Position numbers and translations under genes: made by a program
In this document: piece after piece, positions 1 through 64,000 of the stretch
How the letters are laid out: every line of letters starts with the position of its first letter
Numbering within the stretch: position 1 is the first letter of the stretch
Origin: Bdellovibrionales bacterium
GTDB lineage: Bacteria > Bdellovibrionota > Bdellovibrionia > Bdellovibrionales > CAYMLA01
Assembly: GCA_965217115.1 (NCBI GenBank)
Contig: OZ244239.1
Location: forward strand, 640,001 to 704,000
DNA length: 64,000 bases
Direction of reading: 5' to 3'
Notes under the pieces: generated by a model
Databases searched by the model: none
Told to the model about the DNA's origin: nothing
What the model saw: the letters and a program-made list of their open reading frames with translations, nothing else

Positions 1-288
1 TTTATGTATATTTACTTTTTTTATAAGGCTCGCTTTTGATAGGATAGAATTGGCTGATTTTGTAACAGAGATATTAAGCCATCTCCATACGATAACACCA
101 ATAATTAAAAATTGAATATAATCAGCCCCTCCTCTATTTAAAATGACTTTAAATAAAAGAAAATATATACAAATATTTAAAGCTGGCTCAATCACCCACC
201 ATAAATAGCCTAAATATGATTTTTGAGATTCTTCCTCTAACTTAAAGCTCGTGTAAATTAAAAGAAGGTTTAGAAAATGCCCTCCCAA
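1..288 (-). CDS. wzm: ABC-2 type polysaccharide (O-antigen/LPS) export permease, Wzm-like; 5' part only, runs off the window
   Basis: Not in the ORF track. Manual translation from TTG at 288: LGGHFLNLLLIYTSFKLEEESQKSYLGYLWWVIEPALNICIYFLLFKVILNRGGADYIQFLIIGVIVWRWLNISVTKSANSILSKASLIKKVNIHK. The SxLGxLWxxxEP...Y..FL..G...W...LIKKV pattern is typical of Wzm/TagG. Confidence 0.8.
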   Translation of the reverse strand, partial: MGGHFLNLLLIYTSFKLEEESQKSYLGYLWWVIEPALNICIYFLLFKVILNRGGADYIQFLIIGVIVWRWLNISVTKSANSILSKASLIKKVNIHK

Positions 289-389
289 TACTCCTACCCT
301 CTCTTCGTCTTTTAGTTCTAAATAATTTCTATAGTATGGCTTTATCGAGTTCTCTTCCGAGAGTCAAACTCCACTTTACTTACCTTCTT

Positions 390-530
390 TCATTTTTTAT
401 TCTCCATGGATTCATATTTCTGATTCCAGTTAGAATGTGTCACATTCGTTAGAGGGAGCCCTACATACCCTAATCCCACGATTCCGATTTTTGCTGACTT
501 GTTCTCTAATTTTTCAATCAATTCTTGCAT
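390..530 (-). pseudogene. Truncated N-terminal remnant of a UDP-glucose/UDP-GlcNAc 6-dehydrogenase (WbpA/WecC family)
   Basis: MQELIEKLENKSAKIGIVGLGYVGLPL is the Rossmann start of this family. Similarity stops abruptly and the frame ends 19 codons later; the family is about 430 aa. Confidence 0.7.
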
Positions 531-572
531 ACAAGAAACCCTGACATTCTTATTCACACAATGACGCATACT

Positions 573-751
573 ACACAACGGGCGATGGGGATTCAAAGCA
601 TTCTCTCCATAAGGTTTAATTATTTTAAACCTTTACCATGTGCTGCTCAGCGTTATTTCTAAAACACAACGGGCGATGGGGATTCAAAGCATTCTCTCCA
701 TAAGGTTTAATTATTTTAAACCTTTACCATGTGCTGCTCAGCGTTATTTCT
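573..751. repeat. Exact tandem duplication of an 88-bp unit (573-660 and 664-751)
   Basis: The two copies are identical by eye and separated by AAA. Each contains the inverted repeat AAGGTTTAA-TTATT-TTAAACCTT. Confidence 0.95.
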
Positions 752-934
752 CTGCTGACACGCCCCCTTCATCCCATTTCAGCCTTCTCCTAAGCGCCTA
801 TAAGAAAATAATAGCCTACTCAAATACTGTATTGTAGATTTCTAGCTGCAAGAACCTCTTCTGCTGTAAGTATGATAAGAGAGGAAGCTAGCTAACATCA
901 GTTAAATTTATTCTTATAAAAGGAAAATCATCAA

Positions 935-2362
935 ATGATCCCTGTGATTCTATCAGGTGGAAGCGGAACCAGGCTGTGGCCTGTGTCACGGACCAATTAT
1001 CCTAAACAATTCTGCCAACTCTTTCCTGAACCTCTGATGATTCAAACCCTTAAAAGAGTTGCCTCCTTTGGACCTGCTACTGTTATCACCACCGAAGATC
1101 TCAAAGTGTTAACTGAAAAAACTCTTAAGAGCCCCACTCTCTCTGACACTGCTTGTATCTACGAACCTTTTGGCCAAAATACAGCCCCTGCCATAGCTCT
1201 TGTCTGCCAAATTCTTAGCAGACAAGGTAAAAAATCAGAAGCCGTGGGGGTTTTTCCAGCCGATCAACTCATAGAAAACAACTCTGTCTTTCAACAAGCC
1301 ATACAGCTCAGTGAACAATACGCTCAAAAAAATCAAGTTGTCACACTCGGCATCAAACCCACCCACCCTGCCACTGGCTATGGTTATATCGAAATCAAAA
1401 ATGAATCCAGCAGTAACACGACTTCTGCAGAAGACTTTGTGGAGATATCTATTCATAAAGAAAAACCTCTCAAGGCCTTCCCTATCGCTAATTTTCACGA
1501 AAAACCCGATTCAACAACTGCACAAGCCTACCTAAATAAGGAAACTTTTTTCTGGAATGCTGGTATTTTTATTTTTAAAGTCCAAACTATGATCGATCTT
1601 TTAACGAAACACGCTCCTAAGCTCTGGGCAACTATCTCACAAATTAACTCTGATCTTAGTAATATCAAAGAAATTTATAACTCTGTCGAAAGCATCAGTA
1701 TTGATCACGCTCTTATAGAGAAACTCTCCCCTGAACAACTCACCTGTATTCCAACTGATATGGGTTGGAATGATATTGGCTCCTGGGATGCCATGTCTGA
1801 TATACCCGCTAAAATAAAATCCTCTCAAACAATCCAAATTAACTCTAAAAACAATTATCTCTTCTCTGAAAAAAACAAGACCTATGCCCTTAATAACGTT
1901 TCCGAACTAATCGTTGTCGATACTAACGACGCTCTGCTTATTACTCGCAAGGGGTGCTCTCAAGAGATTAGAGAGGTTGTCAAAAAATTAAATGCCGAGG
2001 AAAATCCGCGAGTAAAAGATTTTCCCTCTGAACAAAAGCCATGGGGCCAGTATGAAATTTTAAAAGATTCAACTAAATTCAAAACTAAAGCAATCACCAT
2101 TGACCCCAAAAGTCAGATTTCCTATCAATCCCATAAACAACGGGAAGAACACTGGATCATTGTCTCAGGCTCTGGAGAAGTTGTTCTTAACGGTGAGACA
2201 ATCTCTGTTAAAAAAGGCAGTTACATCCATATTCCTCAGGAAAGCAAACATCGCATACGTAATACAGAGAACATCCCTCTTGAATTTATTGAAGTCCAAA
2301 TGGGGGAATATTTTGGTGAAGACGATATCATTCGTTATGATGACGACTACAATAGAACCTAA
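935..2362 (+). CDS. manC: Mannose-1-phosphate guanylyltransferase / mannose-6-phosphate isomerase
   Basis: ILSGGSGTRLWPVSR..YPKQF, EP.GQNTAPAI, TGYGYI, WNAGIF, W.DIGSW, and a C-terminal cupin (KPWG, SYQSH..REEHW, IEVQ.G.Y.GEDDI.R). Confidence 0.95.
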   Translation: MIPVILSGGSGTRLWPVSRTNYPKQFCQLFPEPLMIQTLKRVASFGPATVITTEDLKVLTEKTLKSPTLSDTACIYEPFGQNTAPAIALVCQILSRQGKKSEAVGVFPADQLIENNSVFQQAIQLSEQYAQKNQVVTLGIKPTHPATGYGYIEIKNESSSNTTSAEDFVEISIHKEKPLKAFPIANFHEKPDSTTAQAYLNKETFFWNAGIFIFKVQTMIDLLTKHAPKLWATISQINSDLSNIKEIYNSVESISIDHALIEKLSPEQLTCIPTDMGWNDIGSWDAMSDIPAKIKSSQTIQINSKNNYLFSEKNKTYALNNVSELIVVDTNDALLITRKGCSQEIREVVKKLNAEENPRVKDFPSEQKPWGQYEILKDSTKFKTKAITIDPKSQISYQSHKQREEHWIIVSGSGEVVLNGETISVKKGSYIHIPQESKHRIRNTENIPLEFIEVQMGEYFGEDDIIRYDDDYNRT

Positions 2363-2394
2363 TATCATCATACAGCGATAAGGAATCTTTCTCT

Positions 2395-2922
2395 ATGAGC
2401 CTCGTACTTAAACAAATTTTTTCCTTTCTGAAGCTTCTCAATTCAGAAACAGGAACAACACAAATCGCCCTCGGACTATCCCTTGGAATCATCCTAGGTT
2501 TTGCTCCAACTCTTTCTCTACAAACTCTCTTCGTTTTTGGTCTTAGTTTTGTTTTCCGTATTCAATTAGGAGCTGTCTTTCTCTCAACATTTGTTTTTAA
2601 ATTTTTAGCCTATCTCGCCGATCCTCTCTGTCATGAAATTGGCCGCCTTGCCCTTGAAAATACCTCAATGCAACCTCTCTTCACAACACTCTATAATATG
2701 CCCGTAGTTCCCTTAAGTCAGTTTAATAACACCATCGTTATGGGATCTGCCATTCTCTCTATTCTTCTCTCTATTCCCATGGTTTTTATCTTTCAAAAAC
2801 TCATTCAAAAATATCGACAAAACATACTCGAACACTTTAAAAACAGCCGCTTTTACAAAATCCTTAAAACCACTTCATTTTACCGATGGTATCATAAGTA
2901 CAACGAACTCTATGGTTCATAA
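2395..2922 (+). CDS. TIGR03546-like (DUF2062) membrane protein
   Basis: LNSE...QIALG...G...G..P and FNNTIVMG motifs; paired with a TIGR03545-like gene. Confidence 0.8.
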   Translation: MSLVLKQIFSFLKLLNSETGTTQIALGLSLGIILGFAPTLSLQTLFVFGLSFVFRIQLGAVFLSTFVFKFLAYLADPLCHEIGRLALENTSMQPLFTTLYNMPVVPLSQFNNTIVMGSAILSILLSIPMVFIFQKLIQKYRQNILEHFKNSRFYKILKTTSFYRWYHKYNELYGS

Positions 2923-2933
2923 AAGGCCTCGTC

Positions 2934-4889
2934 ATGACGAAAAAAATAAAAAAACCTCCTTTTAGGCTAGAGGCCCTCATTCCATTTGCTATTGTTATTT
3001 TTCTTTTTTCTATTTATTCCCATTTCTTTTTTCATTCCCATGTAAAAAATCTTATCCAATTCTCCGCAACATGGATCAACGGCGCCGAAGTTAATATTGG
3101 CAGCTTTAAATCTAGTATCTTCAATGCTAGTTTTGAATTTAAAAATATTCAAATCACAGACCCTCAGAATCCTAAACGAAATTCCATAGAGATTGAACGT
3201 ATACACTCTCAAGCCCTCTGGGATGGGCTACTTAGAGGAAAACTCATTGTTGAACTCGCCAGTGTTGAAGGAATTGCAATTAACTCTCTACGAAGAACCC
3301 AAGGAAAAACCCTTTCACAATCAGATAGATCTAGCCGCCAGAGAACCATTGAGAAAACAGAAAAAATAGCAACAACTCACATTCAAGAAGAGTTTTCCAA
3401 TAACATTCTCTCCGATATGGCCTCTATTGCAGGGGGAAATAGCTCCAAAAAACAGTTAGAACTCATTCAAGGAAATCTGCAAACTTCGAAATACATTGAA
3501 AAACTTAAAAAAGAGTTGCAAAAAAAACAACGCTCTTGGCAAGAGAGGCTTAAGACTCTACCTACTAATAAAGCTCTTAAAGAGTTACAGGTGAAATTAA
3601 AAAATATAAAAACCTCCAACTTTAAAAATGTCTTCGAACTTCAAAATTCTATAGAACGGCTAAAAACCGTCATTGATGACTCTAAGGGAAAATATAAAAC
3701 CATTTTCAGCGCAAACAAAGAGTTAAAACAAGATATCTCTTCTATTCAAAAAAAAATCAACAGTATCAACCATTTTGTTAAAAATGATATTCAATCTTTG
3801 GAGAAAAAACTTCGCATACCATCTCTTGATCCCAAAGAAATTTCTAAATCTCTTTTTCAAAAACAGTTTACCCCCTATCTACAAAAATTCGATGCTTACA
3901 TGAAGATAGCTGAAGAATACATGCCCCCTAAAAAAACAGCTGAGCAACTAAAAGAAGAACGTAAACAAAAACTCTCCCCCCATAAAAGACATCAAGGGCG
4001 TAATTATCACTTTGGCACATCCACATCATATCCCCTCGTTTGGATAAAAAAAGTTGTCATTTCATCCAAAGAGAATAAGTCTAAAAATACGGGGTCTTTA
4101 CGTGGAGAAATCCTAAATATCTCAACAAATCAATCTCAAATTAATAAACCTCTTATTGCATCCATATCTGGAGATTTCCCTCAGAAAAACATCTACGGCC
4201 TCATCTCCCATCTCACCATTGATCATCGAAGCACAGTGCCATCAGAAACTCTTGACCTCTCAGTTACCCGTTACCCAATAGAGACACGGGAAATATCCAA
4301 CACCCCAGAGGTGAAGCTTATTATAACCGAGGCCCAGGGGGGATTAAAACTCAAAGCCTTGCGCACAAACAATCTGGTAACAATGGTCATCAACAATCAT
4401 TTCTCTTCCCTTAAGTATGAAATTGATTCTAAACAGAAAGAAATTAAAAATCTTGTTACCAATGTTATGGGCAATGTTCCTAAAATCTCAATCAGCGCTT
4501 CGGCAAAAGGCTCTTTTCCACTTATGAACTGGCATATCTCTTCTAATATCGGCTACGAATTACAAAAAGGATTTGAACAGCAGATCAGAGAAAGAGTCAA
4601 AGGAGCAAAGAGAAGGATCAAAAAAGAGGTCAACGGAGTTATTTCTAAACAAAAAAATCAACTCAAAAAAAGTATGTACGATTTTAAAAATCAATATCAA
4701 AAAGAAATAAATAACTTAAAACAGGAAGTACAATCAACACGTAAGTCAGCTAATATGAAAATTTCTCGGGCTAAAAAACAGGAAGGAAAGAAAGCTAAAG
4801 ATAAAATTGAAAAAGAACTCAATAAAATTCTTAAAGATAAGGATGCTAAAAAGCTTCTTGATGATCTAAAAAAGAAGTTCAAATTCTAA
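2934..4889 (+). CDS. TIGR03545-like AsmA-type protein with coiled-coil regions
   Basis: N-terminal TM segment, GAEVNIG...IQITDPQNP, R..GRNYHF....YP.VWIK, Lys-rich coiled coils. Confidence 0.75.
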   Translation: MTKKIKKPPFRLEALIPFAIVIFLFSIYSHFFFHSHVKNLIQFSATWINGAEVNIGSFKSSIFNASFEFKNIQITDPQNPKRNSIEIERIHSQALWDGLLRGKLIVELASVEGIAINSLRRTQGKTLSQSDRSSRQRTIEKTEKIATTHIQEEFSNNILSDMASIAGGNSSKKQLELIQGNLQTSKYIEKLKKELQKKQRSWQERLKTLPTNKALKELQVKLKNIKTSNFKNVFELQNSIERLKTVIDDSKGKYKTIFSANKELKQDISSIQKKINSINHFVKNDIQSLEKKLRIPSLDPKEISKSLFQKQFTPYLQKFDAYMKIAEEYMPPKKTAEQLKEERKQKLSPHKRHQGRNYHFGTSTSYPLVWIKKVVISSKENKSKNTGSLRGEILNISTNQSQINKPLIASISGDFPQKNIYGLISHLTIDHRSTVPSETLDLSVTRYPIETREISNTPEVKLIITEAQGGLKLKALRTNNLVTMVINNHFSSLKYEIDSKQKEIKNLVTNVMGNVPKISISASAKGSFPLMNWHISSNIGYELQKGFEQQIRERVKGAKRRIKKEVNGVISKQKNQLKKSMYDFKNQYQKEINNLKQEVQSTRKSANMKISRAKKQEGKKAKDKIEKELNKILKDKDAKKLLDDLKKKFKF

Positions 4890-4890
4890 T

Positions 4891-6336
4891 TTATTTGTAA
4901 CTTCTCAAGTGCATTGCTTTATATATCTTGTAAAGACAAACTATGGTTATCACCGAAATAATCCCTGGAAAGGCCTCTGTGACTACAGGGCTTAAGCCAA
5001 ACATTCTCCATAAAACAGTGACCAATCCTCCTACAAAAACAATAAATAAACACATCGTTTCTTTTATAGAAGGAAAAAGTATTTGTAAACAAGCTGCTGT
5101 TCCTAAAGTCACTCCCAAGGTTGACCATGAGAATACCACCATATCAAAAATGCTCCCACTGGAAAAAATAGCGGTCAGTGTTGTTACAATTACTAAAATC
5201 ACTGTTAACAATTTCGTAAAATGATACCTTGATCTATTTTTCAATAAAGAGACCTTTGGCATAATACTCTGAGAAATCGCAGCTGAACAACTAATAATCT
5301 GCGAATCCACTGTTGACATTACTGATGAAAATATTCCCGCCAAAACAATCCCCACCAAAATCGCCGGCATTAGCTTTAAAGACAACAGAGGCAGTGCCAT
5401 TTCAGGATCAAATTCTCCGACTCCCACATCTTTTAAAATTAAACGACACGCTAATCCTACAAAAAATAAGAACACAAAAAGAAGATTATTTGCTAGGTAA
5501 TAATAGATTCTCATCTTCCTTAAGTTCTCGATTTTATCGAGGACCATTATTCTCACCATAACATGGGGTTGTCCCAAGATGCAAAGTCCTGAAAATACCC
5601 AACCTATAAGGAATAACAGGAACCCCCCTACTCCACCGCCTCCTGAGTTTTCAGGGAATAGAGTAAAATAATTAGAAGACACTCCTTGGAGACCTCCCAT
5701 AAACTCTTTCCATCCTCCTAAATAAATAAGCGAGTAAATCGTCAGACCCACACTCGAAGCAAGCATAACAATGGCCTGTACCGCATCAGTCCAGATAGAA
5801 GCCCTAATTCCTCCTGACCAACTATAAAACAATACAAAAAAAGCACACAGGATCGTTCCTGAAATCTCTGACCATCCCAGAACTGCCTGTAAGGCCTTAC
5901 TACTAGCCTTTAACTGGGCTGAAGCGTAAATTGATAGAAAAATCAAAATCATAACAGCCAAAAAAAATCTTAATTTTTTATAAACCCCTGAAAATCTCTG
6001 GGAGACTAGGTCTTCATAACTCAAAGAGTTGTACTGGTTATGCAACTTTTTAAGCTTTGAACTTAAAGTATAAAAAACAATGATATCTCCCGTTAATAGA
6101 CCAAACATCAACCAAGCAGCTGCTACGCCATTAAGATAAACAACTCCAATAAACCCAATAAACATATATCCACTCAGCTTTGAGGCCATCATTGATAGAG
6201 CGCTCAACGCAGGAGAGACATCTCCACTAGAAAGCAAATAATCTTTCGAAGATTTCTGGCTTTTACGACTAGCTAAAAAACCCACCCCTACAAATATAAG
6301 CATAAAGAAAATGAAACTATATAAAATCATATGCAC
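4891..6336 (-). CDS. Sodium:solute symporter (PutP/proline symporter-like)
   Basis: About 13 TM segments; ALS..AS..SGYMFIG, GG.RASIWTD.VQ, GQPH.MVR.M, MST.DSQI. Confidence 0.9.
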   Translation of the reverse strand: MHMILYSFIFFMLIFVGVGFLASRKSQKSSKDYLLSSGDVSPALSALSMMASKLSGYMFIGFIGVVYLNGVAAAWLMFGLLTGDIIVFYTLSSKLKKLHNQYNSLSYEDLVSQRFSGVYKKLRFFLAVMILIFLSIYASAQLKASSKALQAVLGWSEISGTILCAFFVLFYSWSGGIRASIWTDAVQAIVMLASSVGLTIYSLIYLGGWKEFMGGLQGVSSNYFTLFPENSGGGGVGGFLLFLIGWVFSGLCILGQPHVMVRIMVLDKIENLRKMRIYYYLANNLLFVFLFFVGLACRLILKDVGVGEFDPEMALPLLSLKLMPAILVGIVLAGIFSSVMSTVDSQIISCSAAISQSIMPKVSLLKNRSRYHFTKLLTVILVIVTTLTAIFSSGSIFDMVVFSWSTLGVTLGTAACLQILFPSIKETMCLFIVFVGGLVTVLWRMFGLSPVVTEAFPGIISVITIVCLYKIYKAMHLRSYK

Positions 6337-6346
6337 CCTTCTATAA

Positions 6347-6916
6347 TTATTCAGTTTCTAATAAATATTTAAAAAACGTTAGGGTCTCTTTATTATACCA
6401 GTTCGTTAAACCTATCACTTTCCTTACAAGTTTCAAGTCCTTCCCTATGATAAATGTTTCAGGCAATCTATTCACTTCGTACTTTTTGGCCACTCTTTTT
6501 TTATGATCCCACAATACTGTTAAATAGGGACTCTTAGACTCTTCTCTAAAAACCTTTAAGAAATCTCTTATCTCCTTCTCGACAGAATCGTTCGACACAG
6601 CCAACATCACAACTTCCCCCGAGAAATGATTAATTAACTTAATCATCGAGGGGAACTCTTCTACACAAGGGTTACACCAAGAAGCCCAGAAATTTAAAAT
6701 AATGACTTTTCCCTTAAAATCAGATAAGGAAAAAACAGAACCATCTAGATCATGCAGCTCAAAATCATCAACTCCCCTCTCTTCCATTTGATCTAGCTTT
6801 TGATGTCGACTGCCTGACTCTAAGACTCTACGTCCTCCAAACTGTAACCATACGAGAACGAGCAATGCTCCTGCTGTAAAAGCGACCAAGAATGCTCGTA
6901 GATAAACCTTTCCCAT
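6347..6916 (-). CDS. TlpA/ResA-family thiol-disulfide oxidoreductase
   Basis: N-terminal TM segment, LNFWASWCNPCVEEFP, LPETFII. Confidence 0.9.
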   Translation of the reverse strand: MGKVYLRAFLVAFTAGALLVLVWLQFGGRRVLESGSRHQKLDQMEERGVDDFELHDLDGSVFSLSDFKGKVIILNFWASWCNPCVEEFPSMIKLINHFSGEVVMLAVSNDSVEKEIRDFLKVFREESKSPYLTVLWDHKKRVAKKYEVNRLPETFIIGKDLKLVRKVIGLTNWYNKETLTFFKYLLETE

Positions 6917-7064
6917 CCTTTATCACTCCCCCAAAAAAAATAGACAACAAGAACTTGAAGATACAAACAGGCGGGAAAGTCGAAGGCCTTGCCATCACCA
7001 GTGGCAGCTACACCGACAAACCCACTCAGATTTAGTTAATATTTCCTTGAATACACTCTGATGC

Positions 7065-7550
7065 TTACGAGCGATTAATACGACGGGATTTCTGTTGAAT
7101 CTTTCGTAAATACTTTCTTTTCTTAATTGCTCTCTGAGCAATCAGTTTAGACGCTTTAGCTTGAGCCGCTTCATCCACCTGAACATTAGTTGGGTCATAG
7201 TCTACGAACTCAATATAAGCCATTTCAGACGCATCACCAGCTCGCACACCCAGTTTAACAATTCGTGTGTATCCACCTGGACGCTCCTTAAAACGAGGCG
7301 CCAATTTTTTAATAATTTTACTCACCGTATCTCTATTTGGATAACGAGCTAATAAAAGTCTCTGAGCATGAAGTGACTCCTTCTTACCCAAAGTCACTGC
7401 TTTCTCAACATGACGTCGTAATTCTTTTGCCTTAGGAACTGTTGTTTTAATTCTCTCATGTTCAACCAAGTTATTCACCAAACCACGAAACAATGCCCTG
7501 CGGGCATCTGGGTGACGACTAAAATGTTTTACATTCCTTCTATGTCTCAT
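7065..7550 (-). CDS. rplQ: 50S ribosomal protein bL17 with basic C-terminal extension
   Basis: MRHR..., ERIKTTVPKAKELR, RPGGYTRI. Confidence 0.97.
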   Translation of the reverse strand: MRHRRNVKHFSRHPDARRALFRGLVNNLVEHERIKTTVPKAKELRRHVEKAVTLGKKESLHAQRLLLARYPNRDTVSKIIKKLAPRFKERPGGYTRIVKLGVRAGDASEMAYIEFVDYDPTNVQVDEAAQAKASKLIAQRAIKKRKYLRKIQQKSRRINRS

Positions 7551-7600
7551 CTACTCAATTCTCCAAAGTCTGTGTTGTGGCTTTCCTCTTTTTTATATGC

Positions 7601-8659
7601 TCAGTGACTCTCCGTTTTTGGAGCCATAGGTCCATTAGGATTACTAGCATCCCACCCCTGAGGTGGCCAACCATCAATTTTTAATCCTAATCCCAGTCCC
7701 ATTTCAATCAAAATTTCTTTGATCTCATTCAATGATTTACGACCAAAATTCTTCGTTTTTAACATCTCTGCTTCTGAACGAACAACCAACTCACCTATAT
7801 AGCGGATATTAGCGTTCTTCAGGCAATTGGCACTACGAACAGATAGCTCCAAATCCTCAACAGGACGGAATAAATTCTCATTCAACGTAGGCGTACTTGA
7901 TTTTTGTTCTTCTTCTGAAGGTTCAATAGACTCATCAAAGGTCACAAAAATTTCCAATTGATCCTTTAAAATTTTAGACCCCAGGGCCACTGCCTCATCT
8001 GGTTTTAATGACTTGTCCGTCCATACTTCCACTGCCAAGGCATCATAATCCGTTCTTTGACCCACACGAGCACTGTTCACCGTGTAATTCACCCGACGAA
8101 TAGGACTGTAAAGAGAGTCAATAGCAATAAATCCCAAAGGCAAATCATGCTCATGGCTCTCTGCCGCAACATAACCACGACCAAAACTCACATGGAGTTC
8201 ACAACTAAAATGAGCATTGTCACCCAAAGTACAAATCACATGATCTGGGTCCAACAACTCCAGCTTATCAGTTAATTGAATGTCAGCTGCACGAACAACA
8301 CCTGGTCCCTGCTTGTTTATTCTTACCGTTTGCGGATCTGGAGAATAGCTCTTCAATCGCAACTCTTTTAAATTAAGGATAATATCAGTCACATCTTCCA
8401 ACACATCAGGGATCGTTGAAAACTCATGGAGAACACCTTCTAATTTCACGGCAGAAACAGCCGTTCCCATCATCGAAGTCAAAAGAACTCGACGAATAGA
8501 ATTCCCCAAGGTCACACCATAACCACTCTCTAATGGCTTAATAATAAATTTTCCATAATCAGCGCGCAAAGATTCTCTCTCTACTTCAAAACCGCTAGGA
8601 CGAATTAGCTCACGCCAAAATTTGTAATAATGCTCTTGTACTTGAATTTCTTCGCTCAT
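7601..8659 (-). CDS. rpoA: RNA polymerase subunit alpha
   Basis: [47 protein letters not shown]. Confidence 0.98.
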
Positions 8660-8726
8660 AACCACCTCTAAAGAGTCCGACCTAAAAAAGGCCTCATAAT
8701 ATAATTTAAGTAAACACGCCTAAAAT

Positions 8727-9116
8727 CTAAATTCTTCTTCTTTTCGGAGGACGACAACCATTATGGGCAACAGGTGTTATGTCCTTCATCAACGTCACTC
8801 TCATACCACAGGCTGATAACGCTCGAATAGCTGGCTCTCGCCCCGCACCTGGACCAGAGAGGAAAACCTCCACACTCTTCACTCCATGCTCCATTGCCTT
8901 CTTTGCCGCATCTTCAGCTGCCATTTGTGCCGCAAAAGGAGTTCCTTTGCGACTGCCCTTGAAGCTCATTGCTCCAGCACTAGACCAAGAAATTGTATTC
9001 CCCGTAGGATCACTAAAAGTAATAATCGTATTCCCAAAACCCGATTGAACATTACAACGAGCAGATGGAATATTCTTTTTTACCTTCTTCTTTGTTTTTG
9101 TTTTTTTATCTGCCAT
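8727..9116 (-). CDS. rpsK: 30S ribosomal protein uS11
   Basis: [31 protein letters not shown]. Confidence 0.98.
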
Positions 9117-9141
9117 ATTCAAATAACTCCATACAAATTAA

Positions 9142-9516
9142 CTAAACTTTTTTCTTACCAGAAACCGTTCTCTTAGGTCCCTTTCTAGTTCTTGCATTTT
9201 GACGAGTGCTCTGCCCACGAACAGGAAGCCCTCTACGATGACGAAGTCCTCGATAACAACCCAAATCCATCAAACGCTTCACCGAAAGGCCCACCTCTCG
9301 GCGTAAATCACCTTCAATCTTATACTCACCTTCAACCGTGTTACGAATCTTTATCAAATCAGCTTCTGTCAAATCCTCTTCTCGCGCATCCTCACTAACA
9401 CCAGATTTACTACAGATTGCCTTCGCACGTGAAGATCCAACACCATAAAGATACGTCAAAGCGACGACCATTCTTTTTTTCTTACTGGGAATATCTACGC
9501 CCGATATACGTGCCAT
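9142..9516 (-). CDS. rpsM: 30S ribosomal protein uS13
   Basis: [31 protein letters not shown]. Confidence 0.98.
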
Positions 9517-9519
9517 AAC

Positions 9520-9633
9520 CTAACCCTGCCTTTGCTTATGTTTGGGGTTCTCGCAAATCACTCGAATCACTCCTTTGCGCTTGATAACTTTACACTTAAT
9601 ACACATCTTTTTTACCGAAGCTGAAACCTTCAT
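9520..9633 (-). CDS. rpmJ: 50S ribosomal protein bL36, Zn-binding type
   Basis: Below the ORF-track size cutoff. Manual translation [43 protein letters not shown] upstream. Confidence 0.97.
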
Positions 9634-9696
9634 TACTCTCTCCTCAACACAATACGAAGCCCCTGTATTTACCTGATTTTCTTTTCACAGGCAAGC

Positions 9697-10338
9697 CTAA
9701 ACGCCCAAAGACCTCTTTATTCTTGTAAAAACCTCTAATGTTTCCCCTTGCCCATCAACCTCTAAATACCTTCCATCATTCTTATAAAAATCAATCAAAG
9801 GGCTCGTGTTTTTCTTATAAGCGTCTAGACGATTCTGTATCACATTCTCTCCGTCATCCACTCTCTGAACAACCTCTCCGCCACACTTATTACAAATGCC
9901 CTCTTTTTCAGAAGGATCTGAATCCACATGATAAACAGCTCCACAACCTTTGCAAGTACGTCGACCCGATAATCTTCTGAGCAAAACATCACTCTCTACT
10001 TGGAGAAAAATGGCCTTGTCCAAATTCATATTCTTAACCTCAAGCATCCCATTTAAAGCAATCGCCTGAGCCCCTGTGCGTGGAAAACCATCCAATATAA
10101 AATTATCCACCTCTGATTCTGAAAGTCTCTCCTCAACCATACCAATAACAACATCGTCAGGAACTAACTCTCCCTTATCCATGTAAGCCTGTGCTTCTTG
10201 CCCCAAATTCGTTTTTTTCTTTATCGCCGAGCGGAACAAGTTTCCAGTACTTATGTGGCACATTCCCAATTTTTTAACTAGAAATTCTGACTGTGTTCCT
10301 TTACCCGCACCAGGGGGGCCAAAAAGCAATATATTCAA
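9697..10338 (-). CDS. adk: Adenylate kinase with Zn-binding lid
   Basis: GPPGAGKGTQ, LDGFPRT, lid CKGC...CNKC. Confidence 0.97.
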   Translation of the reverse strand: MNILLFGPPGAGKGTQSEFLVKKLGMCHISTGNLFRSAIKKKTNLGQEAQAYMDKGELVPDDVVIGMVEERLSESEVDNFILDGFPRTGAQAIALNGMLEVKNMNLDKAIFLQVESDVLLRRLSGRRTCKGCGAVYHVDSDPSEKEGICNKCGGEVVQRVDDGENVIQNRLDAYKKNTSPLIDFYKNDGRYLEVDGQGETLEVFTRIKRSLGV

Positions 10339-11630
10339 TATTTAACCCTCCGCCCACGCATCTTAGGACTCTTCATCATCGCTTCATAACGACGGGGTGA
10401 AATCATCTGTTCCTGAATCTTTTGAACCGTATCAATAGCCACCGCCACAAGAATCAACAAACTCGTTCCACCAAAGTAAAAAGGCACCTTTGTCGTCTCA
10501 ATAAGAATTCCTGGCAAAACACACACAAGACTCAAATACAAAGCTCCCACCACATTGACCCTCTCCACCACCTTCGTGATGTAATCCGATGTGCTCTTAC
10601 CAGCGCGAATTCCAGGTATAAAACGTCCGCCTTTTTTTAAATTATCTGCCACTTCAGTAGGGTTAAAAACAATTTCCGTATAGAAGAAACAAAAGAAAAT
10701 AACCAATCCCACAAAAAGCACATTGTAAATGACCCCGCCAGGAGCTAACGACTCCTGCAAAGAAACCAACAATGAACTGTCTACAAATTGCGTCATCGTC
10801 GCTGGAAAAAGCAACAATGAACTCGCAAATATAGGGGGAATCACCCCTGAGAAATTCAATTTCAAAGGCAAATAACTAGCACTCGACCCAGAAGCTGACT
10901 GGTGTATAGGAAGCCGTCTCTGCCCCGCTTCAACAAATATCACAAAGCCAACAACAAGAACCATAAAGGACAATATGATAAGTCCTAACCCAGCACTCAT
11001 TTCTCCACTGGAAATAAGACTCACCAAAGAAGACGCTCCACTAGGAATTCCCGCTGCAATACCTGCAAAAATAATTAAACTCGCCCCATTACCAATGCCT
11101 CGATCAGTGATCTGCTCACCCAACCACATGATAAAACAAGTTCCCGCCGTTAAAGTCAGCACTGTCATCACTTGAAAAGGAATAAATCCCACGGATGGAG
11201 CCAAAACCAAAGAAGCCCCATCTGGAGCCTGTGAATTCATCAACCAAGAACTAATCCCGTAGCCCTGAACCACCGCCAAGATAACCGTTCCGTAACGAGT
11301 GTACTGATTAATCTTACGACGACCAGCTTCACCTTCTTTCTTCAGGGCTTCCAGATAAGGAACCGCCGACGTCAAAAGTTGAAAAATAATCGAACTAGAA
11401 ATGTAAGGCATGATACCCAAAGCAAACACAGAGAACTGCTGCAAAGCCCCCCCTGTAAACGTATTAAATAAACCAAAGATTCCGCCACTCTGCGCCTGGA
11501 AAAATTCCATTACTGCATTACCATCAACACCTGGGGTTGGAACATGAACTCCCATACGGTAAACAGCTAAAATAAAAAGTGTAAACAAAATCTTACGACG
11601 AAGCTCTGCATGTTGCGCTATACCTGACAC
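10335..11630 (-). CDS. secY: Preprotein translocase subunit SecY
   Basis: ALGIMPYISSSII, WLGEQIT.RGIGNG.SL, FIPGIR.G, GGTSLLI. Confidence 0.97.
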   Translation of the reverse strand: MSGIAQHAELRRKILFTLFILAVYRMGVHVPTPGVDGNAVMEFFQAQSGGIFGLFNTFTGGALQQFSVFALGIMPYISSSIIFQLLTSAVPYLEALKKEGEAGRRKINQYTRYGTVILAVVQGYGISSWLMNSQAPDGASLVLAPSVGFIPFQVMTVLTLTAGTCFIMWLGEQITDRGIGNGASLIIFAGIAAGIPSGASSLVSLISSGEMSAGLGLIILSFMVLVVGFVIFVEAGQRRLPIHQSASGSSASYLPLKLNFSGVIPPIFASSLLLFPATMTQFVDSSLLVSLQESLAPGGVIYNVLFVGLVIFFCFFYTEIVFNPTEVADNLKKGGRFIPGIRAGKSTSDYITKVVERVNVVGALYLSLVCVLPGILIETTKVPFYFGGTSLLILVAVAIDTVQKIQEQMISPRRYEAMMKSPKMRGRRVKY

Positions 11631-11642
11631 TTGACTATCCCT

Positions 11643-12110
11643 CTACGGTTTTTTTTTATAACTCTTTTTTATAATTTCTTTCTCTATTACTTTGCCACCT
11701 GCGGCCTCGACAGCCGATTTAACACTCTTAGTTACTTTAATATCTTTCAAAGTCACAGCTTTTTCAATTTTGCCATTTCCTAAAACCTTTACCAATGGCA
11801 AAGAGACAAGCCCTGCCTCTTTCAAAATAACAGGAGTCACTTCTCCATCAAATTGATTCAATTGTTCCAAACTCACCGTTGAATAACGAGTCTTAAAGGC
11901 GTTATTTGTAAAGCCTAACTTCGGTAAACGTCGCATAATAGGTGTTTGACCACCCTCAAAACCTCGACGAACTTTACCGCCTGAACGGGCTTTTTGCCCT
12001 TTATGCCCTTTACCCGATGTCTTGCCCCAACCCGAGCTATGTCCACGCCCAACTCTTTTTCTATCTTGAGTCGACCCTTCATTTGGGCTTAATTCTTCTA
12101 GTAAACTCAT
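11643..12110 (-). CDS. rplO: 50S ribosomal protein uL15
   Basis: [26 protein letters not shown]. Confidence 0.97.
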
Positions 12111-12131
12111 AACAAACTCTCCAGTTAAACT

Positions 12132-12320
12132 TTACTTCTCTACCGAAACATCCAACAAATGTTGCATTTTTGTAATCTGTCCACGAACCTGAGGAGTGTC
12201 TTTCACCACAACCTCTTGATTAATCCTACGCAGACCACCTATACAATTAACCGTATCCTTCTGTCTTTGCGAGCTTCCAATCAAACTCTTCTTTAATTTT
12301 ACACGAAATGATTTTGCCAT
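12132..12320 (-). CDS. rpmD: 50S ribosomal protein uL30
   Basis: LKKSLIG..., DTPQVRG; position between rpsE and rplO. Confidence 0.93.
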   Translation of the reverse strand: MAKSFRVKLKKSLIGSSQRQKDTVNCIGGLRRINQEVVVKDTPQVRGQITKMQHLLDVSVEK

Positions 12321-12332
12321 CAGTCCTCTCTC

Positions 12333-12803
12333 CTACGAATCACTTGACTCTATTTTTTTCTCTTTCTTCAATTGAGACAACCCTTCCAAAGTCGCTCGAA
12401 CTGCATTATGAGGATTACGAGTCCCAATACACTTAGTCAAAATATCCTTCACACCCATGGATTCCAAAATAGCTCGTACAGCACCACCCGCAATCACTCC
12501 CGTACCAGGAGCCGCAGGAATCAAAGCCACTTTCGCCGCTCCAAACTGACCTATCACTTCATGGGGAATTGTTCGCCCCTCTGAAAGATTAAAACACTGA
12601 CATGCCTTACGAGCTGTGCGACTGGCCTTACCAATCGCCATAGGAACTTCACCCGCTTTTCCTGTTCCAAAACCAACCTCACCAGCGCCATTACCCACAA
12701 CAACAAGAGCTGAAAAGGAAAACCTCCGTCCACCTTTTACCACTTTAGACACACGGTTAATCGTAACCACTCTCTCTTCAAAATCATTCACTTGATTTTC
12801 CAC
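12333..12803 (-). CDS. rpsE: 30S ribosomal protein uS5
   Basis: [32 protein letters not shown]. Confidence 0.98.
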
Positions 12804-12816
12804 TAAAAAATCTCCC

Positions 12817-13179
12817 TTAAAACTTTAAGCCCGCTTCACGAGCACCATCAGCCACTGCTTTAACACGACCGTGATACAAGAAGCCATTTCTATCAAAGAC
12901 GACATTTTCAATTTTACTTTCCAACGCTGCTTTCGCCACAGCTTCGCCCACTTTTTGCGCAGCTTTTTTACCTTTCTCACTCATTTTTAACGACGACACA
13001 GCGACTAAAGTTTTTTTACTCACATCATCAATAACCTGTGCATACACATTTGCATTACTTCTAAAGACGTTCAAACGAGGTCTCTCTGGAGTCCCCTTCA
13101 CCGTCTTACGTATGCGAACCTTTTTCTTAATCCGATTCACAACTTTTTTTGCTGTTTTCTTATTAAATTTTAATTTCAT
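12817..13179 (-). CDS. rplR: 50S ribosomal protein uL18
   Basis: [24 protein letters not shown]; the ATG at 13179 has GGAG upstream. Confidence 0.96.
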
Positions 13180-13237
13180 CTCAATAACTCCGTATACATT
13201 TGACTGGAATAAACCAGCTCTAATCATTAAAGTTTAA

Positions 13238-13777
13238 TTATTTACTTGCCGACTTACCAGCCTTACGACGAATGTACTCATCTTCGTATTTCACACCCTT
13301 TCCTAAATAAGGTTCAGGGGGACGAAAAGAACGAATTTTAGCTGCCACCTGTCCTACAGATTCCTTATTAGAACCAGTGACAGACACTTTAGTCTGCTTC
13401 TCCACCTTAATCGTAATTCCTTCAGGAATAGAAAATGCTATAGGGTGACTATAACCCAAAGCCAATTCCAAAACTTTACCCTTAACTGCCGAGCGATAAC
13501 CAACTCCATTTAAGATCAAAGTTTTACTAAAACCCTCAGTCACTCCCGTTACTGCATTCTGAATCAAAGCTCGATAGAGACCATGACGGGCACGGGACTC
13601 CTTCGTGTCGTCTTTGCGTTTAATGATAATTTTACTATCTTCCACCGTCACATTTACATGGGAACTAAATTCCACCGTTTCGGTGTTCTTAGCTCCCTTC
13701 ACTGTCACCAAATTATTACTAATATTGACTGACACCTTATCATTAAATGCGACTGGATCTTTACCTACTCGTGACAT
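13238..13777 (-). CDS. rplF: 50S ribosomal protein uL6
   Basis: MSRVGK.P, GVGYR, RPPEPYLGKG. Confidence 0.97.
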   Translation of the reverse strand: MSRVGKDPVAFNDKVSVNISNNLVTVKGAKNTETVEFSSHVNVTVEDSKIIIKRKDDTKESRARHGLYRALIQNAVTGVTEGFSKTLILNGVGYRSAVKGKVLELALGYSHPIAFSIPEGITIKVEKQTKVSVTGSNKESVGQVAAKIRSFRPPEPYLGKGVKYEDEYIRRKAGKSASK

Positions 13778-13786
13778 AAAACACAC

Positions 13787-14176
13787 CTACCAAACTTGGC
13801 AGAGAATTTCTCCACCAATATTATTTTTTTTAGCACTATCACCACTGATAATACCTCGACTCGTACTCACAATAGAAATTCCATACCCATTTCTAACGCT
13901 AGGAATATTTTTTGCTCCCACATAAGAGCGACGACTAAGACGACTCACTCTCTCTAACTTCTCTATCGCGTGACGACCTTCTTCATCGTACTTCAAATAA
14001 AGACGCATCATTCCCTGCTTACCATCATCCACAACATGAAACGCACGAATATAATTATGCTCTTTAAGTATTTTAGCGATTCCTTTTCTCATGTTAGAAG
14101 AAGGAACATCCACTTTCTCATTGCCCGCCATTCCAGCGTTGCGAATTCGAGTTAAAAATTCCGCTACCGTATCCAT
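13787..14176 (-). CDS. rpsH: 30S ribosomal protein uS8
   Basis: FLTRIRNA, STSRG, GGEILC.VW. Confidence 0.97.
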   Translation of the reverse strand: MDTVAEFLTRIRNAGMAGNEKVDVPSSNMRKGIAKILKEHNYIRAFHVVDDGKQGMMRLYLKYDEEGRHAIEKLERVSRLSRRSYVGAKNIPSVRNGYGISIVSTSRGIISGDSAKKNNIGGEILCQVW

Positions 14177-14206
14177 ATCAATCTCTCCTCACTCAAAACA
14201 ACTGTT

Positions 14207-14512
14207 TTACCAACTGGCCTTTGTTACACCAGGTAATTTACCAAAATTTGCCAATTCTCTCACTGCAATACGAGAAAGACCGAACTTTCTCAAATAGCCA
14301 TGGGGACGACCCGTCAACGCACAACGATTTCTCACCCGAATCTTAGAGGTGTCCCTTCTAAGGGCTTGCAACTTCCAACGAGCATCCTCTCTCTCTTCAG
14401 GAGTCAAATCAAAATCAATCGCCTGTTTTTTTAATTCCTGACGATGTTTTCTGTACCTTTCAGAAATTTCTTTTCTTCTTAAGTTCTTCTGTATAGATGA
14501 AACTTTAGCCAT
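14207..14512 (-). CDS. rpsN: 30S ribosomal protein uS14, long Zn-independent (C-) form
   Basis: 101 aa; [22 protein letters not shown]...GVTKASW, with only one Cys. Confidence 0.97.
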
Positions 14513-14524
14513 GTTTTCTAACCC

Positions 14525-15073
14525 CTAATTCTTCTTAATAAAAGGCACCCCAAGCGCATCCAAGAGCGCCAAGCCTTCCTCATCTGTTTTAGCCGTTGTA
14601 CAAAAAGTAATATTCATTCCACGAACCTTATCTACCTTGTCATAATCAACTTCAGGAAAAACAATTTGCTCCTTCAAACCCATATTAAAATTTCCCCGGC
14701 CATCAAACCCCTTGGAGCTTATTCCACGAAAATCCCGAACACGAGGCAAAGTTACATTTGTTAACTTTTCAAAAAACACCCACATTTTATCTCTACGCAG
14801 TGTCACACGAACTCCCAACTGAGTCCCTTCACGGAGTTTAAAGTTTGCAATCGCCTTCTTAGCACGGGTAATTACTGCTTTTTGCCCCGTAATAGCCATT
14901 AACTGATCACCTGCTGCCACCAATAATTTAGGATTCTGCACAGCCTCACTCATACACATGTTAATCACAATTTTTTCCATGCGTGGCACTTCCATTACAC
15001 TCTTGTAACCCAACTGTTTCTGCAGAGCAGGAACCACATCTTCTTTATAATTTTGCACTAACTGTTTCACCAT
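14525..15073 (-). CDS. rplE: 50S ribosomal protein uL5
   Basis: [24 protein letters not shown]. Confidence 0.98.
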
Positions 15074-15108
15074 TAATCTCCAACATTCAATTCTATACTA
15101 GACTTCAC

Positions 15109-15477
15109 TCACAATACTTCCGGAGCAAGCGAGATAATTTTAACAAATTTCTTTGCCCGCAGCTCTCTAGCCACTGGCCCAAAAATACGAGTTCCAATAG
15201 GCTCCTTATTCGCATTCACCAAAACTGCTGAATTATTATCAAAACGAATATAAGTCCCATCTGATCGACGCAATTGGTGAATAGTTCTCACAATCACCGC
15301 CTTAGCCACGTCTCCCTTTTTCACCTTAGAATTTGGTAGGGCATCCTTAATAGACACAACGATAATGTCTCCCACTGAAGCCGTACGCCTTTTAGAACCA
15401 CCTAATACTTTAATGCACATAACTTCCTTAGCTCCAGAGTTATCTGCTACGGATAAGCGCGTTTGCATTTGAATCAT
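15109..15477 (-). CDS. rplN: 50S ribosomal protein uL14
   Basis: [27 protein letters not shown]. Confidence 0.99.
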
Positions 15478-15498
15478 TTTATACTCCCTATCCTTTTC

Positions 15499-15786
15499 TT
15501 AATTCTTAGCCGTTTCAATAATTTCACTCAACATCCAACGCTTACTCTTACTCAAAGGACGAGTTTCGTAAATACGAACCTTGTCTCCAAGCTTAGCCAC
15601 ATTCTTCTCATCATGGACCTTCAAAACCGTTGAACGACGAAGATATTTTCCATATTTTCTATGCTTAATCGTTCTGTAAACAATCACAGTCACTGTTTTG
15701 TCCATTTTGTCCGAAGTTACCTCAGCAGTAACTTCATTCCTACGACCTCGCTCTACTGTTTTCATCTCTTTGTTTTTTTCCATCAC
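15499..15786 (-). CDS. rpsQ: 30S ribosomal protein uS17
   Basis: SDKMDKT, HDE.N, ETRPLSK.KRW. Confidence 0.97.
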   Translation of the reverse strand: MMEKNKEMKTVERGRRNEVTAEVTSDKMDKTVTVIVYRTIKHRKYGKYLRRSTVLKVHDEKNVAKLGDKVRIYETRPLSKSKRWMLSEIIETAKN

Positions 15787-15984
15787 CTACACCTTATCAG
15801 AAGCTTTCAATGTTAAAGCTGTCCCTATCTTCGCAATATCACGCCTTTTCATTCTTATTCCTAAAGGGTTTGTCAACTGACCCAAAGAATTTTTCATCTT
15901 CAGCTCAAAGAGTTCCTCTTTAATTTCCCTTCTTTTACTACGCAAATCTTCGACTGTTAAACTCTTCATCTCTTCGTATTTCAT
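15787..15984 (-). CDS. rpmC: 50S ribosomal protein uL29
   Basis: ELFELK...GQL.NP..IR..RRDIA; operon position. Confidence 0.95.
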   Translation of the reverse strand: MKYEEMKSLTVEDLRSKRREIKEELFELKMKNSLGQLTNPLGIRMKRRDIAKIGTALTLKASDKV

Positions 15985-15985
15985 A

Positions 15986-16393
15986 CTACACCCGTTCCGT
16001 AAATCGTGTTTTAAATGGTAATTTATGGGCCGCTAAACGGAAAGCCTCTTGAGCCTGTTCCTTCGTCACGCCTCTCACTTCAAACAAAACACGGCCTGGC
16101 TTTATAATAGCCGCCCAGTATTCAGGACTTCCCTTACCTTTACCCATACGAGTTTCAGCAGGTTTCTTTGTCACTGGCTTATCAGGGAAAACACGAATCC
16201 AAACCTGACCACCACGCTTAATATAACGATTAATAGCAACACGGGCTGCTTCAATTTGCCGAGAAGTCATACGACCAAACTCAGTGGCCTGAAGACCAAA
16301 GTCACCAAAAGAAATATCACTTCCTCGATAAGCAAAACCACTGCGCTTACCTCTAAACTGCCTTCTCCAATTGACTTTTTTAGGACTTAACAC
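15986..16393 (-). CDS. rplP: 50S ribosomal protein uL16
   Basis: [29 protein letters not shown]. Confidence 0.98.
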
Positions 16394-17045
16394 GACCTGC
16401 CTCCTCCGCTTCTTTTTGGCTCAAGACATCGCCCTTATAAACCCAAACTTTCAACCCTATAATCCCATAGGTCGTCAACGCCTCTGCTACACCATAATCA
16501 ATATCCGCTCGCAACGTATGCAACGGCACACTTTTCTCTTTGTAACACTCTGAACGAGCAATATCAGCCCCATCCAAACGACCCGAAATCATAATCTTAA
16601 TTCCACGAACACCACTACGAACAGAAGCCGCCAAAGCCTTCTTCAAAGCACGACGCCACCCAACCCTTTTTTCCAACTGCATCGCCACATTTTCGGCAAT
16701 CAGTTGCGCATCTAAATCAGGCTTACGAACCTCTTGGATATTTACAAAGACTTCACTCTTTGTCTTCTTTTGAATATCTGCCTTCAAAGCATCAATACCC
16801 GCACCCTTTTTACCAATAACCACACCTGGACGGGCTGTAGAAATTAAAATCTTAATTTTATTTGCCGCGCGCTCCATCTCTACCTTTGCCACGCCCGCAT
16901 GGCGAAGTTTCTTCTTGATGAAAGTTCGCAACATTAAATCTTCATGAATATTTTGAACGTAATTATTTTTCTCTGCGAACCAACGAGAGTCCCAAGTTCT
17001 AATCACACCTACGCGAAATCCAATTGGATTTACTTTCTGTCCCAC
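16380..17045 (-). CDS. rpsC: 30S ribosomal protein uS3
   Basis: [32 protein letters not shown]. Confidence 0.98.
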
Positions 17046-17048
17046 TCG

Positions 17049-17381
17049 TTACCTCTCTTCCAATGTCACATTGAAATGACTTGTCTTTTTACGAATCAAT
17101 GTCGCTCGTCCCTGCGCACGGGGAATAAATCTCTTTGAAGAAGGTCCCCCATCAGCAGTCACTTCTTTCACATATAAATTATCCACATCAATTACTTTTT
17201 TGTTCTCAGCATTGGCCAACGCCGATTCAATTAATTTCTTTAACATACGTGCACCCTTTTTAGGAGTGAACGTTAAAATGCGGATCGCTTCATTCACATT
17301 TTTACCCCTCACAAGATCGACAACCAATCTGGCCTTCTGAACTCCAATCTTTGCATATTTTAAACTTGCCCTAGCTTCCAT
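17049..17381 (-). CDS. rplV: 50S ribosomal protein uL22
   Basis: KARLVVDLVRG, PRAQGRA..IRKKTSH. Confidence 0.97.
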   Translation of the reverse strand: MEARASLKYAKIGVQKARLVVDLVRGKNVNEAIRILTFTPKKGARMLKKLIESALANAENKKVIDVDNLYVKEVTADGGPSSKRFIPRAQGRATLIRKKTSHFNVTLEER

Positions 17382-17397
17382 TATTTACCACCTACCA

Positions 17398-17667
17398 CTA
17401 TTTTTTCTTTTTATCCGCATGACCATGAAAAGTCCGCGTAGGAGAAAATTCACCCAGTTTATGACCAATCATATTGTCCGAAATATACACAGGCATAAAT
17501 TTACGCCCATTGTGAACAGCAAACGTCATTCCCACCATCTCTGGAAAAATCGTCGACCGACGGGACCAAGTTTTTACGACCTTCTTATCACCTGTCTCTT
17601 GGGCCACTTCCACCTTCTTCCAAAGATGATTATCTATAAAGGGGCCTTTTTTAACCGATCTTGCCAT
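17398..17667 (-). CDS. rpsS: 30S ribosomal protein uS19
   Basis: [23 protein letters not shown]. Confidence 0.98.
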
Positions 17668-17678
17668 CTAATATGCTC

Positions 17679-18503
17679 CTACTTGCGATTTCTTCGCTTA
17701 ACAATAAATTTATCAGTTCTCTTATTACTACGAGTCCTATGACCCTTACAAGGTTTTCCCCAAGGAGTTCTTGGATGATGACCTTTACCACGACCTTCTC
17801 CACCACCACCTGGGTGATCGATAGGATTCATACACATTCCACGAACCGTAGGACGTTTACCCTTCCAACGATTTCGCCCCGCTTTACCGATCGTGATATT
17901 CTCATGATCCGTATTACCAACTTGCCCAACAGTAGCACGACAAACAGAAAGCACCTGACGCAACTCACCCGACGGCAGTTTAATTTGACAATATTTATCT
18001 CCTTTTGCCGCAAGAGAAGCCGAAACACCTGCCCCTCTCACCAACTGCGCCCCCTTACCTGGACGAAGCTCAATATTATGAATCACCGTACCCGTAGGTA
18101 AATCCTTCAACTGCATAGAGTTACCAGGCTTAATATCAGCCTCGGCACTGGATAAAACAGTGTCTCCCACGTTCAAACCAACTGGACAAATAATGTAACG
18201 CTTTTCTCCATCCGCATAATGAAGCAATGCAATCCGAGACGAGCGATTTGGATCATACTCAATAGATGCCACCTTAGCTGGAATCTCTAATTTGTTTCTC
18301 AAAAAATCAATAATACGATAACGACGTTTATGACCACCACCATGATGTCGCATAGTAATTTGACCATGATTGCCCCTAGCACCCGTGTGATTCAATTTAG
18401 TCGTTAAAGACTTCTCTGGAGTAGCCTTAGTAATTTCTTTGAAATCAAAACCCGTCATTCCACGACGACCAGGACTCCTCGGTTTAAATACCTTAACACC
18501 CAT
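17679..18503 (-). CDS. rplB: 50S ribosomal protein uL2
   Basis: [33 protein letters not shown]. Confidence 0.98.
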
Positions 18504-18506
18504 TTT

Positions 18507-18785
18507 CTAAACTCCCTCAAAGATGGAAATCTTCTCGCCCTTTTTCAATTTCACATAAGCTTTTTTCCAGTATGGAACCTTGCCCACACCGTGGCGATTT
18601 CTCTTAGCTCTTCCGCGACAAACAGACGTTCTCACGCTGTCCACCTTCACACGGAAAACCTTCTCAATAGCCGCACGCACTTCTACTTTATTTGCTTTAC
18701 GATCAATCTCAAAAACGTAAGTTCCTTCTTTCGTTTGATAAGTATTTTTTTCTGTCACTAAAGGACGTTTTATAATATTTAACAT
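18507..18785 (-). CDS. rplW: 50S ribosomal protein uL23
   Basis: P.VTEK, WKKAYVKL. Confidence 0.97.
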   Translation of the reverse strand: MLNIIKRPLVTEKNTYQTKEGTYVFEIDRKANKVEVRAAIEKVFRVKVDSVRTSVCRGRAKRNRHGVGKVPYWKKAYVKLKKGEKISIFEGV

Positions 18786-18787
18786 CT

Positions 18788-19423
18788 CTACTTCCCTGCC
18801 TTATCTGTCGCACAACGATTGACAATTTCATTCACACTGTCCTTGGTTATAATGACTGTGTCATATCTCAACAAATCATAAACATTTAATCCCGCCACAC
18901 TGTAATAACGAAAATCAGATAAGTTATTCGCCGCTCGATGGAACTTCTCATTCAATGAGCCATCCACGAGAACCGCCTTTTTCACTCCAAATCCAGATAA
19001 ACGCTTAAAAAGCTCAGACGTTTTACCCTCAGAATCCATATTTTCAACCACAAACAATCTACCCTCACGATATAAGTGAGATAGCGCCACGCGCAACCCC
19101 GCTCGTTTCACTTTCTTAGGTAAATTATAGGAATAATCACGAGGTTGAGGACCAAAAATCGTACCACCACCTGGCATTAAAGGAGATCGAGTCGAACCCT
19201 GACGAGCATTACCCGTTCCCTTTTGCTTAAAAGGCTTCTTACCACCACCGCGGACTAAACCCTTCGTCTTTGTCTTATGAGTTCCCTGACGACGACAGGC
19301 TAATTGCCAACGCACCACTGTATGAAGCAAATCCCTACGCAAAGGAGCCTCAAACACATCAGAGACCAAATCCACCTGACCCGCTTTCTTCTTATCCCAA
19401 TTTAAAATATCAGTTGTCGCCAT
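18788..19423 (-). CDS. rplD: 50S ribosomal protein uL4
   Basis: RQGTH.TK, KQKGTGNARQGS.RSP, FGPQPR. Confidence 0.98.
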   Translation of the reverse strand: MATTDILNWDKKKAGQVDLVSDVFEAPLRRDLLHTVVRWQLACRRQGTHKTKTKGLVRGGGKKPFKQKGTGNARQGSTRSPLMPGGGTIFGPQPRDYSYNLPKKVKRAGLRVALSHLYREGRLFVVENMDSEGKTSELFKRLSGFGVKKAVLVDGSLNEKFHRAANNLSDFRYYSVAGLNVYDLLRYDTVIITKDSVNEIVNRCATDKAGK

Positions 19424-19445
19424 ATCCTAACCTTCTAAAACCTAT

Positions 19446-20171
19446 CTAATTATACTTAACCAATTTAACCAAAGTATTACGAGCTCCGGGAACTGCTCCC
19501 TTAACAAGCACCACATTCTCATCAACAATCACATCCACTATTTGAACATTTTTAACAGTGGTATTTTTATCTCCATAATGACCTGGCATTCTCTTACCCG
19601 CCATAACTCGCCCTGGCCAAGTTCTGTTACCAGAGGACCCTGGTCGTCTATGGAAACCCGAACCATGTGACGCCGGACCACCACAGAAATTAAAACGCTT
19701 CATACCACCAGCAAACCCACGCCCCTTAGACTTAGACGTCATCTGCACACAATCACCCTTAATCAAACTACCAATGGTCACCTTCTGTCCCAAAACCACC
19801 CCATCGGGGAGACCCTGGCGAACTTCACGAATCAACTGAGGGGCATTCTCAAAAACCCCTGACTTACTCGCATGCCCTTTTTGTGGCTTAATTGTGTTCT
19901 TTGATTTTTTATTCTTGCAGCCAATTTGAATGGCTTCATAACCATCCGTTTCAGCCGATTTAATTTGAGTCACAAACCAAGGCTCATATCTTAAAACTGT
20001 CACTGGCACGGCCTCTTCGCCGTCATACACAGTAGACATACCCACTTTAAAGCAATACAAAGCCTTAAGCTTTAATTCATTGCTACTCTCTTGGGCTTCA
20101 GAAACAATCTCTTGAGTTTCAACAGCAGCCTCTTGCTGTTCGTCTTTCTGCCCCTCTTGTGCTTCACTCAT
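19446..20171 (-). CDS. rplC: 50S ribosomal protein uL3 with acidic N-terminal extension
   Basis: KVGM, DGYEAIQ, SKGRGFAG, HRRPGS, GAVPG. Confidence 0.97.
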   Translation of the reverse strand: MSEAQEGQKDEQQEAAVETQEIVSEAQESSNELKLKALYCFKVGMSTVYDGEEAVPVTVLRYEPWFVTQIKSAETDGYEAIQIGCKNKKSKNTIKPQKGHASKSGVFENAPQLIREVRQGLPDGVVLGQKVTIGSLIKGDCVQMTSKSKGRGFAGGMKRFNFCGGPASHGSGFHRRPGSSGNRTWPGRVMAGKRMPGHYGDKNTTVKNVQIVDVIVDENVVLVKGAVPGARNTLVKLVKYN

Positions 20172-20181
20172 ATTTCAGCTC

Positions 20182-20508
20182 CTAACCAGAAGATAACTTA
20201 ATTTCCACATCCACACCCGCAGATAGATCCAACTTCATCAATTGATCCACTGTCTGCTGCGAAGGCTCTAATATATCCAACAATCTCTTATGAGTTCTAA
20301 TTTCAAATTGCTCACGGGATTTTTTATCCACATGGGGAGAACGCAAAACCGTATAACGATTAATTCTTGTCGGAAGGGGGATTGGTCCCGCAATACGAGC
20401 CCCTGTCCTTTTGGCTGTCTCCACAATCTCTTTGGTCGATTGATCCAAGAGCTTGTGATCAAACGCCTTTAAACGAATTCTAATTTTTTGATTCGGCACC
20501 ATACCCAC
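20182..20508 (-). CDS. rpsJ: 30S ribosomal protein uS10
   Basis: [28 protein letters not shown]. Confidence 0.98.
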
Positions 20509-20663
20509 ATCCTCAAGGAATTTTCTTTACTAAATACCTAATTATATTCACTTTTCTATATTTAACTAAGACACAAAACCAGCAAATTTCTCTCTTTTAA
20601 GAAGGTCCTTGCGCTTCACTGTTCACAGCGGGACCAGAAGAATTCTTGTATCACAGGAGGCCG

Positions 20664-20692
20664 AATATAGAAGGAAGCCTACAGGCTGTCAA
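20664..20692 (-). promoter_or_regulatory. sigma70 promoter of the S10 operon
   Basis: The minus strand reads TTGACA-17 nt-TATATT about 155 nt upstream of rpsJ. Confidence 0.8.
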
Positions 20693-20892
20693 ATTATTTT
20701 CAGCTTTTCTTTAGAAAAATCGACTATTTATTATGACCATCCAGACCTCTTCAAATTAAACTCTGAAATCAACCGAAGAAATGCCATTCTTCACCCACTA
20801 GGGGTGGTAAAATATATAGTGTTTAACCTTGAGCTATCACCAAACACCTCAAGACAACCAACTGGTCGTTATAAGACAGGCCCTATAACTCC

Positions 20893-21474
20893 CTAAAAAC
20901 TCAATTCATCTAAAGAAAGGGAAAAACTATGGATGAAATTCTTTAAAAAATAATCCACTTCCTTCATTTTCATCTCTTGCAAGGCGCTCTCTAAGCTCAT
21001 TTTGGCTCGATTAAATTCTCGATTTCCCGACGCTATTTCCTCTAAGCACTTGATATAAGCACAGAGGGTGTCCGCGGCTTTCACAATTTTCCAATGATCT
21101 CTCTCCTCCCCTGTTTTTAACAAAATATGATTATACTCAGGTCGCAAATCATCTGGTAAAAAAGAGAGCAACTTCTCAACAGCATGGGCTTCAATTGCCT
21201 TGTAAGCCTCTTTTATATTAGCATTGAAATACTTCACCGGTGTTGGCATATCTCCGGTAAAGACCTCTGCAGAATCGTGAAACACGGCCAACAGAGTCAC
21301 CCTCTCAGGGTTAACCTCTCCATCAAAGTATTTGTTCTTAATTAACGCCAAAGCATGGGCGATCATCGCCACCTGTAAGCTGTGTTCTTGAACATTCTCC
21401 TTGCGCGTATTATGCATTAAAGACCAACGTTCAATTAATTTCATTCGTGATAAATAAGCAAAAAAATGACTCAT
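20893..21474 (-). CDS. yfbR: 5'-deoxynucleotidase, HD domain (YfbR)
   Basis: MSHFFAYLSRMKLIERW.LM, ENVQEHS.QVA, FHD..E..TGDMPTPVKY, KAAD.LCAY.KC.EE..GN.EF. Confidence 0.93.
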   Translation of the reverse strand: MSHFFAYLSRMKLIERWSLMHNTRKENVQEHSLQVAMIAHALALIKNKYFDGEVNPERVTLLAVFHDSAEVFTGDMPTPVKYFNANIKEAYKAIEAHAVEKLLSFLPDDLRPEYNHILLKTGEERDHWKIVKAADTLCAYIKCLEEIASGNREFNRAKMSLESALQEMKMKEVDYFLKNFIHSFSLSLDELSF

Positions 21475-21514
21475 AACCTGTTTCCCTTTTTATAAGAGTA
21501 TATATAATAGCCTT

Positions 21515-23614
21515 TTAAGCATAACCAAACTTAGAAAGAATCTCTTCACTCACCGCAGAGGGCATCGAATCGTAATTTAGGAACTCCATAGAAAAATTCG
21601 CTCTGCCCTGAGAAATGGACCGTAAGGCCGTTGCATAACCAAACATCTCTGCCAAGGGGACTTCCGCAGAGACAACCTGGCTTTCATTTTTCATTGTTAT
21701 ATTTTCCACCTTTCCGCGACGACTATTAATATCACTTATCACATTTCCCACAAAATTCTCTGGCGATACGATCTCTACCTTAAACACTGGCTCCAGAAGC
21801 TCTGGCGAAGCTTTCTTTATCGCTTGCTTCACCACTATATTCGCACAAGCCTTAAAAGCCATCTCTGTCGACGTCTCAGGGTTTGCCTCTCCATCTATAA
21901 CCGTCAATTTCATATCCACCATACTATAACCAGCCAAAAGACCCACCTCTGTCGCATCTCTCAAGCCCTGTTTCACTGCACTGTGAAACTTCTCAGGCAC
22001 ACTTTGAATATCTGCCTGCCAAACAACATCAACACCATCACCCCTGGGAAGAGGTTCTATCTGCACAAATAATTTTGCAAATTGCTCCTGACCACCCATC
22101 ACTCTCTCAAAAACCACACTCTCTCTAATTTTTTTCTTAATCGATTCTCGATAGGACACCTGAGGTTTTCCTATATTGGCCTGAATTTTAAACTCACGAA
22201 ATAAGCGATCCACTAAAATTTCTAAATGCAACTCTCCCATGCCTGACAAAATATTCTGGCCCGTTTCCAGGTCCACTGTTAAGCGACAGGAAGGATCTTC
22301 ATAGGCTAAGCGCTCTAGGCCCTCCATCATTTTCTTTTGATCTGCTGAAGATTTTGCCTCTACGACCACCGAAATCACAGGCTCAGGAAATTGAATTCTC
22401 TCCAAAACAACACTGCGACGGGTTTCACAAATCGTATCTCCTGTTCCTGTAAATTTCAAACCAACTACAGCACCAATATCACCTGCCTTTAATTCCGAAA
22501 CTTCTTTACGAGAATTAGCATGCATCTTCACTAATTTTTGAATTCTCTCTTTCTTCTGAGTTCTCGGATTATAAAGTTGGGCTCCTGCCTTCACGACACC
22601 TGAATAAACACGAATATAAGTCAAAGACCCTGTAAAAGAATCCGAAGCTATTTTAAAAGCCAATGCCGCTACTGGTTCATCAAAATCCGTATAACATTCA
22701 ATCTTTTTCTCTTCTTTCTCAGGGTCTCTTCCCTCAATAAACGGCACATCTAATGGTGATGGTAAATAAGCCAAGACAGCATCCAATAAGGATTGTACAC
22801 CCTTATTTTTAAATGCTGTTCCACAAAGAACAGGAGTGAAATCTAAAGACAATGTCCCCTTGCGAATCACTTTTTGAATTTCATCAACAGACAGCTCTTT
22901 ACCCCCTAAATATTTCTCCATCACCTCATCATCATATTCAACAAAAGCTTCAAGCATCTCTACTCTTTTAATCTCCACCTCTTTCTTCAAATCGGAAGGA
23001 ACTTCTATGACCTCAAATGCCTCTCCCAATCCATCGTCTTTCCAAACATAGGCCTTGTTCACAACTAAATCCACCACTCCACGAAACTGATCTTCGCTAC
23101 CAACAGGAATTTGAATTGGAATTGGACAACCTCCTAATCTCTCAGTGATTGTTCCTACACTCATATTAAAATCAGCTCCAACACGATCCATTTTATTTAT
23201 AAAACAAATTCGTGGAACATTATAACGATCAGCTTGTCGCCAAACTGTCTCCGACTGCGGCTCTACACCATTAACTCCGTCAAAAACAGCAATTGCTCCA
23301 TCAAGAACACGCAAAGCTCTCTCCACCTCAATCGTAAAGTCCACATGCCCTGGAGTATCAATGATATTGATTCTATGGTTTTTCCATTCACAGGTCGTCG
23401 CCGCACTGGTGATCGTAATTCCTCTCTCCTGCTCTTGCTCCATCCAATCCATGGTGGCATCACCATCATGGACTTCTCCAATCTTGTGACTCTTACCTGA
23501 ATAATAAAGTATCCGCTCTGTTGTCGTCGTTTTACCCGCATCTATATGGGCCATAATGCCAATATTACGAGTCCACTTTAAATCTTCAATATTCTCTGGC
23601 TCTTCTGATGACAT
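21515..23614 (-). CDS. fusA: Elongation factor G paralogue with divergent domain IV (EF-G2-like)
   Basis: [35 protein letters not shown] are intact; the domain IV loops are non-canonical. Confidence 0.92.
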
Positions 23615-23672
23615 AAATTACACTCTTGTTAAAAGCTTCTGGAAAACAATGCCATTACCAAATGTTTACATT

Positions 23673-25064
23673 TTAAAGAACTTCTCTTTTGTTGATAATC
23701 TTAATATCATCTCTGTGATAACCTATTTCTTTTAACAGAGGAAAGAGAACCTTACGATCACCCATCACGTAAAGATACCCCCCTTGAATCTGAGTATGAT
23801 CTCTACGAAAGTTATTCACATCACCCACAGTCACCCCATCTAAAATATCCAGATAATCAGATGGATAACTGTGATCTAAATCATAAAGAAAACTTCTAAT
23901 ATCTTCAGACAATCTTTCATAGGGCAACTCCATTCCCTCTTTAAACCGGTTGGTCAACGCCTTCTTGGCCAGTTCAACTTCTTGACGATCTAGTTTCTCA
24001 ACTAGAAATCCAGATATAACTTCAGGGATTCCTGCAATTAATGCCGCAATTTGTTTATGCCCTCCGAAAGTATACGCCGACCACCCAGGCACACCGGACA
24101 TTAAAAATGAGCCTGCATAATAGGTTAGCCCTCTCTTTACACGCAACTCACTACCTAGTCTTCCTGAAAGTCCACCGCCAAGTAAACGATGGGTCACCTC
24201 ACCTATCACCCGCTCTTTTGAGTCTCTCTGAACATTATCAGGATAAACAAAAAGGACCTGACTGTCTTTTGCACCTTTTTGATGGATCAACGTGATCTTC
24301 CTGCGTTTATTTTTATAATTATTCCCATTCAATTTTGGAAAATGAAATTTCTTGTACTCAACAACACCCTCCTGTTCAGGCCACAATCTATCAAGCGTAT
24401 TTTGTAATTCATCACCCGTCATTGGGCCTACAGCAGAAAAGAACAGCGACTGCCAGTTAATAACACTCTCATATACAGACTTTAAATCTCTTAACTGAAC
24501 ATTCCCTACTGATTTAGGTGAGCCTCCTCCCTTAGAAGTATCAGGGTGTTGATCAAAGGCTTGTCGAATTCCGTAATAAAAAATCACTTCTCTCATGCTA
24601 TCAAACTTGAGCTTAGTTAAAGACATTGTTTTTTTCTTCGCAATGTTGAAATTTTTCTGACTCATCTTTGGATTCTTTAAAACTCGATCTGTTAATAACA
24701 AAGTTCTCCGCAAGCTCTCTTTAGGTGCCACAACTTTAACTCTAAAGCTTCTTGGACTTCCAGAAAAACTCACATCGGCATTTAATAGAAACAACTTTTT
24801 GCGAAATTCATCACTAGTCATTCCCTCCGGCCCTTCCTGTAACATAAGAGCAAGAACATCCACTGCTCCCTGCTTATCGGCAGAAAATAATGAGGGACCA
24901 CCTGGAAATATCAACGAGACAATTTCCCGTGGCATCTCCTGACTCTGACGAACCAATAAAGGAGCATGATTTTTTAATTTTTTCTTAATGCTCGAAGAAC
25001 AACCTACCGTGAGTAACGACACAGTAAAGATAAATATTAATTTTAAAATTAAATATTTTTTCAT
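23673..25064 (-). CDS. M16B peptidase, non-catalytic subunit, predicted lipoprotein
   Basis: Lipobox-like LTVGC; LGGGLSGRL..ELRVKRGLTY; no HxxEH motif. Confidence 0.8.
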   Translation of the reverse strand: MKKYLILKLIFIFTVSLLTVGCSSSIKKKLKNHAPLLVRQSQEMPREIVSLIFPGGPSLFSADKQGAVDVLALMLQEGPEGMTSDEFRKKLFLLNADVSFSGSPRSFRVKVVAPKESLRRTLLLTDRVLKNPKMSQKNFNIAKKKTMSLTKLKFDSMREVIFYYGIRQAFDQHPDTSKGGGSPKSVGNVQLRDLKSVYESVINWQSLFFSAVGPMTGDELQNTLDRLWPEQEGVVEYKKFHFPKLNGNNYKNKRRKITLIHQKGAKDSQVLFVYPDNVQRDSKERVIGEVTHRLLGGGLSGRLGSELRVKRGLTYYAGSFLMSGVPGWSAYTFGGHKQIAALIAGIPEVISGFLVEKLDRQEVELAKKALTNRFKEGMELPYERLSEDIRSFLYDLDHSYPSDYLDILDGVTVGDVNNFRRDHTQIQGGYLYVMGDRKVLFPLLKEIGYHRDDIKIINKREVL

Positions 25065-26383
25065 TTTCGACTCCTCACTGCGATCATATTATCAGGTCTT
25101 AAATATCGATCCGTAAATTCAATGACCTCTTCTTTCGTTGGAGAGAAATCTCTCAACATCTCTGGTAAGAATCGAATATTTCCAAATTTTCCCCAGTATA
25201 GAGCTACCGAACCTGTCAAACCAACATTTTTTAAAACACCCTCAGATATTTCTATTTTAAACTCTTTAATATAAGCTTGCCATTCCTCAGCAGACATATT
25301 TTTTAAAATTTTCGGTATCTCCTTAAACTGCCCTAAGACTCTATTAAAAGAAGCCTCTGGATATAAAACCACCATAGCCTTTAAAAGCCCCCTGTCGTAG
25401 TAATGATTAAAACCCGATACTTCACTAGCCCACTTGAGTTTATGCACAAGAAGCTTTTTCATTAAACTAAATTTAGACTCAAAAACAATATGGTTAATAA
25501 AATTTATCGTATTAAAATTTTTCTTGTTGTATGGAGGTAAATAATAACCTACTAGCAAATTACGAGAGCTTGCCTTTAACTTTCCGACCTTGATTCTTGT
25601 CTTTTTACGACCTGCTACATAAGATCTAGGCAGATGAGAATCCTCACCTCTCTCCCACTTACCGTAAAATTTCACAATATCCTTCAATACTTTTCCATGG
25701 GAGATATCTCCAGACACAAAAATTCCTACATTATTAGGCTTGTAATACTTAGAGAAAAAATCATTGCATTGCTCAGCATTAATTCTGTCTAAATCTTTAC
25801 GAAAGCCCACGATCATCCAGCCAAATGGATGCCCCTTAAAGCCTTCCTTGTAAATACGATCCCACAGATCCACGATAGGATTTGTGTCCATGGAAGTCAC
25901 ATACTCAGAGCGAACAGCTTCTTTCTCTAATTTCAATAATTTATCTGTCACTACTAAATTTTGAAATCTTTGCGACTCTAAAAGTAGAGATTCTCCTACT
26001 TTCGATGAAGGCACTGAAATATTATACACCGTCGCACCAAAGCGCGTGTTCGCATTTCCAGACCCACCAAGTTTTTTCAACTTATCGAAGAATCCACTCT
26101 CGCCTTTCTTTAAAGGGCGAAACATCATATGTTCGAAAAGATGAGCCATTCCTGTAATGCCTTTCTTTTCATGTAGACTTCCTGTCTTAACCCAATGAAA
26201 AATAGAAACCGTTGGAGCTCTTTTGTTCTCCATCAAAACAACTGTTAACCCATTTCTCAATTTGTACTCATAGGCGTGAACATCTGCCCTCACCGCCACT
26301 TTTTGTACAAAATGATACGAGGGACTTCCCCAAGAAGGTAATGACACAAATAACATAACTAATGCAGCAAATAGACGACCCAT
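25061..26383 (-). CDS. M16B zinc peptidase, catalytic subunit, with signal peptide
   Basis: L.NGL.V, G.AHLFEHMMF, NANT, YYKPNN. Confidence 0.9.
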   Translation of the reverse strand: MGRLFAALVMLFVSLPSWGSPSYHFVQKVAVRADVHAYEYKLRNGLTVVLMENKRAPTVSIFHWVKTGSLHEKKGITGMAHLFEHMMFRPLKKGESGFFDKLKKLGGSGNANTRFGATVYNISVPSSKVGESLLLESQRFQNLVVTDKLLKLEKEAVRSEYVTSMDTNPIVDLWDRIYKEGFKGHPFGWMIVGFRKDLDRINAEQCNDFFSKYYKPNNVGIFVSGDISHGKVLKDIVKFYGKWERGEDSHLPRSYVAGRKKTRIKVGKLKASSRNLLVGYYLPPYNKKNFNTINFINHIVFESKFSLMKKLLVHKLKWASEVSGFNHYYDRGLLKAMVVLYPEASFNRVLGQFKEIPKILKNMSAEEWQAYIKEFKIEISEGVLKNVGLTGSVALYWGKFGNIRFLPEMLRDFSPTKEEVIEFTDRYLRPDNMIAVRSRK

Positions 26384-26492
26384 AAATCCAAAATCTCCTT
26401 ACAAAAAAATCAAGGACACAAGCTATTATAGATTTAATTGAATAGATAGAGTTTACACTTAGCGTAATTTAAGATAAAATAACAGATAAACC

Positions 26493-27806
26493 TTAAAGTA
26501 TATTAGCCGCCAATTCAGCCAGCACAGAACGTTCACCCTTAGTCAAAGTCACATGTGCCGATATTTCTTGACCCTTAAACCGTTCAACGGCGTAAGTTAG
26601 ACCACTGTTCGCCGAGTCTATATAGGGATTATCAATTTGATAGTAATCACCCGTTAAAATAACCTTTGTTCCATCACCTGCACGAGTGACAATTGTTTTA
26701 ATTTCATGGGGAGTTAAGTTCTGTGCTTCATCCACAATCAAATACTGATTAGGAATGCTGCGACCCCGAATATACGTGAGTGGTTCAATATTTAACATTC
26801 CCTGGCTAATCAACTCCTGTGCTCGCCCAGAGGCTTTCTTGTCAGACCCCATTAGAAATTCAACATTGTCAAAGATCGGCTGCATCCACGGGTTTAATTT
26901 TTGTTCAATATCCCCTGGCAAATAACCAATATCCCTACCCATCGGAAAAATCGGCCGACTCACCAAGAGCTTTTGAAATTTACTCTCATCAAGTGTTTTG
27001 TAAAGCCCCGCTGCAATTGCTAACAGGGTTTTACCCGTACCCGCCTTACCCACAAGGCTTACAAACATAATTTCATCATTCAATAAGCAATCCAGAGCAA
27101 AACTCTGCTCTACGTTGCGAGGATTAATGCCCCAAACATTATCAGGTGAAAATATCAAAGGAACAACTCCCTCTTTTTTTACACAATAACGACCAATAGC
27201 GCTCTGATTAGGGTTCTCTGTGTCTTTCATTATAACGTACTGATTTGCCAACAGACGATGTTCACCCTCAAGGCGATGAACTCTGTTCTGATAGAAATCA
27301 TCAATTTTACCACTCGTCATTTTAATTTCCAAATAACCATCGTAGAGGTCATCTGTCGAAACATTATTAGGGTCATAATCAGTAGCATTAACCCCAAAGA
27401 CATCAGCCTTAATACGCAAGTTAATATCTTTAGAAATTAGCGTTACTTCACTCTTAGAAAACTTTGTTTGTAAAGCTAAAGCCATCATAAGAATGCGATT
27501 ATCAACCTTGTCTGTATCTAAATCTAAGGGTGTTGCCGACAGTGTTAAATCAGCCATAATAAAAATACGCGTATCAGAATTATCTAAAGTCACACCCTTT
27601 GCTAAAGACCCTTTGCTCCTCAAAACGTCTACAAAACGACTAAATTGTCGCGCATTGCGACCATTCTCCCCGTTGTCTCTTTTAAAACGATCAATTTCCT
27701 CTATAACTGAGATCGGTATATAAACATCCGCCCCTTGGAATTTAGTAAGAGCTTGGGAGTCAAAGAGAAGAACATTTGTATCAATAACAATTTTTTTATT
27801 TTGCAA
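26493..27806 (-). CDS. PIN-PhoH (PhoH2/YlaK-like) ATPase/RNA helicase
   Basis: PIN motifs VIDTNVLL, DNRIL, SKDINLRIKA; PhoH motifs GKAGTGKT, GYLPG, YIRGRS, DEAQNLT. Confidence 0.93.
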   Translation of the reverse strand: MQNKKIVIDTNVLLFDSQALTKFQGADVYIPISVIEEIDRFKRDNGENGRNARQFSRFVDVLRSKGSLAKGVTLDNSDTRIFIMADLTLSATPLDLDTDKVDNRILMMALALQTKFSKSEVTLISKDINLRIKADVFGVNATDYDPNNVSTDDLYDGYLEIKMTSGKIDDFYQNRVHRLEGEHRLLANQYVIMKDTENPNQSAIGRYCVKKEGVVPLIFSPDNVWGINPRNVEQSFALDCLLNDEIMFVSLVGKAGTGKTLLAIAAGLYKTLDESKFQKLLVSRPIFPMGRDIGYLPGDIEQKLNPWMQPIFDNVEFLMGSDKKASGRAQELISQGMLNIEPLTYIRGRSIPNQYLIVDEAQNLTPHEIKTIVTRAGDGTKVILTGDYYQIDNPYIDSANSGLTYAVERFKGQEISAHVTLTKGERSVLAELAANIL

Positions 27807-27939
27807 AGGGAATCCCCTCCGATATCGTCGTTATTTTAAGACGGTCTCACTACTTAGTAAAACCATCTCTATCATATTGGATAACAACGGGAGAACAAAG
27901 TCCATCAAAATAATTCTATAACCTGAATTTATAACGAGA

Positions 27940-28494
27940 TTAACCCTGACAATTGCCTAGATTAGAAACCATAATATCCCCAGCGTCTGTTACTAAGCTC
28001 GCGTTCACCGTTTCAATGAACTTCACAAAGTGCCCCAGAGCCTCGTCATTAACGCTCCCTTGAGCATAAACAGCTCCATGGCGTGTCACTTTCTCATCTG
28101 AAATAGTTCTGATGTTTGTTATTTTAACGACAAAAGGGAAATAAGTTTTGTTATTCATATAAACACGCATGGCCAGCTCTTCATTCAATAAAAAGCTACC
28201 CTCCTCTTCTTCCATCTCAAAAGCCAAACCATTTTTGGAAATATTATAGAGCGAAACCTTTTTGAGACCTTTACCTGGAATAATAACATGCACACCTATG
28301 AATTCTGATAAAAGAGTTCTCTTTACCATTCGACGCTCAGATTCTAAAATTTCTTGTCGCCTTAGTCTCATGTCAGAGACAGAACACTTCGCCCCTTTAT
28401 TGGTTCTCTGAATATCTATTTGCGCCATTCTGCGTTTCATAAAAGAATTCACAAGATTCGTTTTTTCGGACACGAAACCCCCTTGGCCCACCAC
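27940..28494 (-). CDS. PilZ-like domain protein (start uncertain)
   Basis: RRMVKR (RxxxR) followed by NISKNGLAF (D/NxSxxG). Confidence 0.65.
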   Translation of the reverse strand: MVGQGGFVSEKTNLVNSFMKRRMAQIDIQRTNKGAKCSVSDMRLRRQEILESERRMVKRTLLSEFIGVHVIIPGKGLKKVSLYNISKNGLAFEMEEEEGSFLLNEELAMRVYMNNKTYFPFVVKITNIRTISDEKVTRHGAVYAQGSVNDEALGHFVKFIETVNASLVTDAGDIMVSNLGNCQG

Positions 28495-28524
28495 CGGTTT
28501 TAACTGCCACCTCTATGTAGTCAC

Positions 28525-28551
28525 CTATCGGAAAAAAAGGGCTTCAACTTA
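28525..28551 (-). promoter_or_regulatory. sigma28 (FliA)-type promoter of the PilZ-like gene
   Basis: The minus strand reads TAAG-15 nt-TCCGATAG (consensus TAAA-N15-GCCGATAA). Confidence 0.65.
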
Positions 28552-28770
28552 AATGAATTCAAGGGAAAAGCTAGAAATTTGTCTATCTTTTTGACACTTT
28601 TCACATCCGTTATGACTTTAGTGCAGTTCCCACCCCTCTGCCCTTACGATGCCTTTTTTTTTCCGATAAAATACTCCCATGGAAAAGTTCACCCTCTCTA
28701 CCGAATTAGACCCCTCTGAAAGTATTAGCTTCCCCTCTGACTGCATCCAAAAAAACAGCGGCGACGACTT

Positions 28771-29817
28771 ATGAGCTCATTCTCGTTTTGTGTGAAATTT
28801 CTTATGTTGTCCATGACTCTCTTTTTTTTAACTGCCTGCCAAATCCCCTATCTCCTAACAAACTCCTATCATCAGCTAGAAATACTCTCTCAAAGAGTCT
28901 CCATAGAAAAAACCCTGAAAGAAAAAAAACTTCCCAGAGAACTTAGATACAAACTCCTACTTTCACAAAAAGCAAAAAAATTTGCTGAACATGATCTTAA
29001 TTTGCAAAGTTCACAAAACTACTCCACATATGTTAAACTCAATCGCCCTTATGTCACTTACGTGGTCAATGCCGCACCAAAGTTTCAATTAAAAAATCAT
29101 CTATGGCAATTTCCCATTGTTGGTCAAGTTCCCTACAAAGGCTTTTTTAACGAGAGCGATGCTAAAGACCTCTCTTCTGAACTAAGAAGTCAGGGCCTAG
29201 ATACCCACGTCAGGGGAGTCTCTGCCTACAGCACATTGGGCTGGTTTGACGATCCTCTGCTCTCCTCAATGATGAGATACTCAAGACACGACTTAGTAAA
29301 TACAATCATTCATGAAACAGTTCATGCCACTCTTTACATCAAAAACAACGCCCGCTTTAATGAACGTCTAGCGACCTACATAGGAAATCTAGGAACACAG
29401 CTCTTTTATTTAAAAACCGAAGGCCCCAAATCTCCTACACTAAGGACCCTTCAACGCGAGCAACATGATCAGAAACTCTTCTCTCTATTCATTTCTGCAG
29501 AAATTAAAAATCTCAACAGGTGGTACAAATCAACACAGAAAAAAACACTCGCCTTAAAAGAGAAAAAACTTCATCAACTACAGATGAAGTTTAAGAGAAA
29601 CACCCTCCCAAAAATGAAAACATCCAGGTTTGTCTGGTTTAGCCAAAACCCACTCAATAATGCAAAATTAATGCTCTTAAACGCCTACATTGGAGAATTT
29701 TCATATTTTGAAAAACTCTATCAAAAACACGGTAAAAATTTTCAGCTATTTCTAAAAGCATGTAAAAGCCTAGAGTCCTCCAGCCAACCAATGCAAGATT
29801 TAAAAAAGAGCCTATAG
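28771..29817 (+). CDS. Zinc aminopeptidase lipoprotein (DUF2265-like)
   Basis: Lipobox LTAC; W.FPIVG.VPYKGFF, AYSTLGWFDDP, IIHETVH, FNE.LA. Confidence 0.85.
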   Translation: MSSFSFCVKFLMLSMTLFFLTACQIPYLLTNSYHQLEILSQRVSIEKTLKEKKLPRELRYKLLLSQKAKKFAEHDLNLQSSQNYSTYVKLNRPYVTYVVNAAPKFQLKNHLWQFPIVGQVPYKGFFNESDAKDLSSELRSQGLDTHVRGVSAYSTLGWFDDPLLSSMMRYSRHDLVNTIIHETVHATLYIKNNARFNERLATYIGNLGTQLFYLKTEGPKSPTLRTLQREQHDQKLFSLFISAEIKNLNRWYKSTQKKTLALKEKKLHQLQMKFKRNTLPKMKTSRFVWFSQNPLNNAKLMLLNAYIGEFSYFEKLYQKHGKNFQLFLKACKSLESSSQPMQDLKKSL

Positions 29818-30123
29818 TGAGCTTTCTGTCCGGGCTTTTTCTTGTTCTTCTTCATCAAGTGAATTCATGACCCGACTCAAAAAGCTAACATAATAGTGAG
29901 GATCTGTTGGTAAACTCTCTTCACCATTTTTCTTAATATAATTACGTATATTATTCAGCTCTCTCACCATTTTTTTATGATAAGGTGACCTCAAGATTAA
30001 ACTTTGACAGTCTTTTCTTGCCAACTCCTCCTGAAGCTCACCCTCCATATAGTCTATCCACCAGATTTCATCCAGCTCGCGCTCTTCAGTTGGTATTTTT
30101 TTTTCCAAATTATTTTTTTTCAT
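29812..30123 (-). CDS. Small protein coupled to the ECF sigma gene, putative anti-sigma factor
   Basis: 4-nt overlap with the sigma gene; DYMEGEL resembles a degenerate anti-sigma N-terminal domain. Confidence 0.5.
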   Translation of the reverse strand: MKKNNLEKKIPTEERELDEIWWIDYMEGELQEELARKDCQSLILRSPYHKKMVRELNNIRNYIKKNGEESLPTDPHYYVSFLSRVMNSLDEEEQEKARTESSL

Positions 30124-30722
30124 GACTCAGCCTCCATAAAACCTTTGAATTCAATTTCTTGATCTTCTTGTGCGACAGCCCATTGTCTTAACTCCGAATT
30201 ACTTCCTATAATTCGACGTAACTTCAATATCCCATGCCGGTAATTAGCTTTTGCCGTATCATAAGGACATTTCATTATACCTGCTATTTCTTTAAAACTC
30301 ATATCGTCAAAAACCCTTAGCACAAGTGCCGTCTTCTGTTTCAAGGGGAGTTGATCAATCAATGCCTTGACACTCTTTTTTACATCTTGAGCTATTAAAC
30401 GATCTTCGGCTTCCGAGTCTTTGGCTAAACAAACCTGATGAATGCCTATTTGAACTCTCTTCTTTATGCGTAACTTATTCTTAGCCGTGTTAATTGTAAT
30501 CTTATACATCCAACTTTTAAAAGAAGACCGTCCCTCAAAACTCTTCAAATTCTTATATGCCTTTATAAATGCCTCCTGAACTACATCCTCTGCTAGTTGC
30601 AAATCTCTCATGAATCGGATGGAAACTCCAAGAAGCGGTTTCTGATACCTACGCACTAGTATGGAAAACATAAATCGATTTCCTTTTTTCACTTCTTCAA
30701 TTAACTCCATATCTGTCTTCAT
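30120..30722 (-). CDS. ECF RNA polymerase sigma factor
   Basis: AEDVVQEAFIKAY, FEGRSSFKSWMY.I.IN, LP..QK...L....SFKEIA; the ATG at 30722 has GAGG upstream. Confidence 0.92.
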   Translation of the reverse strand: MKTDMELIEEVKKGNRFMFSILVRRYQKPLLGVSIRFMRDLQLAEDVVQEAFIKAYKNLKSFEGRSSFKSWMYKITINTAKNKLRIKKRVQIGIHQVCLAKDSEAEDRLIAQDVKKSVKALIDQLPLKQKTALVLRVFDDMSFKEIAGIMKCPYDTAKANYRHGILKLRRIIGSNSELRQWAVAQEDQEIEFKGFMEAES

Positions 30723-31184
30723 AATTTCACACCTCTCTCGACTGTTGTTGCCCCCAAGTAGGTTAAAACTTTTATTATTATTTTTTAAAATGACATTTTT
30801 TGGCAAAAAACCTCCTCTAATCATTAATCAGTGCAAAGCTTAAACCTCAAAAAACAGGCCCAATTTGGACCTATCTAATTTTGAGGCATTCCCCGTCTTA
30901 GAGCATAACTATCTAATTTATATTTAGATTTCTTTATTCTATCAATTTATTGAAAAGTTTTACTTTAGGGAGGTATAGGAAAAAATTATTCCAAAATGAC
31001 TCTTTTATTATTTTTAAATAGATGGGATATGGGCTCAAGATGAAGAAATAGCATTGATTTCAGTGAAACTTTTCTAATAATATCTAGCATGAATACTAAC
31101 GTTGAGGTAGAACTAACATAATGAAGCTTGAAAAACACCCTCATAACTATACACTTAATAACCCTCGAATAATATGACTTAGAA

Positions 31185-33461
31185 ATGACAAATACATTCA
31201 GTGACTTTTTTAAAGAACAATTAAACCCTCCTCAGCTGGACGCGACGCTCACAGTCTCTGGTCCCCTGCTTATATTGGCAGGAGCAGGCTCTGGAAAGAC
31301 GCGAGTTATCACATATCGCTTAGCCAATCTTATTGCCACTGGCAACGCCTCCCCCGATGAAATACTTTGTGTCACGTTCACCAACAAGGCCGCAAAAGAA
31401 ATGGAGAGTCGTGCTTGCCAAGTTTTAATGGCTCTAAACCTTCCTGTTCACACCCCTTTATGGATCAGTACTTTCCATGCAACTTGTGTACGTATTCTTA
31501 GAGAGCATATTGAACTCCTGGAGTACCAACGCTCATTCACTATTCTCGATAGCTCCGATCAGTTAAGCATGATAAAAAAAATACTTACAACGTTAAATAT
31601 CAGTGACAAAATGTATCCAGCAAAAAACTTCCAGCTTCGCATCAATGCCGCAAAAATGGAAGCACTCACCCCAGAGGATATCGAAAAATCACAAAATCAT
31701 TTTATGGACAAGAGAAGTGTTGAAGTTTATAGGTTTTATGAAAAAGAAATGACAAAAAATAATGCACTCGATTTTTCAGACCTCCTCTTTAAAACTTTTG
31801 ACCTCTTTCGTAGCTATCCTGATATTTTAGAGTTTTATCAAAATAAATTTCGCTACATTATGGTTGATGAGTATCAAGATACCAATCATATTCAATATCG
31901 CCTCATCAATATGCTTGCAGAAAAACATCAAAACCTCTGTGTCGTTGGCGACGAAGATCAATCTATTTACTCTTGGCGTGGAGCTGATATATCTAATATC
32001 TTAGATTTCGAAAAAGACTACCCCCACGCAAAAACAATCAAACTAGAAGAGAATTATCGCTCCACACAAACTATTATCTCGGCTGCCACGCACTTGATCC
32101 AAAATAATACTCAGAGAAAAAATAAAAAACTTTTTACTTCTAATATTAAAGGAGAAAGGATTGTCGTCCGTGAAGAAAATAACGAGTACGACGAAGCCCG
32201 ATTCGTTGTTAAAGAGCTTGAGCAACAACTCTCCAAAAGTACCTACCAGTATAAAGATATCTCTGTCTTTTATCGCACAAACGCCCAATCTCGTGTCATC
32301 GAAGAACAATTACGCAGTTATGGTATCCCCTACAAAATAGTTGGGGGTGTGAAGTTCTACGAACGCATGGAGATTAAAGATCTTCTAGCTTATTTGAGAC
32401 TTATCAATAACATCAACGATGATATCGCTCTAAAGCGAATCATCAATACTCCTGCTAGAGGAATTGGTAAGACGACTGTAAGTAAACTCGAAGAGATTGG
32501 CTTTGCAAGTAACCGTAGTCTCTTTGAATCTATTGATATTGCTTGCATAGAAAAAGCCGTTAATTCTGGAACTGCTAAAAAATTACAAACCTTTAAGGCC
32601 TTACTTATCACTATAAATGAAGAGAGCAGAGGCCTATCTCCTTCTAATATCTACCAAACCATTATCGATCAGACAAAGTATGTTGAAAAATTGCAAAAAA
32701 ATGACTCCGCTGAAGCTAAAAACCGCTTAGAGAACTTAGAAGAGCTTAACAATGCTCTCGTTCATTTTGAAAAAGAACGGGGAGAAGAGGCTACGCTAAC
32801 AAGTTTTCTCGAAGAAATTGCTTTGGTCTCAGACATCGACCGTGTCGATAGCTCTGAAAATTCTATCACTCTTATGACTCTGCATATTTCTAAGGGCTTA
32901 GAATTTCCCGTTGTTTTTATCGTTGGTATGGAAGATGGCCTTTTTCCGAGTGGACGTAGTTTTGACTCTTCTGACCCAACTGCCATCGAAGAAGAGAGAC
33001 GTCTTGCCTATGTCGGAATCACTCGTGCTAAAGAAAAGCTTTTTTTGTCCTACGTAAAATCTCGCCGCCTATGGGGCAATGAACAGTGCAATTCCCCTAG
33101 CCGCTTTCTTAAAGAAATCCCTAACAGCTTAACCCTCTTTCTCTCATCCATGCGTAAACCTAAAACTGCGAATCGTCGCCGCTCTTCTAATTTCTCTGAT
33201 TTTGACACTCAAGAAAATTTTCCTAATTACGAAGATATTTCCGATGATTTTAATAGTGAAGAAACGCAACTACAAAAAGGCGTGAGCGTAAGACATCCCA
33301 CATTTGGTCCTGGCGATATTTTTCAGATAGAAGGCAGTGGAGAGGATCTCAAAGTCAGTGTGAAGTTTAGCGATCGAACGATAAAAAAATTTGTTGTCAA
33401 GTATGCCCGCCTAGAAATCATCGGAAAAAAAGGCGGGGGCCTCACGAATGAGGCCCCCTAG
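31185..33461 (+). CDS. uvrD: ATP-dependent DNA helicase UvrD/PcrA
   Basis: AGAGSGKT, TFTNKAA, DEYQDTN, NYRS, SKGLEF, EERRLAYVGITRA, and a C-terminal Tudor-like domain (H.TFG.G). Confidence 0.96.
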   Translation: MTNTFSDFFKEQLNPPQLDATLTVSGPLLILAGAGSGKTRVITYRLANLIATGNASPDEILCVTFTNKAAKEMESRACQVLMALNLPVHTPLWISTFHATCVRILREHIELLEYQRSFTILDSSDQLSMIKKILTTLNISDKMYPAKNFQLRINAAKMEALTPEDIEKSQNHFMDKRSVEVYRFYEKEMTKNNALDFSDLLFKTFDLFRSYPDILEFYQNKFRYIMVDEYQDTNHIQYRLINMLAEKHQNLCVVGDEDQSIYSWRGADISNILDFEKDYPHAKTIKLEENYRSTQTIISAATHLIQNNTQRKNKKLFTSNIKGERIVVREENNEYDEARFVVKELEQQLSKSTYQYKDISVFYRTNAQSRVIEEQLRSYGIPYKIVGGVKFYERMEIKDLLAYLRLINNINDDIALKRIINTPARGIGKTTVSKLEEIGFASNRSLFESIDIACIEKAVNSGTAKKLQTFKALLITINEESRGLSPSNIYQTIIDQTKYVEKLQKNDSAEAKNRLENLEELNNALVHFEKERGEEATLTSFLEEIALVSDIDRVDSSENSITLMTLHISKGLEFPVVFIVGMEDGLFPSGRSFDSSDPTAIEEERRLAYVGITRAKEKLFLSYVKSRRLWGNEQCNSPSRFLKEIPNSLTLFLSSMRKPKTANRRRSSNFSDFDTQENFPNYEDISDDFNSEETQLQKGVSVRHPTFGPGDIFQIEGSGEDLKVSVKFSDRTIKKFVVKYARLEIIGKKGGGLTNEAP
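33425..33458 (-). terminator. Intrinsic terminator for the minus-strand gene 33610-34782, overlapping the uvrD 3' end
   Basis: Perfect 10-bp stem GGGGGCCTCA/TGAGGCCCCC; on the minus strand it has a UUCG loop and is followed by GCC and a U7 tract. Confidence 0.7.
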
Positions 33462-33609
33462 GAAAACGGAAAAAAAAGCGGAAAGCCTAAGCTCTCCAGG
33501 TTTCCATGGAAATTGGAAACCTTATCCTATCTAGTTAAAATCTCTGTTTCCACGATCTCTATAAAGTTTGAACTCTTCCTATTTTTTACCCCAGCGATTC
33601 CAAGTTCAG

Positions 33610-34782
33610 TTAATTAACCTTTGGTTTACCCAACAACGAGCGTACATTAATGCCAGTACTACTACCACGACCAGTCAATCCCAGACTACTAGAAACACCT
33701 TGAGCTGTACTGGTCTTCAAAGATGGCGCCTTATAACTGTTACAAGAGTTTCCTATACCATTACTACTGGGGTTAAACATAGAACCAAAAAATACCTTCA
33801 ATTCCACTGGAACCGAAGAGTTCACAGGACAAAAGTAATCCTTAAGATAAAGCTGACGAGCGAAATCTTGGCTTAAGTGATTCTCCTCTCTAAACCCACT
33901 TAAATAACTAGAAAAACTGCTCTCATCTATTTTAAAAAGATTATGAAAATCAACTAAGCTCCTTTCTCGTTCATAGATATCTGTCTTCTTTAATGCCTTT
34001 TCTAAAGATCTCTCTCCTGGGACTTTATATGTCTTAGCAAGAAGCTTTGCTAATTTTTCTCTTACTTCAAAACCTAATTTATGATCAAAACGGTCAATAA
34101 AACCTGCAATCTTGTCCCTAAATTCACTTAACTCATCATCCTCAAATTTACCACGTCTTATCTCTCTCCACATTGCTTCTAACACACCTGATATCTCAGC
34201 CTTGTAACAATTCAGAATCGTTTGCCTAGCTTCCAACTTTTTCTTAGAAACTTTGATCAGTTCCAAGCATTTATCAACTCCACACTTTAACATCTTGGAT
34301 GTCTCACCTGAGGCAGAGCAATCTTCTTCTTTTGATGAACTGATTTTTTTTACTTTGTTTTTTCCAAAAAAATCACTTTGCTTCTCAATAGCGTCTAACA
34401 ATTGATTTATGTCAGAAAAATCGGTTCCTGATTTCTTCAGAGTCACACTTCTTAATACACAATCAGTGCAATCTTGAGCCTGTGTCTCTTGAAACACAAT
34501 CGTAGTGGTGTCACCTTTTTGTTCTGACCTTAAAGTAAAATCTTTCCCATCACGGTGAACGTCCGCTTCATAAGTTTTCTCTACTTTATCTATCGATTTT
34601 GGAGTTATAAGGTATCTTCCCCCTCCCCCACTGGCTAATTCCGAAAAACCCATTCGCAGATCTTTATTGCTGTCCTGCTCCCAATTGATGTTAAGTCCTA
34701 ATACGCCTATTAAAGACAGTGTTAGAAAATATTTTCTGCAGGTTCCCCAGTCTATTTTCTTTTCTCTATTTTTTCCATTCAT
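33610..34782 (-). CDS. Hypothetical exported or membrane-anchored Cys-containing protein
   Basis: 390-aa ORF with a GGAGG RBS, an N-terminal hydrophobic segment and several Cys; no family recognised. Confidence 0.7.
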   Translation of the reverse strand: MNGKNREKKIDWGTCRKYFLTLSLIGVLGLNINWEQDSNKDLRMGFSELASGGGGRYLITPKSIDKVEKTYEADVHRDGKDFTLRSEQKGDTTTIVFQETQAQDCTDCVLRSVTLKKSGTDFSDINQLLDAIEKQSDFFGKNKVKKISSSKEEDCSASGETSKMLKCGVDKCLELIKVSKKKLEARQTILNCYKAEISGVLEAMWREIRRGKFEDDELSEFRDKIAGFIDRFDHKLGFEVREKLAKLLAKTYKVPGERSLEKALKKTDIYERERSLVDFHNLFKIDESSFSSYLSGFREENHLSQDFARQLYLKDYFCPVNSSVPVELKVFFGSMFNPSSNGIGNSCNSYKAPSLKTSTAQGVSSSLGLTGRGSSTGINVRSLLGKPKVN

Positions 34783-34843
34783 AATTCTTTCCTCCGTTTA
34801 AGACTCTAAAGATTGAGCCCATTTTTTTCCCTACCAAATACAA

Positions 34844-34861
34844 TTACAAAACACGGGCCAA
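34844..34861 (-). promoter_or_regulatory. sigma54-like -24/-12 element upstream of 33610-34782
   Basis: The minus strand reads TTGGCCCGTGTTTTGTAA, i.e. GG-N10-GT with GT in place of GC at -12. Confidence 0.45.
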
Positions 34862-35406
34862 GAGAGAAAACTCTAGTGAATGGTATAATTACTTGATTTT
34901 ACTTGTGTTTCCTCAGTTGTTTTGACTGTCACTTAAATAGACGTCTGACGAACTTCTGTCGCCTCTCTTTGAGAATAGGCGGTAATATTAACTTATTACA
35001 GGTAGTTATGGGCTTTTTATTTATTCAACACCTGTCTAAAAAACAACATGGAAAAAACATCATTTTCCCTGGATTCTCTAGCTAAAAAAAGGTTCTTTGT
35101 GATAATATAGTGGAACTGTTCCCAAGAGATTCATCTTGAGGGCTCTCTTTCTAAAACTATCCATGGATAACAGCGTTGTTATACATGGAGGTCTGCCATA
35201 GAAATAGAGGAAATCTGTCTAGTTAACGGAGCACAGTTCTCTAAACCAACCCAGGTTTATTATTATTCGTTTTAAACTTTCGAGGGAATTTGTCCAGAAT
35301 AAATGACCTATTTCTAAACCAACACTTTGGCCTTCCCAGTCTCTCTTTTGTACAATTCCCTTTGATATTACACTAGAGATCCATTGACCCATTGATTGAA
35401 TACGGA

Positions 35407-35558
35407 TTTTTTTCTAGAGTCTCTCCCAAAAGAATCCAGTTCTTTTCGGCGAGTTTGGCTTGGCAACTTCCATTGCATTTTTCTGCAATGGGAGGTGACA
35501 AACGAATGTTTGAGCAAGAAAAGGGCTGGATTCTTTTGGGAGAGACTCTAGAAAAAAA
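35407..35558 (+). repeat. 152-nt rod-like inverted repeat (candidate ncRNA or MITE)
   Basis: 41-nt arms at 35407-35447 and 35518-35558 (39 Watson-Crick pairs plus 2 G.U); inner 11-bp stem at 35467-35477 and 35484-35494. Confidence 0.85.
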
Positions 35559-35596
35559 ACTAGCTCCACTATTGTTTTGTTTATCATAAAGAGTCT

Positions 35597-35630
35597 AAAA
35601 AAATGCCCCTTGGGTTTGCACCCAAGAGGC
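35597..35630 (-). terminator. Intrinsic terminator of the outer-membrane protein gene
   Basis: The minus strand reads GCCUCUUGGGU-GCAA-ACCCAAGGGGC-A-U7. Confidence 0.85.
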
Positions 35631-35701
35631 CCTGCTCCACCACCATAAAATGTGTTCAAAATGTTTACTTAGATGCCGTACAAAATGTAATCAAGTTGCT
35701 A

Positions 35702-37126
35702 TCAAAAGTTGATGGCGGCTTTCGTTATAAAACCATAAACTAGTTTTAGTTCAGAATTTTCACTCATTTCACTCTTAAAACTATCTCCAGGAATGACAAA
35801 GCCCACCTCAGTCACCCACTTAAAGTTACGATGAATCTGACTAACGAGTGCCACATCAAATTCATAGCCTAAATCTAAAGACGCCTCTGAATTGGACAGT
35901 GATTCCTTAAGTAACTTCCCATAGGTAAACGTTCCGCGAAGAGATAGCGTCTCTGACCATTTCCAAGTTGCTCGGGGAGAGAAGTAAATAACATTGGATA
36001 AAGCCTGGTCATCGACCCTATTTGAAGAGGCTTTTGTTGAATTTCTATCAACACTGGAACGGAAAACATTTGCCTCCCCCAGAGAATGATTAAAAAGAAG
36101 CATCGCTACGTCGTAGTTTCTATCAAAAATATAACCTTCATAAGCCTCAGTATTAGGATCATCGCCACTGGCATAACCAGATTTAATTTCCCAGTGCCAA
36201 CGAGAATTGGGAACCTGATAGGCCCACTCAGTGCTCACGCCTAAACCTTGTAACTCTATATTCTCTCCAGCAGATTCAACTCCAGTGGTGCCTTTTTGTA
36301 AACCAAGCTCAATTGCAAAATGAGAATTCTCATAGTTTCTTCCAACAAAAAAATTAATGTCTTCCGTCTTCCAACCGGTAAGTATCATTTTATCTTCTAA
36401 AGGTGTACCCTCACTACCAAGAGAATCTCTAGGCGCATCATTCCCAGGGGCAGAAGCCACTCGGCTTTGATAAAACAAGCCCATCTTCAAAGCAGCATCT
36501 TTATTATTATAATTAACATTAAAGATATAGTCTGTTACATCGTCTTCAACACCCGAATTCCCTTCATTGACTTTCGCTAACATGAAACCGTAATCAATAT
36601 TGCCACTTACCATCTTGTAGGAGAAGAGATCTCTATTATCAAACCAGTGATCAAATTCACCATGTCCGTCACTAAACATCATCCCTAAGCCGAAATTCAA
36701 AGGAGCACGGCCGACAGTCAAAGTGCTATAGTCTCCCGTCCATGAAATATAGAGTTCGTTAACGGCGAGGTTTGCAAAAGCCATTCTCTGGGAAAGAACG
36801 TTGGAGTCGGTATTATCAGTAGAGTCAGTACTCCCTAGACCGTTTCCAAAAAAACCACCAACGGCAGATGTTGGGTACTCTAAGCTGTTAACTAAGTTGA
36901 ATTGACCATGAAGTTCTATGCCGTCGGCTGCAATAATATGGGGGCGCAAAATCAAATGGTGTAAACCATAGGACTTAGACCCACCCGTTGAATTTATGTC
37001 TACATTATCTAACTCAACAAACTCAAAGCGGTACAAACCCTTCCAATCAATGGAAAAAGCCTGGGTTGTCAAAGGTGTGGTCAGCGGAACTAGTAAAAAC
37101 AAAACAATCTGTAAAAGTCTTGCCAT
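35702..37126 (-). CDS. Outer-membrane beta-barrel (porin-like) protein
   Basis: Signal peptide ending TQA, amphipathic strands, GR.PLNFGLG, GYASGDDP, C-terminal Phe; the ATG at 37126 has AGGGG upstream. Confidence 0.8.
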   Translation of the reverse strand: MARLLQIVLFLLVPLTTPLTTQAFSIDWKGLYRFEFVELDNVDINSTGGSKSYGLHHLILRPHIIAADGIELHGQFNLVNSLEYPTSAVGGFFGNGLGSTDSTDNTDSNVLSQRMAFANLAVNELYISWTGDYSTLTVGRAPLNFGLGMMFSDGHGEFDHWFDNRDLFSYKMVSGNIDYGFMLAKVNEGNSGVEDDVTDYIFNVNYNNKDAALKMGLFYQSRVASAPGNDAPRDSLGSEGTPLEDKMILTGWKTEDINFFVGRNYENSHFAIELGLQKGTTGVESAGENIELQGLGVSTEWAYQVPNSRWHWEIKSGYASGDDPNTEAYEGYIFDRNYDVAMLLFNHSLGEANVFRSSVDRNSTKASSNRVDDQALSNVIYFSPRATWKWSETLSLRGTFTYGKLLKESLSNSEASLDLGYEFDVALVSQIHRNFKWVTEVGFVIPGDSFKSEMSENSELKLVYGFITKAAINF

Positions 37127-37399
37127 AAATTCTACCCCTTTAGTGAAACCTAAAAATATCACGACGAAAGTCCCAGTCAATTAAAAAATTACAACACCAT
37201 ACATTACAATATATTTTCCCCGGGAAGAATCGCCTCTTTCTTCGTTAAGTAGCTGATTTTCGTCTCTTTTCGCCCATCTGCTGCTGAGCAGCTATTTCTC
37301 TGTCTGGGATGTGAGCTCTTTCAAACAGAGGGATCTCCCACGAGTGACGTGTTTTTCTAGGCACTTTCAATTATTTTCAAGGTGTTTTAAAAGGACGTC

Positions 37400-37675
37400 T
37401 TAATTTTGCCCGCGGCGTTTTAGCTCTTGCTCGTAGTACTTTTGATACATAATTTCCCATTCAGGAGAGTCTTCAACGACCGATCTCTGGAGAGACCGTA
37501 TCATCTTTGTTACCTTGGCATCCAACTCTTCATGGAGACGAACAAAGTCAATCACTCCCGCCTTCACAGCATTTAAGGCAGCCCTATCGTCTGTATAATC
37601 TGCTAAATCATCGTGATAAATTCCATCAGTGATTAAGTGGGCCAAGTGTGATTGACGGTCTTCACTGATAATCAC
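37400..37675 (-). CDS. DUF507-like protein
   Basis: MIISEDR..HLAHLI..., S.EWEIMY.KYYE.EL.RRG. Confidence 0.75.
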   Translation of the reverse strand: MIISEDRQSHLAHLITDGIYHDDLADYTDDRAALNAVKAGVIDFVRLHEELDAKVTKMIRSLQRSVVEDSPEWEIMYQKYYEQELKRRGQN

Positions 37676-37953
37676 AGCACAAACCCCTGTTGCTCAGCCA
37701 ATTTTTTCTTCAACATACCAAACATTTTATAACGTTGAAATTCCCCACCGTGATCTTGTTCCAATTGATCCAACATCCGGTCTACCTCTCTATCAAGAGT
37801 CTGTTCATCTTGTATGTTTTTCTCAATCACAGAAGAGACCTTCGTCGCCACAGCGTTTTCTCCCGCTTTTAGATCAATAGGAGATTGAGTCTCTCTTAGG
37901 CGCTTCATAATTAACTTCACTAATGTATCAATTTGTCTCTTTTTTAATCTCAT
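37672..37953 (-). CDS. DUF507-like protein
   Basis: MRL...QI..., E..LDREV..ML, KMF.MLKKKLA...GFVL; tandem with the previous gene. Confidence 0.75.
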   Translation of the reverse strand: MRLKKRQIDTLVKLIMKRLRETQSPIDLKAGENAVATKVSSVIEKNIQDEQTLDREVDRMLDQLEQDHGGEFQRYKMFGMLKKKLAEQQGFVL

Positions 37954-37994
37954 ACTTTTGACTAAATGACTCTCCTTCAATAAAGTCAAGGAAC

Positions 37995-40289
37995 ATGAAG
38001 CGAATATTAAAATTATCTCTTACTCTTATCTTCCTACTCTTCACCATTTTTGGTTTGTGGGTTTTTCGCCTTGATCAAACAATCAAAAATAAAATTGATG
38101 GGAATCGCTTCCTACCTCCAACAGAATTTTATTCTTCATCCACTAAATTAACTCAAAAACAGACGGTTTTCCTTCATCAAATTGACGACACCTTTCATCA
38201 AGCACAGTTTCGCAAAAGGCCTCCCAACTCATCTCTCTTTCCTGGCGACTATAGTTTGTGGAGCCCAACACAATGTCAAAAAAACACCTATCTGAAAATC
38301 CCCCCTGAAACCAAGCACTGCCTCGCCTTCAGAGATTTTAATACTTCATCCCAACAAATTCAACTTCTTGTCCTAGAAGAAAACCACACTCAAGAACATT
38401 CTAAGAAAAAAAATGAACAAAAAATCGCCTCCATCTACCAAGGACCTCCGTTTAAAGAAATCAAGCAAACACTGCTTCCCCCTCTTCTCTTTGCGCAATA
38501 CATTGGCAACTCTCCCACACAAAGAAAAATTGTCTCCCTAGGAAGTATTCCCACCCATTGTAAAAATGCTTTATTAGCCATTGAAGACAGTCAGTTTTTA
38601 GAACACTCAGGAATAAGTCCTCTGGCTATTCTAAGAGCCTTTTGGAACTTAATCAAAAAGCAAAAAATTACCCAGGGTGGTAGCACCATCACTCAACAAT
38701 TAGTCAAAGTTTATTTTCTCAATAGCGAACGTACTTTTAAACGTAAAATTATTGAAGCCGTCATGGCTCTTATCTTAGAACATCGAATTAGCAAAGACGA
38801 TATTTTAGAGCTTTATACTAACTCTATATATATGGGACAACAGGGGGTTTTTCAAATTCGAGGCTTTGCCGCTGCCTCAGAATACTATTTCAATAAACCC
38901 ATAAACAAGATCAACCTCCCCCAGTGCGCACTACTTGCCGCCACACTCAACAGCCCTGGCCTCTTCAACCCATTCACTCAACCAGAGAACTCTCGCAATC
39001 GCCGTAATCATGTCCTCAAACGAATGGCTCAATTCAAAATGATCTCCTCTCAACAAAAAGATTCTGCCCAAAAAGCTTCCCTCCCACAGAAACCCTCATC
39101 TAATCTAAAGGACAATGCTTCTTATTATATCAACGCCGTTAGACAGAAACTAAAAAAACTTAATATTTCAATGAAAGATGGAGGTAGAATTTACACCTCT
39201 CTGGATCTCAACGCACAAAAAACTGCCCGACAAGCAATCAACAGGCAACTCAACCGTCTTGAAAAAAACCGCCCTCAACTGAAAAAATCCGGCCATTCTC
39301 TACAAGCTTCTTTGATCTCCGTTGACACCGCCACGGGACATATCAATGCCTTAGTTGGAGGACGCAACTACAAAAAATCTCATTTCAATCGTGTTCTTGA
39401 ATCCAAGAGACAAATTGGTTCTTTAATGAAACCCTTTGTTTATTTAACTGCCCTAGAATCTTTAGATGAAAATGGCAACCCTATCACTCCGCTCTATCAA
39501 ATAAACGACTCTATCTTTACCCACTCCTATGAAGGACAAAAATGGACTCCCCATAACTACAATAAGAAATATCTCGGCCCTATTCCCCTCTACTTTGCTC
39601 TAAAAAACTCTCTGAATGTTCCCACCGCTAAAATTGGTTTACAAATCGGCCTCGAAGCTATTATCGACACTGCCAAACGCCTTAAAATTAGTTCCAGTCT
39701 AAAACCCGTTCCATCTCTCACTCTCGGCGCTTTTGAAGTCTCTACCTGGGAATTAGCACGGGCCTACACAGCGATCGCCCGAATGGGAAATCTCATTGAT
39801 ATTTCTCTTATACAAAAAATTGAATCCCTTAAAGGTGATACTCTTTACCTTAATTCTCCCTCGATAGAACAGGTTGTCTCCCCTAGTGTCGCAGCTGTCC
39901 TCATTGGCATACTTAAAGAAACCTTGCGCACAGGGACCGCTCGTTCCATCGGCAAGTGGTACGGCTTTAACCGTATCGCTGCTGGTAAAACTGGCACAAC
40001 GAGTGATCATCGCGATGCCTGGTTTTCAGGTTTCACACCGAGAAATCTCACCATTGTTTGGGTTGGTTTTGACGACAATCGCTCTCACAAACTGACTGGA
40101 GCCTCCGGTGCTATTCCCATCTGGGCTGATTATATGAGAAACACAACTCTACAATATCAAGACGAAGATTTTAACTGGCCAGAGAGTGTCACCCCCCATT
40201 TCTACTCCCGTGAAAACCTACAAAGATGGCCCCTCCCAGAACTGCAGTGGCCTGATTTTCAAGGAATTGAACTTATTATTAAAAAATAA
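37995..40289 (+). CDS. mrcB: Class A penicillin-binding protein (PBP1b-like)
   Basis: AIED..F..H.G, QGGSTITQQLVK, RK..E; transpeptidase motifs SLMK, SLN, KTGT. Confidence 0.9.
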   Translation: MKRILKLSLTLIFLLFTIFGLWVFRLDQTIKNKIDGNRFLPPTEFYSSSTKLTQKQTVFLHQIDDTFHQAQFRKRPPNSSLFPGDYSLWSPTQCQKNTYLKIPPETKHCLAFRDFNTSSQQIQLLVLEENHTQEHSKKKNEQKIASIYQGPPFKEIKQTLLPPLLFAQYIGNSPTQRKIVSLGSIPTHCKNALLAIEDSQFLEHSGISPLAILRAFWNLIKKQKITQGGSTITQQLVKVYFLNSERTFKRKIIEAVMALILEHRISKDDILELYTNSIYMGQQGVFQIRGFAAASEYYFNKPINKINLPQCALLAATLNSPGLFNPFTQPENSRNRRNHVLKRMAQFKMISSQQKDSAQKASLPQKPSSNLKDNASYYINAVRQKLKKLNISMKDGGRIYTSLDLNAQKTARQAINRQLNRLEKNRPQLKKSGHSLQASLISVDTATGHINALVGGRNYKKSHFNRVLESKRQIGSLMKPFVYLTALESLDENGNPITPLYQINDSIFTHSYEGQKWTPHNYNKKYLGPIPLYFALKNSLNVPTAKIGLQIGLEAIIDTAKRLKISSSLKPVPSLTLGAFEVSTWELARAYTAIARMGNLIDISLIQKIESLKGDTLYLNSPSIEQVVSPSVAAVLIGILKETLRTGTARSIGKWYGFNRIAAGKTGTTSDHRDAWFSGFTPRNLTIVWVGFDDNRSHKLTGASGAIPIWADYMRNTTLQYQDEDFNWPESVTPHFYSRENLQRWPLPELQWPDFQGIELIIKK

Positions 40290-40379
40290 ACAATCTTCAT
40301 TCAAAATGCCAAAATGACACCTGAATTCATGGAATAATTTTCTACGGAGCTTTTACTCAGCTTCTTTCTAGACCTTTTC

Positions 40380-40396
40380 TTGGCTCTCAAATTGCT
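40380..40396 (+). promoter_or_regulatory. sigma54 (RpoN) -24/-12 promoter upstream of the radical SAM gene
   Basis: TTGGCTCTCAAATTGCT equals TGGC-N7-TTGCW with exact GG-N10-GC spacing, ending 44 nt before the GTG start. Confidence 0.7.
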
Positions 40397-40440
40397 ATAA
40401 CTCTAGTGAACCTACCTTAAGTAGGGCAAAAGGACACCAA

Positions 40441-41757
40441 GTGAACTTAAGAACAAGGCAAAACATTGTCTCTATTAGAACCGAAGAAGGAGATTATGTT
40501 GGTTTTCACAGCGAAAACTTAGAGGTGGCCTCCCTAGACGAGAGCGCCTGGCTAGCTATGACCGAGTCCCACGGAGGAATTGAGAAACCTACCTCACAGG
40601 CCTCTTTAGAACTCAATGTATGGAATCAATCTCGCAATCCTGATTCCAAAAATATGCTCACCTCACAAAAAGTACGCAGCATTACCATCAATGTCACCCA
40701 ACTCTGTAACTTTAACTGCTCTTACTGTGCGGCTAATGGCGATGGCACCTATGGTGACCCTGTCGCGAAAATAGATATCGAACAAACTATTCCCCAGCTC
40801 AAGTATTTCCTCAATGCTCTCACCCATGGAGATCATTTCCACATTCATTTTCTCGGTGGAGAACCACTCCTTTACCCAAAGGCCATAGAAACTATCTCTA
40901 AGTACGCTCAGCTCTTTACTGCTGGGAAAGACATATCGCTAAAATTTTCAATCACGACCAATGGAACTTTACTCACAGAAAAAAACATCCAACTTCTCAC
41001 TAAACTCAATTGCCACGTGCAAATCAGTCTTGATGGGCCTCCTGAAATCAATGATAAACAAAGACACAGTAAGAAATCACCCTTCAACACATCCAGTATT
41101 GTTCAAGGACTTAAAAGATTACAAAAAGAGGCCGCTCAACTCGGCAGTATCGGTCTTAGTGCTGTCTTCAATGAAAACAACATGAACGTGGTTGAATGCT
41201 ACGAGTTTTTAGATAAATTCGATACTGATTGGATAGAGCTGACCTTTTCTTTCACCGATAAGTCCCCACTACTTTCTCAACAGTATGCTGAGCAGATGCA
41301 GAAAGTCGCAAGCTTAGCCTATAAGAAAAATGGCCTCGATGGGTTAAAAAAAATTAAAGCCTTCAATAATATTTTAAATAATATCGACCAGCGAACTCGT
41401 ATCAGAAACTACTGTGGAGCAGGTAAAGACTTCCTCATGATAGATGCTCGTAATCAAATCTACTCATGCCCTTGGGATGTGGGGACCGTTTCGGAAAAAA
41501 TTGGAGATTTAGACAAAATTGACCAGAGAAAGCGTAGCACCTATAAAAAAGACCTCGTGGACAAAAAATCTTGTCAAACCTGCTGGGCACGCTTTCTTTG
41601 TGGTGGAGGCTGTATGTTTACCCACAAAATGGCCACTGGAAATAAGAAAAAAGTGGATAAAGATTTCTGTGACCGCACAAGAAGCTTGATTGCCACAGCA
41701 ATTATATACTATGAAAGAGAAGGGAGAAAAAATGATGAAACATATCAAAATAATTAA
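40441..41757 (+). CDS. Radical SAM/SPASM peptide maturase (ranthipeptide CteB/PapB/QhpD-like)
   Basis: CNFNCSYC, GGEPLL, TTNGTLL, SLDGP; 7-Cys SPASM domain (CGAG...SCP...CQTCWARFLCGGGC...FC); about 75-aa N-terminal extension that may be an RRE. Confidence 0.92.
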   Translation: MNLRTRQNIVSIRTEEGDYVGFHSENLEVASLDESAWLAMTESHGGIEKPTSQASLELNVWNQSRNPDSKNMLTSQKVRSITINVTQLCNFNCSYCAANGDGTYGDPVAKIDIEQTIPQLKYFLNALTHGDHFHIHFLGGEPLLYPKAIETISKYAQLFTAGKDISLKFSITTNGTLLTEKNIQLLTKLNCHVQISLDGPPEINDKQRHSKKSPFNTSSIVQGLKRLQKEAAQLGSIGLSAVFNENNMNVVECYEFLDKFDTDWIELTFSFTDKSPLLSQQYAEQMQKVASLAYKKNGLDGLKKIKAFNNILNNIDQRTRIRNYCGAGKDFLMIDARNQIYSCPWDVGTVSEKIGDLDKIDQRKRSTYKKDLVDKKSCQTCWARFLCGGGCMFTHKMATGNKKKVDKDFCDRTRSLIATAIIYYEREGRKNDETYQNN

Positions 41758-41824
41758 AAACACAGGAAAAGGCACTAAAAAGCCCTCAGGAATCCAATGT
41801 ATTCCTCTCGGAGATCTTGACTAA
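41732..41824 (+). CDS. Putative RiPP precursor, 30 aa: MMKHIKIIKNTGKGTKKPSGIQCIPLGDLD
   Basis: Not in the ORF track. GGGAG at 41722-41726, ATG at 41732 (or 41735), TAA at 41822-41824. Overlaps the rSAM 3' end by 26 nt. SCIFF-like MKHIKI leader and a single Cys. Confidence 0.8.
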   Translation: MMKHIKIIKNTGKGTKKPSGIQCIPLGDLD

Positions 41825-41833
41825 TCCCTGAAC

Positions 41834-41863
41834 GTAGCACACTGCAACGATGTTGCTGTGTAC
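41834..41863 (+). other. Stem-loop directly 3' of the precursor ORF (no U tract)
   Basis: GTA(G)CACA(CT)GCAAC-GAT-GTTGC-TGTG-TAC. Confidence 0.55.
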
Positions 41864-41897
41864 AATTCTCAATATTTCGACTACATATCTAAGAGAC

Positions 41898-43727
41898 ATG
41901 AAATCTCTCGCTCTGAATCGTATTCTAAGACTCGCCTTTGCTTTATCCATTGCTGCGCTCGTTAATGAAATTAATTTAGATTATATTGAATCCTACATAT
42001 ACGATCTTCGTGTACGTTTATCTCCAGCTCCACAAGTGTCTGGGCATGTTTCCACTGTCTCTATCTCTCCATCCACCGTTCAATTCTTCCAAGGCGTCCC
42101 CTCTATGGGACATCACGTTCAAGCACTCAAACAGTTACTAAAAGCCAATCCTCGATCTGTAACTTATCTTACTAAACCAGATCAAATTTTTGGAACTCCT
42201 AAAGAAATAGCTGAATTCGCCAAGCTCGCTAAAAAAATTCCTTTTTACGTTCTTGCCAATCATCTTTCTATGAAGGGAGAAGATAACAAATTCTCCATGC
42301 CCAAGCCTCTAAATAAACTCACAGTCTTTTCTGGTCCTAAAACAGCTGACACCACTCTTTTTGCTAAGGATGGGGTCACACGAAGAGCTCTATACTCTTA
42401 CCAAAATCAACCTTTATTACAGGTCCATCTCGCCCAATCTTATAACACCCATATTAAAGACCCTGGAAAAGTTCGAGGACTATGGAGTTTTCGTGACTCA
42501 AACCAAGTTTATATTCACTACGCCCCAAAAGGCTCCTTCATTCAAATTAAATTTGAAGACCTCGTTAAAGGAGAATTTGATCCAAAAAACATTAATGACA
42601 AAATCATTCTCATAGGAACTGATTTAGGAACAACTATCAAAAACTATGCTTCGAGCCCCTACTCAAGAGCTATTGAACATGGCCTTCCTACGCTTGAACT
42701 CAACGCTAACATGATTGACACTTTCATCCGTAACTCTGCTCCCATTCAATCACCTAAGTGGCTCAATATTCTACTTACTTTTATTACTTCTCTCATCACC
42801 GTCTATGTGGTTCTTTCCATCCACCCTCTAAATGGACTTTTGATTATTGTTGGTATCTTAGGTGTGTTCTTTCTTACGGCCTATTTATCTTATTGGCCTT
42901 TTGGAATATGGCTTAAAATATCCCACCCTATTGCCACTATCTTTATGTGTTATTACTTTTTTATTCCCTATCGACTTATTAAAGAAAATCGCCGCAGTTG
43001 GGAGTACTACCAAAAAAATAAATTACTCACTAAAGTTGAGGAGTTAAAAGATAATTTCATTAGTATGATGTCCCACGATCTTAAAACTCCCCTGGCGCGA
43101 ATCCAAGGAATGGCTGATGTCATAAGAACTGACCAAACTGTCTCTCTATCCGAACAGCAAAATCAAGCTGTTGAAACCATCCAAAGCTCATCATTGGAGT
43201 TAACAGATTTCATTGAATCCATTCTCAATTTTAGCCGTATTGAAAGCCATGGTGTCGAACTGCAATTTAAGTCACAAGATGTTAATCAGCTCATCAAAGA
43301 AAGTATTAGAAAGTTAGATTTCAAAGCCAAATCGAAGAATATCGAACTCATCAGCGAACTTGAACCTCTTTTTAGCTTGAAGATGGACCCCTATTTAATT
43401 CGCCAGATTCTTACCAATCTCATAGAGAATTCCATTAAATATAGTCCTGAAGGGACTAAAATTCTGATTAATAGTGATGAACAAGACGACTTCATTGTTG
43501 TTCAAATTTCTGACCAAGGCCAAGGGATTTCTAAAAATGATCTCGAAAATATTTTTATGAAGTTTTATCGTTGCAAAGAGGCAAAAACTTCAGCCATCAA
43601 GGGGTCAGGGTTGGGCCTTTACCTCTCTCAATACTTTGCCCATTTACATAAAGGCAAGATCACAGTGGAAAGTGATCTCAATATGGGCTCCACTTTCAAT
43701 CTCTACATCCCCTACAATAAAAATTGA
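41898..43727 (+). CDS. CHASE2-domain sensor histidine kinase
   Basis: N-terminal TM segment; CHASE2-like motifs (YDLR.R, DGVTRR, KIILIG, SP, E..AN); three TM segments; SHDLKTPL; N box NLIENSIKY, D.GQG, GSGLGL. Confidence 0.9.
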   Translation: MKSLALNRILRLAFALSIAALVNEINLDYIESYIYDLRVRLSPAPQVSGHVSTVSISPSTVQFFQGVPSMGHHVQALKQLLKANPRSVTYLTKPDQIFGTPKEIAEFAKLAKKIPFYVLANHLSMKGEDNKFSMPKPLNKLTVFSGPKTADTTLFAKDGVTRRALYSYQNQPLLQVHLAQSYNTHIKDPGKVRGLWSFRDSNQVYIHYAPKGSFIQIKFEDLVKGEFDPKNINDKIILIGTDLGTTIKNYASSPYSRAIEHGLPTLELNANMIDTFIRNSAPIQSPKWLNILLTFITSLITVYVVLSIHPLNGLLIIVGILGVFFLTAYLSYWPFGIWLKISHPIATIFMCYYFFIPYRLIKENRRSWEYYQKNKLLTKVEELKDNFISMMSHDLKTPLARIQGMADVIRTDQTVSLSEQQNQAVETIQSSSLELTDFIESILNFSRIESHGVELQFKSQDVNQLIKESIRKLDFKAKSKNIELISELEPLFSLKMDPYLIRQILTNLIENSIKYSPEGTKILINSDEQDDFIVVQISDQGQGISKNDLENIFMKFYRCKEAKTSAIKGSGLGLYLSQYFAHLHKGKITVESDLNMGSTFNLYIPYNKN

Positions 43728-43857
43728 CATTTTTCGTCTGTATTTTTTTCACACCATCCATAAATTACATAACAAGCATTTTTTTCCCAAAAACAGTCAA
43801 AAAACACTTATTATGTGAACAAGAGATATATTTGTTTTTTGCAAAGGAAATATCATT

Positions 43858-45378
43858 ATGAACCATAAGCTAAAAGTTCTTGTAGTCGATGATGACCAAG
43901 GCCTGCGGCTGTCTATCAAGAACACACTCATAAATACAGAGAGATTTGACGTCGACGAAGCCTTCGACGGTATCAACGCTCTAGAAAAAATCGCCGAAAA
44001 CAATTACTCTCTTATTCTACTCGATGTCGATATGCCCAGACTCAATGGTCTACAAACACTAAAGAAAATCAAAGAACAAGACCCCGGAATCACCGTTATT
44101 ATTATGACGGCCCATGCAACAATCAATGATGCTGTCACAGCCGTGAAAAAAGGGGCCTATAATTATCTTTCCAAACCTGTCAGTGGCAGTGAACTCATCG
44201 AAAACATAGATAATGCCCTTGCTGCTTACAATATTATCTCCAGCGTAGCTCGCTCCGCCCCTGTTCTTGTGGAAGAAGGACGTAAAATAGTGGGCAATAC
44301 AGCACAGATGCAGAAAGTCTTTAATATCATCAATCGTTTATCAAAAGTTGACACCCCAGTGCTTATCCGTGGAGCCTCTGGGACGGGAAAAGAATTAATT
44401 GCTCGCGCCATTCACATGAACTCTGATAGAAAGAATGAAAAATTTGTCGCTATCAATTGCTCCGCTATCCCTGAGAATCTTTTTGAATCAGAACTCTTCG
44501 GCCATGAAAAGGGCTCTTTCACAGGAGCTGAGCAAAGAAAAATAGGTAAATTCCAATTCGCCGAGGGCGGCACTCTTTTTCTCGATGAAGTTGGCGATAT
44601 GCCTGGACTCATGCAAGTTAAATTATTACGTGTTCTACAAGAAAAAATATTCACTCCTGTAGGCGCCAACAGAGAACTTGATTCCAATGTCCGTATTATT
44701 GCTGCCACCAACCGCCCTCTAGAGAAAATGATACAAGAAGGGACCTACAGAGAAGATCTCTTTTATCGTCTTAACGTAATGCCTATTTTTCTCCCATCTC
44801 TTAAAGAACGGGTCAATGATATCGACTCAATGGTGAATCACTTTATTAAAAAGTTCAATCACACCCACCAAAAATCCATAACTAGCGTCACTCCCGATGC
44901 TTTAGCTTGCATAAAAAAATATGACTGGCCTGGAAATATCCGTGAACTTGAAAACGTGATTGAACACGCTTTTATCATGGAGACCAACCAAGTCATTTCT
45001 GTCCTCTCACTTCCTGAGTCTTTACTCGCCTCCACAGGAGTTGACATAGACGCTCTCTGTGCGGCACAAAATAATGCCTATAATAAACTAGCTGAAAATA
45101 TGTCGATACGACAAAACGTAGCGGCCCATGAAGACAAAGAACCTGTGAATATCGATCCCACATCAGCGCCTAGTCCTGACAGCACTATCATTGAGATATC
45201 ATCTGATAACTTAGATTTTTCTGTGCAGAAAGAGTCCTTTGAAAAAGAATTTATCATTAAAGCCCTAAAAACATTTAAGGGCAGAATCAATCAAACGGCC
45301 CTACACGCCAATATTCCAAAGAAAACTCTATTGCGCAAAATCGAAAAATACGGGATCAACGCCAAAAAATATTTTTAA
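43858..45378 (+). CDS. NtrC-family sigma54-dependent response regulator (REC-AAA+-HTH)
   Basis: VVDDD, LLDVDMP, GASGTGKE, ESELFGHEKGSFTGA, FLDEVG, WPGNIREL, C-terminal Fis-type HTH. Confidence 0.96.
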   Translation: MNHKLKVLVVDDDQGLRLSIKNTLINTERFDVDEAFDGINALEKIAENNYSLILLDVDMPRLNGLQTLKKIKEQDPGITVIIMTAHATINDAVTAVKKGAYNYLSKPVSGSELIENIDNALAAYNIISSVARSAPVLVEEGRKIVGNTAQMQKVFNIINRLSKVDTPVLIRGASGTGKELIARAIHMNSDRKNEKFVAINCSAIPENLFESELFGHEKGSFTGAEQRKIGKFQFAEGGTLFLDEVGDMPGLMQVKLLRVLQEKIFTPVGANRELDSNVRIIAATNRPLEKMIQEGTYREDLFYRLNVMPIFLPSLKERVNDIDSMVNHFIKKFNHTHQKSITSVTPDALACIKKYDWPGNIRELENVIEHAFIMETNQVISVLSLPESLLASTGVDIDALCAAQNNAYNKLAENMSIRQNVAAHEDKEPVNIDPTSAPSPDSTIIEISSDNLDFSVQKESFEKEFIIKALKTFKGRINQTALHANIPKKTLLRKIEKYGINAKKYF

Positions 45379-45531
45379 TAGACTCGCTTTTTAAAGAGTG
45401 ACTCAGCACCAAAAATAAGGACCCATCAAAATTGTCAATGGAAAGTTAAATTTTTCCGCGGCTCGTAAAATTTTCTAGTTTTCATTTTCTTATTGAAGTT
45501 AAAAGTAAGTGCCTGTAGTTTGCAAAACTCA

Positions 45532-45981
45532 ATGGCTGTATCTAATCTACCTCCTCAGGCTTATACCAAAGACACTCTGACAAAGGCTTTCGCCTGGTTG
45601 CAGACTCAAACAAAGGAAATCAAGGACATAGCCACTTCTCCCGAGATTTTAGTTGGTCTCTTCCACAGGGATAAACGTCGCGAAGACTTCTCTGCCCCAG
45701 CAAACTCACAAGAGTTCAAACTAGAGCTGAAGTCCCTTTCAGGAGAAATGCAGCCATTTATTAAAAAACCTCGAAAAACTGAAGAAAGTCCTCAGGCTGT
45801 CACTGCTCAGAAGGCATCAACCCAGTCTTCATTAAACCAATCTAGTTTTCTATCACAATTAGATCCTGAAACTGAAAATCTTATCAATGAAGTCACCCAA
45901 AACCTCAATCTCAGTTCTCCCAAAGAAGCCCTTCGTATGCTCATCATCCTAGGCTATAAACAAATCAAGCCTGTACTCTAA
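45532..45981 (+). CDS. Hypothetical protein with a C-terminal ribbon-helix-like segment
   Basis: ORF between the regulator and ileS; PQAYTKDTL.KAF.WL and LNLSS..EALRMLI.LG; function unknown. Confidence 0.65.
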   Translation: MAVSNLPPQAYTKDTLTKAFAWLQTQTKEIKDIATSPEILVGLFHRDKRREDFSAPANSQEFKLELKSLSGEMQPFIKKPRKTEESPQAVTAQKASTQSSLNQSSFLSQLDPETENLINEVTQNLNLSSPKEALRMLIILGYKQIKPVL

Positions 45982-46095
45982 AAGCAATTCTTTAAAAACA
46001 CAGGTTGCCGTAGGTTTAGAAAAAACGCTAGAATAAGCGGACTTGAAAAATTAAGAACCCCTATAATCTCACAGATTTTAAGAGGATAGAAGAAT

Positions 46096-48903
46096 ATGGG
46101 AGAGACTCCTGATTACAAAAGCTCCATCCATTTACCTAAAACTAGTTTTCCCATGAAAGCTGGGCTTGCAACTAAAGAGCCTGAACAGCTCAGAAAGTGG
46201 CAGGAGAATAAAATTTACAACAAGATGGCCTATCGCAACAAAGGAAAAAAACATTTTACCCTTCCCGATGGACCTCCCTATGCCAATGGTGACATTCATA
46301 TGGGCCACGTTCTCAATAAGGTTCTTAAGGATATGGTCATCAAATATCGCAATATGGCAGGTTACTGCGCTCCCTTTATTCCTGTCTGGGACACTCACGG
46401 TCTGCCCATTGAACACGCCGTCACAAAAAAACTCGGCTCCAAACGCCAGAATATGACTAATAAAGAAATTCGTGACCTCTGCCGCAAGGAAGCCATGAAA
46501 TGGGTCGACAAACAACAGGAGCAATTTCAACGCCTAGGTATCATGGCCGATTGGGACAACAAAAACCTTACCATGCAACCTTCCTACGAAGCAGAAGAGG
46601 TGCGCCAGCTAGCTAAAGCATTTAAAAATGAGGTTCTCTACAAAGGAGAAAAACCCGTTTATTGGTGCTGGGCCCTACAGACAGCCCTCTCTGATGCTGA
46701 AGTCGAATACCAGCAGCACACAAGCCCCTCAATCTACGTTAAATTTCCCATCACTGAAAAACTAGAAAAATTAGACTCCCCTAGTAAGCCTGTATCCTTT
46801 GTTATTTGGACTACAACTCCATGGACCATTCCTGCCAACATGGCCATCTGTCTGCACAGAGATTTTGATTATGAACTTTTTGAAAACTCTGATGAATACC
46901 TTCTCATTGCCAAAAACCTCAAAGAAGCTGTCGAAAAGGACACTGAGAGATCTCTCATCTCCACAGGTAAAATCTTTAAGGGTCACCAACTCGAAAATTT
47001 AACGGTCAACCACCCCTTTATAGAAGGACGTCAGCCCCTCGTTATTCTAGGAGATCACGTTACTTTAGAGACTGGAACAGGCTGCGTACACACAGCTCCC
47101 GCCCACGGACAAGATGACTTCTTTGTCGCAAAAAAATATGACCTTCTCCCCATCAATTACATCGAAGCTAACGGAACTTTCTCTAATGAAGTTCCAAGTG
47201 AGATTTCTGACCTGAGCGGACAGAACATATTTAAGGCGAACCCCACCATTATTGATAAGCTCTCCAAAAGTAAACATCTCCTTGCTGTTAAAAATATCAC
47301 CCACAGTTATCCCCATTGCTGGCGCTCTAAAACTCCTTTAATTTTTCGCACAACTCCACAATGGTTTATTGGTATGGACATAGAGAAGAATAGTATTCGA
47401 AAAAAAGCCAATGCCATTATTAATTCCATCGATTTTTTCCCTGAATGGGGAAAGCAGCGATTCAGCGCCATGATAGCTAACCGTCCTGATTGGTGCATTA
47501 GTCGTCAACGATTTTGGGGGGTTCCCATCCCCATCTTTTATTGCAATGCCACAGAAGAAGCGCTTCTTGATTACGATGTTATGATGAAAATTGCCGACTG
47601 TATGGAGAAGAATGGTGGCCTTGAAGCCTACTGGGACACTCCCATCGAAGAATTTCTCACAGATGACATTATCTCCAAATACGCTCAAAAAAGTGACTCT
47701 CCTGAAAAGTTTGGAACAGAAGGCTTTAGCCGTAGCAGAGATATTCTCGATGTATGGTTTGATAGCGGTGTTCTTCACAGCGCGGTAAAAACTCCAAATT
47801 CTGATGATATGCAATTTCCTGCCGACGTGTATCTTGAGGGAACCGATCAGCATCGTGGTTGGTTCAACACCAGCCTGATCTCTGCTCTAGCTGCAACAGG
47901 AGAGGCTCCCTATAAAGCTCTTATCACCCACGGTTTTGTTGTTGATAAAGATGGTAAAAAAATGAGCAAGAGCCTAGGCAACACAGTCTCCCCTAAAGAA
48001 CTTATTAATAGCAATGGTGCTGAAATTTTACGATTTTGGACTTCCTATGAAGACTATTCTAGAGATCTCACATGGGGTGATGAAGATCATAAACGTGTCA
48101 TGGACACTTATCGCAAACTCCGCAACACCATGCGTTTTTTATTAGGTAATTTAGATGATTTTGATTTTAAAAATGATCACATTCCCTATTCACAGATACT
48201 TCCCTTAGACCAATGGGCTTTAGGACGCTTAAATCTTCTCAACGAAAAAATGACGAGTGCCTTTGAGAGTTATTCTTTCTATAAAACCTATCACGCTCTG
48301 AATAGTTTCTTCACCGTAGATATGTCATCTACTTATTTAGATATTATCAAGGATCGTCTTTACACTTGGAAGAGAGACGGCCTAGAGAGACGCTCATCCC
48401 AAACCGTGATTTATCATATTATCCATAATACCTGTGGGTTAATGGCTCCAGTTCTCTCGTTTCTTGCCGAGGAAGTTTATTCTCACTTAAAAGACGGAAA
48501 TGCCGAAAGTATCTTTCTCACCGACTATCCAAAAACACAAGATAAATGGGTCAACGCTTCTGTAGACAAGGACTTTGTAACAATTCTCCAAGTACGAAGC
48601 GACGTGTCTAAAAATCTTGAATCTTTACGCACTGATAAAACCATCGGCTCCAGTTTAGACGCACAAATAATTCTCACTGTTCCTAAATCAACATTTGATA
48701 TTTTAAAAAAATACGAAAAATCTCTCATGGAGCTTTTTATTGTTTCGCAAGTCACTCTAAAGGAAGGGAAGGAGTTAAATATTTCAGCTTCTCTAGCTGA
48801 AGGTCTTAAGTGCGTGCGTTGCTGGCATATACACACAGAAACAGGCAAGAATTCAAGTTACCCAGACGTTTGTCCTAAGTGTGTTACGGCTTTGAGTACC
48901 TGA
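46096..48903 (+). CDS. ileS: Isoleucine--tRNA ligase (type 1)
   Basis: DGPPYANG.IHMGH, WCISRQR.WG, KMSKS, C-terminal CVRC..CPKC. Confidence 0.98.
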   Translation: MGETPDYKSSIHLPKTSFPMKAGLATKEPEQLRKWQENKIYNKMAYRNKGKKHFTLPDGPPYANGDIHMGHVLNKVLKDMVIKYRNMAGYCAPFIPVWDTHGLPIEHAVTKKLGSKRQNMTNKEIRDLCRKEAMKWVDKQQEQFQRLGIMADWDNKNLTMQPSYEAEEVRQLAKAFKNEVLYKGEKPVYWCWALQTALSDAEVEYQQHTSPSIYVKFPITEKLEKLDSPSKPVSFVIWTTTPWTIPANMAICLHRDFDYELFENSDEYLLIAKNLKEAVEKDTERSLISTGKIFKGHQLENLTVNHPFIEGRQPLVILGDHVTLETGTGCVHTAPAHGQDDFFVAKKYDLLPINYIEANGTFSNEVPSEISDLSGQNIFKANPTIIDKLSKSKHLLAVKNITHSYPHCWRSKTPLIFRTTPQWFIGMDIEKNSIRKKANAIINSIDFFPEWGKQRFSAMIANRPDWCISRQRFWGVPIPIFYCNATEEALLDYDVMMKIADCMEKNGGLEAYWDTPIEEFLTDDIISKYAQKSDSPEKFGTEGFSRSRDILDVWFDSGVLHSAVKTPNSDDMQFPADVYLEGTDQHRGWFNTSLISALAATGEAPYKALITHGFVVDKDGKKMSKSLGNTVSPKELINSNGAEILRFWTSYEDYSRDLTWGDEDHKRVMDTYRKLRNTMRFLLGNLDDFDFKNDHIPYSQILPLDQWALGRLNLLNEKMTSAFESYSFYKTYHALNSFFTVDMSSTYLDIIKDRLYTWKRDGLERRSSQTVIYHIIHNTCGLMAPVLSFLAEEVYSHLKDGNAESIFLTDYPKTQDKWVNASVDKDFVTILQVRSDVSKNLESLRTDKTIGSSLDAQIILTVPKSTFDILKKYEKSLMELFIVSQVTLKEGKELNISASLAEGLKCVRCWHIHTETGKNSSYPDVCPKCVTALST

Positions 48904-48967
48904 CAAATAATAAATTCTAAGATACAATGACCTTAATTTTATTATAGATAGCTATAGGGTGTATAAT

Positions 48968-49474
48968 ATGAGTAAAAAAATTCTAATCTTAGCAGCTCTT
49001 AGTGGAGCAATTATTGCTTTGGATCAAGCAACTAAAATGTATGTTGTCACTCAATTTGTCCTCCATGAACAGTACGAAGTTATCAAACATTTCTTTGATT
49101 TCACCTACGTTCAAAATCGAGGAGCTGCTTTTGGTTTTCTCGCCGATAGTGATCCCACCTTCAGAGATATTTTCTTCACCGTCATGCCCCCTTTTGCTCT
49201 ACTCATTATCTTTTCACTTCTACGCAATGTCTCCGATGATGACAAATGGCAGATCATTGCCCTGTCCTCTGTCTTCGGCGGAGCTATTGGTAATTATATC
49301 GATCGTCTTCGTTTTGGCTACGTTATTGATTTCCTCGATTTCCATTGGAGAAATATTTGGACCTACCCAGCATTCAATGTTGCTGATATGGCTATTGTCT
49401 GTGGCGTCTTTATTCTCATGCTACTCATGATTCGTGATATAAAAGAAGAACGAAGGAAAAAACAAACCGCTTAA
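48968..49474 (+). CDS. lspA: Lipoprotein signal peptidase II
   Basis: DQ.TK, N.GAAFG, GAIGN.IDR, FNVAD. Confidence 0.96.
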   Translation: MSKKILILAALSGAIIALDQATKMYVVTQFVLHEQYEVIKHFFDFTYVQNRGAAFGFLADSDPTFRDIFFTVMPPFALLIIFSLLRNVSDDDKWQIIALSSVFGGAIGNYIDRLRFGYVIDFLDFHWRNIWTYPAFNVADMAIVCGVFILMLLMIRDIKEERRKKQTA

Positions 49475-49514
49475 AAGCGAATATCATAAGTCTTCTTTAA
49501 GCTTAGGGAAAATA

Positions 49515-50288
49515 ATGTATCCAATACTCATTGATTTAGGGTTCCTTAAAATTCATTCCTATGGCTTTTTAATGACTCTAGGATTTGCCATTGCCTTGTA
49601 CCTTATTCGTCAAAAAGCAAAATCTGAAAAAATCTCCCCAGGAAAAGTTACAGACATTATGTTTTGGTCTTTCCTCTTAGGATTAATTGGAGGCCGTGCA
49701 CTCTTTATTGTAACCACATGGGAAAATTATCAAAATAACCTAATAAATATATTAAAATTTTGGGAGGGCGGCCTTGTTTTCTACGGAGGACTGGTTACTT
49801 CTATAATTAGCATTGCTCTTTTCTCCCGTTATCACAAAATTTCAGTATTAAAACTCCTAGATATCACAGCCCCATCCATTGCCATTGGCCATCTCCTAGG
49901 ACGTTTTGGTTGTTTCGCCTCTGGCTGCTGCTTCGGTCATGAGGTCGACACAGATTTTCCCCTCAGCGTGATTTTCAATCACCCACTGAGTGTTGCTCCT
50001 AAAAATGTTCACCTTCACCCTGCACAGCTATATGATGCCTTGAACACCTTTATTATATTCATGATTCTACAGTGGCTTTATAAAAGAAAGAAGTTCAATG
50101 GACAGGTTATCATATGCTACGGAATACTTTATGCTATTGGGCGCTGGATTGTAGAAGAATTTCGTGGTGACAGTATCCGTGGCTTTGTCTTCAACGGACT
50201 TCTTTCCACTAGTCAATTTATATCTATTATCATTTTCTCAATGTCTTTGTTATTATATTTTTTCTTCAGAAATAAACACGCTCAGTAA
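49515..50288 (+). CDS. lgt: Prolipoprotein diacylglyceryl transferase
   Basis: WEGGLVFYGG, GRFGCF..GCCFG, HPAQLY, E.FRGD. Confidence 0.95.
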   Translation: MYPILIDLGFLKIHSYGFLMTLGFAIALYLIRQKAKSEKISPGKVTDIMFWSFLLGLIGGRALFIVTTWENYQNNLINILKFWEGGLVFYGGLVTSIISIALFSRYHKISVLKLLDITAPSIAIGHLLGRFGCFASGCCFGHEVDTDFPLSVIFNHPLSVAPKNVHLHPAQLYDALNTFIIFMILQWLYKRKKFNGQVIICYGILYAIGRWIVEEFRGDSIRGFVFNGLLSTSQFISIIIFSMSLLLYFFFRNKHAQ

Positions 50289-50306
50289 TTTAATTGGTCT
50301 AAGTGC

Positions 50307-51560
50307 TTACGAATGACGATGACCGACATCGGTTCTCTTCTGCAAGCCTTGCCAAGATACTTTCTCAGACAAAGCATAGGCTTTTTCCGATGCCTCTTTT
50401 GCAGTAGACCCTAAGCCAACCGCATTAAGCACTCTTCCACCACAAGTAACCCAACCAACATCACTCTTACGAGTTCCTCCATGGAGAAAATAACTAGATG
50501 GAGTCTGTTCAAAAAGGTTCCCCTTTATCTTTAAATCTTTTACTGGGCTCTCAGGATAACCTGGAGAAGCAAGAACAACACAGGCCGTGTGCAAAAAACG
50601 CCAACTCATTTGCGGCATTTCACCCTTTGCCACAGCTCTTAAAACCTCACCCCAGTCTCCATTTAAAAGAGGAAACATCACCTGCGCCTCAGGATCACCA
50701 AAACGACAATTAAACTCGATCACCTGTGGCCCTGATTCAGTAATCATCAAACCAATATAAAGTACTCCACGATATATTATACCTCTTCGCGAAAGTTCCT
50801 GAAAAACTGGTTCGATGATCTCTGTCTCTATTTGTGAACGCAAAGATTCTGAAATTCCTAAAGGCGCAACCGTTCCCATACCGCCTGTATTCGGACCCTT
50901 GTCTCCATCGGCTAGTCTCTTGTGATCCTGAGCCAATGGCATTGAAACATATTCTCTGCCATTTGTTAAAACATGAAAACTTAACTCCCAACCTTCTTGA
51001 AACTGTTCAAGCAAAGCACGCTGACCAGCTCTACCAAATCTGTTTTTCACAAAAAACTCATCAGCATTTTTAAAAAGCTCTTCCGGCGTTTCGCAAATAA
51101 CAACGCCCTTACCCCCTGCCAAACCATCTGCCTTTAAAACATAAGGTGGCTCAAAATGAATGTAAGCATCTTTTACTTCATCCACTGAAGAGACTTCCTT
51201 AAAACTCGCCGTCGGCACTCCTGCTGCCTGCATAAATTCTTTTGAGAAAATCTTACTTCCTTCTAATTTTGCTCCCTCTTTAGAAGGCCCAAAAACCAAG
51301 ACACCTTTTATTCGTAAAATATCAGCCAAACCATAAACCAATGGGTCCTCAGGGCCAATAACAACCAACTCAATTTCATTTCTTTTAATAAACCCTAAAA
51401 GTTTATCTTCGTTCTTCCAATCTAACTTATGGCACAAAATAATCTCAGCCATGCCGTCGTTACCTGGTATCGCATGCACTTGAGTCACTGAAGGTGATTC
51501 ATTCAAAGATCTCACAAGGGCATGTTCTCTCCCTCCCTGACCAATCACTAATACATTCAT
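50307..51560 (-). CDS. purD: Phosphoribosylamine--glycine ligase
   Basis: G.GGREHAL, GPE.PL, KADGLA.GKGV, QDHKR..DGD.GPNTGGMG, EFNCRFGDPE. Confidence 0.97.
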   Translation of the reverse strand: MNVLVIGQGGREHALVRSLNESPSVTQVHAIPGNDGMAEIILCHKLDWKNEDKLLGFIKRNEIELVVIGPEDPLVYGLADILRIKGVLVFGPSKEGAKLEGSKIFSKEFMQAAGVPTASFKEVSSVDEVKDAYIHFEPPYVLKADGLAGGKGVVICETPEELFKNADEFFVKNRFGRAGQRALLEQFQEGWELSFHVLTNGREYVSMPLAQDHKRLADGDKGPNTGGMGTVAPLGISESLRSQIETEIIEPVFQELSRRGIIYRGVLYIGLMITESGPQVIEFNCRFGDPEAQVMFPLLNGDWGEVLRAVAKGEMPQMSWRFLHTACVVLASPGYPESPVKDLKIKGNLFEQTPSSYFLHGGTRKSDVGWVTCGGRVLNAVGLGSTAKEASEKAYALSEKVSWQGLQKRTDVGHRHS

Positions 51561-52846
51561 GTGCGACTCATCTTGTTTAACAGATTTTTAGCTCTATCAT
51601 AATTATCTGGAGAGACATAGAGGCGACTAATAATTCGAGTCTCTTCGTATTTTTGAAAAATCTGTGTGCATTTTTCTATTGGCTCTGGCTCACTCCAATG
51701 ATCATACTGATCAACAACATAAATAATATCACTCTGATGAGTCGGCAGCGTAGAATGATACTTAGATAAACGAACTTTTGAAGATGCTGCGATACTATGA
51801 ATTCCCTCTTCTTTAAGATTCTCTTTGATCTTTCGTATACGCCCACCCTCTTTCAACATATGAAGCTCTATCAAAACACGATAGGGTCTACGTTGACTGA
51901 TCGCCTTAGCCCAAGGATTTTCCTGTTTTGCCAAATGTTGATAGAGAGCATAGTCCGTACACAAAGTGTACTTCTCAATCTCTGGTGGTAGAAAGAATTT
52001 ACAATCATCAGATTTAAGATAACGCATCAACATCTCTTCATAAATAATACTCTTATGATGAAAGTAAACCATCAAATGCATATGATGACGTGAAATAAGA
52101 AAGTCATCGAATGTGTACAAAGCTCTTCTATTTAAAGCTAAAAATAAATCATTCTCAACTTGATGATAAGTCAAATTGGACAGAAGCCAATTTTGTTCAA
52201 TATGGCCGTAATTTGTTCCACAAAAGAAAGCATCTCTCTCCAAATAATCCATACGATCCACATCAAGTTCAGAACTAACAATTTGACTTAAAATAGGACG
52301 GAAGTTCATGCCATTATCGATAAAAAAGTCATCTGGGCACTCAAGTTCTCGATCTATCAAACAGGCAATATACATGGGGTCTAGATCAGGAAACTCTGCT
52401 CTCAACACCTCGGTTAAAAATGAATCAGTAATATACTTAATCGTATAATCTTCATGGGTCGCTTGGCGATCCTCGTCCTTTTTCAAACCGTAGGCCCCTA
52501 CACAGAGCTTAAATAATTGCGGCATGACCTCTTCGGTCGCATGACTAAGAGGTCCATGCCCTATATCGTGGAGCAAAGCTCCCAGTCGTAGACACTGACG
52601 AAAACGAATACGAACGTCATTACTCGTAAAAGGATAGGCATCGAAAATCACATCAAATGCACGACCTGCCAGATGTGCAACACCAATAGAATGAATATAA
52701 CGATTATGAGTTCCACCGGGGAAACTAAACTCTGAAAACCCTAACTGCTTAATCGTACGCAATTTCTGATACTCAGCCGTATCAATCACCGCAACTTCTT
52801 GGGAAGACAAAGGAATTGAACCATGAATGGGATCGCGTATTTCCAT
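51557..52846 (-). CDS. HD-domain phosphohydrolase (dNTPase/SAMHD1-like)
   Basis: RDPIHG, IKQLG, H.R..HS.G, LLHDIGHGPLSH, DVDRMDYL.RD. Confidence 0.9.
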   Translation of the reverse strand: MEIRDPIHGSIPLSSQEVAVIDTAEYQKLRTIKQLGFSEFSFPGGTHNRYIHSIGVAHLAGRAFDVIFDAYPFTSNDVRIRFRQCLRLGALLHDIGHGPLSHATEEVMPQLFKLCVGAYGLKKDEDRQATHEDYTIKYITDSFLTEVLRAEFPDLDPMYIACLIDRELECPDDFFIDNGMNFRPILSQIVSSELDVDRMDYLERDAFFCGTNYGHIEQNWLLSNLTYHQVENDLFLALNRRALYTFDDFLISRHHMHLMVYFHHKSIIYEEMLMRYLKSDDCKFFLPPEIEKYTLCTDYALYQHLAKQENPWAKAISQRRPYRVLIELHMLKEGGRIRKIKENLKEEGIHSIAASSKVRLSKYHSTLPTHQSDIIYVVDQYDHWSEPEPIEKCTQIFQKYEETRIISRLYVSPDNYDRAKNLLNKMSRT

Positions 52847-53017
52847 GATAAACAAACTTCTAACCCGTATCTTTAATAAGGACAAGAGTGAAAGCATCCT
52901 GAGTGATTACAACAAAATAACGCAACGAATTATGTGGCTAGAATTTTTATTCTCCTCTACTATGTTGAGCTGTTACCAAATGGCTAGATTCAAGGCACAA
53001 AGAGCCAAGGAAGAATT

Positions 53018-53812
53018 ATGGAAAACTACCATCAACTTATGAAAAAGATTCTCAATGATGGCCTCAAGAAGGAGGATCGCACAGGAACTGGAACTCTTTC
53101 CCTCTTCGGGCACCAAATGCGTTTTGATTTAGAATCTGGTTTTCCTCTCGTGACCACAAAAAAATGTCATCTCCGCTCCATCATTTACGAACTTCTGTGG
53201 TTCCTCAAGGGGGACACCAACATCAAGTATCTCAACGATAACAAAGTTAATATATGGAATGAATGGGCCGATGATAATGGAGACCTCGGACCTGTCTACG
53301 GAGAGCAATGGCGCTCCTGGAAAACTTCAGACGAAAAAACAATCGATCAAATACAGAACGTCATCAACTCTATAAAAAACACCCCCAACTCTCGTCGTCA
53401 CCTCATTGTTGCTTACAACCCTGGAGTTGTCGATAAAATGGCTCTACCACCTTGCCATTCTTTCTTTCAATTCTACGTCGCTAACGATAAACTCTCATGT
53501 CAACTCTACCAGAGGAGCGCCGATGTTTTTCTCGGAGTTCCCTTTAACATTGCCAGCTACTCTCTGCTCACGATGATGGTCGCCCAGGTTTGTAATTTAA
53601 AACTCGGTGATTTCGTCCATACTTTTGGTGATGCTCATCTCTATCTCAATCATCTCGAACAAACTCAATTACAACTTTCACGCAACATCCGTCCCCTTCC
53701 CAAGATGGAAATCAACCCAGAAGTTAAAGATATTTTTGATTTCAATTTTGAAGACTTTAACCTTGTCGGTTATGACCCTCACCCAGCCATTAAGGCGGAG
53801 GTTGCTATATGA
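53018..53812 (+). CDS. thyA: Thymidylate synthase
   Basis: [34 protein letters not shown]. Confidence 0.98.
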
Positions 53813-54300
53813 TTCTTTCCCATATTGTTGCTACAAGTGAAAACCGAGTCATTGGCAAAAGCGGAGAACTGCCATGGCATATTCCAGAAGATCTAAAGTT
53901 TTTTAAAGAAAAAACCAATGGCCACATTCTTATCATGGGCCGTAAAACTTTTGAATCGATAAAAAAACCACTCCCAAATCGCTTTCATATTGTTATCACT
54001 CGTAATAGTAACTATCAATACGATCATCCAATGGTCTCTGTTGTCTCTTCCTTAAAGGATGCCTACGCTCAATCTGATAAGCTCACTGATAAGTATGGCA
54101 AAGAGATTTTTATCGTCGGTGGAGGAGAAATCTATAAACAATCCCTGCCAGACATCCACCGTATCTATCTCACCCTCATACATGAGAAAATCACAGGAGA
54201 TACTTTCTATCCTGATATTGATTTTTCTAACTACACTCAAATGAGATCAGATAGATCAGAATTTCCTGTTCCACATACCTATAAAACATTTCATCTTTAA
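53809..54300 (+). CDS. folA: Dihydrofolate reductase
   Basis: IG...[31 protein letters not shown]. Confidence 0.96.
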
Positions 54301-54367
54301 ATGTTGATAAATCGTACAAAGCATTGAATAGTTATAGCCATAACCATTCAATGCTCTTGGAGTTTAT

Positions 54368-55834
54368 ATGTTTTCGAAACCCATATTTATTATTATTACT
54401 GCATTTAGTCTAATTATCTCCTATTCGGACTCTTCGTACTCATCCCCAAATAATCATACTCTCCAAATAAGTCGAGATCATAAAACTAATACAGATTATT
54501 TCCTTATTTCATACAAAGAAAAAAACCTTTGGTTCCTTGATTTTTACCAAGTCCCTGACAATCAATTACAAAAAAGACTCTGGCAAAAAATATTTCAGAC
54601 TAAAAAGGATATGGAAGAGAGTATTGGCCATCTAAAGAAAAAAATCTCAACTCCTTTTACCCCATTCAATAAAAAATCACTTGCTTTGCGTAAATCAATA
54701 CAGAGTGAAAGTACAAAAACTATATGGTCTGCCAAAAATCATTGGACTTGGGATTGGGAAAAGAAATACTCTTCTTGGGTTAAAACCAATGTCGACGCAG
54801 ATTTTTTTATAACTTACAACATCGCCACTGATTGTGCAGATGTCATTTTTGCACTACGATGGATTTTTGCGCGTATAAACTCCCTACCTATTGCTAGCTC
54901 GTTAGCTGGTACAGGAGCTATCTTTTCCAACGAGTCCACTAAAAAAAGTTGGCAACACCTCAAACGACACGAAAACTGGTGGCAAGATTCTCTTTTTCTC
55001 AAAGCTTTAGAATATATTCTTAACAACACCTACACACATACCCTCTGGCAAGACAGCTACCCTACTACGATTAATTCAAAAACCTTTCTCTCTGGCAGTT
55101 GGTTCCTAGAAAAATATGGAAGCTCTGGACACGCTAGCATTGTCCAATCTATTGACCGCTTAACCCCCTACTTTAATATCACCCTCATCAGTTCCAGCGT
55201 CCCTCGACAAGTAAAATCTTTGCTTGAACAGTCTTTTTCGCGTAAAAACCAACCCTCTCCCACCAAATCTGGTTTCCTGCGTATGCGCTGGCCACGGAAA
55301 GATGACTCTAACCTTTGGACCCTTGTTGAAGCTAAAAGCATGGTTCACTATTCAAAAGAACAGTATCTCCCTGAATTCATGTCTCACCTTTCCTCTTTTA
55401 ATTTAGCTGTACTAAAGAATATCGGCTCTGAAGTTCCCACTCCTCTACAAAGGTTCAATAGAATTGCAAGAAACATCTATCTCTATATGTTTGATAGAGC
55501 TAAAACCGTAGAGCAGGGACATGAATATTGTGTTGTTAAAAACAATGACTGCAGTAAGGGCTCTTGGGGATGGTTTTCATGGAGCACCCCTTCTAGAGAT
55601 GGGAGTATCAGTACTAGCATAGCCAACCTATTAGAGATATACAATGGTCATGATCTTCAAAAATCATGGTCAGATTTCCTTACCTGGCCTTTTAAAATTG
55701 AAACCTCAAATCATTACTACGAGACAAATATGGGGCATCTTATTCACTCATTCCTCGAAAGAGAAACCTCTTACAATCCTAATGATTCTATTGAGCAACG
55801 ATGGAATCTCGACCCCTTAGAGCGTTCGTTCTAA
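54368..55834 (+). CDS. Hypothetical secreted Trp-rich protein, possibly a Cys-His hydrolase
   Basis: Signal peptide; W...W...WE..Y..W, TDCAD.....RWIFAR, SGHA, STPSRD. Confidence 0.7.
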   Translation: MFSKPIFIIITAFSLIISYSDSSYSSPNNHTLQISRDHKTNTDYFLISYKEKNLWFLDFYQVPDNQLQKRLWQKIFQTKKDMEESIGHLKKKISTPFTPFNKKSLALRKSIQSESTKTIWSAKNHWTWDWEKKYSSWVKTNVDADFFITYNIATDCADVIFALRWIFARINSLPIASSLAGTGAIFSNESTKKSWQHLKRHENWWQDSLFLKALEYILNNTYTHTLWQDSYPTTINSKTFLSGSWFLEKYGSSGHASIVQSIDRLTPYFNITLISSSVPRQVKSLLEQSFSRKNQPSPTKSGFLRMRWPRKDDSNLWTLVEAKSMVHYSKEQYLPEFMSHLSSFNLAVLKNIGSEVPTPLQRFNRIARNIYLYMFDRAKTVEQGHEYCVVKNNDCSKGSWGWFSWSTPSRDGSISTSIANLLEIYNGHDLQKSWSDFLTWPFKIETSNHYYETNMGHLIHSFLERETSYNPNDSIEQRWNLDPLERSF

Positions 55835-55877
55835 GAATAAAAAACCTAATGACTTTTTTCTAGAAATACGGAGGCTT

Positions 55878-57548
55878 TTATTTTCTAATATAGTGGGTAA
55901 ATGCCACCAAACCAAAAAAAGCTGCTATGCCGTAACCAACCCAAGCTATCAATGGAATATCTAACCACTTCATTCCAACCTGAGCTTGCACTAAAACTGA
56001 AGACCCTAAAAGCAAGCTTCCAATCACCAATCCTAAAAAGACAAGACTCGAAGATCTTTCAACTTCTCTCTGTAGTCCCTTAACTTCATCCACACGCAAT
56101 CTAAAAATATGCTCTGGACTATTCACCTTTCTCATAAAATGCTTCAATTGACGAGGCAACGAATACAACAATGACGTTGATTCTCGAATAAGCATTGAAA
56201 ACTCTTTGCCCATTTTTTCTTTATCATAACGATGCTTAACCATCTCTCCTGCAAAATCTAATGCCAAAGCAAGAAAATCAAAATCTTTTTTAATCAAATG
56301 CCCCACACTCTCTAAAGACATCAAAGATCTAAAAAAGAGTAGCAACTCTGACGGGAGAACCAACCCATATTTTGACGTCGCCACAGCTGTATCGAGCAAC
56401 AATCGACCCATATTGAAATTCTTTAGTGTCAACCCATAATAGGGCGCAATAATTCCACGCAAATCTCTAGCCAATAAATCCAAATCAACTTTTTCACTAA
56501 ATGGTGCTAGCTCTACATACTCGTAGGCCAAACGATCATAATCTTCACTGGAAATCGCAACCAACATATTTGCAATCGCTTTCTGAGTTTTAATATTCAA
56601 TCTACCTACAACACCAAAATCAATTAAGCCAATCTGACTTCCAGGTAAAACAAAAAGATTCCCTGCATGCATGTCGCCATGAAAGAGTCCATCTCTAAAA
56701 ACCATCTCCATAAAATTACGGATCACCGTAGCAAGTAACTGATCTCGATCTCCATCGTAAATATCCCAATCTTTTTCTTTCATTTGGTTCAATGATGTCC
56801 CAGAAAAAAATTCTAAAACCATCACTTTTTCTGTGTTTAAATCCATAAAAATCTGAGGGATTTTAATTTCAAGAGTATCTGAGAAATTATCTTGAAAACG
56901 ACGGACGTTATTCGCCTCAACTACAAAATTAGTTTCTAACTGTAACGTCCTAAAAAACTCATCGACAATCGCCAGTGGGCTGTAAGCACGGCTCTCTGGT
57001 ATATATTTCTCTAACAATTCTGCCAATAAATAGAGCACTCCTAAATCTCCATTGATCGTTTCAACGATACCTGGTCTTTGCACTTTTATGACTACACTCT
57101 CTCCGTTGATCAGAGTTGCCCTATGCACTTGAGCAATACTCGCAGCCCCTAACGGCTTCTCTTCTACATGGGAAAATATTTGATTTATTGCTCCTAATTC
57201 ACTCTCAATAACTTCATGTATATTTGTAAAAGGCTCTTCTTGGACTCGATCATGCAAGTTTTTGAATTCTTCAATAAAATTCTCTGGAAGAAGATCAGGA
57301 CGAGTTGCCAGAAGTTGACCCAGTTTTACAAAAGTTGGCCCTAACTCTTCAAAACTCATTCTCACTCTTTCTGCCATAGTGTACTGCTCTAAATTTAAAA
57401 CTGACCGCCCAGATATAAAACGTTCTAGTTTCATCTTAACAGCTAAATTCTGAAATCCATGGCGCGCAAAAACAACCACAATCGTTTTTAACCTTCCTGC
57501 ATTTCTCCATGTTTTACCAATCTGCTTTCCTGTTTCTAAAAACTTCAC
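55878..57548 (-). CDS. ubiB: AarF/UbiB (ABC1) family atypical kinase
   Basis: LGPTFVKLGQ, AASIAQVH.A, KVQRPG, FHGD.H.GN, DFG.VG. Confidence 0.9.
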   Translation of the reverse strand: MKFLETGKQIGKTWRNAGRLKTIVVVFARHGFQNLAVKMKLERFISGRSVLNLEQYTMAERVRMSFEELGPTFVKLGQLLATRPDLLPENFIEEFKNLHDRVQEEPFTNIHEVIESELGAINQIFSHVEEKPLGAASIAQVHRATLINGESVVIKVQRPGIVETINGDLGVLYLLAELLEKYIPESRAYSPLAIVDEFFRTLQLETNFVVEANNVRRFQDNFSDTLEIKIPQIFMDLNTEKVMVLEFFSGTSLNQMKEKDWDIYDGDRDQLLATVIRNFMEMVFRDGLFHGDMHAGNLFVLPGSQIGLIDFGVVGRLNIKTQKAIANMLVAISSEDYDRLAYEYVELAPFSEKVDLDLLARDLRGIIAPYYGLTLKNFNMGRLLLDTAVATSKYGLVLPSELLLFFRSLMSLESVGHLIKKDFDFLALALDFAGEMVKHRYDKEKMGKEFSMLIRESTSLLYSLPRQLKHFMRKVNSPEHIFRLRVDEVKGLQREVERSSSLVFLGLVIGSLLLGSSVLVQAQVGMKWLDIPLIAWVGYGIAAFFGLVAFTHYIRK

Positions 57549-57553
57549 TTAAA

Positions 57554-59710
57554 TCACCTTCTTGATTTTTTAGATTTCCCAGTTTTTTTTCTAGCGTTTC
57601 TATTCTGGCTATCCTTTCTTTTCTTTTTCTTTCTTTTTGGGTTTTCTTCGCTCTCTCTATCTGATTTATTTTTTCTCAAGACATTATCTACAAAATCACT
57701 CAAAGATTTTGTTTTTTTATCTCTTCTACCATCCTCTTTGTTTTTTCCTGCCTTCTTCTTATGAGGCTGCCTATTCTCTTGAGAGGCTAAAACAAAATTA
57801 ATTTTACCATCTTCCACATTTACATTTTCAACTCGAATGCGCATTGACTGGCCTATCTCATAAGTTCTCGATGTTTTTTTGCCTACTAACTTCAAATAAT
57901 CTGGATCAAACTCAAAAGGCTCATGTCCTAAATTCTCCAGATGAACCAGACCATCCACATCAAACTCACGCAAGAGGACAAAAATACCAAACTTTGCCAC
58001 CGAACTGATAATACCATCAAATTCCTGACCTATCATGCCACTCATAAACCGCGCTCTTTTAATCGAAGAGAGCTGTCTCTCCGCCTTCACCGATCTTTGC
58101 TCACAAGAGCTCAACATTTGCCCCGCTGTCGCCAAGTCACCCTCAGCTAACAATCGATAACCATCGCCTTTAACGACTAAATTTTTTAACAAGCGGTGTA
58201 CAATCAGATCGGAATAACGACGAATAGGAGATGTAAAATGAGTATAATTCTCAAACCCTAAACCAAAATGACCTACATTCTCGTTAGAGTAAACTGCCTG
58301 ATTCATCGAACGCAAAGTTAAAATACTCAAGATTTCAGATTTAGGATCTCCAGAAAAATCCTGCAGAGCTTGAGTTAATTTTTTTTGTAAAGACCCCCCC
58401 GACAAACTTCCTTTGCCTCCAAAATTATGAATAAACTGAGTCAATTTAAGAATATTTTCAGGATCAGGTTTTTCATGAATTCGGTAAATCCCAGGTATTT
58501 CTTTTTTTATAAAAAACTCTGCCACAGCAACATTTGCCATCAACATCATTTCCTCTATTAAACGATGGGCAAAAAGACGTGTCGATTTAATAATATCTAT
58601 TGGTATGCCCCCACCATCAACAATCACTTCTGTCTCAGACATATTTAAATCTAATGACCCATTCTCTAAACGACGGGCCATAAGTATTTTTGCCAACTCC
58701 GCGGCCAATAAAATATTATCCTTTACATGTTTATGCTTCTCAACTTCCTGAGCATCAACAATATCCTGCGCCTCTCCGTAGGTCACACGAGATTTGCTTT
58801 CAATAACAGCTTCATAAAATTGAGAACGTAATAACTCCCCCTTAAGAGATAGCTGCATTTCTGCTACCATCGCCAAACGTGGAACATGAGGTTTCAAAGA
58901 GCACAATCCATTGCTTAGAACCTCTGGTAACATTGGCACCACATAATTAGGAAAGTAACTGCTATTCCCCCTCTCATAGGCTTCTTTATCTATCGCGCTT
59001 CCCTCTTTAACATAATAAGCAACGTCAGCAATCGCCACCCATAGATTAAAATTTTCTTTATTTGATTCTACATAAATAGCATCATCAAAATCCTTAGCCG
59101 TAATTCCATCAATAGTTATAAAATTTAATTTTCTTAGATCTTTACGATTCTGAAAATCCTTGGGATCAACCTCTTCTATAAAATTCTTAGCCTGTTTTTC
59201 GACTTCCGCAGGAAACTCATAAGGTATGTCATGGGTATGAATAACTCGACGAATATCGTTAATTGGATCAAGGGCTTCACCAATCACTTCCACAACAACC
59301 CCTGTAAATCTCTTGCCTCGATCGGGAAAAGTTCTTATCTCTACAGCGACAAGATTCCCTTCCTTCGCTTCCATGACATCGTGTGCTTTAATTAAAAGGT
59401 CCTGTCCCCAACCATTTCCCTCATCAGGAACAATCCCTCCACCCGACGCCAGAGGATGAAAACGCCCTAAGACTCTGCTCCTAGATCTTTCAATAATCTT
59501 AACAATACGCCCACGAAAACGATTGCCACCTTTTTCAGGAAACACTTCCACAAGGACTTTATCATTGGTCATAATCCCCGTCATTTTGGGACGAGGTATG
59601 AAAGCATCAGATTTTGTCTTGTCATCTGGTATAAAAAAACCATAACCATCAGGGTGTCGTTTTACAATTCCAGGTAAATAAGGCGATCGATTCATACTTT
59701 GCTGTCCCAC
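57554..59710 (-). CDS. rnr: Ribonuclease R
   Basis: H.DGYGF, TIDG.TAKDFDDA, HFTSPIRRY.DL, S1 domain, Lys/Arg-rich tail. Confidence 0.95.
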   Translation of the reverse strand: MGQQSMNRSPYLPGIVKRHPDGYGFFIPDDKTKSDAFIPRPKMTGIMTNDKVLVEVFPEKGGNRFRGRIVKIIERSRSRVLGRFHPLASGGGIVPDEGNGWGQDLLIKAHDVMEAKEGNLVAVEIRTFPDRGKRFTGVVVEVIGEALDPINDIRRVIHTHDIPYEFPAEVEKQAKNFIEEVDPKDFQNRKDLRKLNFITIDGITAKDFDDAIYVESNKENFNLWVAIADVAYYVKEGSAIDKEAYERGNSSYFPNYVVPMLPEVLSNGLCSLKPHVPRLAMVAEMQLSLKGELLRSQFYEAVIESKSRVTYGEAQDIVDAQEVEKHKHVKDNILLAAELAKILMARRLENGSLDLNMSETEVIVDGGGIPIDIIKSTRLFAHRLIEEMMLMANVAVAEFFIKKEIPGIYRIHEKPDPENILKLTQFIHNFGGKGSLSGGSLQKKLTQALQDFSGDPKSEILSILTLRSMNQAVYSNENVGHFGLGFENYTHFTSPIRRYSDLIVHRLLKNLVVKGDGYRLLAEGDLATAGQMLSSCEQRSVKAERQLSSIKRARFMSGMIGQEFDGIISSVAKFGIFVLLREFDVDGLVHLENLGHEPFEFDPDYLKLVGKKTSRTYEIGQSMRIRVENVNVEDGKINFVLASQENRQPHKKKAGKNKEDGRRDKKTKSLSDFVDNVLRKNKSDRESEENPKRKKKKRKDSQNRNARKKTGKSKKSRR

Positions 59711-59966
59711 TGTAATTTACAGACTATAGTATGAGTTTTCATAGAAGGCGACCTATATTAGCTGTAACCGTTCAAACGGGTTTTTTTAGTTTTCGCTCGA
59801 ACAGCTATAATTTAGAGCTATCTGCGATGCGTTATCTCCGAAGAGGCGAAGCCTCCCCATTTCAAAACACCGACCTTGGTCTAGTATTTGACCTATATCC
59901 CTATCTATCACTCCACTGTTAATTGTTCATTCGCTACTCTAAAAAAAACGTCTCAAGGAGTCAGGT

Positions 59967-60641
59967 ATGAAAAATTTATTTATCGCTTTAATAACTGTTT
60001 TTTCAGTTTTGCTATCAACAGCATACGGCACATCTTTCATGGAAAGAGATCCTCTTGGTGAAAATGCTCACTATGAATTAGTCCGTGGAGACCGCACAAC
60101 AGGCCTCATCAAAAAAGGAATATTTGATGCTGAAATCCTCGAATACAATCCAGATACAGCCGATGGCCCCATATATATTGCAAGTTTAAAATACGATATA
60201 AAAGCGACCTTTATTGGTCGTCATAAAGGAGAACTAAGAATCGATATTCCTTTTGAGTATTTTTCACCTGAATTCATTCTTCGACTACGAAAAGAAACAA
60301 CCATTAAAACTCCCAAATTCACAGTCACTCATTTAGGCTACGACGATGCTGAAACAAAAAATGGTCAATCTTACGAGAATTGCGACAAATTAAAAATCTA
60401 TAATATCAAAATATCTGAAGAAGAAAATAATATCTTTGTTAATATCCTCAAGTCTATCGTCTCAGGAGTGGTCACTTCGGAGGCGAATAACCTTCAAGAC
60501 AACCAAATTAAAGATCTTGAAATTGTCGCTCTACGCGCAGAAGAAATTCCTGTCCTAGGTGCTGTACAGCTCGATGTTAAAGGGAAAATCCGAGGGTATC
60601 GTTTCAAAGCTGGCCTTGATTACACCCCCAATGAAGAATAG
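59967..60641 (+). CDS. Hypothetical secreted protein
   Basis: AGGAG RBS and a signal peptide; no family recognised. Confidence 0.75.
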   Translation: MKNLFIALITVFSVLLSTAYGTSFMERDPLGENAHYELVRGDRTTGLIKKGIFDAEILEYNPDTADGPIYIASLKYDIKATFIGRHKGELRIDIPFEYFSPEFILRLRKETTIKTPKFTVTHLGYDDAETKNGQSYENCDKLKIYNIKISEEENNIFVNILKSIVSGVVTSEANNLQDNQIKDLEIVALRAEEIPVLGAVQLDVKGKIRGYRFKAGLDYTPNEE

Positions 60642-60767
60642 GGTGAATTTTTAGTATCAATCATAAGTTTCCCTCTGTTGCTTTATGATAAGATGGCTGT
60701 TATACAGCCTCTTCAGCAAGTCTTTATCTAATATATAATGTAACAATAATTCTAAGAGGAAAAAAAT

Positions 60768-61721
60768 ATGTCTGACACTCGTAAAGTTCCCGAATTAAGC
60801 CTAATGTCCTACATCAAGGGTTCTGATGACGATAAAAAAATATTCAGCCAACAGTTTTATCATGCCCTTTCTAATTATGGCTTTATCATACTTAAAGACC
60901 ATCCTATCTCGACTTCTCTCTTAGAAAAAAACTACGCCCTATGTAGAGAGCTTTTTGACCTCCCTCTTGCAACAAAGGAAAAGTACATTCTAGAGAAGGG
61001 TGCTGGACAAAGAGGATACACGAGATTTGGAAAAGAAAGCGCAAAAAATTCTGATGTTATGGACCTTAAAGAATTCTGGCATATAGGCCCTCAATTTTCT
61101 AAAGAGAGTAAGCTGTCAAAGGTTTATCCTGATAATATTTGGCCCGAAGAAATTAAAGAGTTTCAGCAAACTTATTTAAAAATATATCAGGAATTAGAAA
61201 AAACAGGGAAAATTATGTTAGAGGCACTCGGCATGGCGTTAGATGTGCCCAAGGATTTCTTTGATAAAATGATCACGGAGGGCAATTCCATAATAAGGCT
61301 TCTGCATTACCCTCCTATTCCTGAAAATGTAGACCCTAAATGCATACGTGCTGCCGCACATGAAGACATCAACCTCATAACCATACTCGCTAGTGCCACC
61401 TCATCAGGTCTACAACTCAAAGACCACGACGGGCAATGGCTAGATGTTCAAGGCGACCCCCATAGCCTTATTATTGACGCTGGTGATATGCTCGCGCGCA
61501 TCACCAACGATGTTATACCAGCCACCACTCACCGTGTAATCAATCCTGATGATGGAGAAAATACGAGCCGTTACTCTATGCCCTTTTTTATCCATCCACA
61601 TAAAGATGTTATTTTATCTTGTCTTGATTCTTGTCGAGGTGATGGTCCTAAATACACAGATATTTCTTCCCATGATTTTCTCATGGAAAGAATTAGTGAG
61701 TTAGGATTAGATAAAAAATAA
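60768..61721 (+). CDS. 2-oxoglutarate/Fe(II) oxygenase, isopenicillin N synthase family
   Basis: RGY, DLKE, RLLHYPP, HEDINLIT, T.HRV, RYS.PFF.HP. Confidence 0.92.
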   Translation: MSDTRKVPELSLMSYIKGSDDDKKIFSQQFYHALSNYGFIILKDHPISTSLLEKNYALCRELFDLPLATKEKYILEKGAGQRGYTRFGKESAKNSDVMDLKEFWHIGPQFSKESKLSKVYPDNIWPEEIKEFQQTYLKIYQELEKTGKIMLEALGMALDVPKDFFDKMITEGNSIIRLLHYPPIPENVDPKCIRAAAHEDINLITILASATSSGLQLKDHDGQWLDVQGDPHSLIIDAGDMLARITNDVIPATTHRVINPDDGENTSRYSMPFFIHPHKDVILSCLDSCRGDGPKYTDISSHDFLMERISELGLDKK

Positions 61722-61797
61722 TCTGCCTAGAAATTAAAGACGAGAGGTCAAAACCTCAAGTCAAAAAAACGTGGAAAACAACACGTCAGTAGAACAA

Positions 61798-62457
61798 TTA
61801 ATATCTTCTTCTACCATAAATGTGACAAACACCTTCGTAGATATAGTCTCTGTAATTTCTTTTAGCAGTTTTATCAAAACCACCCAAAGGAGCACCTTTC
61901 CCATTCGTATTTAACAAATTCACAACGATGTGAATTGTTTTTGTCACTCTATGAAATTCAACCTCTTTTTCTCCCTCAGCCCAAACTCTCTCCCATCGGC
62001 AATGGACAGGGTCACCGCTACAAACTCTCTCTTTGACTAGCCTACGACAACTCTCAACTCCTCGAATAAGATCACTCTTCTGAATATCCGTTGTTAACTG
62101 GCCTGCAAGGTTAACAGGTTGTCCACTGACTGAAGATGGTAAGTTAATCGGGCCATTCTCTTTAGGGACCTGCGACTCATTCTCAAACGTAAATCGAATA
62201 TCTGTAGAAGGATTAGGGCCATTAGGCTCATCAGGGTCACCGGAACCTCCATCGGCGTCTTCTATAGTAAATGTTATATGTTTTTTCTTGTGATTAACTG
62301 TTAATTCAATTTCATGTTCACCGGCATTTAGTTTATAGTTCGAGTTCCAGTAGTCCTTGAAAACCACATCCTGTAATAGAGTCAACTTAACTGTTAATGA
62401 GCCATTGCAGCCACCCAATAAAAGTGTTATCAACACAACCCAAATCAAATTTTTCAT
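61798..62457 (-). CDS. Hypothetical lipoprotein
   Basis: GGAGG RBS; lipobox LGGC; four further Cys in the C-terminal half. Confidence 0.75.
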   Translation of the reverse strand: MKNLIWVVLITLLLGGCNGSLTVKLTLLQDVVFKDYWNSNYKLNAGEHEIELTVNHKKKHITFTIEDADGGSGDPDEPNGPNPSTDIRFTFENESQVPKENGPINLPSSVSGQPVNLAGQLTTDIQKSDLIRGVESCRRLVKERVCSGDPVHCRWERVWAEGEKEVEFHRVTKTIHIVVNLLNTNGKGAPLGGFDKTAKRNYRDYIYEGVCHIYGRRRY

Positions 62458-62569
62458 GTCCCCTCCTAGTGCACAAAACATATACATATAAACACATCCT
62501 TACTATAGGCGAGGAATGACCAGTTTAGATACATAATTGCGGCGACTGCACGCGTTAATTTATCCTTTT

Positions 62570-64000
62570 TTAAAGCTTATTAATACGAGTCTTGAAGAAA
62601 TCATTCCCCTTGTCATCCACAATAATAAACGCGGGAAAGTTCTCCACATCTATTTTCCAAATAGCTTCCATACCTAGCTCTTCATATTCAAGAACTTCAA
62701 TATGTTTAATACACTCTTTTCCTAAGCGGGCCGCAGGACCACCAACAGAGCCCAAATAAAAGCCTCCATGGGTTTTGCAAGCATCTGTCACCTCTTGAGT
62801 GCGGTTTCCCTTTCCAAGCATAATCATCGACCCACCATGACTCTGAAATAACGGCACATATGGATCCATTCTTTGGGAAGTGGTTGGTCCAAAAGCCCCT
62901 GATATCTCTCCTTTAGGAGTTTTTGCTGGCCCTGCATAATACACTAGCATTTCCTTAAAATAATCAGGCAAATCTTTTCCGTCATCCAAAAGGTCTTTTA
63001 ATTTGGCATGTGCGCTATCACGAGCCACACACATAGTTCCTGTTAACATCACACGTGTCGCTACTTTTAGGCCTGAAAATATTTTCAAAATCTCTTTCAT
63101 CGGTTGATTTAAATTAATATTAATTTCCTCTTGGTCACTATCAACGACACTCGTTGGTAAAAAACGAGCTGGATTCATTTCAAGCTTTTCAAGAAATAAC
63201 CCCTCTTTATTAATCTTTGCCTTAATTTGTCGATCTGCCGAACAACTCACTCCAATTCCCACAGGGCAAGAAGCCCCATGGCGTGGTAATCGTATCACTC
63301 TTACATCATGCACAAAATATTTTCCCCCAAATTGCGCCCCAATCTCCGTTTCCCGAGACCATTGATGGATGCTCTTTTCCATCTCCCTATCTCGGAAAGC
63401 ACGGCCCAGCTTATTACCACTCGTAGGTAATTCATCCAAATCATGACAAGAAGCTAACTTAACTGTTTTTAAGTTTGCCTCAGCCGAAGTACCACCTATC
63501 ACCACAGCCAAATGGTAAGGTGGGCAGGCTGCTGTTCCCAACTTAACAATTTCTTCCCTAATAAACAGTTCCATAGAAGATGGATTTAAAAGAGCCTTTG
63601 TCTTTTGGAAAAAATACGTTTTGTTAGCACTCCCCCCGCCCTTAGCTACAAATAAGAATTTATATTCATCACCTGAGCAGGCATAAATATCTATCTGCGC
63701 AGGTAGATTGCTACCCGTATTCTCTTCTTCAAACATAGACAAGGGAGCTATCTGGCTATAACGCAAATTGCGTTCGTGGAATGTTTTATAAACACCTTTC
63801 GATAAAAATTCACTATCATCCACTCCTGTATAAACTCCCTCTCCTTTTTTACCCATAATTATTGCTGTCCCTGTGTCTTGACAGGAAGGAAATACCATTT
63901 CAGAGGCTATCACTGCGTTTCGTAAAAGATCTAATGCCACGTAACGATCATTATCTGAAGCCTCAGAGTCCTTTAAAATAAGAGACAACTGCTCTAAATG
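62570..64000 (-). CDS. fumA: Class I (Fe-S) fumarate hydratase; 5' end lies outside the window
   Basis: [36 protein letters not shown]; the frame is open to the window edge. Confidence 0.95.

Follow-up and report, generated by a model that had tools for sequence, protein, structure and literature searches.

Signalling by peptide pheromones through histidine kinases is typical of Gram-positive bacteria, with few examples known from didermic ones. The ComQXPA system of Bacillus subtilis consists of a maturase, a small precursor, a membrane histidine kinase and a response regulator, with no dedicated exporter; its maturase, peptide and N-terminal sensor are polymorphic en bloc, and the C-terminus of the kinase and the regulator are conserved. 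The agr system also combines a maturase, a cyclic-peptide precursor, a kinase and a regulator in an autoinducing circuit, with a hypervariable stretch over maturase, peptide and sensor. The RiPPs nisin and subtilin likewise signal to a two-component system (NisRK and SpaRK) that switches on their own operon; unlike the cassette described here, these are Gram-positive lanthipeptides with dedicated transporters, proteases, immunity genes and OmpR-type regulators. To our knowledge, the ligands of CHASE2 domains are largely unknown.

We analyzed a 64,000-nucleotide stretch of DNA (the window) from a Bdellovibrionales bacterium, in which a first-pass annotation had proposed that four co-oriented genes form a peptide autoinducer circuit with a CHASE2 kinase as the sensor. 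All four were found where claimed on the plus strand, in the order radical-SAM maturase, peptide, CHASE2 kinase and activator. The features of the locus are:

40305-40321, plus strand: weak candidate enhancer (UAS) half-palindrome, about 76 nt 5' of the -24 element
40381-40396, plus strand: sigma-54-type -24/-12 element (TGGCTC-N5-TTGCT; TGGCTCTCAAATTGC at 40381-40395), 45 nt 5' of the maturase start
40441-41757, plus strand: radical-SAM/SPASM peptide maturase, 438 aa, GTG start, with Pfam and NCBIfam matches
41732-41824, plus strand: precursor peptide, 30 aa, with a Shine-Dalgarno-like AAGGGAG before its ATG and homologous small ORFs
41898-43727, plus strand: CHASE2 sensor histidine kinase, with CHASE2, HisKA and HATPase_c matches
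43858-45378, plus strand: NtrC-type sigma-54 activator, with REC, AAA+ (GSFTGA) and HTH_8 domains
45493-45981, plus strand: conserved neighbour protein, 162 aa, after the activator in most loci

The maturase matches the Pfam Radical_SAM model at 61.5 bits (cut-off 29.5). Its top NCBIfam match is the PapB ranthipeptide maturase with 185.6 bits (1.4e-54), under the cut-off of 340, and it also scores under those of SCIFF (124.5 against 425), QhpD (144.3 against 453) and anSME (91.8 against 349). It lies under all named equivalog cut-offs and is a separate family inside the superfamily. The CxxxCxxC cysteines (C89, C93 and C96) and the C-terminal cysteines (C325, C343, C378, C381, C387, C391 and C410) are invariant across 15 orthologues; the SPASM cysteine set for auxiliary clusters is present, and the alignment reaches the C-terminus of the SPASM maturase models. 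The nearest solved structure is 5wgg (E 1.8e-46, against 6e-19 for the anSME structure 4k37), labelled only “Radical SAM domain protein” in the structure table and which we take to be CteB. The ranthipeptide systems SCIFF/thermocellin (CteA/CteB) and freyrasin (PapA/PapB) thus share with the cassette the best-matching model and structure, the CxxxCxxC and SPASM cysteines and a short Cys-bearing peptide substrate. However, their substrates have six cysteines where the cassette peptide has one, the C-x-P core, the K-H-I-K-K leader and the absence of a fixed acceptor set the cassette apart, and those systems lack its link to a kinase, an activator and sigma-54.

The peptide (MMKHIKIIKNTGKGTKKPSGIQCIPLGDLD) is encoded by an ORF that overlaps the 3' end of the maturase gene by 26 nt, and has a basic leader with a K-H-I-K motif and a lone Cys in a C-x-P core near the C-terminus. 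A single Cys is present in 83 of 86 homologous peptides, and a Pro at +1 or +2 in 84; Asp or Glu comes after the Cys in just 40, and no thioether acceptor residue is conserved among them. The peptides are not hydrophobic and carry no hydrophobic signal sequence. In the kinase, CHASE2 scores 75.8 bits (cut-off 26.3), HisKA 62.6 and HATPase_c 84.9, and the CHASE2 domain is predicted to lie outside the cytoplasm, between membrane segments (hydrophobic stretches judged by eye). The 73-nt gap reported between peptide and kinase is right for the ATG at 41898; an alternative in-frame ATG at 41850 would give 25 nt, and in orthologues the alignment begins at about residue 10 of the product started at 41898. 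The REC-AAA+-HTH architecture given for the activator was borne out by matches to Response_reg (102.5 bits), Sigma54_activat (238.4), HTH_8 (27) and AAA_lid_14, with the GSFTGA variant legible in the translation, and its score is under the cut-off of every named NCBIfam equivalog. No terminator was seen between the genes of the operon. Gene content confirmed that the cluster encodes no exporter or leader protease, and we found no Peptidase_C39 across the whole 2.17-Mb genome.

The -24/-12 element has the exact canonical GG-N10-GC spacing; the sigma-54 consensus consists of GG and GC doublets ten bases apart in a TGGCAC/TTGCW-like context. Within the window this motif is not above chance (two matches against 1.47 expected), so the element draws its weight solely from conservation among orthologous loci: 62 of the 86 loci carry a -24/-12 element (score of at least 5/7) at much the same distance, compared with 1.9% of about 18,000 control windows. 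Where maturase and kinase are both present, the promoter precedes the maturase and not the kinase. Of 23 loci without the radical-SAM maturase, 14 have it 5' of the kinase, and the operon therefore looks autoregulated whatever its cargo. Besides a single rpoN, the genome encodes nine strong sigma-54 activators; that of the cassette is among these nine and presumably serves this promoter. A palindrome derived by eye from the orthologous upstream regions, GGTGTC-N5-GACACC, is enriched at the loci (with at most two mismatches in 18/86 against 0.3% of controls, and with at most three in 42/86 against 6.5%). The copy in the window has three mismatches and is undistinctive, as 333 such sites occur genome-wide.

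The linkage on which the first-pass reading depended is conserved among 91 distinct maturase loci (denominators vary with the loci that have enough sequence). The kinase lies directly 3' of the maturase/peptide pair in 83/84 loci, the activator 3' of the kinase in 70/73, and a homologous small peptide ORF was found in all 86. Activator identity within the order is 61-71%. The wider region from PBP1b to IleRS is also syntenic through the order; the distance from the cassette to these two flanking genes is variable, and insertions pile up on both sides of the four-gene unit and not inside it. In the sequences compared, the cassette is specific to Bdellovibrionales, and we found no paper describing it in the literature. 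The annotation had counted independent occurrence of the two gene pairs against its own reading, and this was observed in one direction only. We did not find the maturase/peptide pair without the kinase in these genomes; however, of the 41 related genomes that have the kinase/activator pair, 15 have it with neither maturase nor peptide beside it (families f3, f4, f6 and part of f5), and neither maturase class was found anywhere in those 15. Of the 26 positions that are conserved among maturase-bearing loci, their sensors retain 19, and they diverge at a similar rate, so the CHASE2 domain has some role without this peptide. On the kinase-plus-activator tree, the maturase state requires at least three to four changes.

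The maturase, the peptide and the sensor vary as one block, while the kinase core and the activator are conserved. This block-wise co-variation, which is new here, is the pattern of agr and ComQXPA pherotypes. In partial Mantel tests on 78 loci with 2000 permutations, the co-variation of peptide core and CHASE2 sensor anticipated by the annotation was recovered: the partial correlation given the kinase core was 0.358 (0/2000 permutations as high), against 0.028 between peptide core and kinase given the sensor. The partial correlation of maturase and sensor given the kinase was 0.509. The co-varying part of the kinase spans about residues 26-296.

Individual genome pairs give the same picture. 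One pair is mosaic: the flanking DNA is about 95% alike (94-95% in PBP1b and, on the other side, 95.5% across 5.25 kb starting at kinase nt 943), and between the flanks the ATP-grasp maturases (see below) share 52% of amino acids, the peptides are unlike and the sensors are 37% identical, with kinase core and activator at 99% each and the break at the sensor/membrane boundary. Similarly, two loci of the genus Bdellovibrio (L066 and L124) have 94% identity in the kinase, 37% in the sensor and 55% in the maturase; pairs in this genus with the same core have 56-70% in the sensor and 72-80% in the maturase. In three pairs from two families, DNA similarity returns at kinase nt 943, 975 and 1017. 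In family f9, loci of one peptide type are paired in the sensor tree (99-100% support), and the kinase-plus-activator tree gives another pairing (100/100 support); in AU tests each rejects the grouping of the other, with groups that were named after the identities had been seen. Sensor identities as low as 35-42%, despite at least 84% in the activator or about 93-94% in the kinase core, were found only in peptide-bearing loci, and in 0 of 5 close peptide-less pairs, a small sample. The genes for peptide and maturase and the 5' stretch of the kinase gene that encodes the sensor lie side by side, so that one recombination tract would carry all three, whether or not their products interact.

In other families of the order, an ATP-grasp maturase of graspetide type and a cysteine-free peptide occupy the same place. 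This replacement of the radical-SAM maturase is also new here. At eight of the 23 loci without a radical-SAM maturase, the promoter is still followed by a small Cys-free ORF with a Shine-Dalgarno sequence before it, and in the families concerned an ATP-grasp RiPP maturase adjoins this ORF. Profile matches include 5ig9 (2e-30), CdnC (3e-29) and AMdnB (8e-29), and all five ATP-grasp proteins scanned, a subset of those found, match TIGR04187, MvdD and MvdC (best E 6e-41 to 1e-36). Across the order sample, ATP-grasp loci occur in 7/7 genomes of f9, 1/1 of f11 and 1/5 of f7, and in none of the 104 genomes of f10 or the 35 of f12. Their peptide cores, [S/T/K]-x-P-x-[D/E], mirror the C-x-P-x-[D/E] of some radical-SAM cores. 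Since ATP-grasp enzymes stand in for radical-SAM enzymes in these families, the ring chemistry of the peptide is apparently not fixed; two unrelated macrocyclases feeding one receptor family suggest selection on a small ring and not on its chemistry. The likeness to microviridins and other graspetides (MdnA with MdnB/C, and chryseoviridin with CdnC) concerns these sister loci of f9, f11 and f7, not the window: an ATP-grasp maturase lies beside a short precursor with Ser/Thr/Lys and Asp/Glu. However, the sister-locus enzymes score under the curated graspetide cut-offs, their peptides have a single putative i-to-i+4 ring across x-P-x where microviridin forms a cage, and, unlike in known graspetides, the peptide gene lies before a CHASE2 kinase and behind a sigma-54 promoter. 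The main text of a graspetide phylogenomic survey (PMC8939145) does not contain the terms “CHASE”, “sigma” or “Bdellovibrio”.

The annotation had likened the locus to agr. That likeness holds for the logic of maturase, precursor, kinase and regulator, for the proposed autoinduction and for the hypervariable stretch, and 34 of the 86 cassette peptides end exactly four residues past the Cys, the ring size of agr. It does not extend to the parts, as Pfam and NCBIfam searches found no AgrB protease, AgrD, AgrC polytopic sensor or LytTR domain in the four proteins. The cassette has a CHASE2 sensor, an NtrC-type regulator and a sigma-54 promoter in place of polytopic AgrC and LytTR, and its expected chemistry is a thioether (ester or amide in ATP-grasp loci) and not a thiolactone. 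The locus is thus at most agr-like in its working and no member of agr. Judged by analogy, its closest counterpart is ComQXPA as much as agr: gene order, lack of an encoded exporter and pherotype-like polymorphism are alike. Order and polymorphism are those of a ComQXPA-type pherotype cassette in functional kind, with the sensor types matched only partly by the ATP-grasp enzymes (those of G030 and G057 are 50% identical, though the peptide type is shared). No part is homologous: ComQ is an isoprenyl transferase where the cassette has a radical-SAM/SPASM or ATP-grasp macrocyclase, the ComQXPA regulator is of NarL type and not a sigma-54 AAA+ activator, and the cassette sensor is a CHASE2 domain, read as periplasmic, in a didermic host.

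The comparison with related loci points, short of proof, to the peptide as the signal sensed by the kinase, a view that we hold to be evenly balanced. Our confidence is similarly middling that the cassette is a peptide-pheromone two-component system of Bdellovibrionales, wired like ComQXPA and agr from unrelated parts. Transcription from the sigma-54 promoter would yield a single operon; the radical-SAM/SPASM enzyme would recognise the basic K-H-I-K-K leader of the 30-aa precursor and act on the lone Cys in the C-x-P core, where, by analogy with its nearest relatives, a small thioether ring is the most likely product. The processed peptide would reach the periplasm or the outside and be sensed there by the CHASE2 domain, and the kinase would phosphorylate the NtrC-type activator, which would bind upstream and re-activate the promoter in positive feedback. 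Here we infer the modification chemistry, export, leader removal, binding of the peptide by CHASE2 and sigma-54 dependence. The autoinducer reading of the annotation as a whole is partly supported: synteny, promoter conservation and co-variation argue in favour, and against it stand the missing exporter and leader protease, the adjacency of the co-varying parts, the incomplete match of ATP-grasp enzymes to sensor types, the lack of a conserved acceptor residue, the weak palindrome in the window, the several changes of maturase state on the tree and, above all, the kinase/activator pairs that lack maturase and peptide.

Those pairs, with their sigma-54 promoter and similarly conserved sensor, are what would be expected if the peptide were an output and not the input. 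CHASE2 would then sense another envelope or prey cue, the activator would switch its own operon, and maturase and peptide would be regulated cargo (for instance an antimicrobial, a protease inhibitor or a metal-binding RiPP), co-varying with the sensor through neighbourhood in a recombination-prone block. Graspetides and ranthipeptides are mainly known as bioactive products, the peptide has no dedicated exporter, and some co-variation is expected from linkage alone. However, the right-hand break of the variable block falls inside the kinase gene, at the sensor/membrane boundary and not at gene borders, in three pairs from two families; the jumps in sensor identity are confined to peptide-bearing loci, within the small sample noted; and two unrelated maturase classes were recruited to one spot before the same kinase. 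On balance we consider an output role rather unlikely.

More improbable still is a peptide that never becomes a diffusible signal outside the cell or periplasm and instead acts on kinase or activator as a small feedback element, much as MgrB does on PhoQ, to set how strong or how long the response to another cue is. The lack of an exporter or protease gene and the co-transcription of peptide and kinase, read from the missing terminator, would fit such a modulator, and sensor co-variation would still be accounted for; however, the peptide lacks hydrophobicity, the kinase varies in the part read as periplasmic, beyond the reach of a cytoplasmic peptide, and costly macrocyclising maturases are unusual for such modulators. 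An inherited accident of gene order between PBP1b and IleRS, with peptide and maturase unrelated in role to the two-component system, is very improbable and already disfavoured. The wider neighbourhood is indeed syntenic too, but insertions gather on either side of the unit and not inside it, the promoter stands before the maturase where maturase and kinase are both present, the maturase is replaced at the same site in other families, and the sensor and kinase-plus-activator trees are incongruent.

As a pheromone system, the cassette would offer a concrete, testable candidate ligand-receptor pair for CHASE2, with natural specificity variants already in hand. A more tentative extension is that predators of the Bdellovibrio type use type-specific macrocyclic RiPP pheromones sensed by CHASE2, the ring being a thioether (radical-SAM) or an ester or amide (ATP-grasp) according to family. 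If true, CHASE2 would gain its first class of peptide ligands, and no agr/ComX-like pherotype system would have been known before from a didermic bacterium.

A lead comes from the model strain B. bacteriovorus HD100, in which Bd3357-Bd3360 are consecutive genes annotated as heme biosynthesis/radical SAM, hypothetical, histidine kinase and sigma54-specific regulator. By names and gene order, these are candidate orthologues of the window genes. In a supplementary table of one study they are up 1.6- to 3-fold at prey entry (PMC2797640), and the supplementary files of another place the maximum of the Bd3360 protein at 3 h, with a log2FC of 1.96 (PMC12546842). If they are orthologous, the system is on during intra-prey growth and could bear on the timing or coordination of the predator cycle. 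Since these candidate genes peak in sealed intra-prey growth, the loop may report confinement or kin in the bdelloplast, and not population density.

The 162-aa neighbour protein, which has no Pfam or NCBIfam match, may or may not be part of the unit. For all three states (radical-SAM, ATP-grasp and no maturase), its gene lies 3' of the activator in most loci, and its nearest atlas clusters are hypothetical proteins of Bdellovibrionota.

The window covers positions 640001-704000 of a single 2.17-Mb contig (39.6% G+C), and in it five co-oriented genes sit between the genes for PBP1b and IleRS:

37995-40289: PBP1b gene, one flank of the five-gene group
40441-41757, + strand: radical-SAM/SPASM enzyme (Pfam, NCBIfam)
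41732-41824, + strand: ORF for a 30-aa peptide, which shares the last 26 nt of the enzyme gene and has an AAGGGAG ribosome-binding site ahead of it
41898-43727, + strand: CHASE2 histidine kinase (Pfam, NCBIfam)
43858-45378, + strand: REC-AAA+-HTH_8 activator with a GSFTGA loop (Pfam, NCBIfam)
45493-45981, + strand: 162-aa protein with no Pfam or NCBIfam family
46096-48903: IleRS gene, the other flank

Between the first four of these genes (with their promoter, the cassette) the window holds no terminator and no significant hairpin, and a search for terminator-like sites in the peptide-kinase gap found none. On the + strand there is no plausible sigma-70 site ahead of the kinase. Given the lack of such separating signals, the four genes most likely form one transcript. 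Four sequencing runs contain this DNA, and all four lack an RNA label in their records. A hairpin at 41839-41861 was considered as an attenuator or terminator 3' of the peptide and rejected, as it folds like shuffled sequences (z 0.15). At one related locus (L029), the peptide stop is followed by a long, near-perfect inverted repeat (arms of ~35 nt), and 483 nt separate the peptide gene from the kinase gene; in that genome the two may be transcribed separately.

Ahead of the maturase, TGGCTCTCAAATTGC (40381-40395) has sigma-54 spacing. Taken alone it is not above chance, with two matches to the spacing pattern in the window versus 1.47 expected; the other exact match is TGGCTAGAGATTTGC (56459-56473, - strand). 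Across loci we scored candidate elements by making GG and GC mandatory and then counting seven more positions of the consensus. An element scoring at least 5 lies within 300 nt upstream of the maturase in 62 of 86 loci, mostly 28-110 nt from the start; of ~18,000 control windows taken from these loci, 1.9% have one. Farther upstream a palindrome, GGTGTC-N5-GACACC, recurs with at most two mismatches in 18/86 loci (0.3% of controls) and with at most three in 42/86 (6.5% of controls), and it is a candidate site for the activator. The window's own copy (40305-40321) has three mismatches and is unremarkable in its genome: in a regulon scan combining palindrome and sigma-54 score, 333 other sites likewise had three mismatches. 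The genome encodes one rpoN and nine strong sigma-54 activators. Elsewhere on the same contig (~1409090-1409800), a good GGTGTC-N5-GAC palindrome precedes a sigma-54-like element (TGGCTTCATTTTTGCT) by 64 nt. Behind this element come a strong ribosome-binding site and a gene for a 175-aa secreted Cys-rich repeat protein, and a sigma-54 activator may have a second target here.

The best 80 related loci come from records titled Bdellovibrio, Pseudobdellovibrionaceae or Bdellovibrionales, with the exception of L116, titled as a Streptomyces griseus metagenome-assembled genome. Its contig bears a Bdellovibrio-type PBP1b, the maturase, the peptide and the kinase, and is probably a misbinned contig with the wrong label. 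In a phylum-wide sample of 301 genomes (maturase threshold E 1e-40 or better), the window's genome had the maturase, as did 41 more from its order, and in family f10 the count was 35 of 36; in other orders it appeared in one of 233 genomes, on a 1.1-kb contig whose genome is 4% contaminated. Removal of 8 duplicates left 91 distinct maturase loci. The kinase lies directly 3' of the maturase and peptide in 83 of the 84 distinct loci with enough sequence, and the activator is next in line in 70 of 73. The exceptions are L116, with a different gene behind the kinase, L121, where the activator is upstream and inverted, and L135, which is rearranged and contains Ns.

A conserved N-terminal domain (~75 residues), the CxxxCxxC motif and seven cysteines in the C-terminal part are common to fifteen maturase orthologues. 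The best curated model is PapB (1.4e-54; 185.6 bits, under its cut-off of 340), followed by nif11-type, QhpD and SCIFF maturases, with anSME scoring lower; the nearest solved structure is 5wgg (1.8e-46; anSME, 6e-19), which we take to be CteB. Of the distinct loci, 86 have ~200 nt or more of sequence between maturase and kinase, and each of them has a small ORF in that interval. The 86 peptides are 27-81 aa long (median 37) and start with a basic leader, carrying H-I-K-K exactly in 50 and in a looser form in 76. All but three (83/86) have only one Cys, 84 have a Pro at +1 or +2 of it, and the tail past the Cys comprises 3-12 residues, exactly four in 34; none has a hydrophobic signal sequence. 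Asp or Glu follows the Cys in 40/86 and lies within the three residues before it in 34/86. Because no acceptor residue is conserved among the 86, the chemistry is read solely from the maturase's relatives. Sulfatases have the motif C-x-P-x-R, and anSME belongs to the SPASM enzymes. A formylglycine product was considered and set aside as a minor possibility, since Arg occupies +4 in only 15/86 cores (the C-terminal part of the peptide) and the maturase is nearer to thioether-forming maturases. Maturase and peptide constitute a family of their own, and the predicted operon structure, substrate assignment and autoregulation by the NtrC-type activator are well supported by the comparison of loci. 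At L087 (7253-7560), one maturase is followed by two tandem precursor genes with differing cores.

The kinase also occurs without this maturase. Of 60 relatives from the window's order, 18 have the maturase and 41 an orthologous kinase sensor (the CHASE2-bearing N-terminal part). In the 23 genomes with the kinase and without the maturase, the kinase lies in the same neighbourhood between PBP1b and IleRS; the activator is behind it in 22 of the 22 loci with enough contig, and a sigma-54 element is ahead of it in 14 of the 23.

Eight of these loci (six in family f9, one in f7, one in f11) have an ORF of ~25-44 aa between promoter and kinase, preceded by a Shine-Dalgarno sequence (the f11 ORF was read by eye from the sequence). 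It encodes a Lys-rich, K-I-K-K-like N-terminus and no Cys. Immediately upstream, and divergently transcribed, is the gene for a ~370-aa protein that we predict to be an ATP-grasp RiPP maturase: it matches Pfam RimK (1e-6), its profile finds 5ig9 (2.3e-30), CdnC (2.6e-29) and AMdnB (8.4e-29), and each of the five members aligned hits TIGR04187, MvdD and MvdC, at scores under the cut-offs. Six loci show this adjacency, and two genomes have the ATP-grasp gene beside PBP1b on a short separate contig. Among 301 genomes of the order, the enzyme was present in f9 (7/7), f11 (1/1) and f7 (1/5), and was not found in f10 (0/104), f5 (0/104) or f12 (0/35). By their distribution over families, the ATP-grasp and radical-SAM maturases thus exclude each other. 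The Cys-free cores read [S/T/K]-x-P-x-[D/E], so that Ser/Thr/Lys and an acid stand four residues apart, across x-P-x; an ATP-grasp enzyme would link this pair of residues. C-x3-D/E occurs in six radical-SAM cores, and C-x4-D in the window's. We infer that the two chemistries yield a similar small ring.

The remaining 15 loci (f3, f4, f6 and part of f5) also lack a peptide ORF, and neither the radical-SAM maturase nor the ATP-grasp enzyme was found anywhere in their genomes. Their sensors retain 19 of the 26 positions whose conservation among loci with the maturase reaches 90% or more, and diverge relative to the activator at a similar rate. On the kinase-plus-activator tree, which agrees with the family taxonomy, the maturase state requires at least 3-4 changes. 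The simplest reading would be vertical descent with repeated maturase loss, and the kinase/activator pair appears to be older and wider than the maturase. Whether loci carry the radical-SAM maturase, the ATP-grasp enzyme or neither, in most of them an orthologue of the 162-aa protein comes after the activator; the protein resembles only Bdellovibrionota hypothetical proteins, with a weak lead (0.86) to MatP_C-like clusters.

Several of these loci have additional genes. In L049 and L051 (f3, both maturases absent), a 45-aa ORF between PBP1b and kinase encodes a signal peptide of Sec type, and its C-terminus reads G-C-V-I-C-x-E-E-Q; speculatively, its product could be a peptide exported by Sec and closed by a disulfide, encoded at the cassette site. 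Upstream of the kinase of L039 (f6), on the opposite strand, are genes for a 499-aa YydG-like radical-SAM protein and a 105-aa secreted protein, together with an alpha/beta hydrolase and a peptide/nickel-type binding protein; considered as a third maturase type, the radical-SAM enzyme, hydrolase and binding protein made no clear case. In L052, L054, L058 and L142 (the last in genome G204), a second and longer CHASE2 histidine kinase (~745-765 aa) directly precedes the cassette; ATP-grasp loci and radical-SAM loci are both among them. The window's own genome has a paralogous CHASE2 kinase and sigma-54 activator at 2028138-2031476 of the contig (- strand), beside PilB/PilC-like genes, with neither peptide nor maturase.

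Where a peptide is present, it varies as a block with maturase and sensor. Two f9 genomes, G009 and G030, share ~95% DNA identity on both flanks: PBP1b is 94-95% identical, and a 5.25-kb stretch that begins at kinase nt 943 and takes in the activator, the 162-aa gene and IleRS is 95.5% identical. Between the flanks only the ATP-grasp gene aligns (66% DNA, 52% aa); the peptides are of different types, and the sensors are 37% identical versus 99% for both the kinase core (the rest of the kinase) and the activator. The f9 sensor tree has three pairs with 99-100% support, matching three peptide types, whereas the kinase-plus-activator tree joins G009 with G030 (100/100). In AU tests, whose groups were named only after the identities had been seen, each grouping was rejected by the other data (p 8e-5 down to far lower). 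In the genus Bdellovibrio, L066 and L124 have 94% identical kinases, 37% identical sensors, 55% identical maturases and unlike cores, and L081 and L089 have 93% identical kinases and 36% identical sensors; same-core pairs have sensors at 56-70% and maturases at 72-80%. The two core types of the genus are cores that stop four residues past the Cys and those of the C-I-P-L type. DNA likeness in the two divergent pairs restarts at kinase nt 1017 and 975, in the membrane region after CHASE2; the natural break lies near residue 315-340. Over 78 loci, the partial Mantel correlation of peptide core with sensor given kinase core was 0.358 (reached by 0 of 2000 permutations), that of maturase with sensor given kinase was 0.509, and the reverse control, peptide core with kinase given sensor, gave 0.028, the slow-evolving kinase core being an imperfect control for time. 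ATP-grasp enzymes track sensor types only in part. Sensor-identity jumps were seen in peptide-bearing loci only, and in none of a small sample of five close peptide-less pairs.

These data bear on what the peptide does. That it is sensed by the CHASE2 domain is the single most likely reading, with about an even chance of being right, because the maturase class is swapped at one site, maturase, peptide and sensor co-vary as a block, and the break falls inside the kinase gene. Alternatively, the peptide may be only the regulated product of a kinase that senses another cue, or it may stay in the cell or periplasm and tune the kinase or the activator. Both alternatives are kept alive by the 15 genomes that hold kinase and activator without any peptide, which are the main evidence against the peptide as the kinase's only ligand, by the missing exporter and protease, and by linkage: maturase, peptide and sensor lie side by side, so that a single recombination tract carries all three along. 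The predicted complex of the CHASE2 domain (residues 24-298) with the peptide gave no verdict either way, at a median score of 0.19, the mark being 0.32. If the peptide is the CHASE2 ligand, the kind of system is known, as ComQXPA and agr likewise combine a pheromone peptide with a block of maturase, peptide and sensor that is polymorphic. Its parts here are not: the macrocyclase is of radical-SAM or ATP-grasp type, the sensor is a CHASE2 domain, the regulator is a sigma-54 activator, and the host is a didermic predator. Our literature searches, whose scope ended short of bioRxiv supplements, found no published description of the cassette, and the main text of a graspetide survey (PMC8939145) returned zero hits for the terms "CHASE", "sigma" and "Bdellovibrio".

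A lead to a model strain comes from B. bacteriovorus HD100. The maturase family search returned 880 proteins at E 1e-60 or better, some of them named "heme biosynthesis protein", the old name of a family member in another Bdellovibrio. HD100 was not among the entries of the family's cluster look-up, and therefore the link to its genes Bd3357-Bd3360 is drawn from annotation and gene order; by their names, order and the old family name, we treat them, as a lead, as candidate orthologues of the window's four genes. A supplementary table of PMC2797640 lists these four consecutive genes as up-regulated on bdelloplast entry and not in host-independent growth, with fold changes of 1.59/1.58 for Bd3357 (heme biosynthesis), 2.23/2.03 for Bd3358 (hypothetical), 2.18/2.11 for Bd3359 (histidine kinase) and 3.02/2.98 for Bd3360 (zraR-like); its main text names Bd3359 and Bd3360 among predation up-regulated genes. 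Bd3359 is given a RAS-like GTPase motif in a passage of PMC3526173, at odds with the kinase annotation. In the supplementary files of PMC12546842, the EggNOG labels of the HD100 genes include Radical SAM, Histidine Kinase and sigma54-specific regulator; in the protein list there, Bd3358 is absent, Bd3357 shows no significant change, Bd3359 is up by 0.86, and Bd3360 reaches its maximum at 3 h (log2FC 1.96, FDR 6e-16).

Follow-up and report, generated by a model that had tools for sequence, protein, structure and literature searches.

A one-cysteine peptide of Bdellovibrio-type predatory bacteria, apparently a new relative of clostridial SCIFF peptides

Introduction

Peptides carrying thioethers installed by radical SAM enzymes are known mainly from Firmicutes, where the precursors contain several cysteines. 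The SCIFF leader starts with MKHIK, and the leader of the peptide described here may resemble it and that of QhpC. SCIFF-derived ranthipeptides are reportedly tied to quorum sensing in solventogenic clostridia, to go by the title of a 2020 paper by Chen et al. The peptide NxxcA is under quorum-sensing control, and the motif targeted by anSME is C/S-x-P-x-R.

The SCIFF maturase CteB has an open site on auxiliary cluster I (Aux I) which binds a substrate cysteine, while Aux I of anSME is described as fully ligated (PMC6231123, PMC8326336). Freyrasin is described as carrying six Cys-to-Asp bridges, and NxxcA, the product of NxxcB in streptococci, as carrying one radical-SAM-made thioether which links Cys23 to the C-beta of Asn20 (PMC8326336); the acceptor in NxxcA therefore lies upstream of the cysteine.

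Here we describe a locus in which a one-cysteine peptide gene overlaps the gene of a CteB-like enzyme. Among the matches listed in literature searches on ranthipeptides and Bdellovibrio were surveys of biosynthetic gene clusters, the available excerpts of which do not mention this cassette. Searches on CHASE2 and Bdellovibrio returned only unrelated papers, judged from their listed entries, while those on radical SAM/SPASM precursor peptides or sigma54 in Bdellovibrio gave nothing on the locus among the matches listed. The leader string 'MKHIK' was found in full-text literature only in unrelated papers.

Results

A conserved small gene overlaps the enzyme gene

The features of the locus are collected in Table 1, numbered by their position in the window, that is, the whole stretch of 64,000 nucleotides which was analysed.

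Table 1. Features of the peptide locus and their positions in the window
Feature	Position	Strand	Details
Putative sigma-54 type -24/-12 promoter box	40381..40396	+	TGGCTCTCAAATTGCT; GG at 40382-83, GC at 40394-95; 60 nt before the GTG of the enzyme gene
Radical SAM/SPASM peptide maturase, CteB-like	40441..41757	+	438 aa, GTG start; Pfam Radical_SAM, Fer4_12
N-terminal peptide-binding (RRE-like) domain, predicted, residues 1-75	40441..40665	+	Four strands followed by helices 34-43 and 53-63 (model)
CX3CX2C radical SAM cluster motif (C89-X3-C93-X2-C96)	40705..40728	+	Read from the translation; invariant in 118 orthologues
SPASM region, seven invariant Cys	41413..41670	+	C325-X17-C343 ... C378-X2-C381-X5-C387-X3-C391 ... 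C410
Shine-Dalgarno GGGAG of the precursor gene	41722..41726	+	5 nt upstream of the ATG
Precursor peptide gene, 30 aa	41732..41824	+	Encodes MMKHIKIIKNTGKGTKKPSGIQCIPLGDLD; 29 aa if the second ATG (41735) is used
Conserved core C23-I24-P25 (C-x-P)	41798..41806	+	Alignment of 90 distinct precursors
CHASE2 sensor histidine kinase	41850..43727	+	Longest ORF; start probably ATG 41898 by homology; Pfam CHASE2, HisKA, HATPase_c
Sigma-54-dependent response regulator, NtrC type	43858..45378	+	Receiver, AAA+ sigma-54 activator, HTH_8
Conserved 162-aa protein after the regulator	45493..45981	+	No Pfam or NCBIfam match; module membership uncertain

An initial annotation of this DNA had proposed that a radical SAM/SPASM enzyme is paired with a hidden gene for a one-cysteine peptide, and this proposal was borne out. 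The 30-codon ORF, its GGGAG ribosome-binding site and the 26 nt that it shares with the 3' end of the enzyme gene (41732-41757) were all found again in the sequence, and the search suggested there for conserved small ORFs beside homologues of the enzyme identified a counterpart at all 93 loci where the enzyme ORF was complete and the DNA behind it long enough, giving 90 distinct sequences; loci L009 and L088, where a contig end cuts the small ORF after the leader, are outside the 93. Among 12 non-overlapping pairs, pN/pS was 0.153 in the precursor frame versus 1.74 and 3.65 for the two alternative frames. The small ORF is a genuine gene, conserved and under purifying selection. An SD-like sequence was found ahead of nearly all homologous small ORFs, and tandem duplicate copies of the precursor were found at two loci.

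Exact precursor sequences were looked up in a collection of approximately 15 billion proteins, where one of eight was present. When 69 precursor peptides were compared with the NCBIfam models no family matched at E <= 10, and a profile of 69 precursors had no match to PDB chains at the same threshold. A hairpin behind the stop codon of the precursor gene (41815-41905; -11.7 kcal/mol) was not significant against shuffled sequences (z 0.18), and none of the 9 terminator-like sites in the region 40200-46200 (4.6 expected) was placed after the precursor.

The window peptide consists of a leader (K3-H-I-K-I-I-K9), a linker and a core (Q22-C23-I24-P25-L-G-D-L-D30). Across the family the precursors ranged from 26 to 78 aa and the length of the linker varied, while the leader (consensus xHIKK[VI]KP) and the C-x-P were kept within a core pattern of G-x-G-C-[IV]-P. 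Cysteine was present in all 90 distinct precursors and occurred exactly once in all but L092, which has two. Proline was at position +2 from the cysteine in 86/90 and at +1 or +2 in 90/90; across the family, only the proline at +2 is co-conserved with the cysteine. This co-conservation was absent from the initial annotation. Isoleucine or valine was found at +1 in 65/90 precursors and glycine at +4 in 43/90, while C-x-P-x-R was present in 17/90 and C-x-P-x-[RK] in 26/90. Aspartate or glutamate followed the cysteine in only 41/90, 15/90 had no acidic residue from position -4 to the C-terminus, and the commonest tail was CIPVR, ending at the C-terminus. The cores contain no aromatic residue.

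Two details proposed earlier for the window peptide did not extend to its relatives. The 'KK-x-x-G linker' was not conserved among the aligned precursors, and a ring from the cysteine to Asp28 or Asp30 is not a family feature, given the number of precursors with an acidic residue after the cysteine and the prevalence of the CIPVR tail. A lipoprotein reading of 'GLAC' was also considered and was ruled out, since a hydrophobic signal sequence is lacking and the leucine is misplaced.

The enzyme resembles CteB and other thioether-forming maturases

The GTG start of the enzyme agrees with the start positions of its homologues, and the protein matched Pfam Radical_SAM with an E value of 1.4e-16. 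The CxxxCxxC motif, the seven-Cys SPASM domain and the N-terminal extension of about 75 aa that had been ascribed to it are all present, with the cysteines invariant in 118 orthologues; the seven SPASM cysteines were likewise invariant in an alignment of 14. The SPASM motif given in PMC6231123 was matched except for Asn338, which stands in place of Gly. At the first Aux I position there is one cysteine (C325, in 'NYCGAGK') where CteB has 'CGSG' and anSME has two ligands.

Every match of the enzyme to a curated NCBIfam family was under the cut-off of that family. The best model was the PapB family NF047865 (185.6 bits, cut-off 340), whose whole profile was covered by residues 77-404; scores were also obtained for the nif11-rSAM model (160.4 bits, below cut-off), QhpD (TIGR03906; 144.3 bits, cut-off 453), the SCIFF maturase (TIGR03974; 124.5 bits, cut-off 425) and anSME (TIGR03942; 91.8 bits, cut-off 349.45). 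Thioether-forming maturases (PapB, QhpD, SCIFF and CcpM) lead these matches, and cyclophane-forming and other maturases are also among them.

A sequence search of the PDB gave CteB as the best match (E 3.5e-42). The AF2 model of the enzyme had a pLDDT of 91.2, and its best solved structural match was again CteB (5wgg_A; Z 36.9, rmsd 3.2, 403 residues aligned), with residues 6..428 of the model set against 1..450 of the chain. The alignment to TigE (8vpo) likewise began early, from residue 5, whereas ChlB and anSME (the latter with Z 31-32) aligned only from residue 75-77. Both the NCBIfam ranking and the position of CteB as the best solved relative agree with the earlier assignment of the enzyme to the group of CteB, PapB and QhpD.

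The N-terminal domain is a candidate leader-binding domain

Residues 1-75 are conserved among the orthologues, with H23, A30 and W61 invariant. The isolated domain was modelled with a pLDDT of 84.1 and compared by structure with 48,161 chains, where CteB (2..87) was best with a Z score of only 5.0 (rmsd 3.4, 69 aligned); lasso-peptide B1 RREs (Z 3.1-3.6) were tied with winged-helix DNA-binding domains of the OmpR/PhoB type (Z 3-4). Foldseek returned nothing for the isolated domain at E <= 0.001, the best match being at E 0.15 and the top three being lasso B1 RREs. Neither PqqD nor any other Pfam family was detected in this domain among 54 members at E <= 10, and the domain had no meaningful sequence match to PDB chains. 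The domain is placed like the RRE of CteB in the full-length alignment (model 6..428, Z 36.9); a sequence-level RRE signal was absent.

Modelling of the leader with the enzyme had been recommended as a check, and it set the leader strand on the N-terminal domain. In the complex model, leader residues 4-8 (H4-I8) dock as a beta-strand on strand 28-32, with the leader touching enzyme residues 21, 28-33, 35-36, 39 and 53-61, and the part of the core near C23 extends to residues 324-326, 391 and 393 on the SPASM side. A score of 0.90 was obtained in three runs, compared to 0.53 for the best of 3 controls; contact agreement between the runs was at least 74% and the pLDDT of the partner was at least 58. 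The 0.90 mark was reached by 116/157 solved complexes and by 2/215 mismatched pairs, proportions which hold only roughly, as own alignments were used and small molecules were included. The score may also be memory, since a solved CteB-CteA leader complex exists. The model supports binding of the leader to the N-terminal domain, short of showing it.

The pair sits in a putative sigma-54 operon with a CHASE2 kinase

A putative sigma-54 promoter, a CHASE2 kinase and a sigma-54 activator form a context that had gone unmentioned in the initial annotation. The promoter box is the sole exact match to TGGC-N7-TTGCW in the window, where 0.96 are expected, and taken alone it is not above chance; support for it comes instead from conservation across loci, as the pattern [TC]GG[ACT]-N7-TTGC[AT] was found no more than 260 nt upstream of the orthologue at 78/94 loci, against 18/1345 and 44/3436 control windows (about 1.3%). 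The genome to which the window belongs carries rpoN and approximately nine sigma-54 activators. The regulator scored 431.9 bits with the ntrC model, below its cut-off of 558.6.

In the window the neighbours of the cassette are a PBP gene, the kinase, the regulator and IleRS. The CHASE2 kinase, a membrane sensor, lay directly downstream of the precursor at 88/88 loci whose downstream DNA reached 1 kb or more, and a sigma-54 activator followed the kinase at 60/61 loci with at least 3.7 kb (the exception being L066). The 162-aa protein was present at 50/54 loci with at least 5.7 kb. No protease, exporter or signal peptide was found in the conserved block. The gene pair is probably transcribed together with the kinase and the activator from a sigma-54 promoter.

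A scan for sigma-70 promoters in the region 40200-46200 gave 10 sites versus 12.6 expected, and no exact 5-mer palindrome upstream of the -24 box was common to more than 4 of 82 loci. A looser, position-fixed repeat was also seen upstream of the -24 box. RNA runs matching a B. bacteriovorus locus (L079:5850-7500) were limited to two soil runs, with 5-7% of words.

The CHASE2 part of the kinase has orthologues (E 1e-44 to 1e-100) in many genomes of the order for which no enzyme orthologue turned up; there they follow the same PBP gene, which indicates that the kinase does not need the peptide. At 12 loci from related genomes without an enzyme orthologue, a sigma-54 box was present upstream of the kinase in 7, and in four it was within 26-45 nt of the start.

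Discussion

We propose, with a probability of roughly 60%, that the locus encodes a two-gene RiPP-type module in which a CteB-like radical SAM/SPASM maturase installs a single thioether in a 30-aa precursor, within a sigma-54 operon shared with a CHASE2 kinase and an activator. The sigma-54 promoter would drive the precursor and the maturase, and probably also the kinase and the activator. Going by the complex model, H4-I8 of the leader would add as a beta-strand to strand 28-32, with the C23 core reaching the SPASM side. By analogy with CteB, the single Cys thiolate would bind auxiliary cluster I at its open iron, a 5'-deoxyadenosyl radical would abstract a hydrogen from a residue near the cysteine, and one intramolecular thioether would form with the loss of 2 Da. 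We infer the thioether by extrapolation from the relatives of the enzyme. In the window peptide either D28 or D30 might serve as acceptor; the rule by which PapB and QhpD choose theirs does not fit the family, since only 41/90 precursors have an acidic residue after the cysteine and 15/90 have none at all nearby. The C-x-P, accompanied by arginine at +4 in 17/90, has the form of the sulfatase formylglycine motif, which counts against a thioether.

That resemblance raises the question of whether the same pair might perform another reaction, with the enzyme abstracting a C-beta hydrogen from the cysteine as anSME does on C-x-P-x-R, to give formylglycine, a thioaldehyde or another oxidised cysteine and no ring. 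C-x-P in 86/90 precursors, with arginine at +4 in some and arginine or lysine in 26/90, would suit such a reaction, as would the structural relationship to anSME (Z 31-32; NCBIfam model 91.8 bits) and the fact that anSME and ranthipeptide enzymes both target C-beta hydrogens (PMC8326336). We nevertheless regard it as quite unlikely, as the window peptide reads C-I-P-L-G, without arginine, and glycine occupies +4 in 43/90; HMM scores and structure place the enzyme nearer to CteB, PapB and QhpD; a leader-binding domain is predicted at its N-terminus, which anSME lacks; and one cysteine is found where anSME carries two extra Aux I ligands (PMC6231123). Unlikely as well is a role for the cysteine merely as an anchor for the core on auxiliary cluster I, with the modification (for example epimerisation, hydroxylation or a C-C or C-N cross-link) made elsewhere, at Ile/Val +1, Pro +2 or +3. 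Here it is relevant that the cluster-bound cysteine in the CteB crystal is not the thioether-forming one (PMC6231123, PMC8326336), that positions +1 to +3 are conserved as well as any candidate acceptor, and that SPASM enzymes perform many chemistries, with cyclophane-forming maturases among the NCBIfam matches; the best-scoring relatives, however, are all makers of Cys thioethers, and the core offers no aromatic residue for a cyclophane. A bolder and rather improbable idea is that Cys-x-Pro marks a novel cross-link chemistry, with the proline or the C-terminal residue as acceptor. That the small ORF arose by chance or is a remnant of translational coupling, the enzyme working on some other substrate, we consider extremely improbable: its absence from gene calls, the low recovery of exact sequences (1/8) and the lack of a matching family model are outweighed by its occurrence at every locus examined, the retention of leader and C-x-P while the linker varies, the SD before nearly all copies, a pN/pS of 0.15 and the tandem duplicates.

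A separate question is what the modified peptide does. It has been considered that the peptide is exported and perceived by the adjacent kinase through its extracytoplasmic CHASE2 domain, and that, via the adjacent activator, the peptide activates its own sigma-54 operon in a loop resembling quorum sensing; as an idea about function, this would fit each of the chemistries discussed above. We hold this idea only tentatively and find it rather doubtful. The gene order of enzyme, peptide, kinase (88/88) and regulator (60/61) speaks for it, as does the conserved sigma-54 box ahead of the operon. SCIFF-derived ranthipeptides of clostridia are said to be linked to quorum sensing, and NxxcA is an example of a described single-thioether peptide under such control. 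On the other side, CHASE2 orthologues of the kinase occur in many genomes where no enzyme orthologue was found, several with a sigma-54 box of their own, and neither an exporter nor a signal peptide nor a leader protease was found in the block; with about nine sigma-54 activators in the genome, the adjacent one need not be the activator that acts at this operon. Since the kinase-regulator pair and the box are also found where the peptide pair is lacking, the simplest view makes the peptide an output of an autoregulated two-component system; it may be the output of the kinase pair and need not be its ligand. Were the signalling loop real, it would provide the first defined peptide ligand for CHASE2 domains and a RiPP-based cell-cell signal for predatory Bdellovibrio, and kinase-bearing lineages without the peptide would sense something else or the peptide of a neighbour.

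Under the preferred reading of a single-thioether module, an entire family of predatory bacteria, cultured Bdellovibrio bacteriovorus strains included, would have a minimal one-cysteine version as a fixed trait, with a precursor gene that gene callers mostly overlook and that lies outside the curated family libraries. A one-cysteine peptide is as simple a substrate as one could have for studying acceptor choice by a CteB-like enzyme, and the fixed place of the pair in a sigma-54/CHASE2 two-component operon offers a testable link between RiPPs and signalling. Since Bdellovibrio is culturable and genetically tractable, both the choice of acceptor and the signalling link are open to ordinary experiments.

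Among the known systems, anSME/AtsB shares the SPASM fold (Z 31-32) and has a target motif resembling the C-x-P(-x-R) core. It differs in having no N-terminal leader-binding domain, so that it matches only from residue 77, in acting on sulfatases and in the full Cys ligation of its Aux I (PMC6231123). QhpD is a radical SAM/SPASM enzyme which makes Cys-Asp/Glu thioethers, but its substrate QhpC is an enzyme subunit rather than a 30-aa peptide, and no dehydrogenase genes, the context of QhpD, were found near the window cassette. PapB, the maturase of freyrasin and the top NCBIfam model, also forms Cys thioethers; the precursors here lack the repeated C-X3-D/E core of the PapB family and have a single cysteine, with an acidic residue after it in 41/90. 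NxxcB and NxxcA show that one-thioether ranthipeptides exist, and are set apart, by their description, in leader, in core (N-x-x-C versus G-x-G-C-x-P) and in regulation.

The closest likeness is to the clostridial SCIFF/thermocellin system (CteA/CteB). CteB is the best solved relative both by sequence and by structure, the N-terminal domain included; both enzymes combine a leader-binding domain (predicted here), a radical SAM domain and a seven-Cys SPASM domain, and both have a single cysteine at the first Aux I position. The beta-strand docking of the leader in our model agrees with the descriptions of CteB and CteA in PMC6231123 and PMC8326336. In both systems short precursors adjoin the enzyme across a lineage, without an obvious exporter. 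By the six-Cys-in-forty-five peptide criterion the precursors fall outside the SCIFF peptides, as they have one cysteine (two in L092). The family is thus distinguished from SCIFF by one cysteine in place of six, by a length of 26-78 aa with a variable linker and a G-x-G-C-[IV]-P core, by its occurrence in Bdellovibrionota and not Clostridia, and by its tie to a sigma-54/CHASE2 kinase operon.

A conserved small gene at the 3' end of the radical SAM gene

The radical SAM/SPASM maturase of the window (the enzyme) shares 26 nt at the 3' end of its gene with a small ORF for a one-cysteine peptide (the precursor; see table). The initial annotation had described this arrangement, and its observation is confirmed: the coordinates, the GGGAG sequence, the overlap and the CX3CX2C motif are all correct in the window sequence, while alignments of orthologues bore out the seven cysteines of the C-terminal part and the stretch of about 75 residues which precedes the radical SAM core. 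Its interpretation, a mini-ranthipeptide with a SCIFF/QhpC-like leader and a Cys-to-Asp thioether ring, is partly supported.

Features of the enzyme-precursor locus and its surroundings in the window
Feature	Position	Strand	Details
DUF507-half ORF	37400-37675	-	91 aa
DUF507-half ORF	37672-37989	-	105 aa
Sigma-54 type GG-N10-GC box	40381-40396		TGGCTCTCAAATTGCT; 60 nt upstream of enzyme start
Enzyme ORF	40441-41757	+	GTG start, 438 aa, C89-X3-C93-X2-C96
GGGAG	41722-41726		before the small ORF
Precursor small ORF	41732-41824	+	translates to MMKHIKIIKNTGKGTKKPSGIQCIPLGDLD
162-aa protein	45493-45981	+	in 50 of 54 loci with 5.7 kb or more downstream

Eighteen strong enzyme orthologues were found among 60 related genomes (E 1e-93 to 1e-130, identity 37-46%), and a species-level scan with one genome each gave 190 stretches encoding a relative, of which the best 80 were retained. 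The enzyme ORF was complete in 95 of 99 loci (L064, L081, L102 and L104 are cut). Translation around the enzyme stop codons, as proposed in the initial annotation, revealed a counterpart small ORF in 93 of these 95, lying about -50 to +220 nt from the stop codon; in the other two (L009 and L088) the contig ends after the leader. The small ORFs of L073, L076 and L087 and a second copy in L042 were identified by inspection of reading frames and not by the automatic finder. The 95 precursor peptides were reduced to 90 distinct sequences for counting, because part of the loci represent the same genomes reached twice.

An alignment of 69 peptides showed H4, K7, C23 and P25 to be nearly invariant, with a leader consensus of KHIKKVKP and a linker of variable length; total precursor length ranged from 26 to 78 residues across the loci. 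Selection was gauged on 12 non-overlapping pairs, equal in length and identical at 75% or more of their DNA positions; here the precursor frame gave a pS of 0.435 and a pN of 0.067 (ratio 0.153), compared to pN/pS values of 1.74 and 3.65 for the other two frames of the same DNA. A Shine-Dalgarno-like sequence precedes nearly all copies. The small ORF is a real gene, which gene callers have mostly missed: one of eight exact precursor sequences was present, unnamed, in a collection of approximately 15 billion proteins. No NCBIfam model matched any of the 69 peptides at E <= 10.

Two loci carry tandem precursor genes with different cores; counted from the enzyme stop, these lie at about +20 and +151 in L042 (CVPVGIR and CAPLGAS) and at +17 and +135 in L096 (CIPIG and CIPSGLPNSSSN). 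The sole precursor with two cysteines (...GCIGKNHCPEID) is that of L092.

Relationships and distribution of the enzyme

Pfam detected only Radical_SAM and Fer4_12 in the enzyme. The top NCBIfam model was PapB (185.6 bits, cut-off 340), followed by the nif11-peptide maturase (160.4 bits, under its cut-off), QhpD (144.3 bits, cut-off 453), the SCIFF maturase (124.5 bits, cut-off 425) and CcpM (116.1 bits, under its cut-off); on these scores the enzyme belongs to no curated family. Public orthologues bear generic names ('radical SAM protein'), apart from one called 'heme biosynthesis protein' and another called 'SCIFF peptide maturase'.

The closest solved relative in a family-profile sequence search was CteB (5wgg; E 3.5e-42, alignment starting at residue 65); TigE, ChlB and anSME ranked lower. 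An AlphaFold2 model built from 118 sequences (pLDDT 91.2) likewise had CteB as its top Foldseek match (E 5e-23, TM 0.80-0.84), with ChlB, TigE and anSME at a TM of approximately 0.66. With VIA-align, CteB could be superposed over almost the full length (Z 36.9, rmsd 3.2, 403 aligned residues, model 6..428 on chain 1..450), whereas ChlB (Z 32.9) and anSME (Z 31-32) align only from residue 75-77; the N-terminal domain of the enzyme therefore occupies the position of the CteB RRE, its leader-binding domain. One enzyme match (G204:C1:3274934-3276199) lies inside an open frame of 1127 aa, to be explained either by fusion to the preceding gene or by the absence of a stop codon.

Among 301 genomes sampled evenly across the phylum, 42 had an orthologue (E <= 1e-60), all from the order of the window genome. 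Counts by coded family were 35 of 36 genomes in f10, 5 of 18 in f5 and the single genome in f12; none was found in the other families of the sample. Named loci belong to Bdellovibrio, Pseudobdellovibrio and relatives, including complete B. bacteriovorus strain genomes. The Bdellovibrio-type cassette, with the same neighbours, is also carried by two metagenome bins, L066 and L080, whose labels 'Streptomyces griseus' and 'Bacillota bacterium' are probably binning errors.

Gene order, putative promoter and the adjacent two-component system

In the window the precursor is followed by a CHASE2 histidine kinase, an NtrC-type sigma-54 activator (receiver, AAA+ and HTH_8 domains), the 162-aa protein, IleRS, LspA and Lgt. 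The kinase follows the precursor in all 88 loci with at least 1 kb downstream and the regulator comes next in 60 of 61 with 3.7 kb or more, the exception being L066, where an 842-aa ORF takes its place. The 162-aa protein, which matched no Pfam or NCBIfam family, may be part of the module. Upstream of the PBP gene, the upstream neighbour of the enzyme gene, lie the DUF507-half ORFs, which overlap; the one of 91 aa matches positions 95-181 and the one of 105 aa positions 1-93 of the Pfam DUF507 profile. A family modelled as a single protein is here split between two genes, and each half is found at this position in 22 of 94 loci.

The window contains a single exact match, the box that precedes the enzyme gene, although with 0.96 expected this is alone no more than chance. 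Of 94 loci, 78 have the pattern [TC]GG[ACT]-N7-TTGC[AT] no more than 260 nt before the enzyme gene, compared to 18/1345 control windows downstream on the same strand and 44/3436 on the opposite strand; four further loci have AGGC-N7-TTGC. The genome has a gene for RpoN (217.8 bits) and genes for about nine full sigma-54 activators. We infer from these sequence patterns that the enzyme-precursor operon is sigma-54-dependent, the adjacent activator being the obvious candidate to act on its promoter. Of 78 distinct upstream regions, 12 (including L003, L004, L012, L041, L046, L047, L054 and L091) show an AT-rich inverted repeat of the AGTA-N8-TACT type at a fixed -47/-48 from the box, against 56 of 23,554 control windows; the repeat is not evident upstream of the window's own enzyme gene, and could be a candidate site for the activator or IHF.

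Strong matches to the CHASE2 part of the kinase (E 1e-44 to 1e-100) occur in many genomes of the same order in which no enzyme orthologue was detected. At 12 such loci (L111-L122, genomes G003-G050) the same PBP gene precedes the kinase, and a search there for an enzyme or leader-like ORF found none; in L118 the order DUF507, DUF507, PBP, kinase matches the window with enzyme and precursor taken out. A sigma-54 box precedes the kinase in 7 of the 12. Since the kinase occurs behind the same PBP gene without them, enzyme and precursor look as if they had either been inserted into an older autoregulated two-component operon or been lost from it. The peptide could be imagined as the ligand of the adjacent kinase, a reading made less likely by kinases that occur without it; that enzyme and precursor are always accompanied by the kinase, which is sometimes found without them, fits the peptide as an output of the kinase-regulator system. 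Neither an exporter nor a leader protease was found in the conserved gene block. The kinase of L112 (G006, a genome without an orthologue of the studied enzyme) has a different radical SAM gene upstream of it, on the opposite strand (931-2430, minus strand of the oriented locus; 499 aa, beginning ...LSNTCNFKCS).

Modelled leader docking and the one-cysteine core

Folded in isolation (pLDDT 84.1), the N-terminal domain had CteB residues 2..87 as its best match among 48,161 chains, at a Z of only 5.0; lasso-peptide B1 RREs reached Z 3.1-3.6, tied with OmpR-type winged helices. Foldseek returned no match to it at E <= 0.001, the top three rows being lasso B1 RREs, and sequence searches with the domain gave neither a PqqD nor any PDB chain signal. 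The complex with the precursor, predicted from both alignments with three 4Fe-4S clusters and SAM, scored 0.90 over three runs (best of three controls 0.53), with a contact agreement of at least 74% and a partner pLDDT of at least 58. That mark is attained by 116 of the 157 solved complexes, against 2 of the 215 mismatched pairs, counts which are only approximate here because the prediction used custom alignments and riding ligands; the score may also reflect the CteB-CteA complex, which is solved. In the model, precursor residues 4-8 pair with the 28-32 strand of the enzyme ('NLEVA', nearly invariant) and also contact helices 35-39 and 53-61, while residues 19-23 contact the SPASM side (268, 271, 307-318, 324-326, 391 and 393). 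The model supports binding of the leader to the N-terminal domain, in the same mode as the sheet extension of the RRE described for CteA on CteB in PMC6231123 and PMC8326336.

Core positions were counted from the cysteine over the 90 distinct precursors. Glycine is found at -3 in 63 and at -1 in 42. At +1, 54 precursors have Ile and 11 have Val. Proline occupies +2 in 86, and all 90 have it at either +1 or +2. Val, Ser or Thr fills +3 in 68, and at +4 there are 43 precursors with Gly, 17 with Arg and 9 with Lys. The tail past the cysteine has 3-12 residues (exactly four in 35). Asp or Glu lies C-terminal to the cysteine in 41, and an acidic residue between -4 and the end in 75. The proposed Cys-to-Asp ring is possible for the subtype of the window (cores CIPLGDLD, CIPVGD, CIPVSGD and CIPTGVD) but cannot be a family rule because Bdellovibrio-type precursors end in CIPVR.

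The most likely mechanism is that the leader would dock on the enzyme and one Cys-derived cross-link would then form. The closest characterised relatives among the NCBIfam matches all form Cys thioethers, which counts in favour of a thioether, as does the comparison of auxiliary cluster I given below; against it, the C-x-P(-x-R) core has the form of the sulfatase formylglycine motif, and both a non-thioether oxidation of the cysteine and a modification elsewhere in the core are therefore kept as rivals. An acceptor upstream of the cysteine has a precedent in the one-thioether ranthipeptide NxxcA (Cys23 to Asn20), as given in PMC8326336.

Literature searches found no description of this cassette, which may be mentioned in Grove 2017 or Hudson 2019. 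New here are the wider occurrence of the kinase and regulator than of enzyme and precursor, and the analyses of promoter, C-x-P core, selection and auxiliary cluster I (Aux I); the regulatory setting is open to experimental testing. As far as the searches show, the cassette is an undescribed one-cysteine relative of SCIFF/ranthipeptide systems. Aux I of CteB is described in PMC6231123 as having an open iron which binds a substrate cysteine, whereas the clusters of anSME are fully ligated. At the CteB 'CGSG' site, where anSME provides two Aux I ligands, the enzyme has a single cysteine ('NYCGAGK'), and in this respect it is like CteB and unlike anSME.
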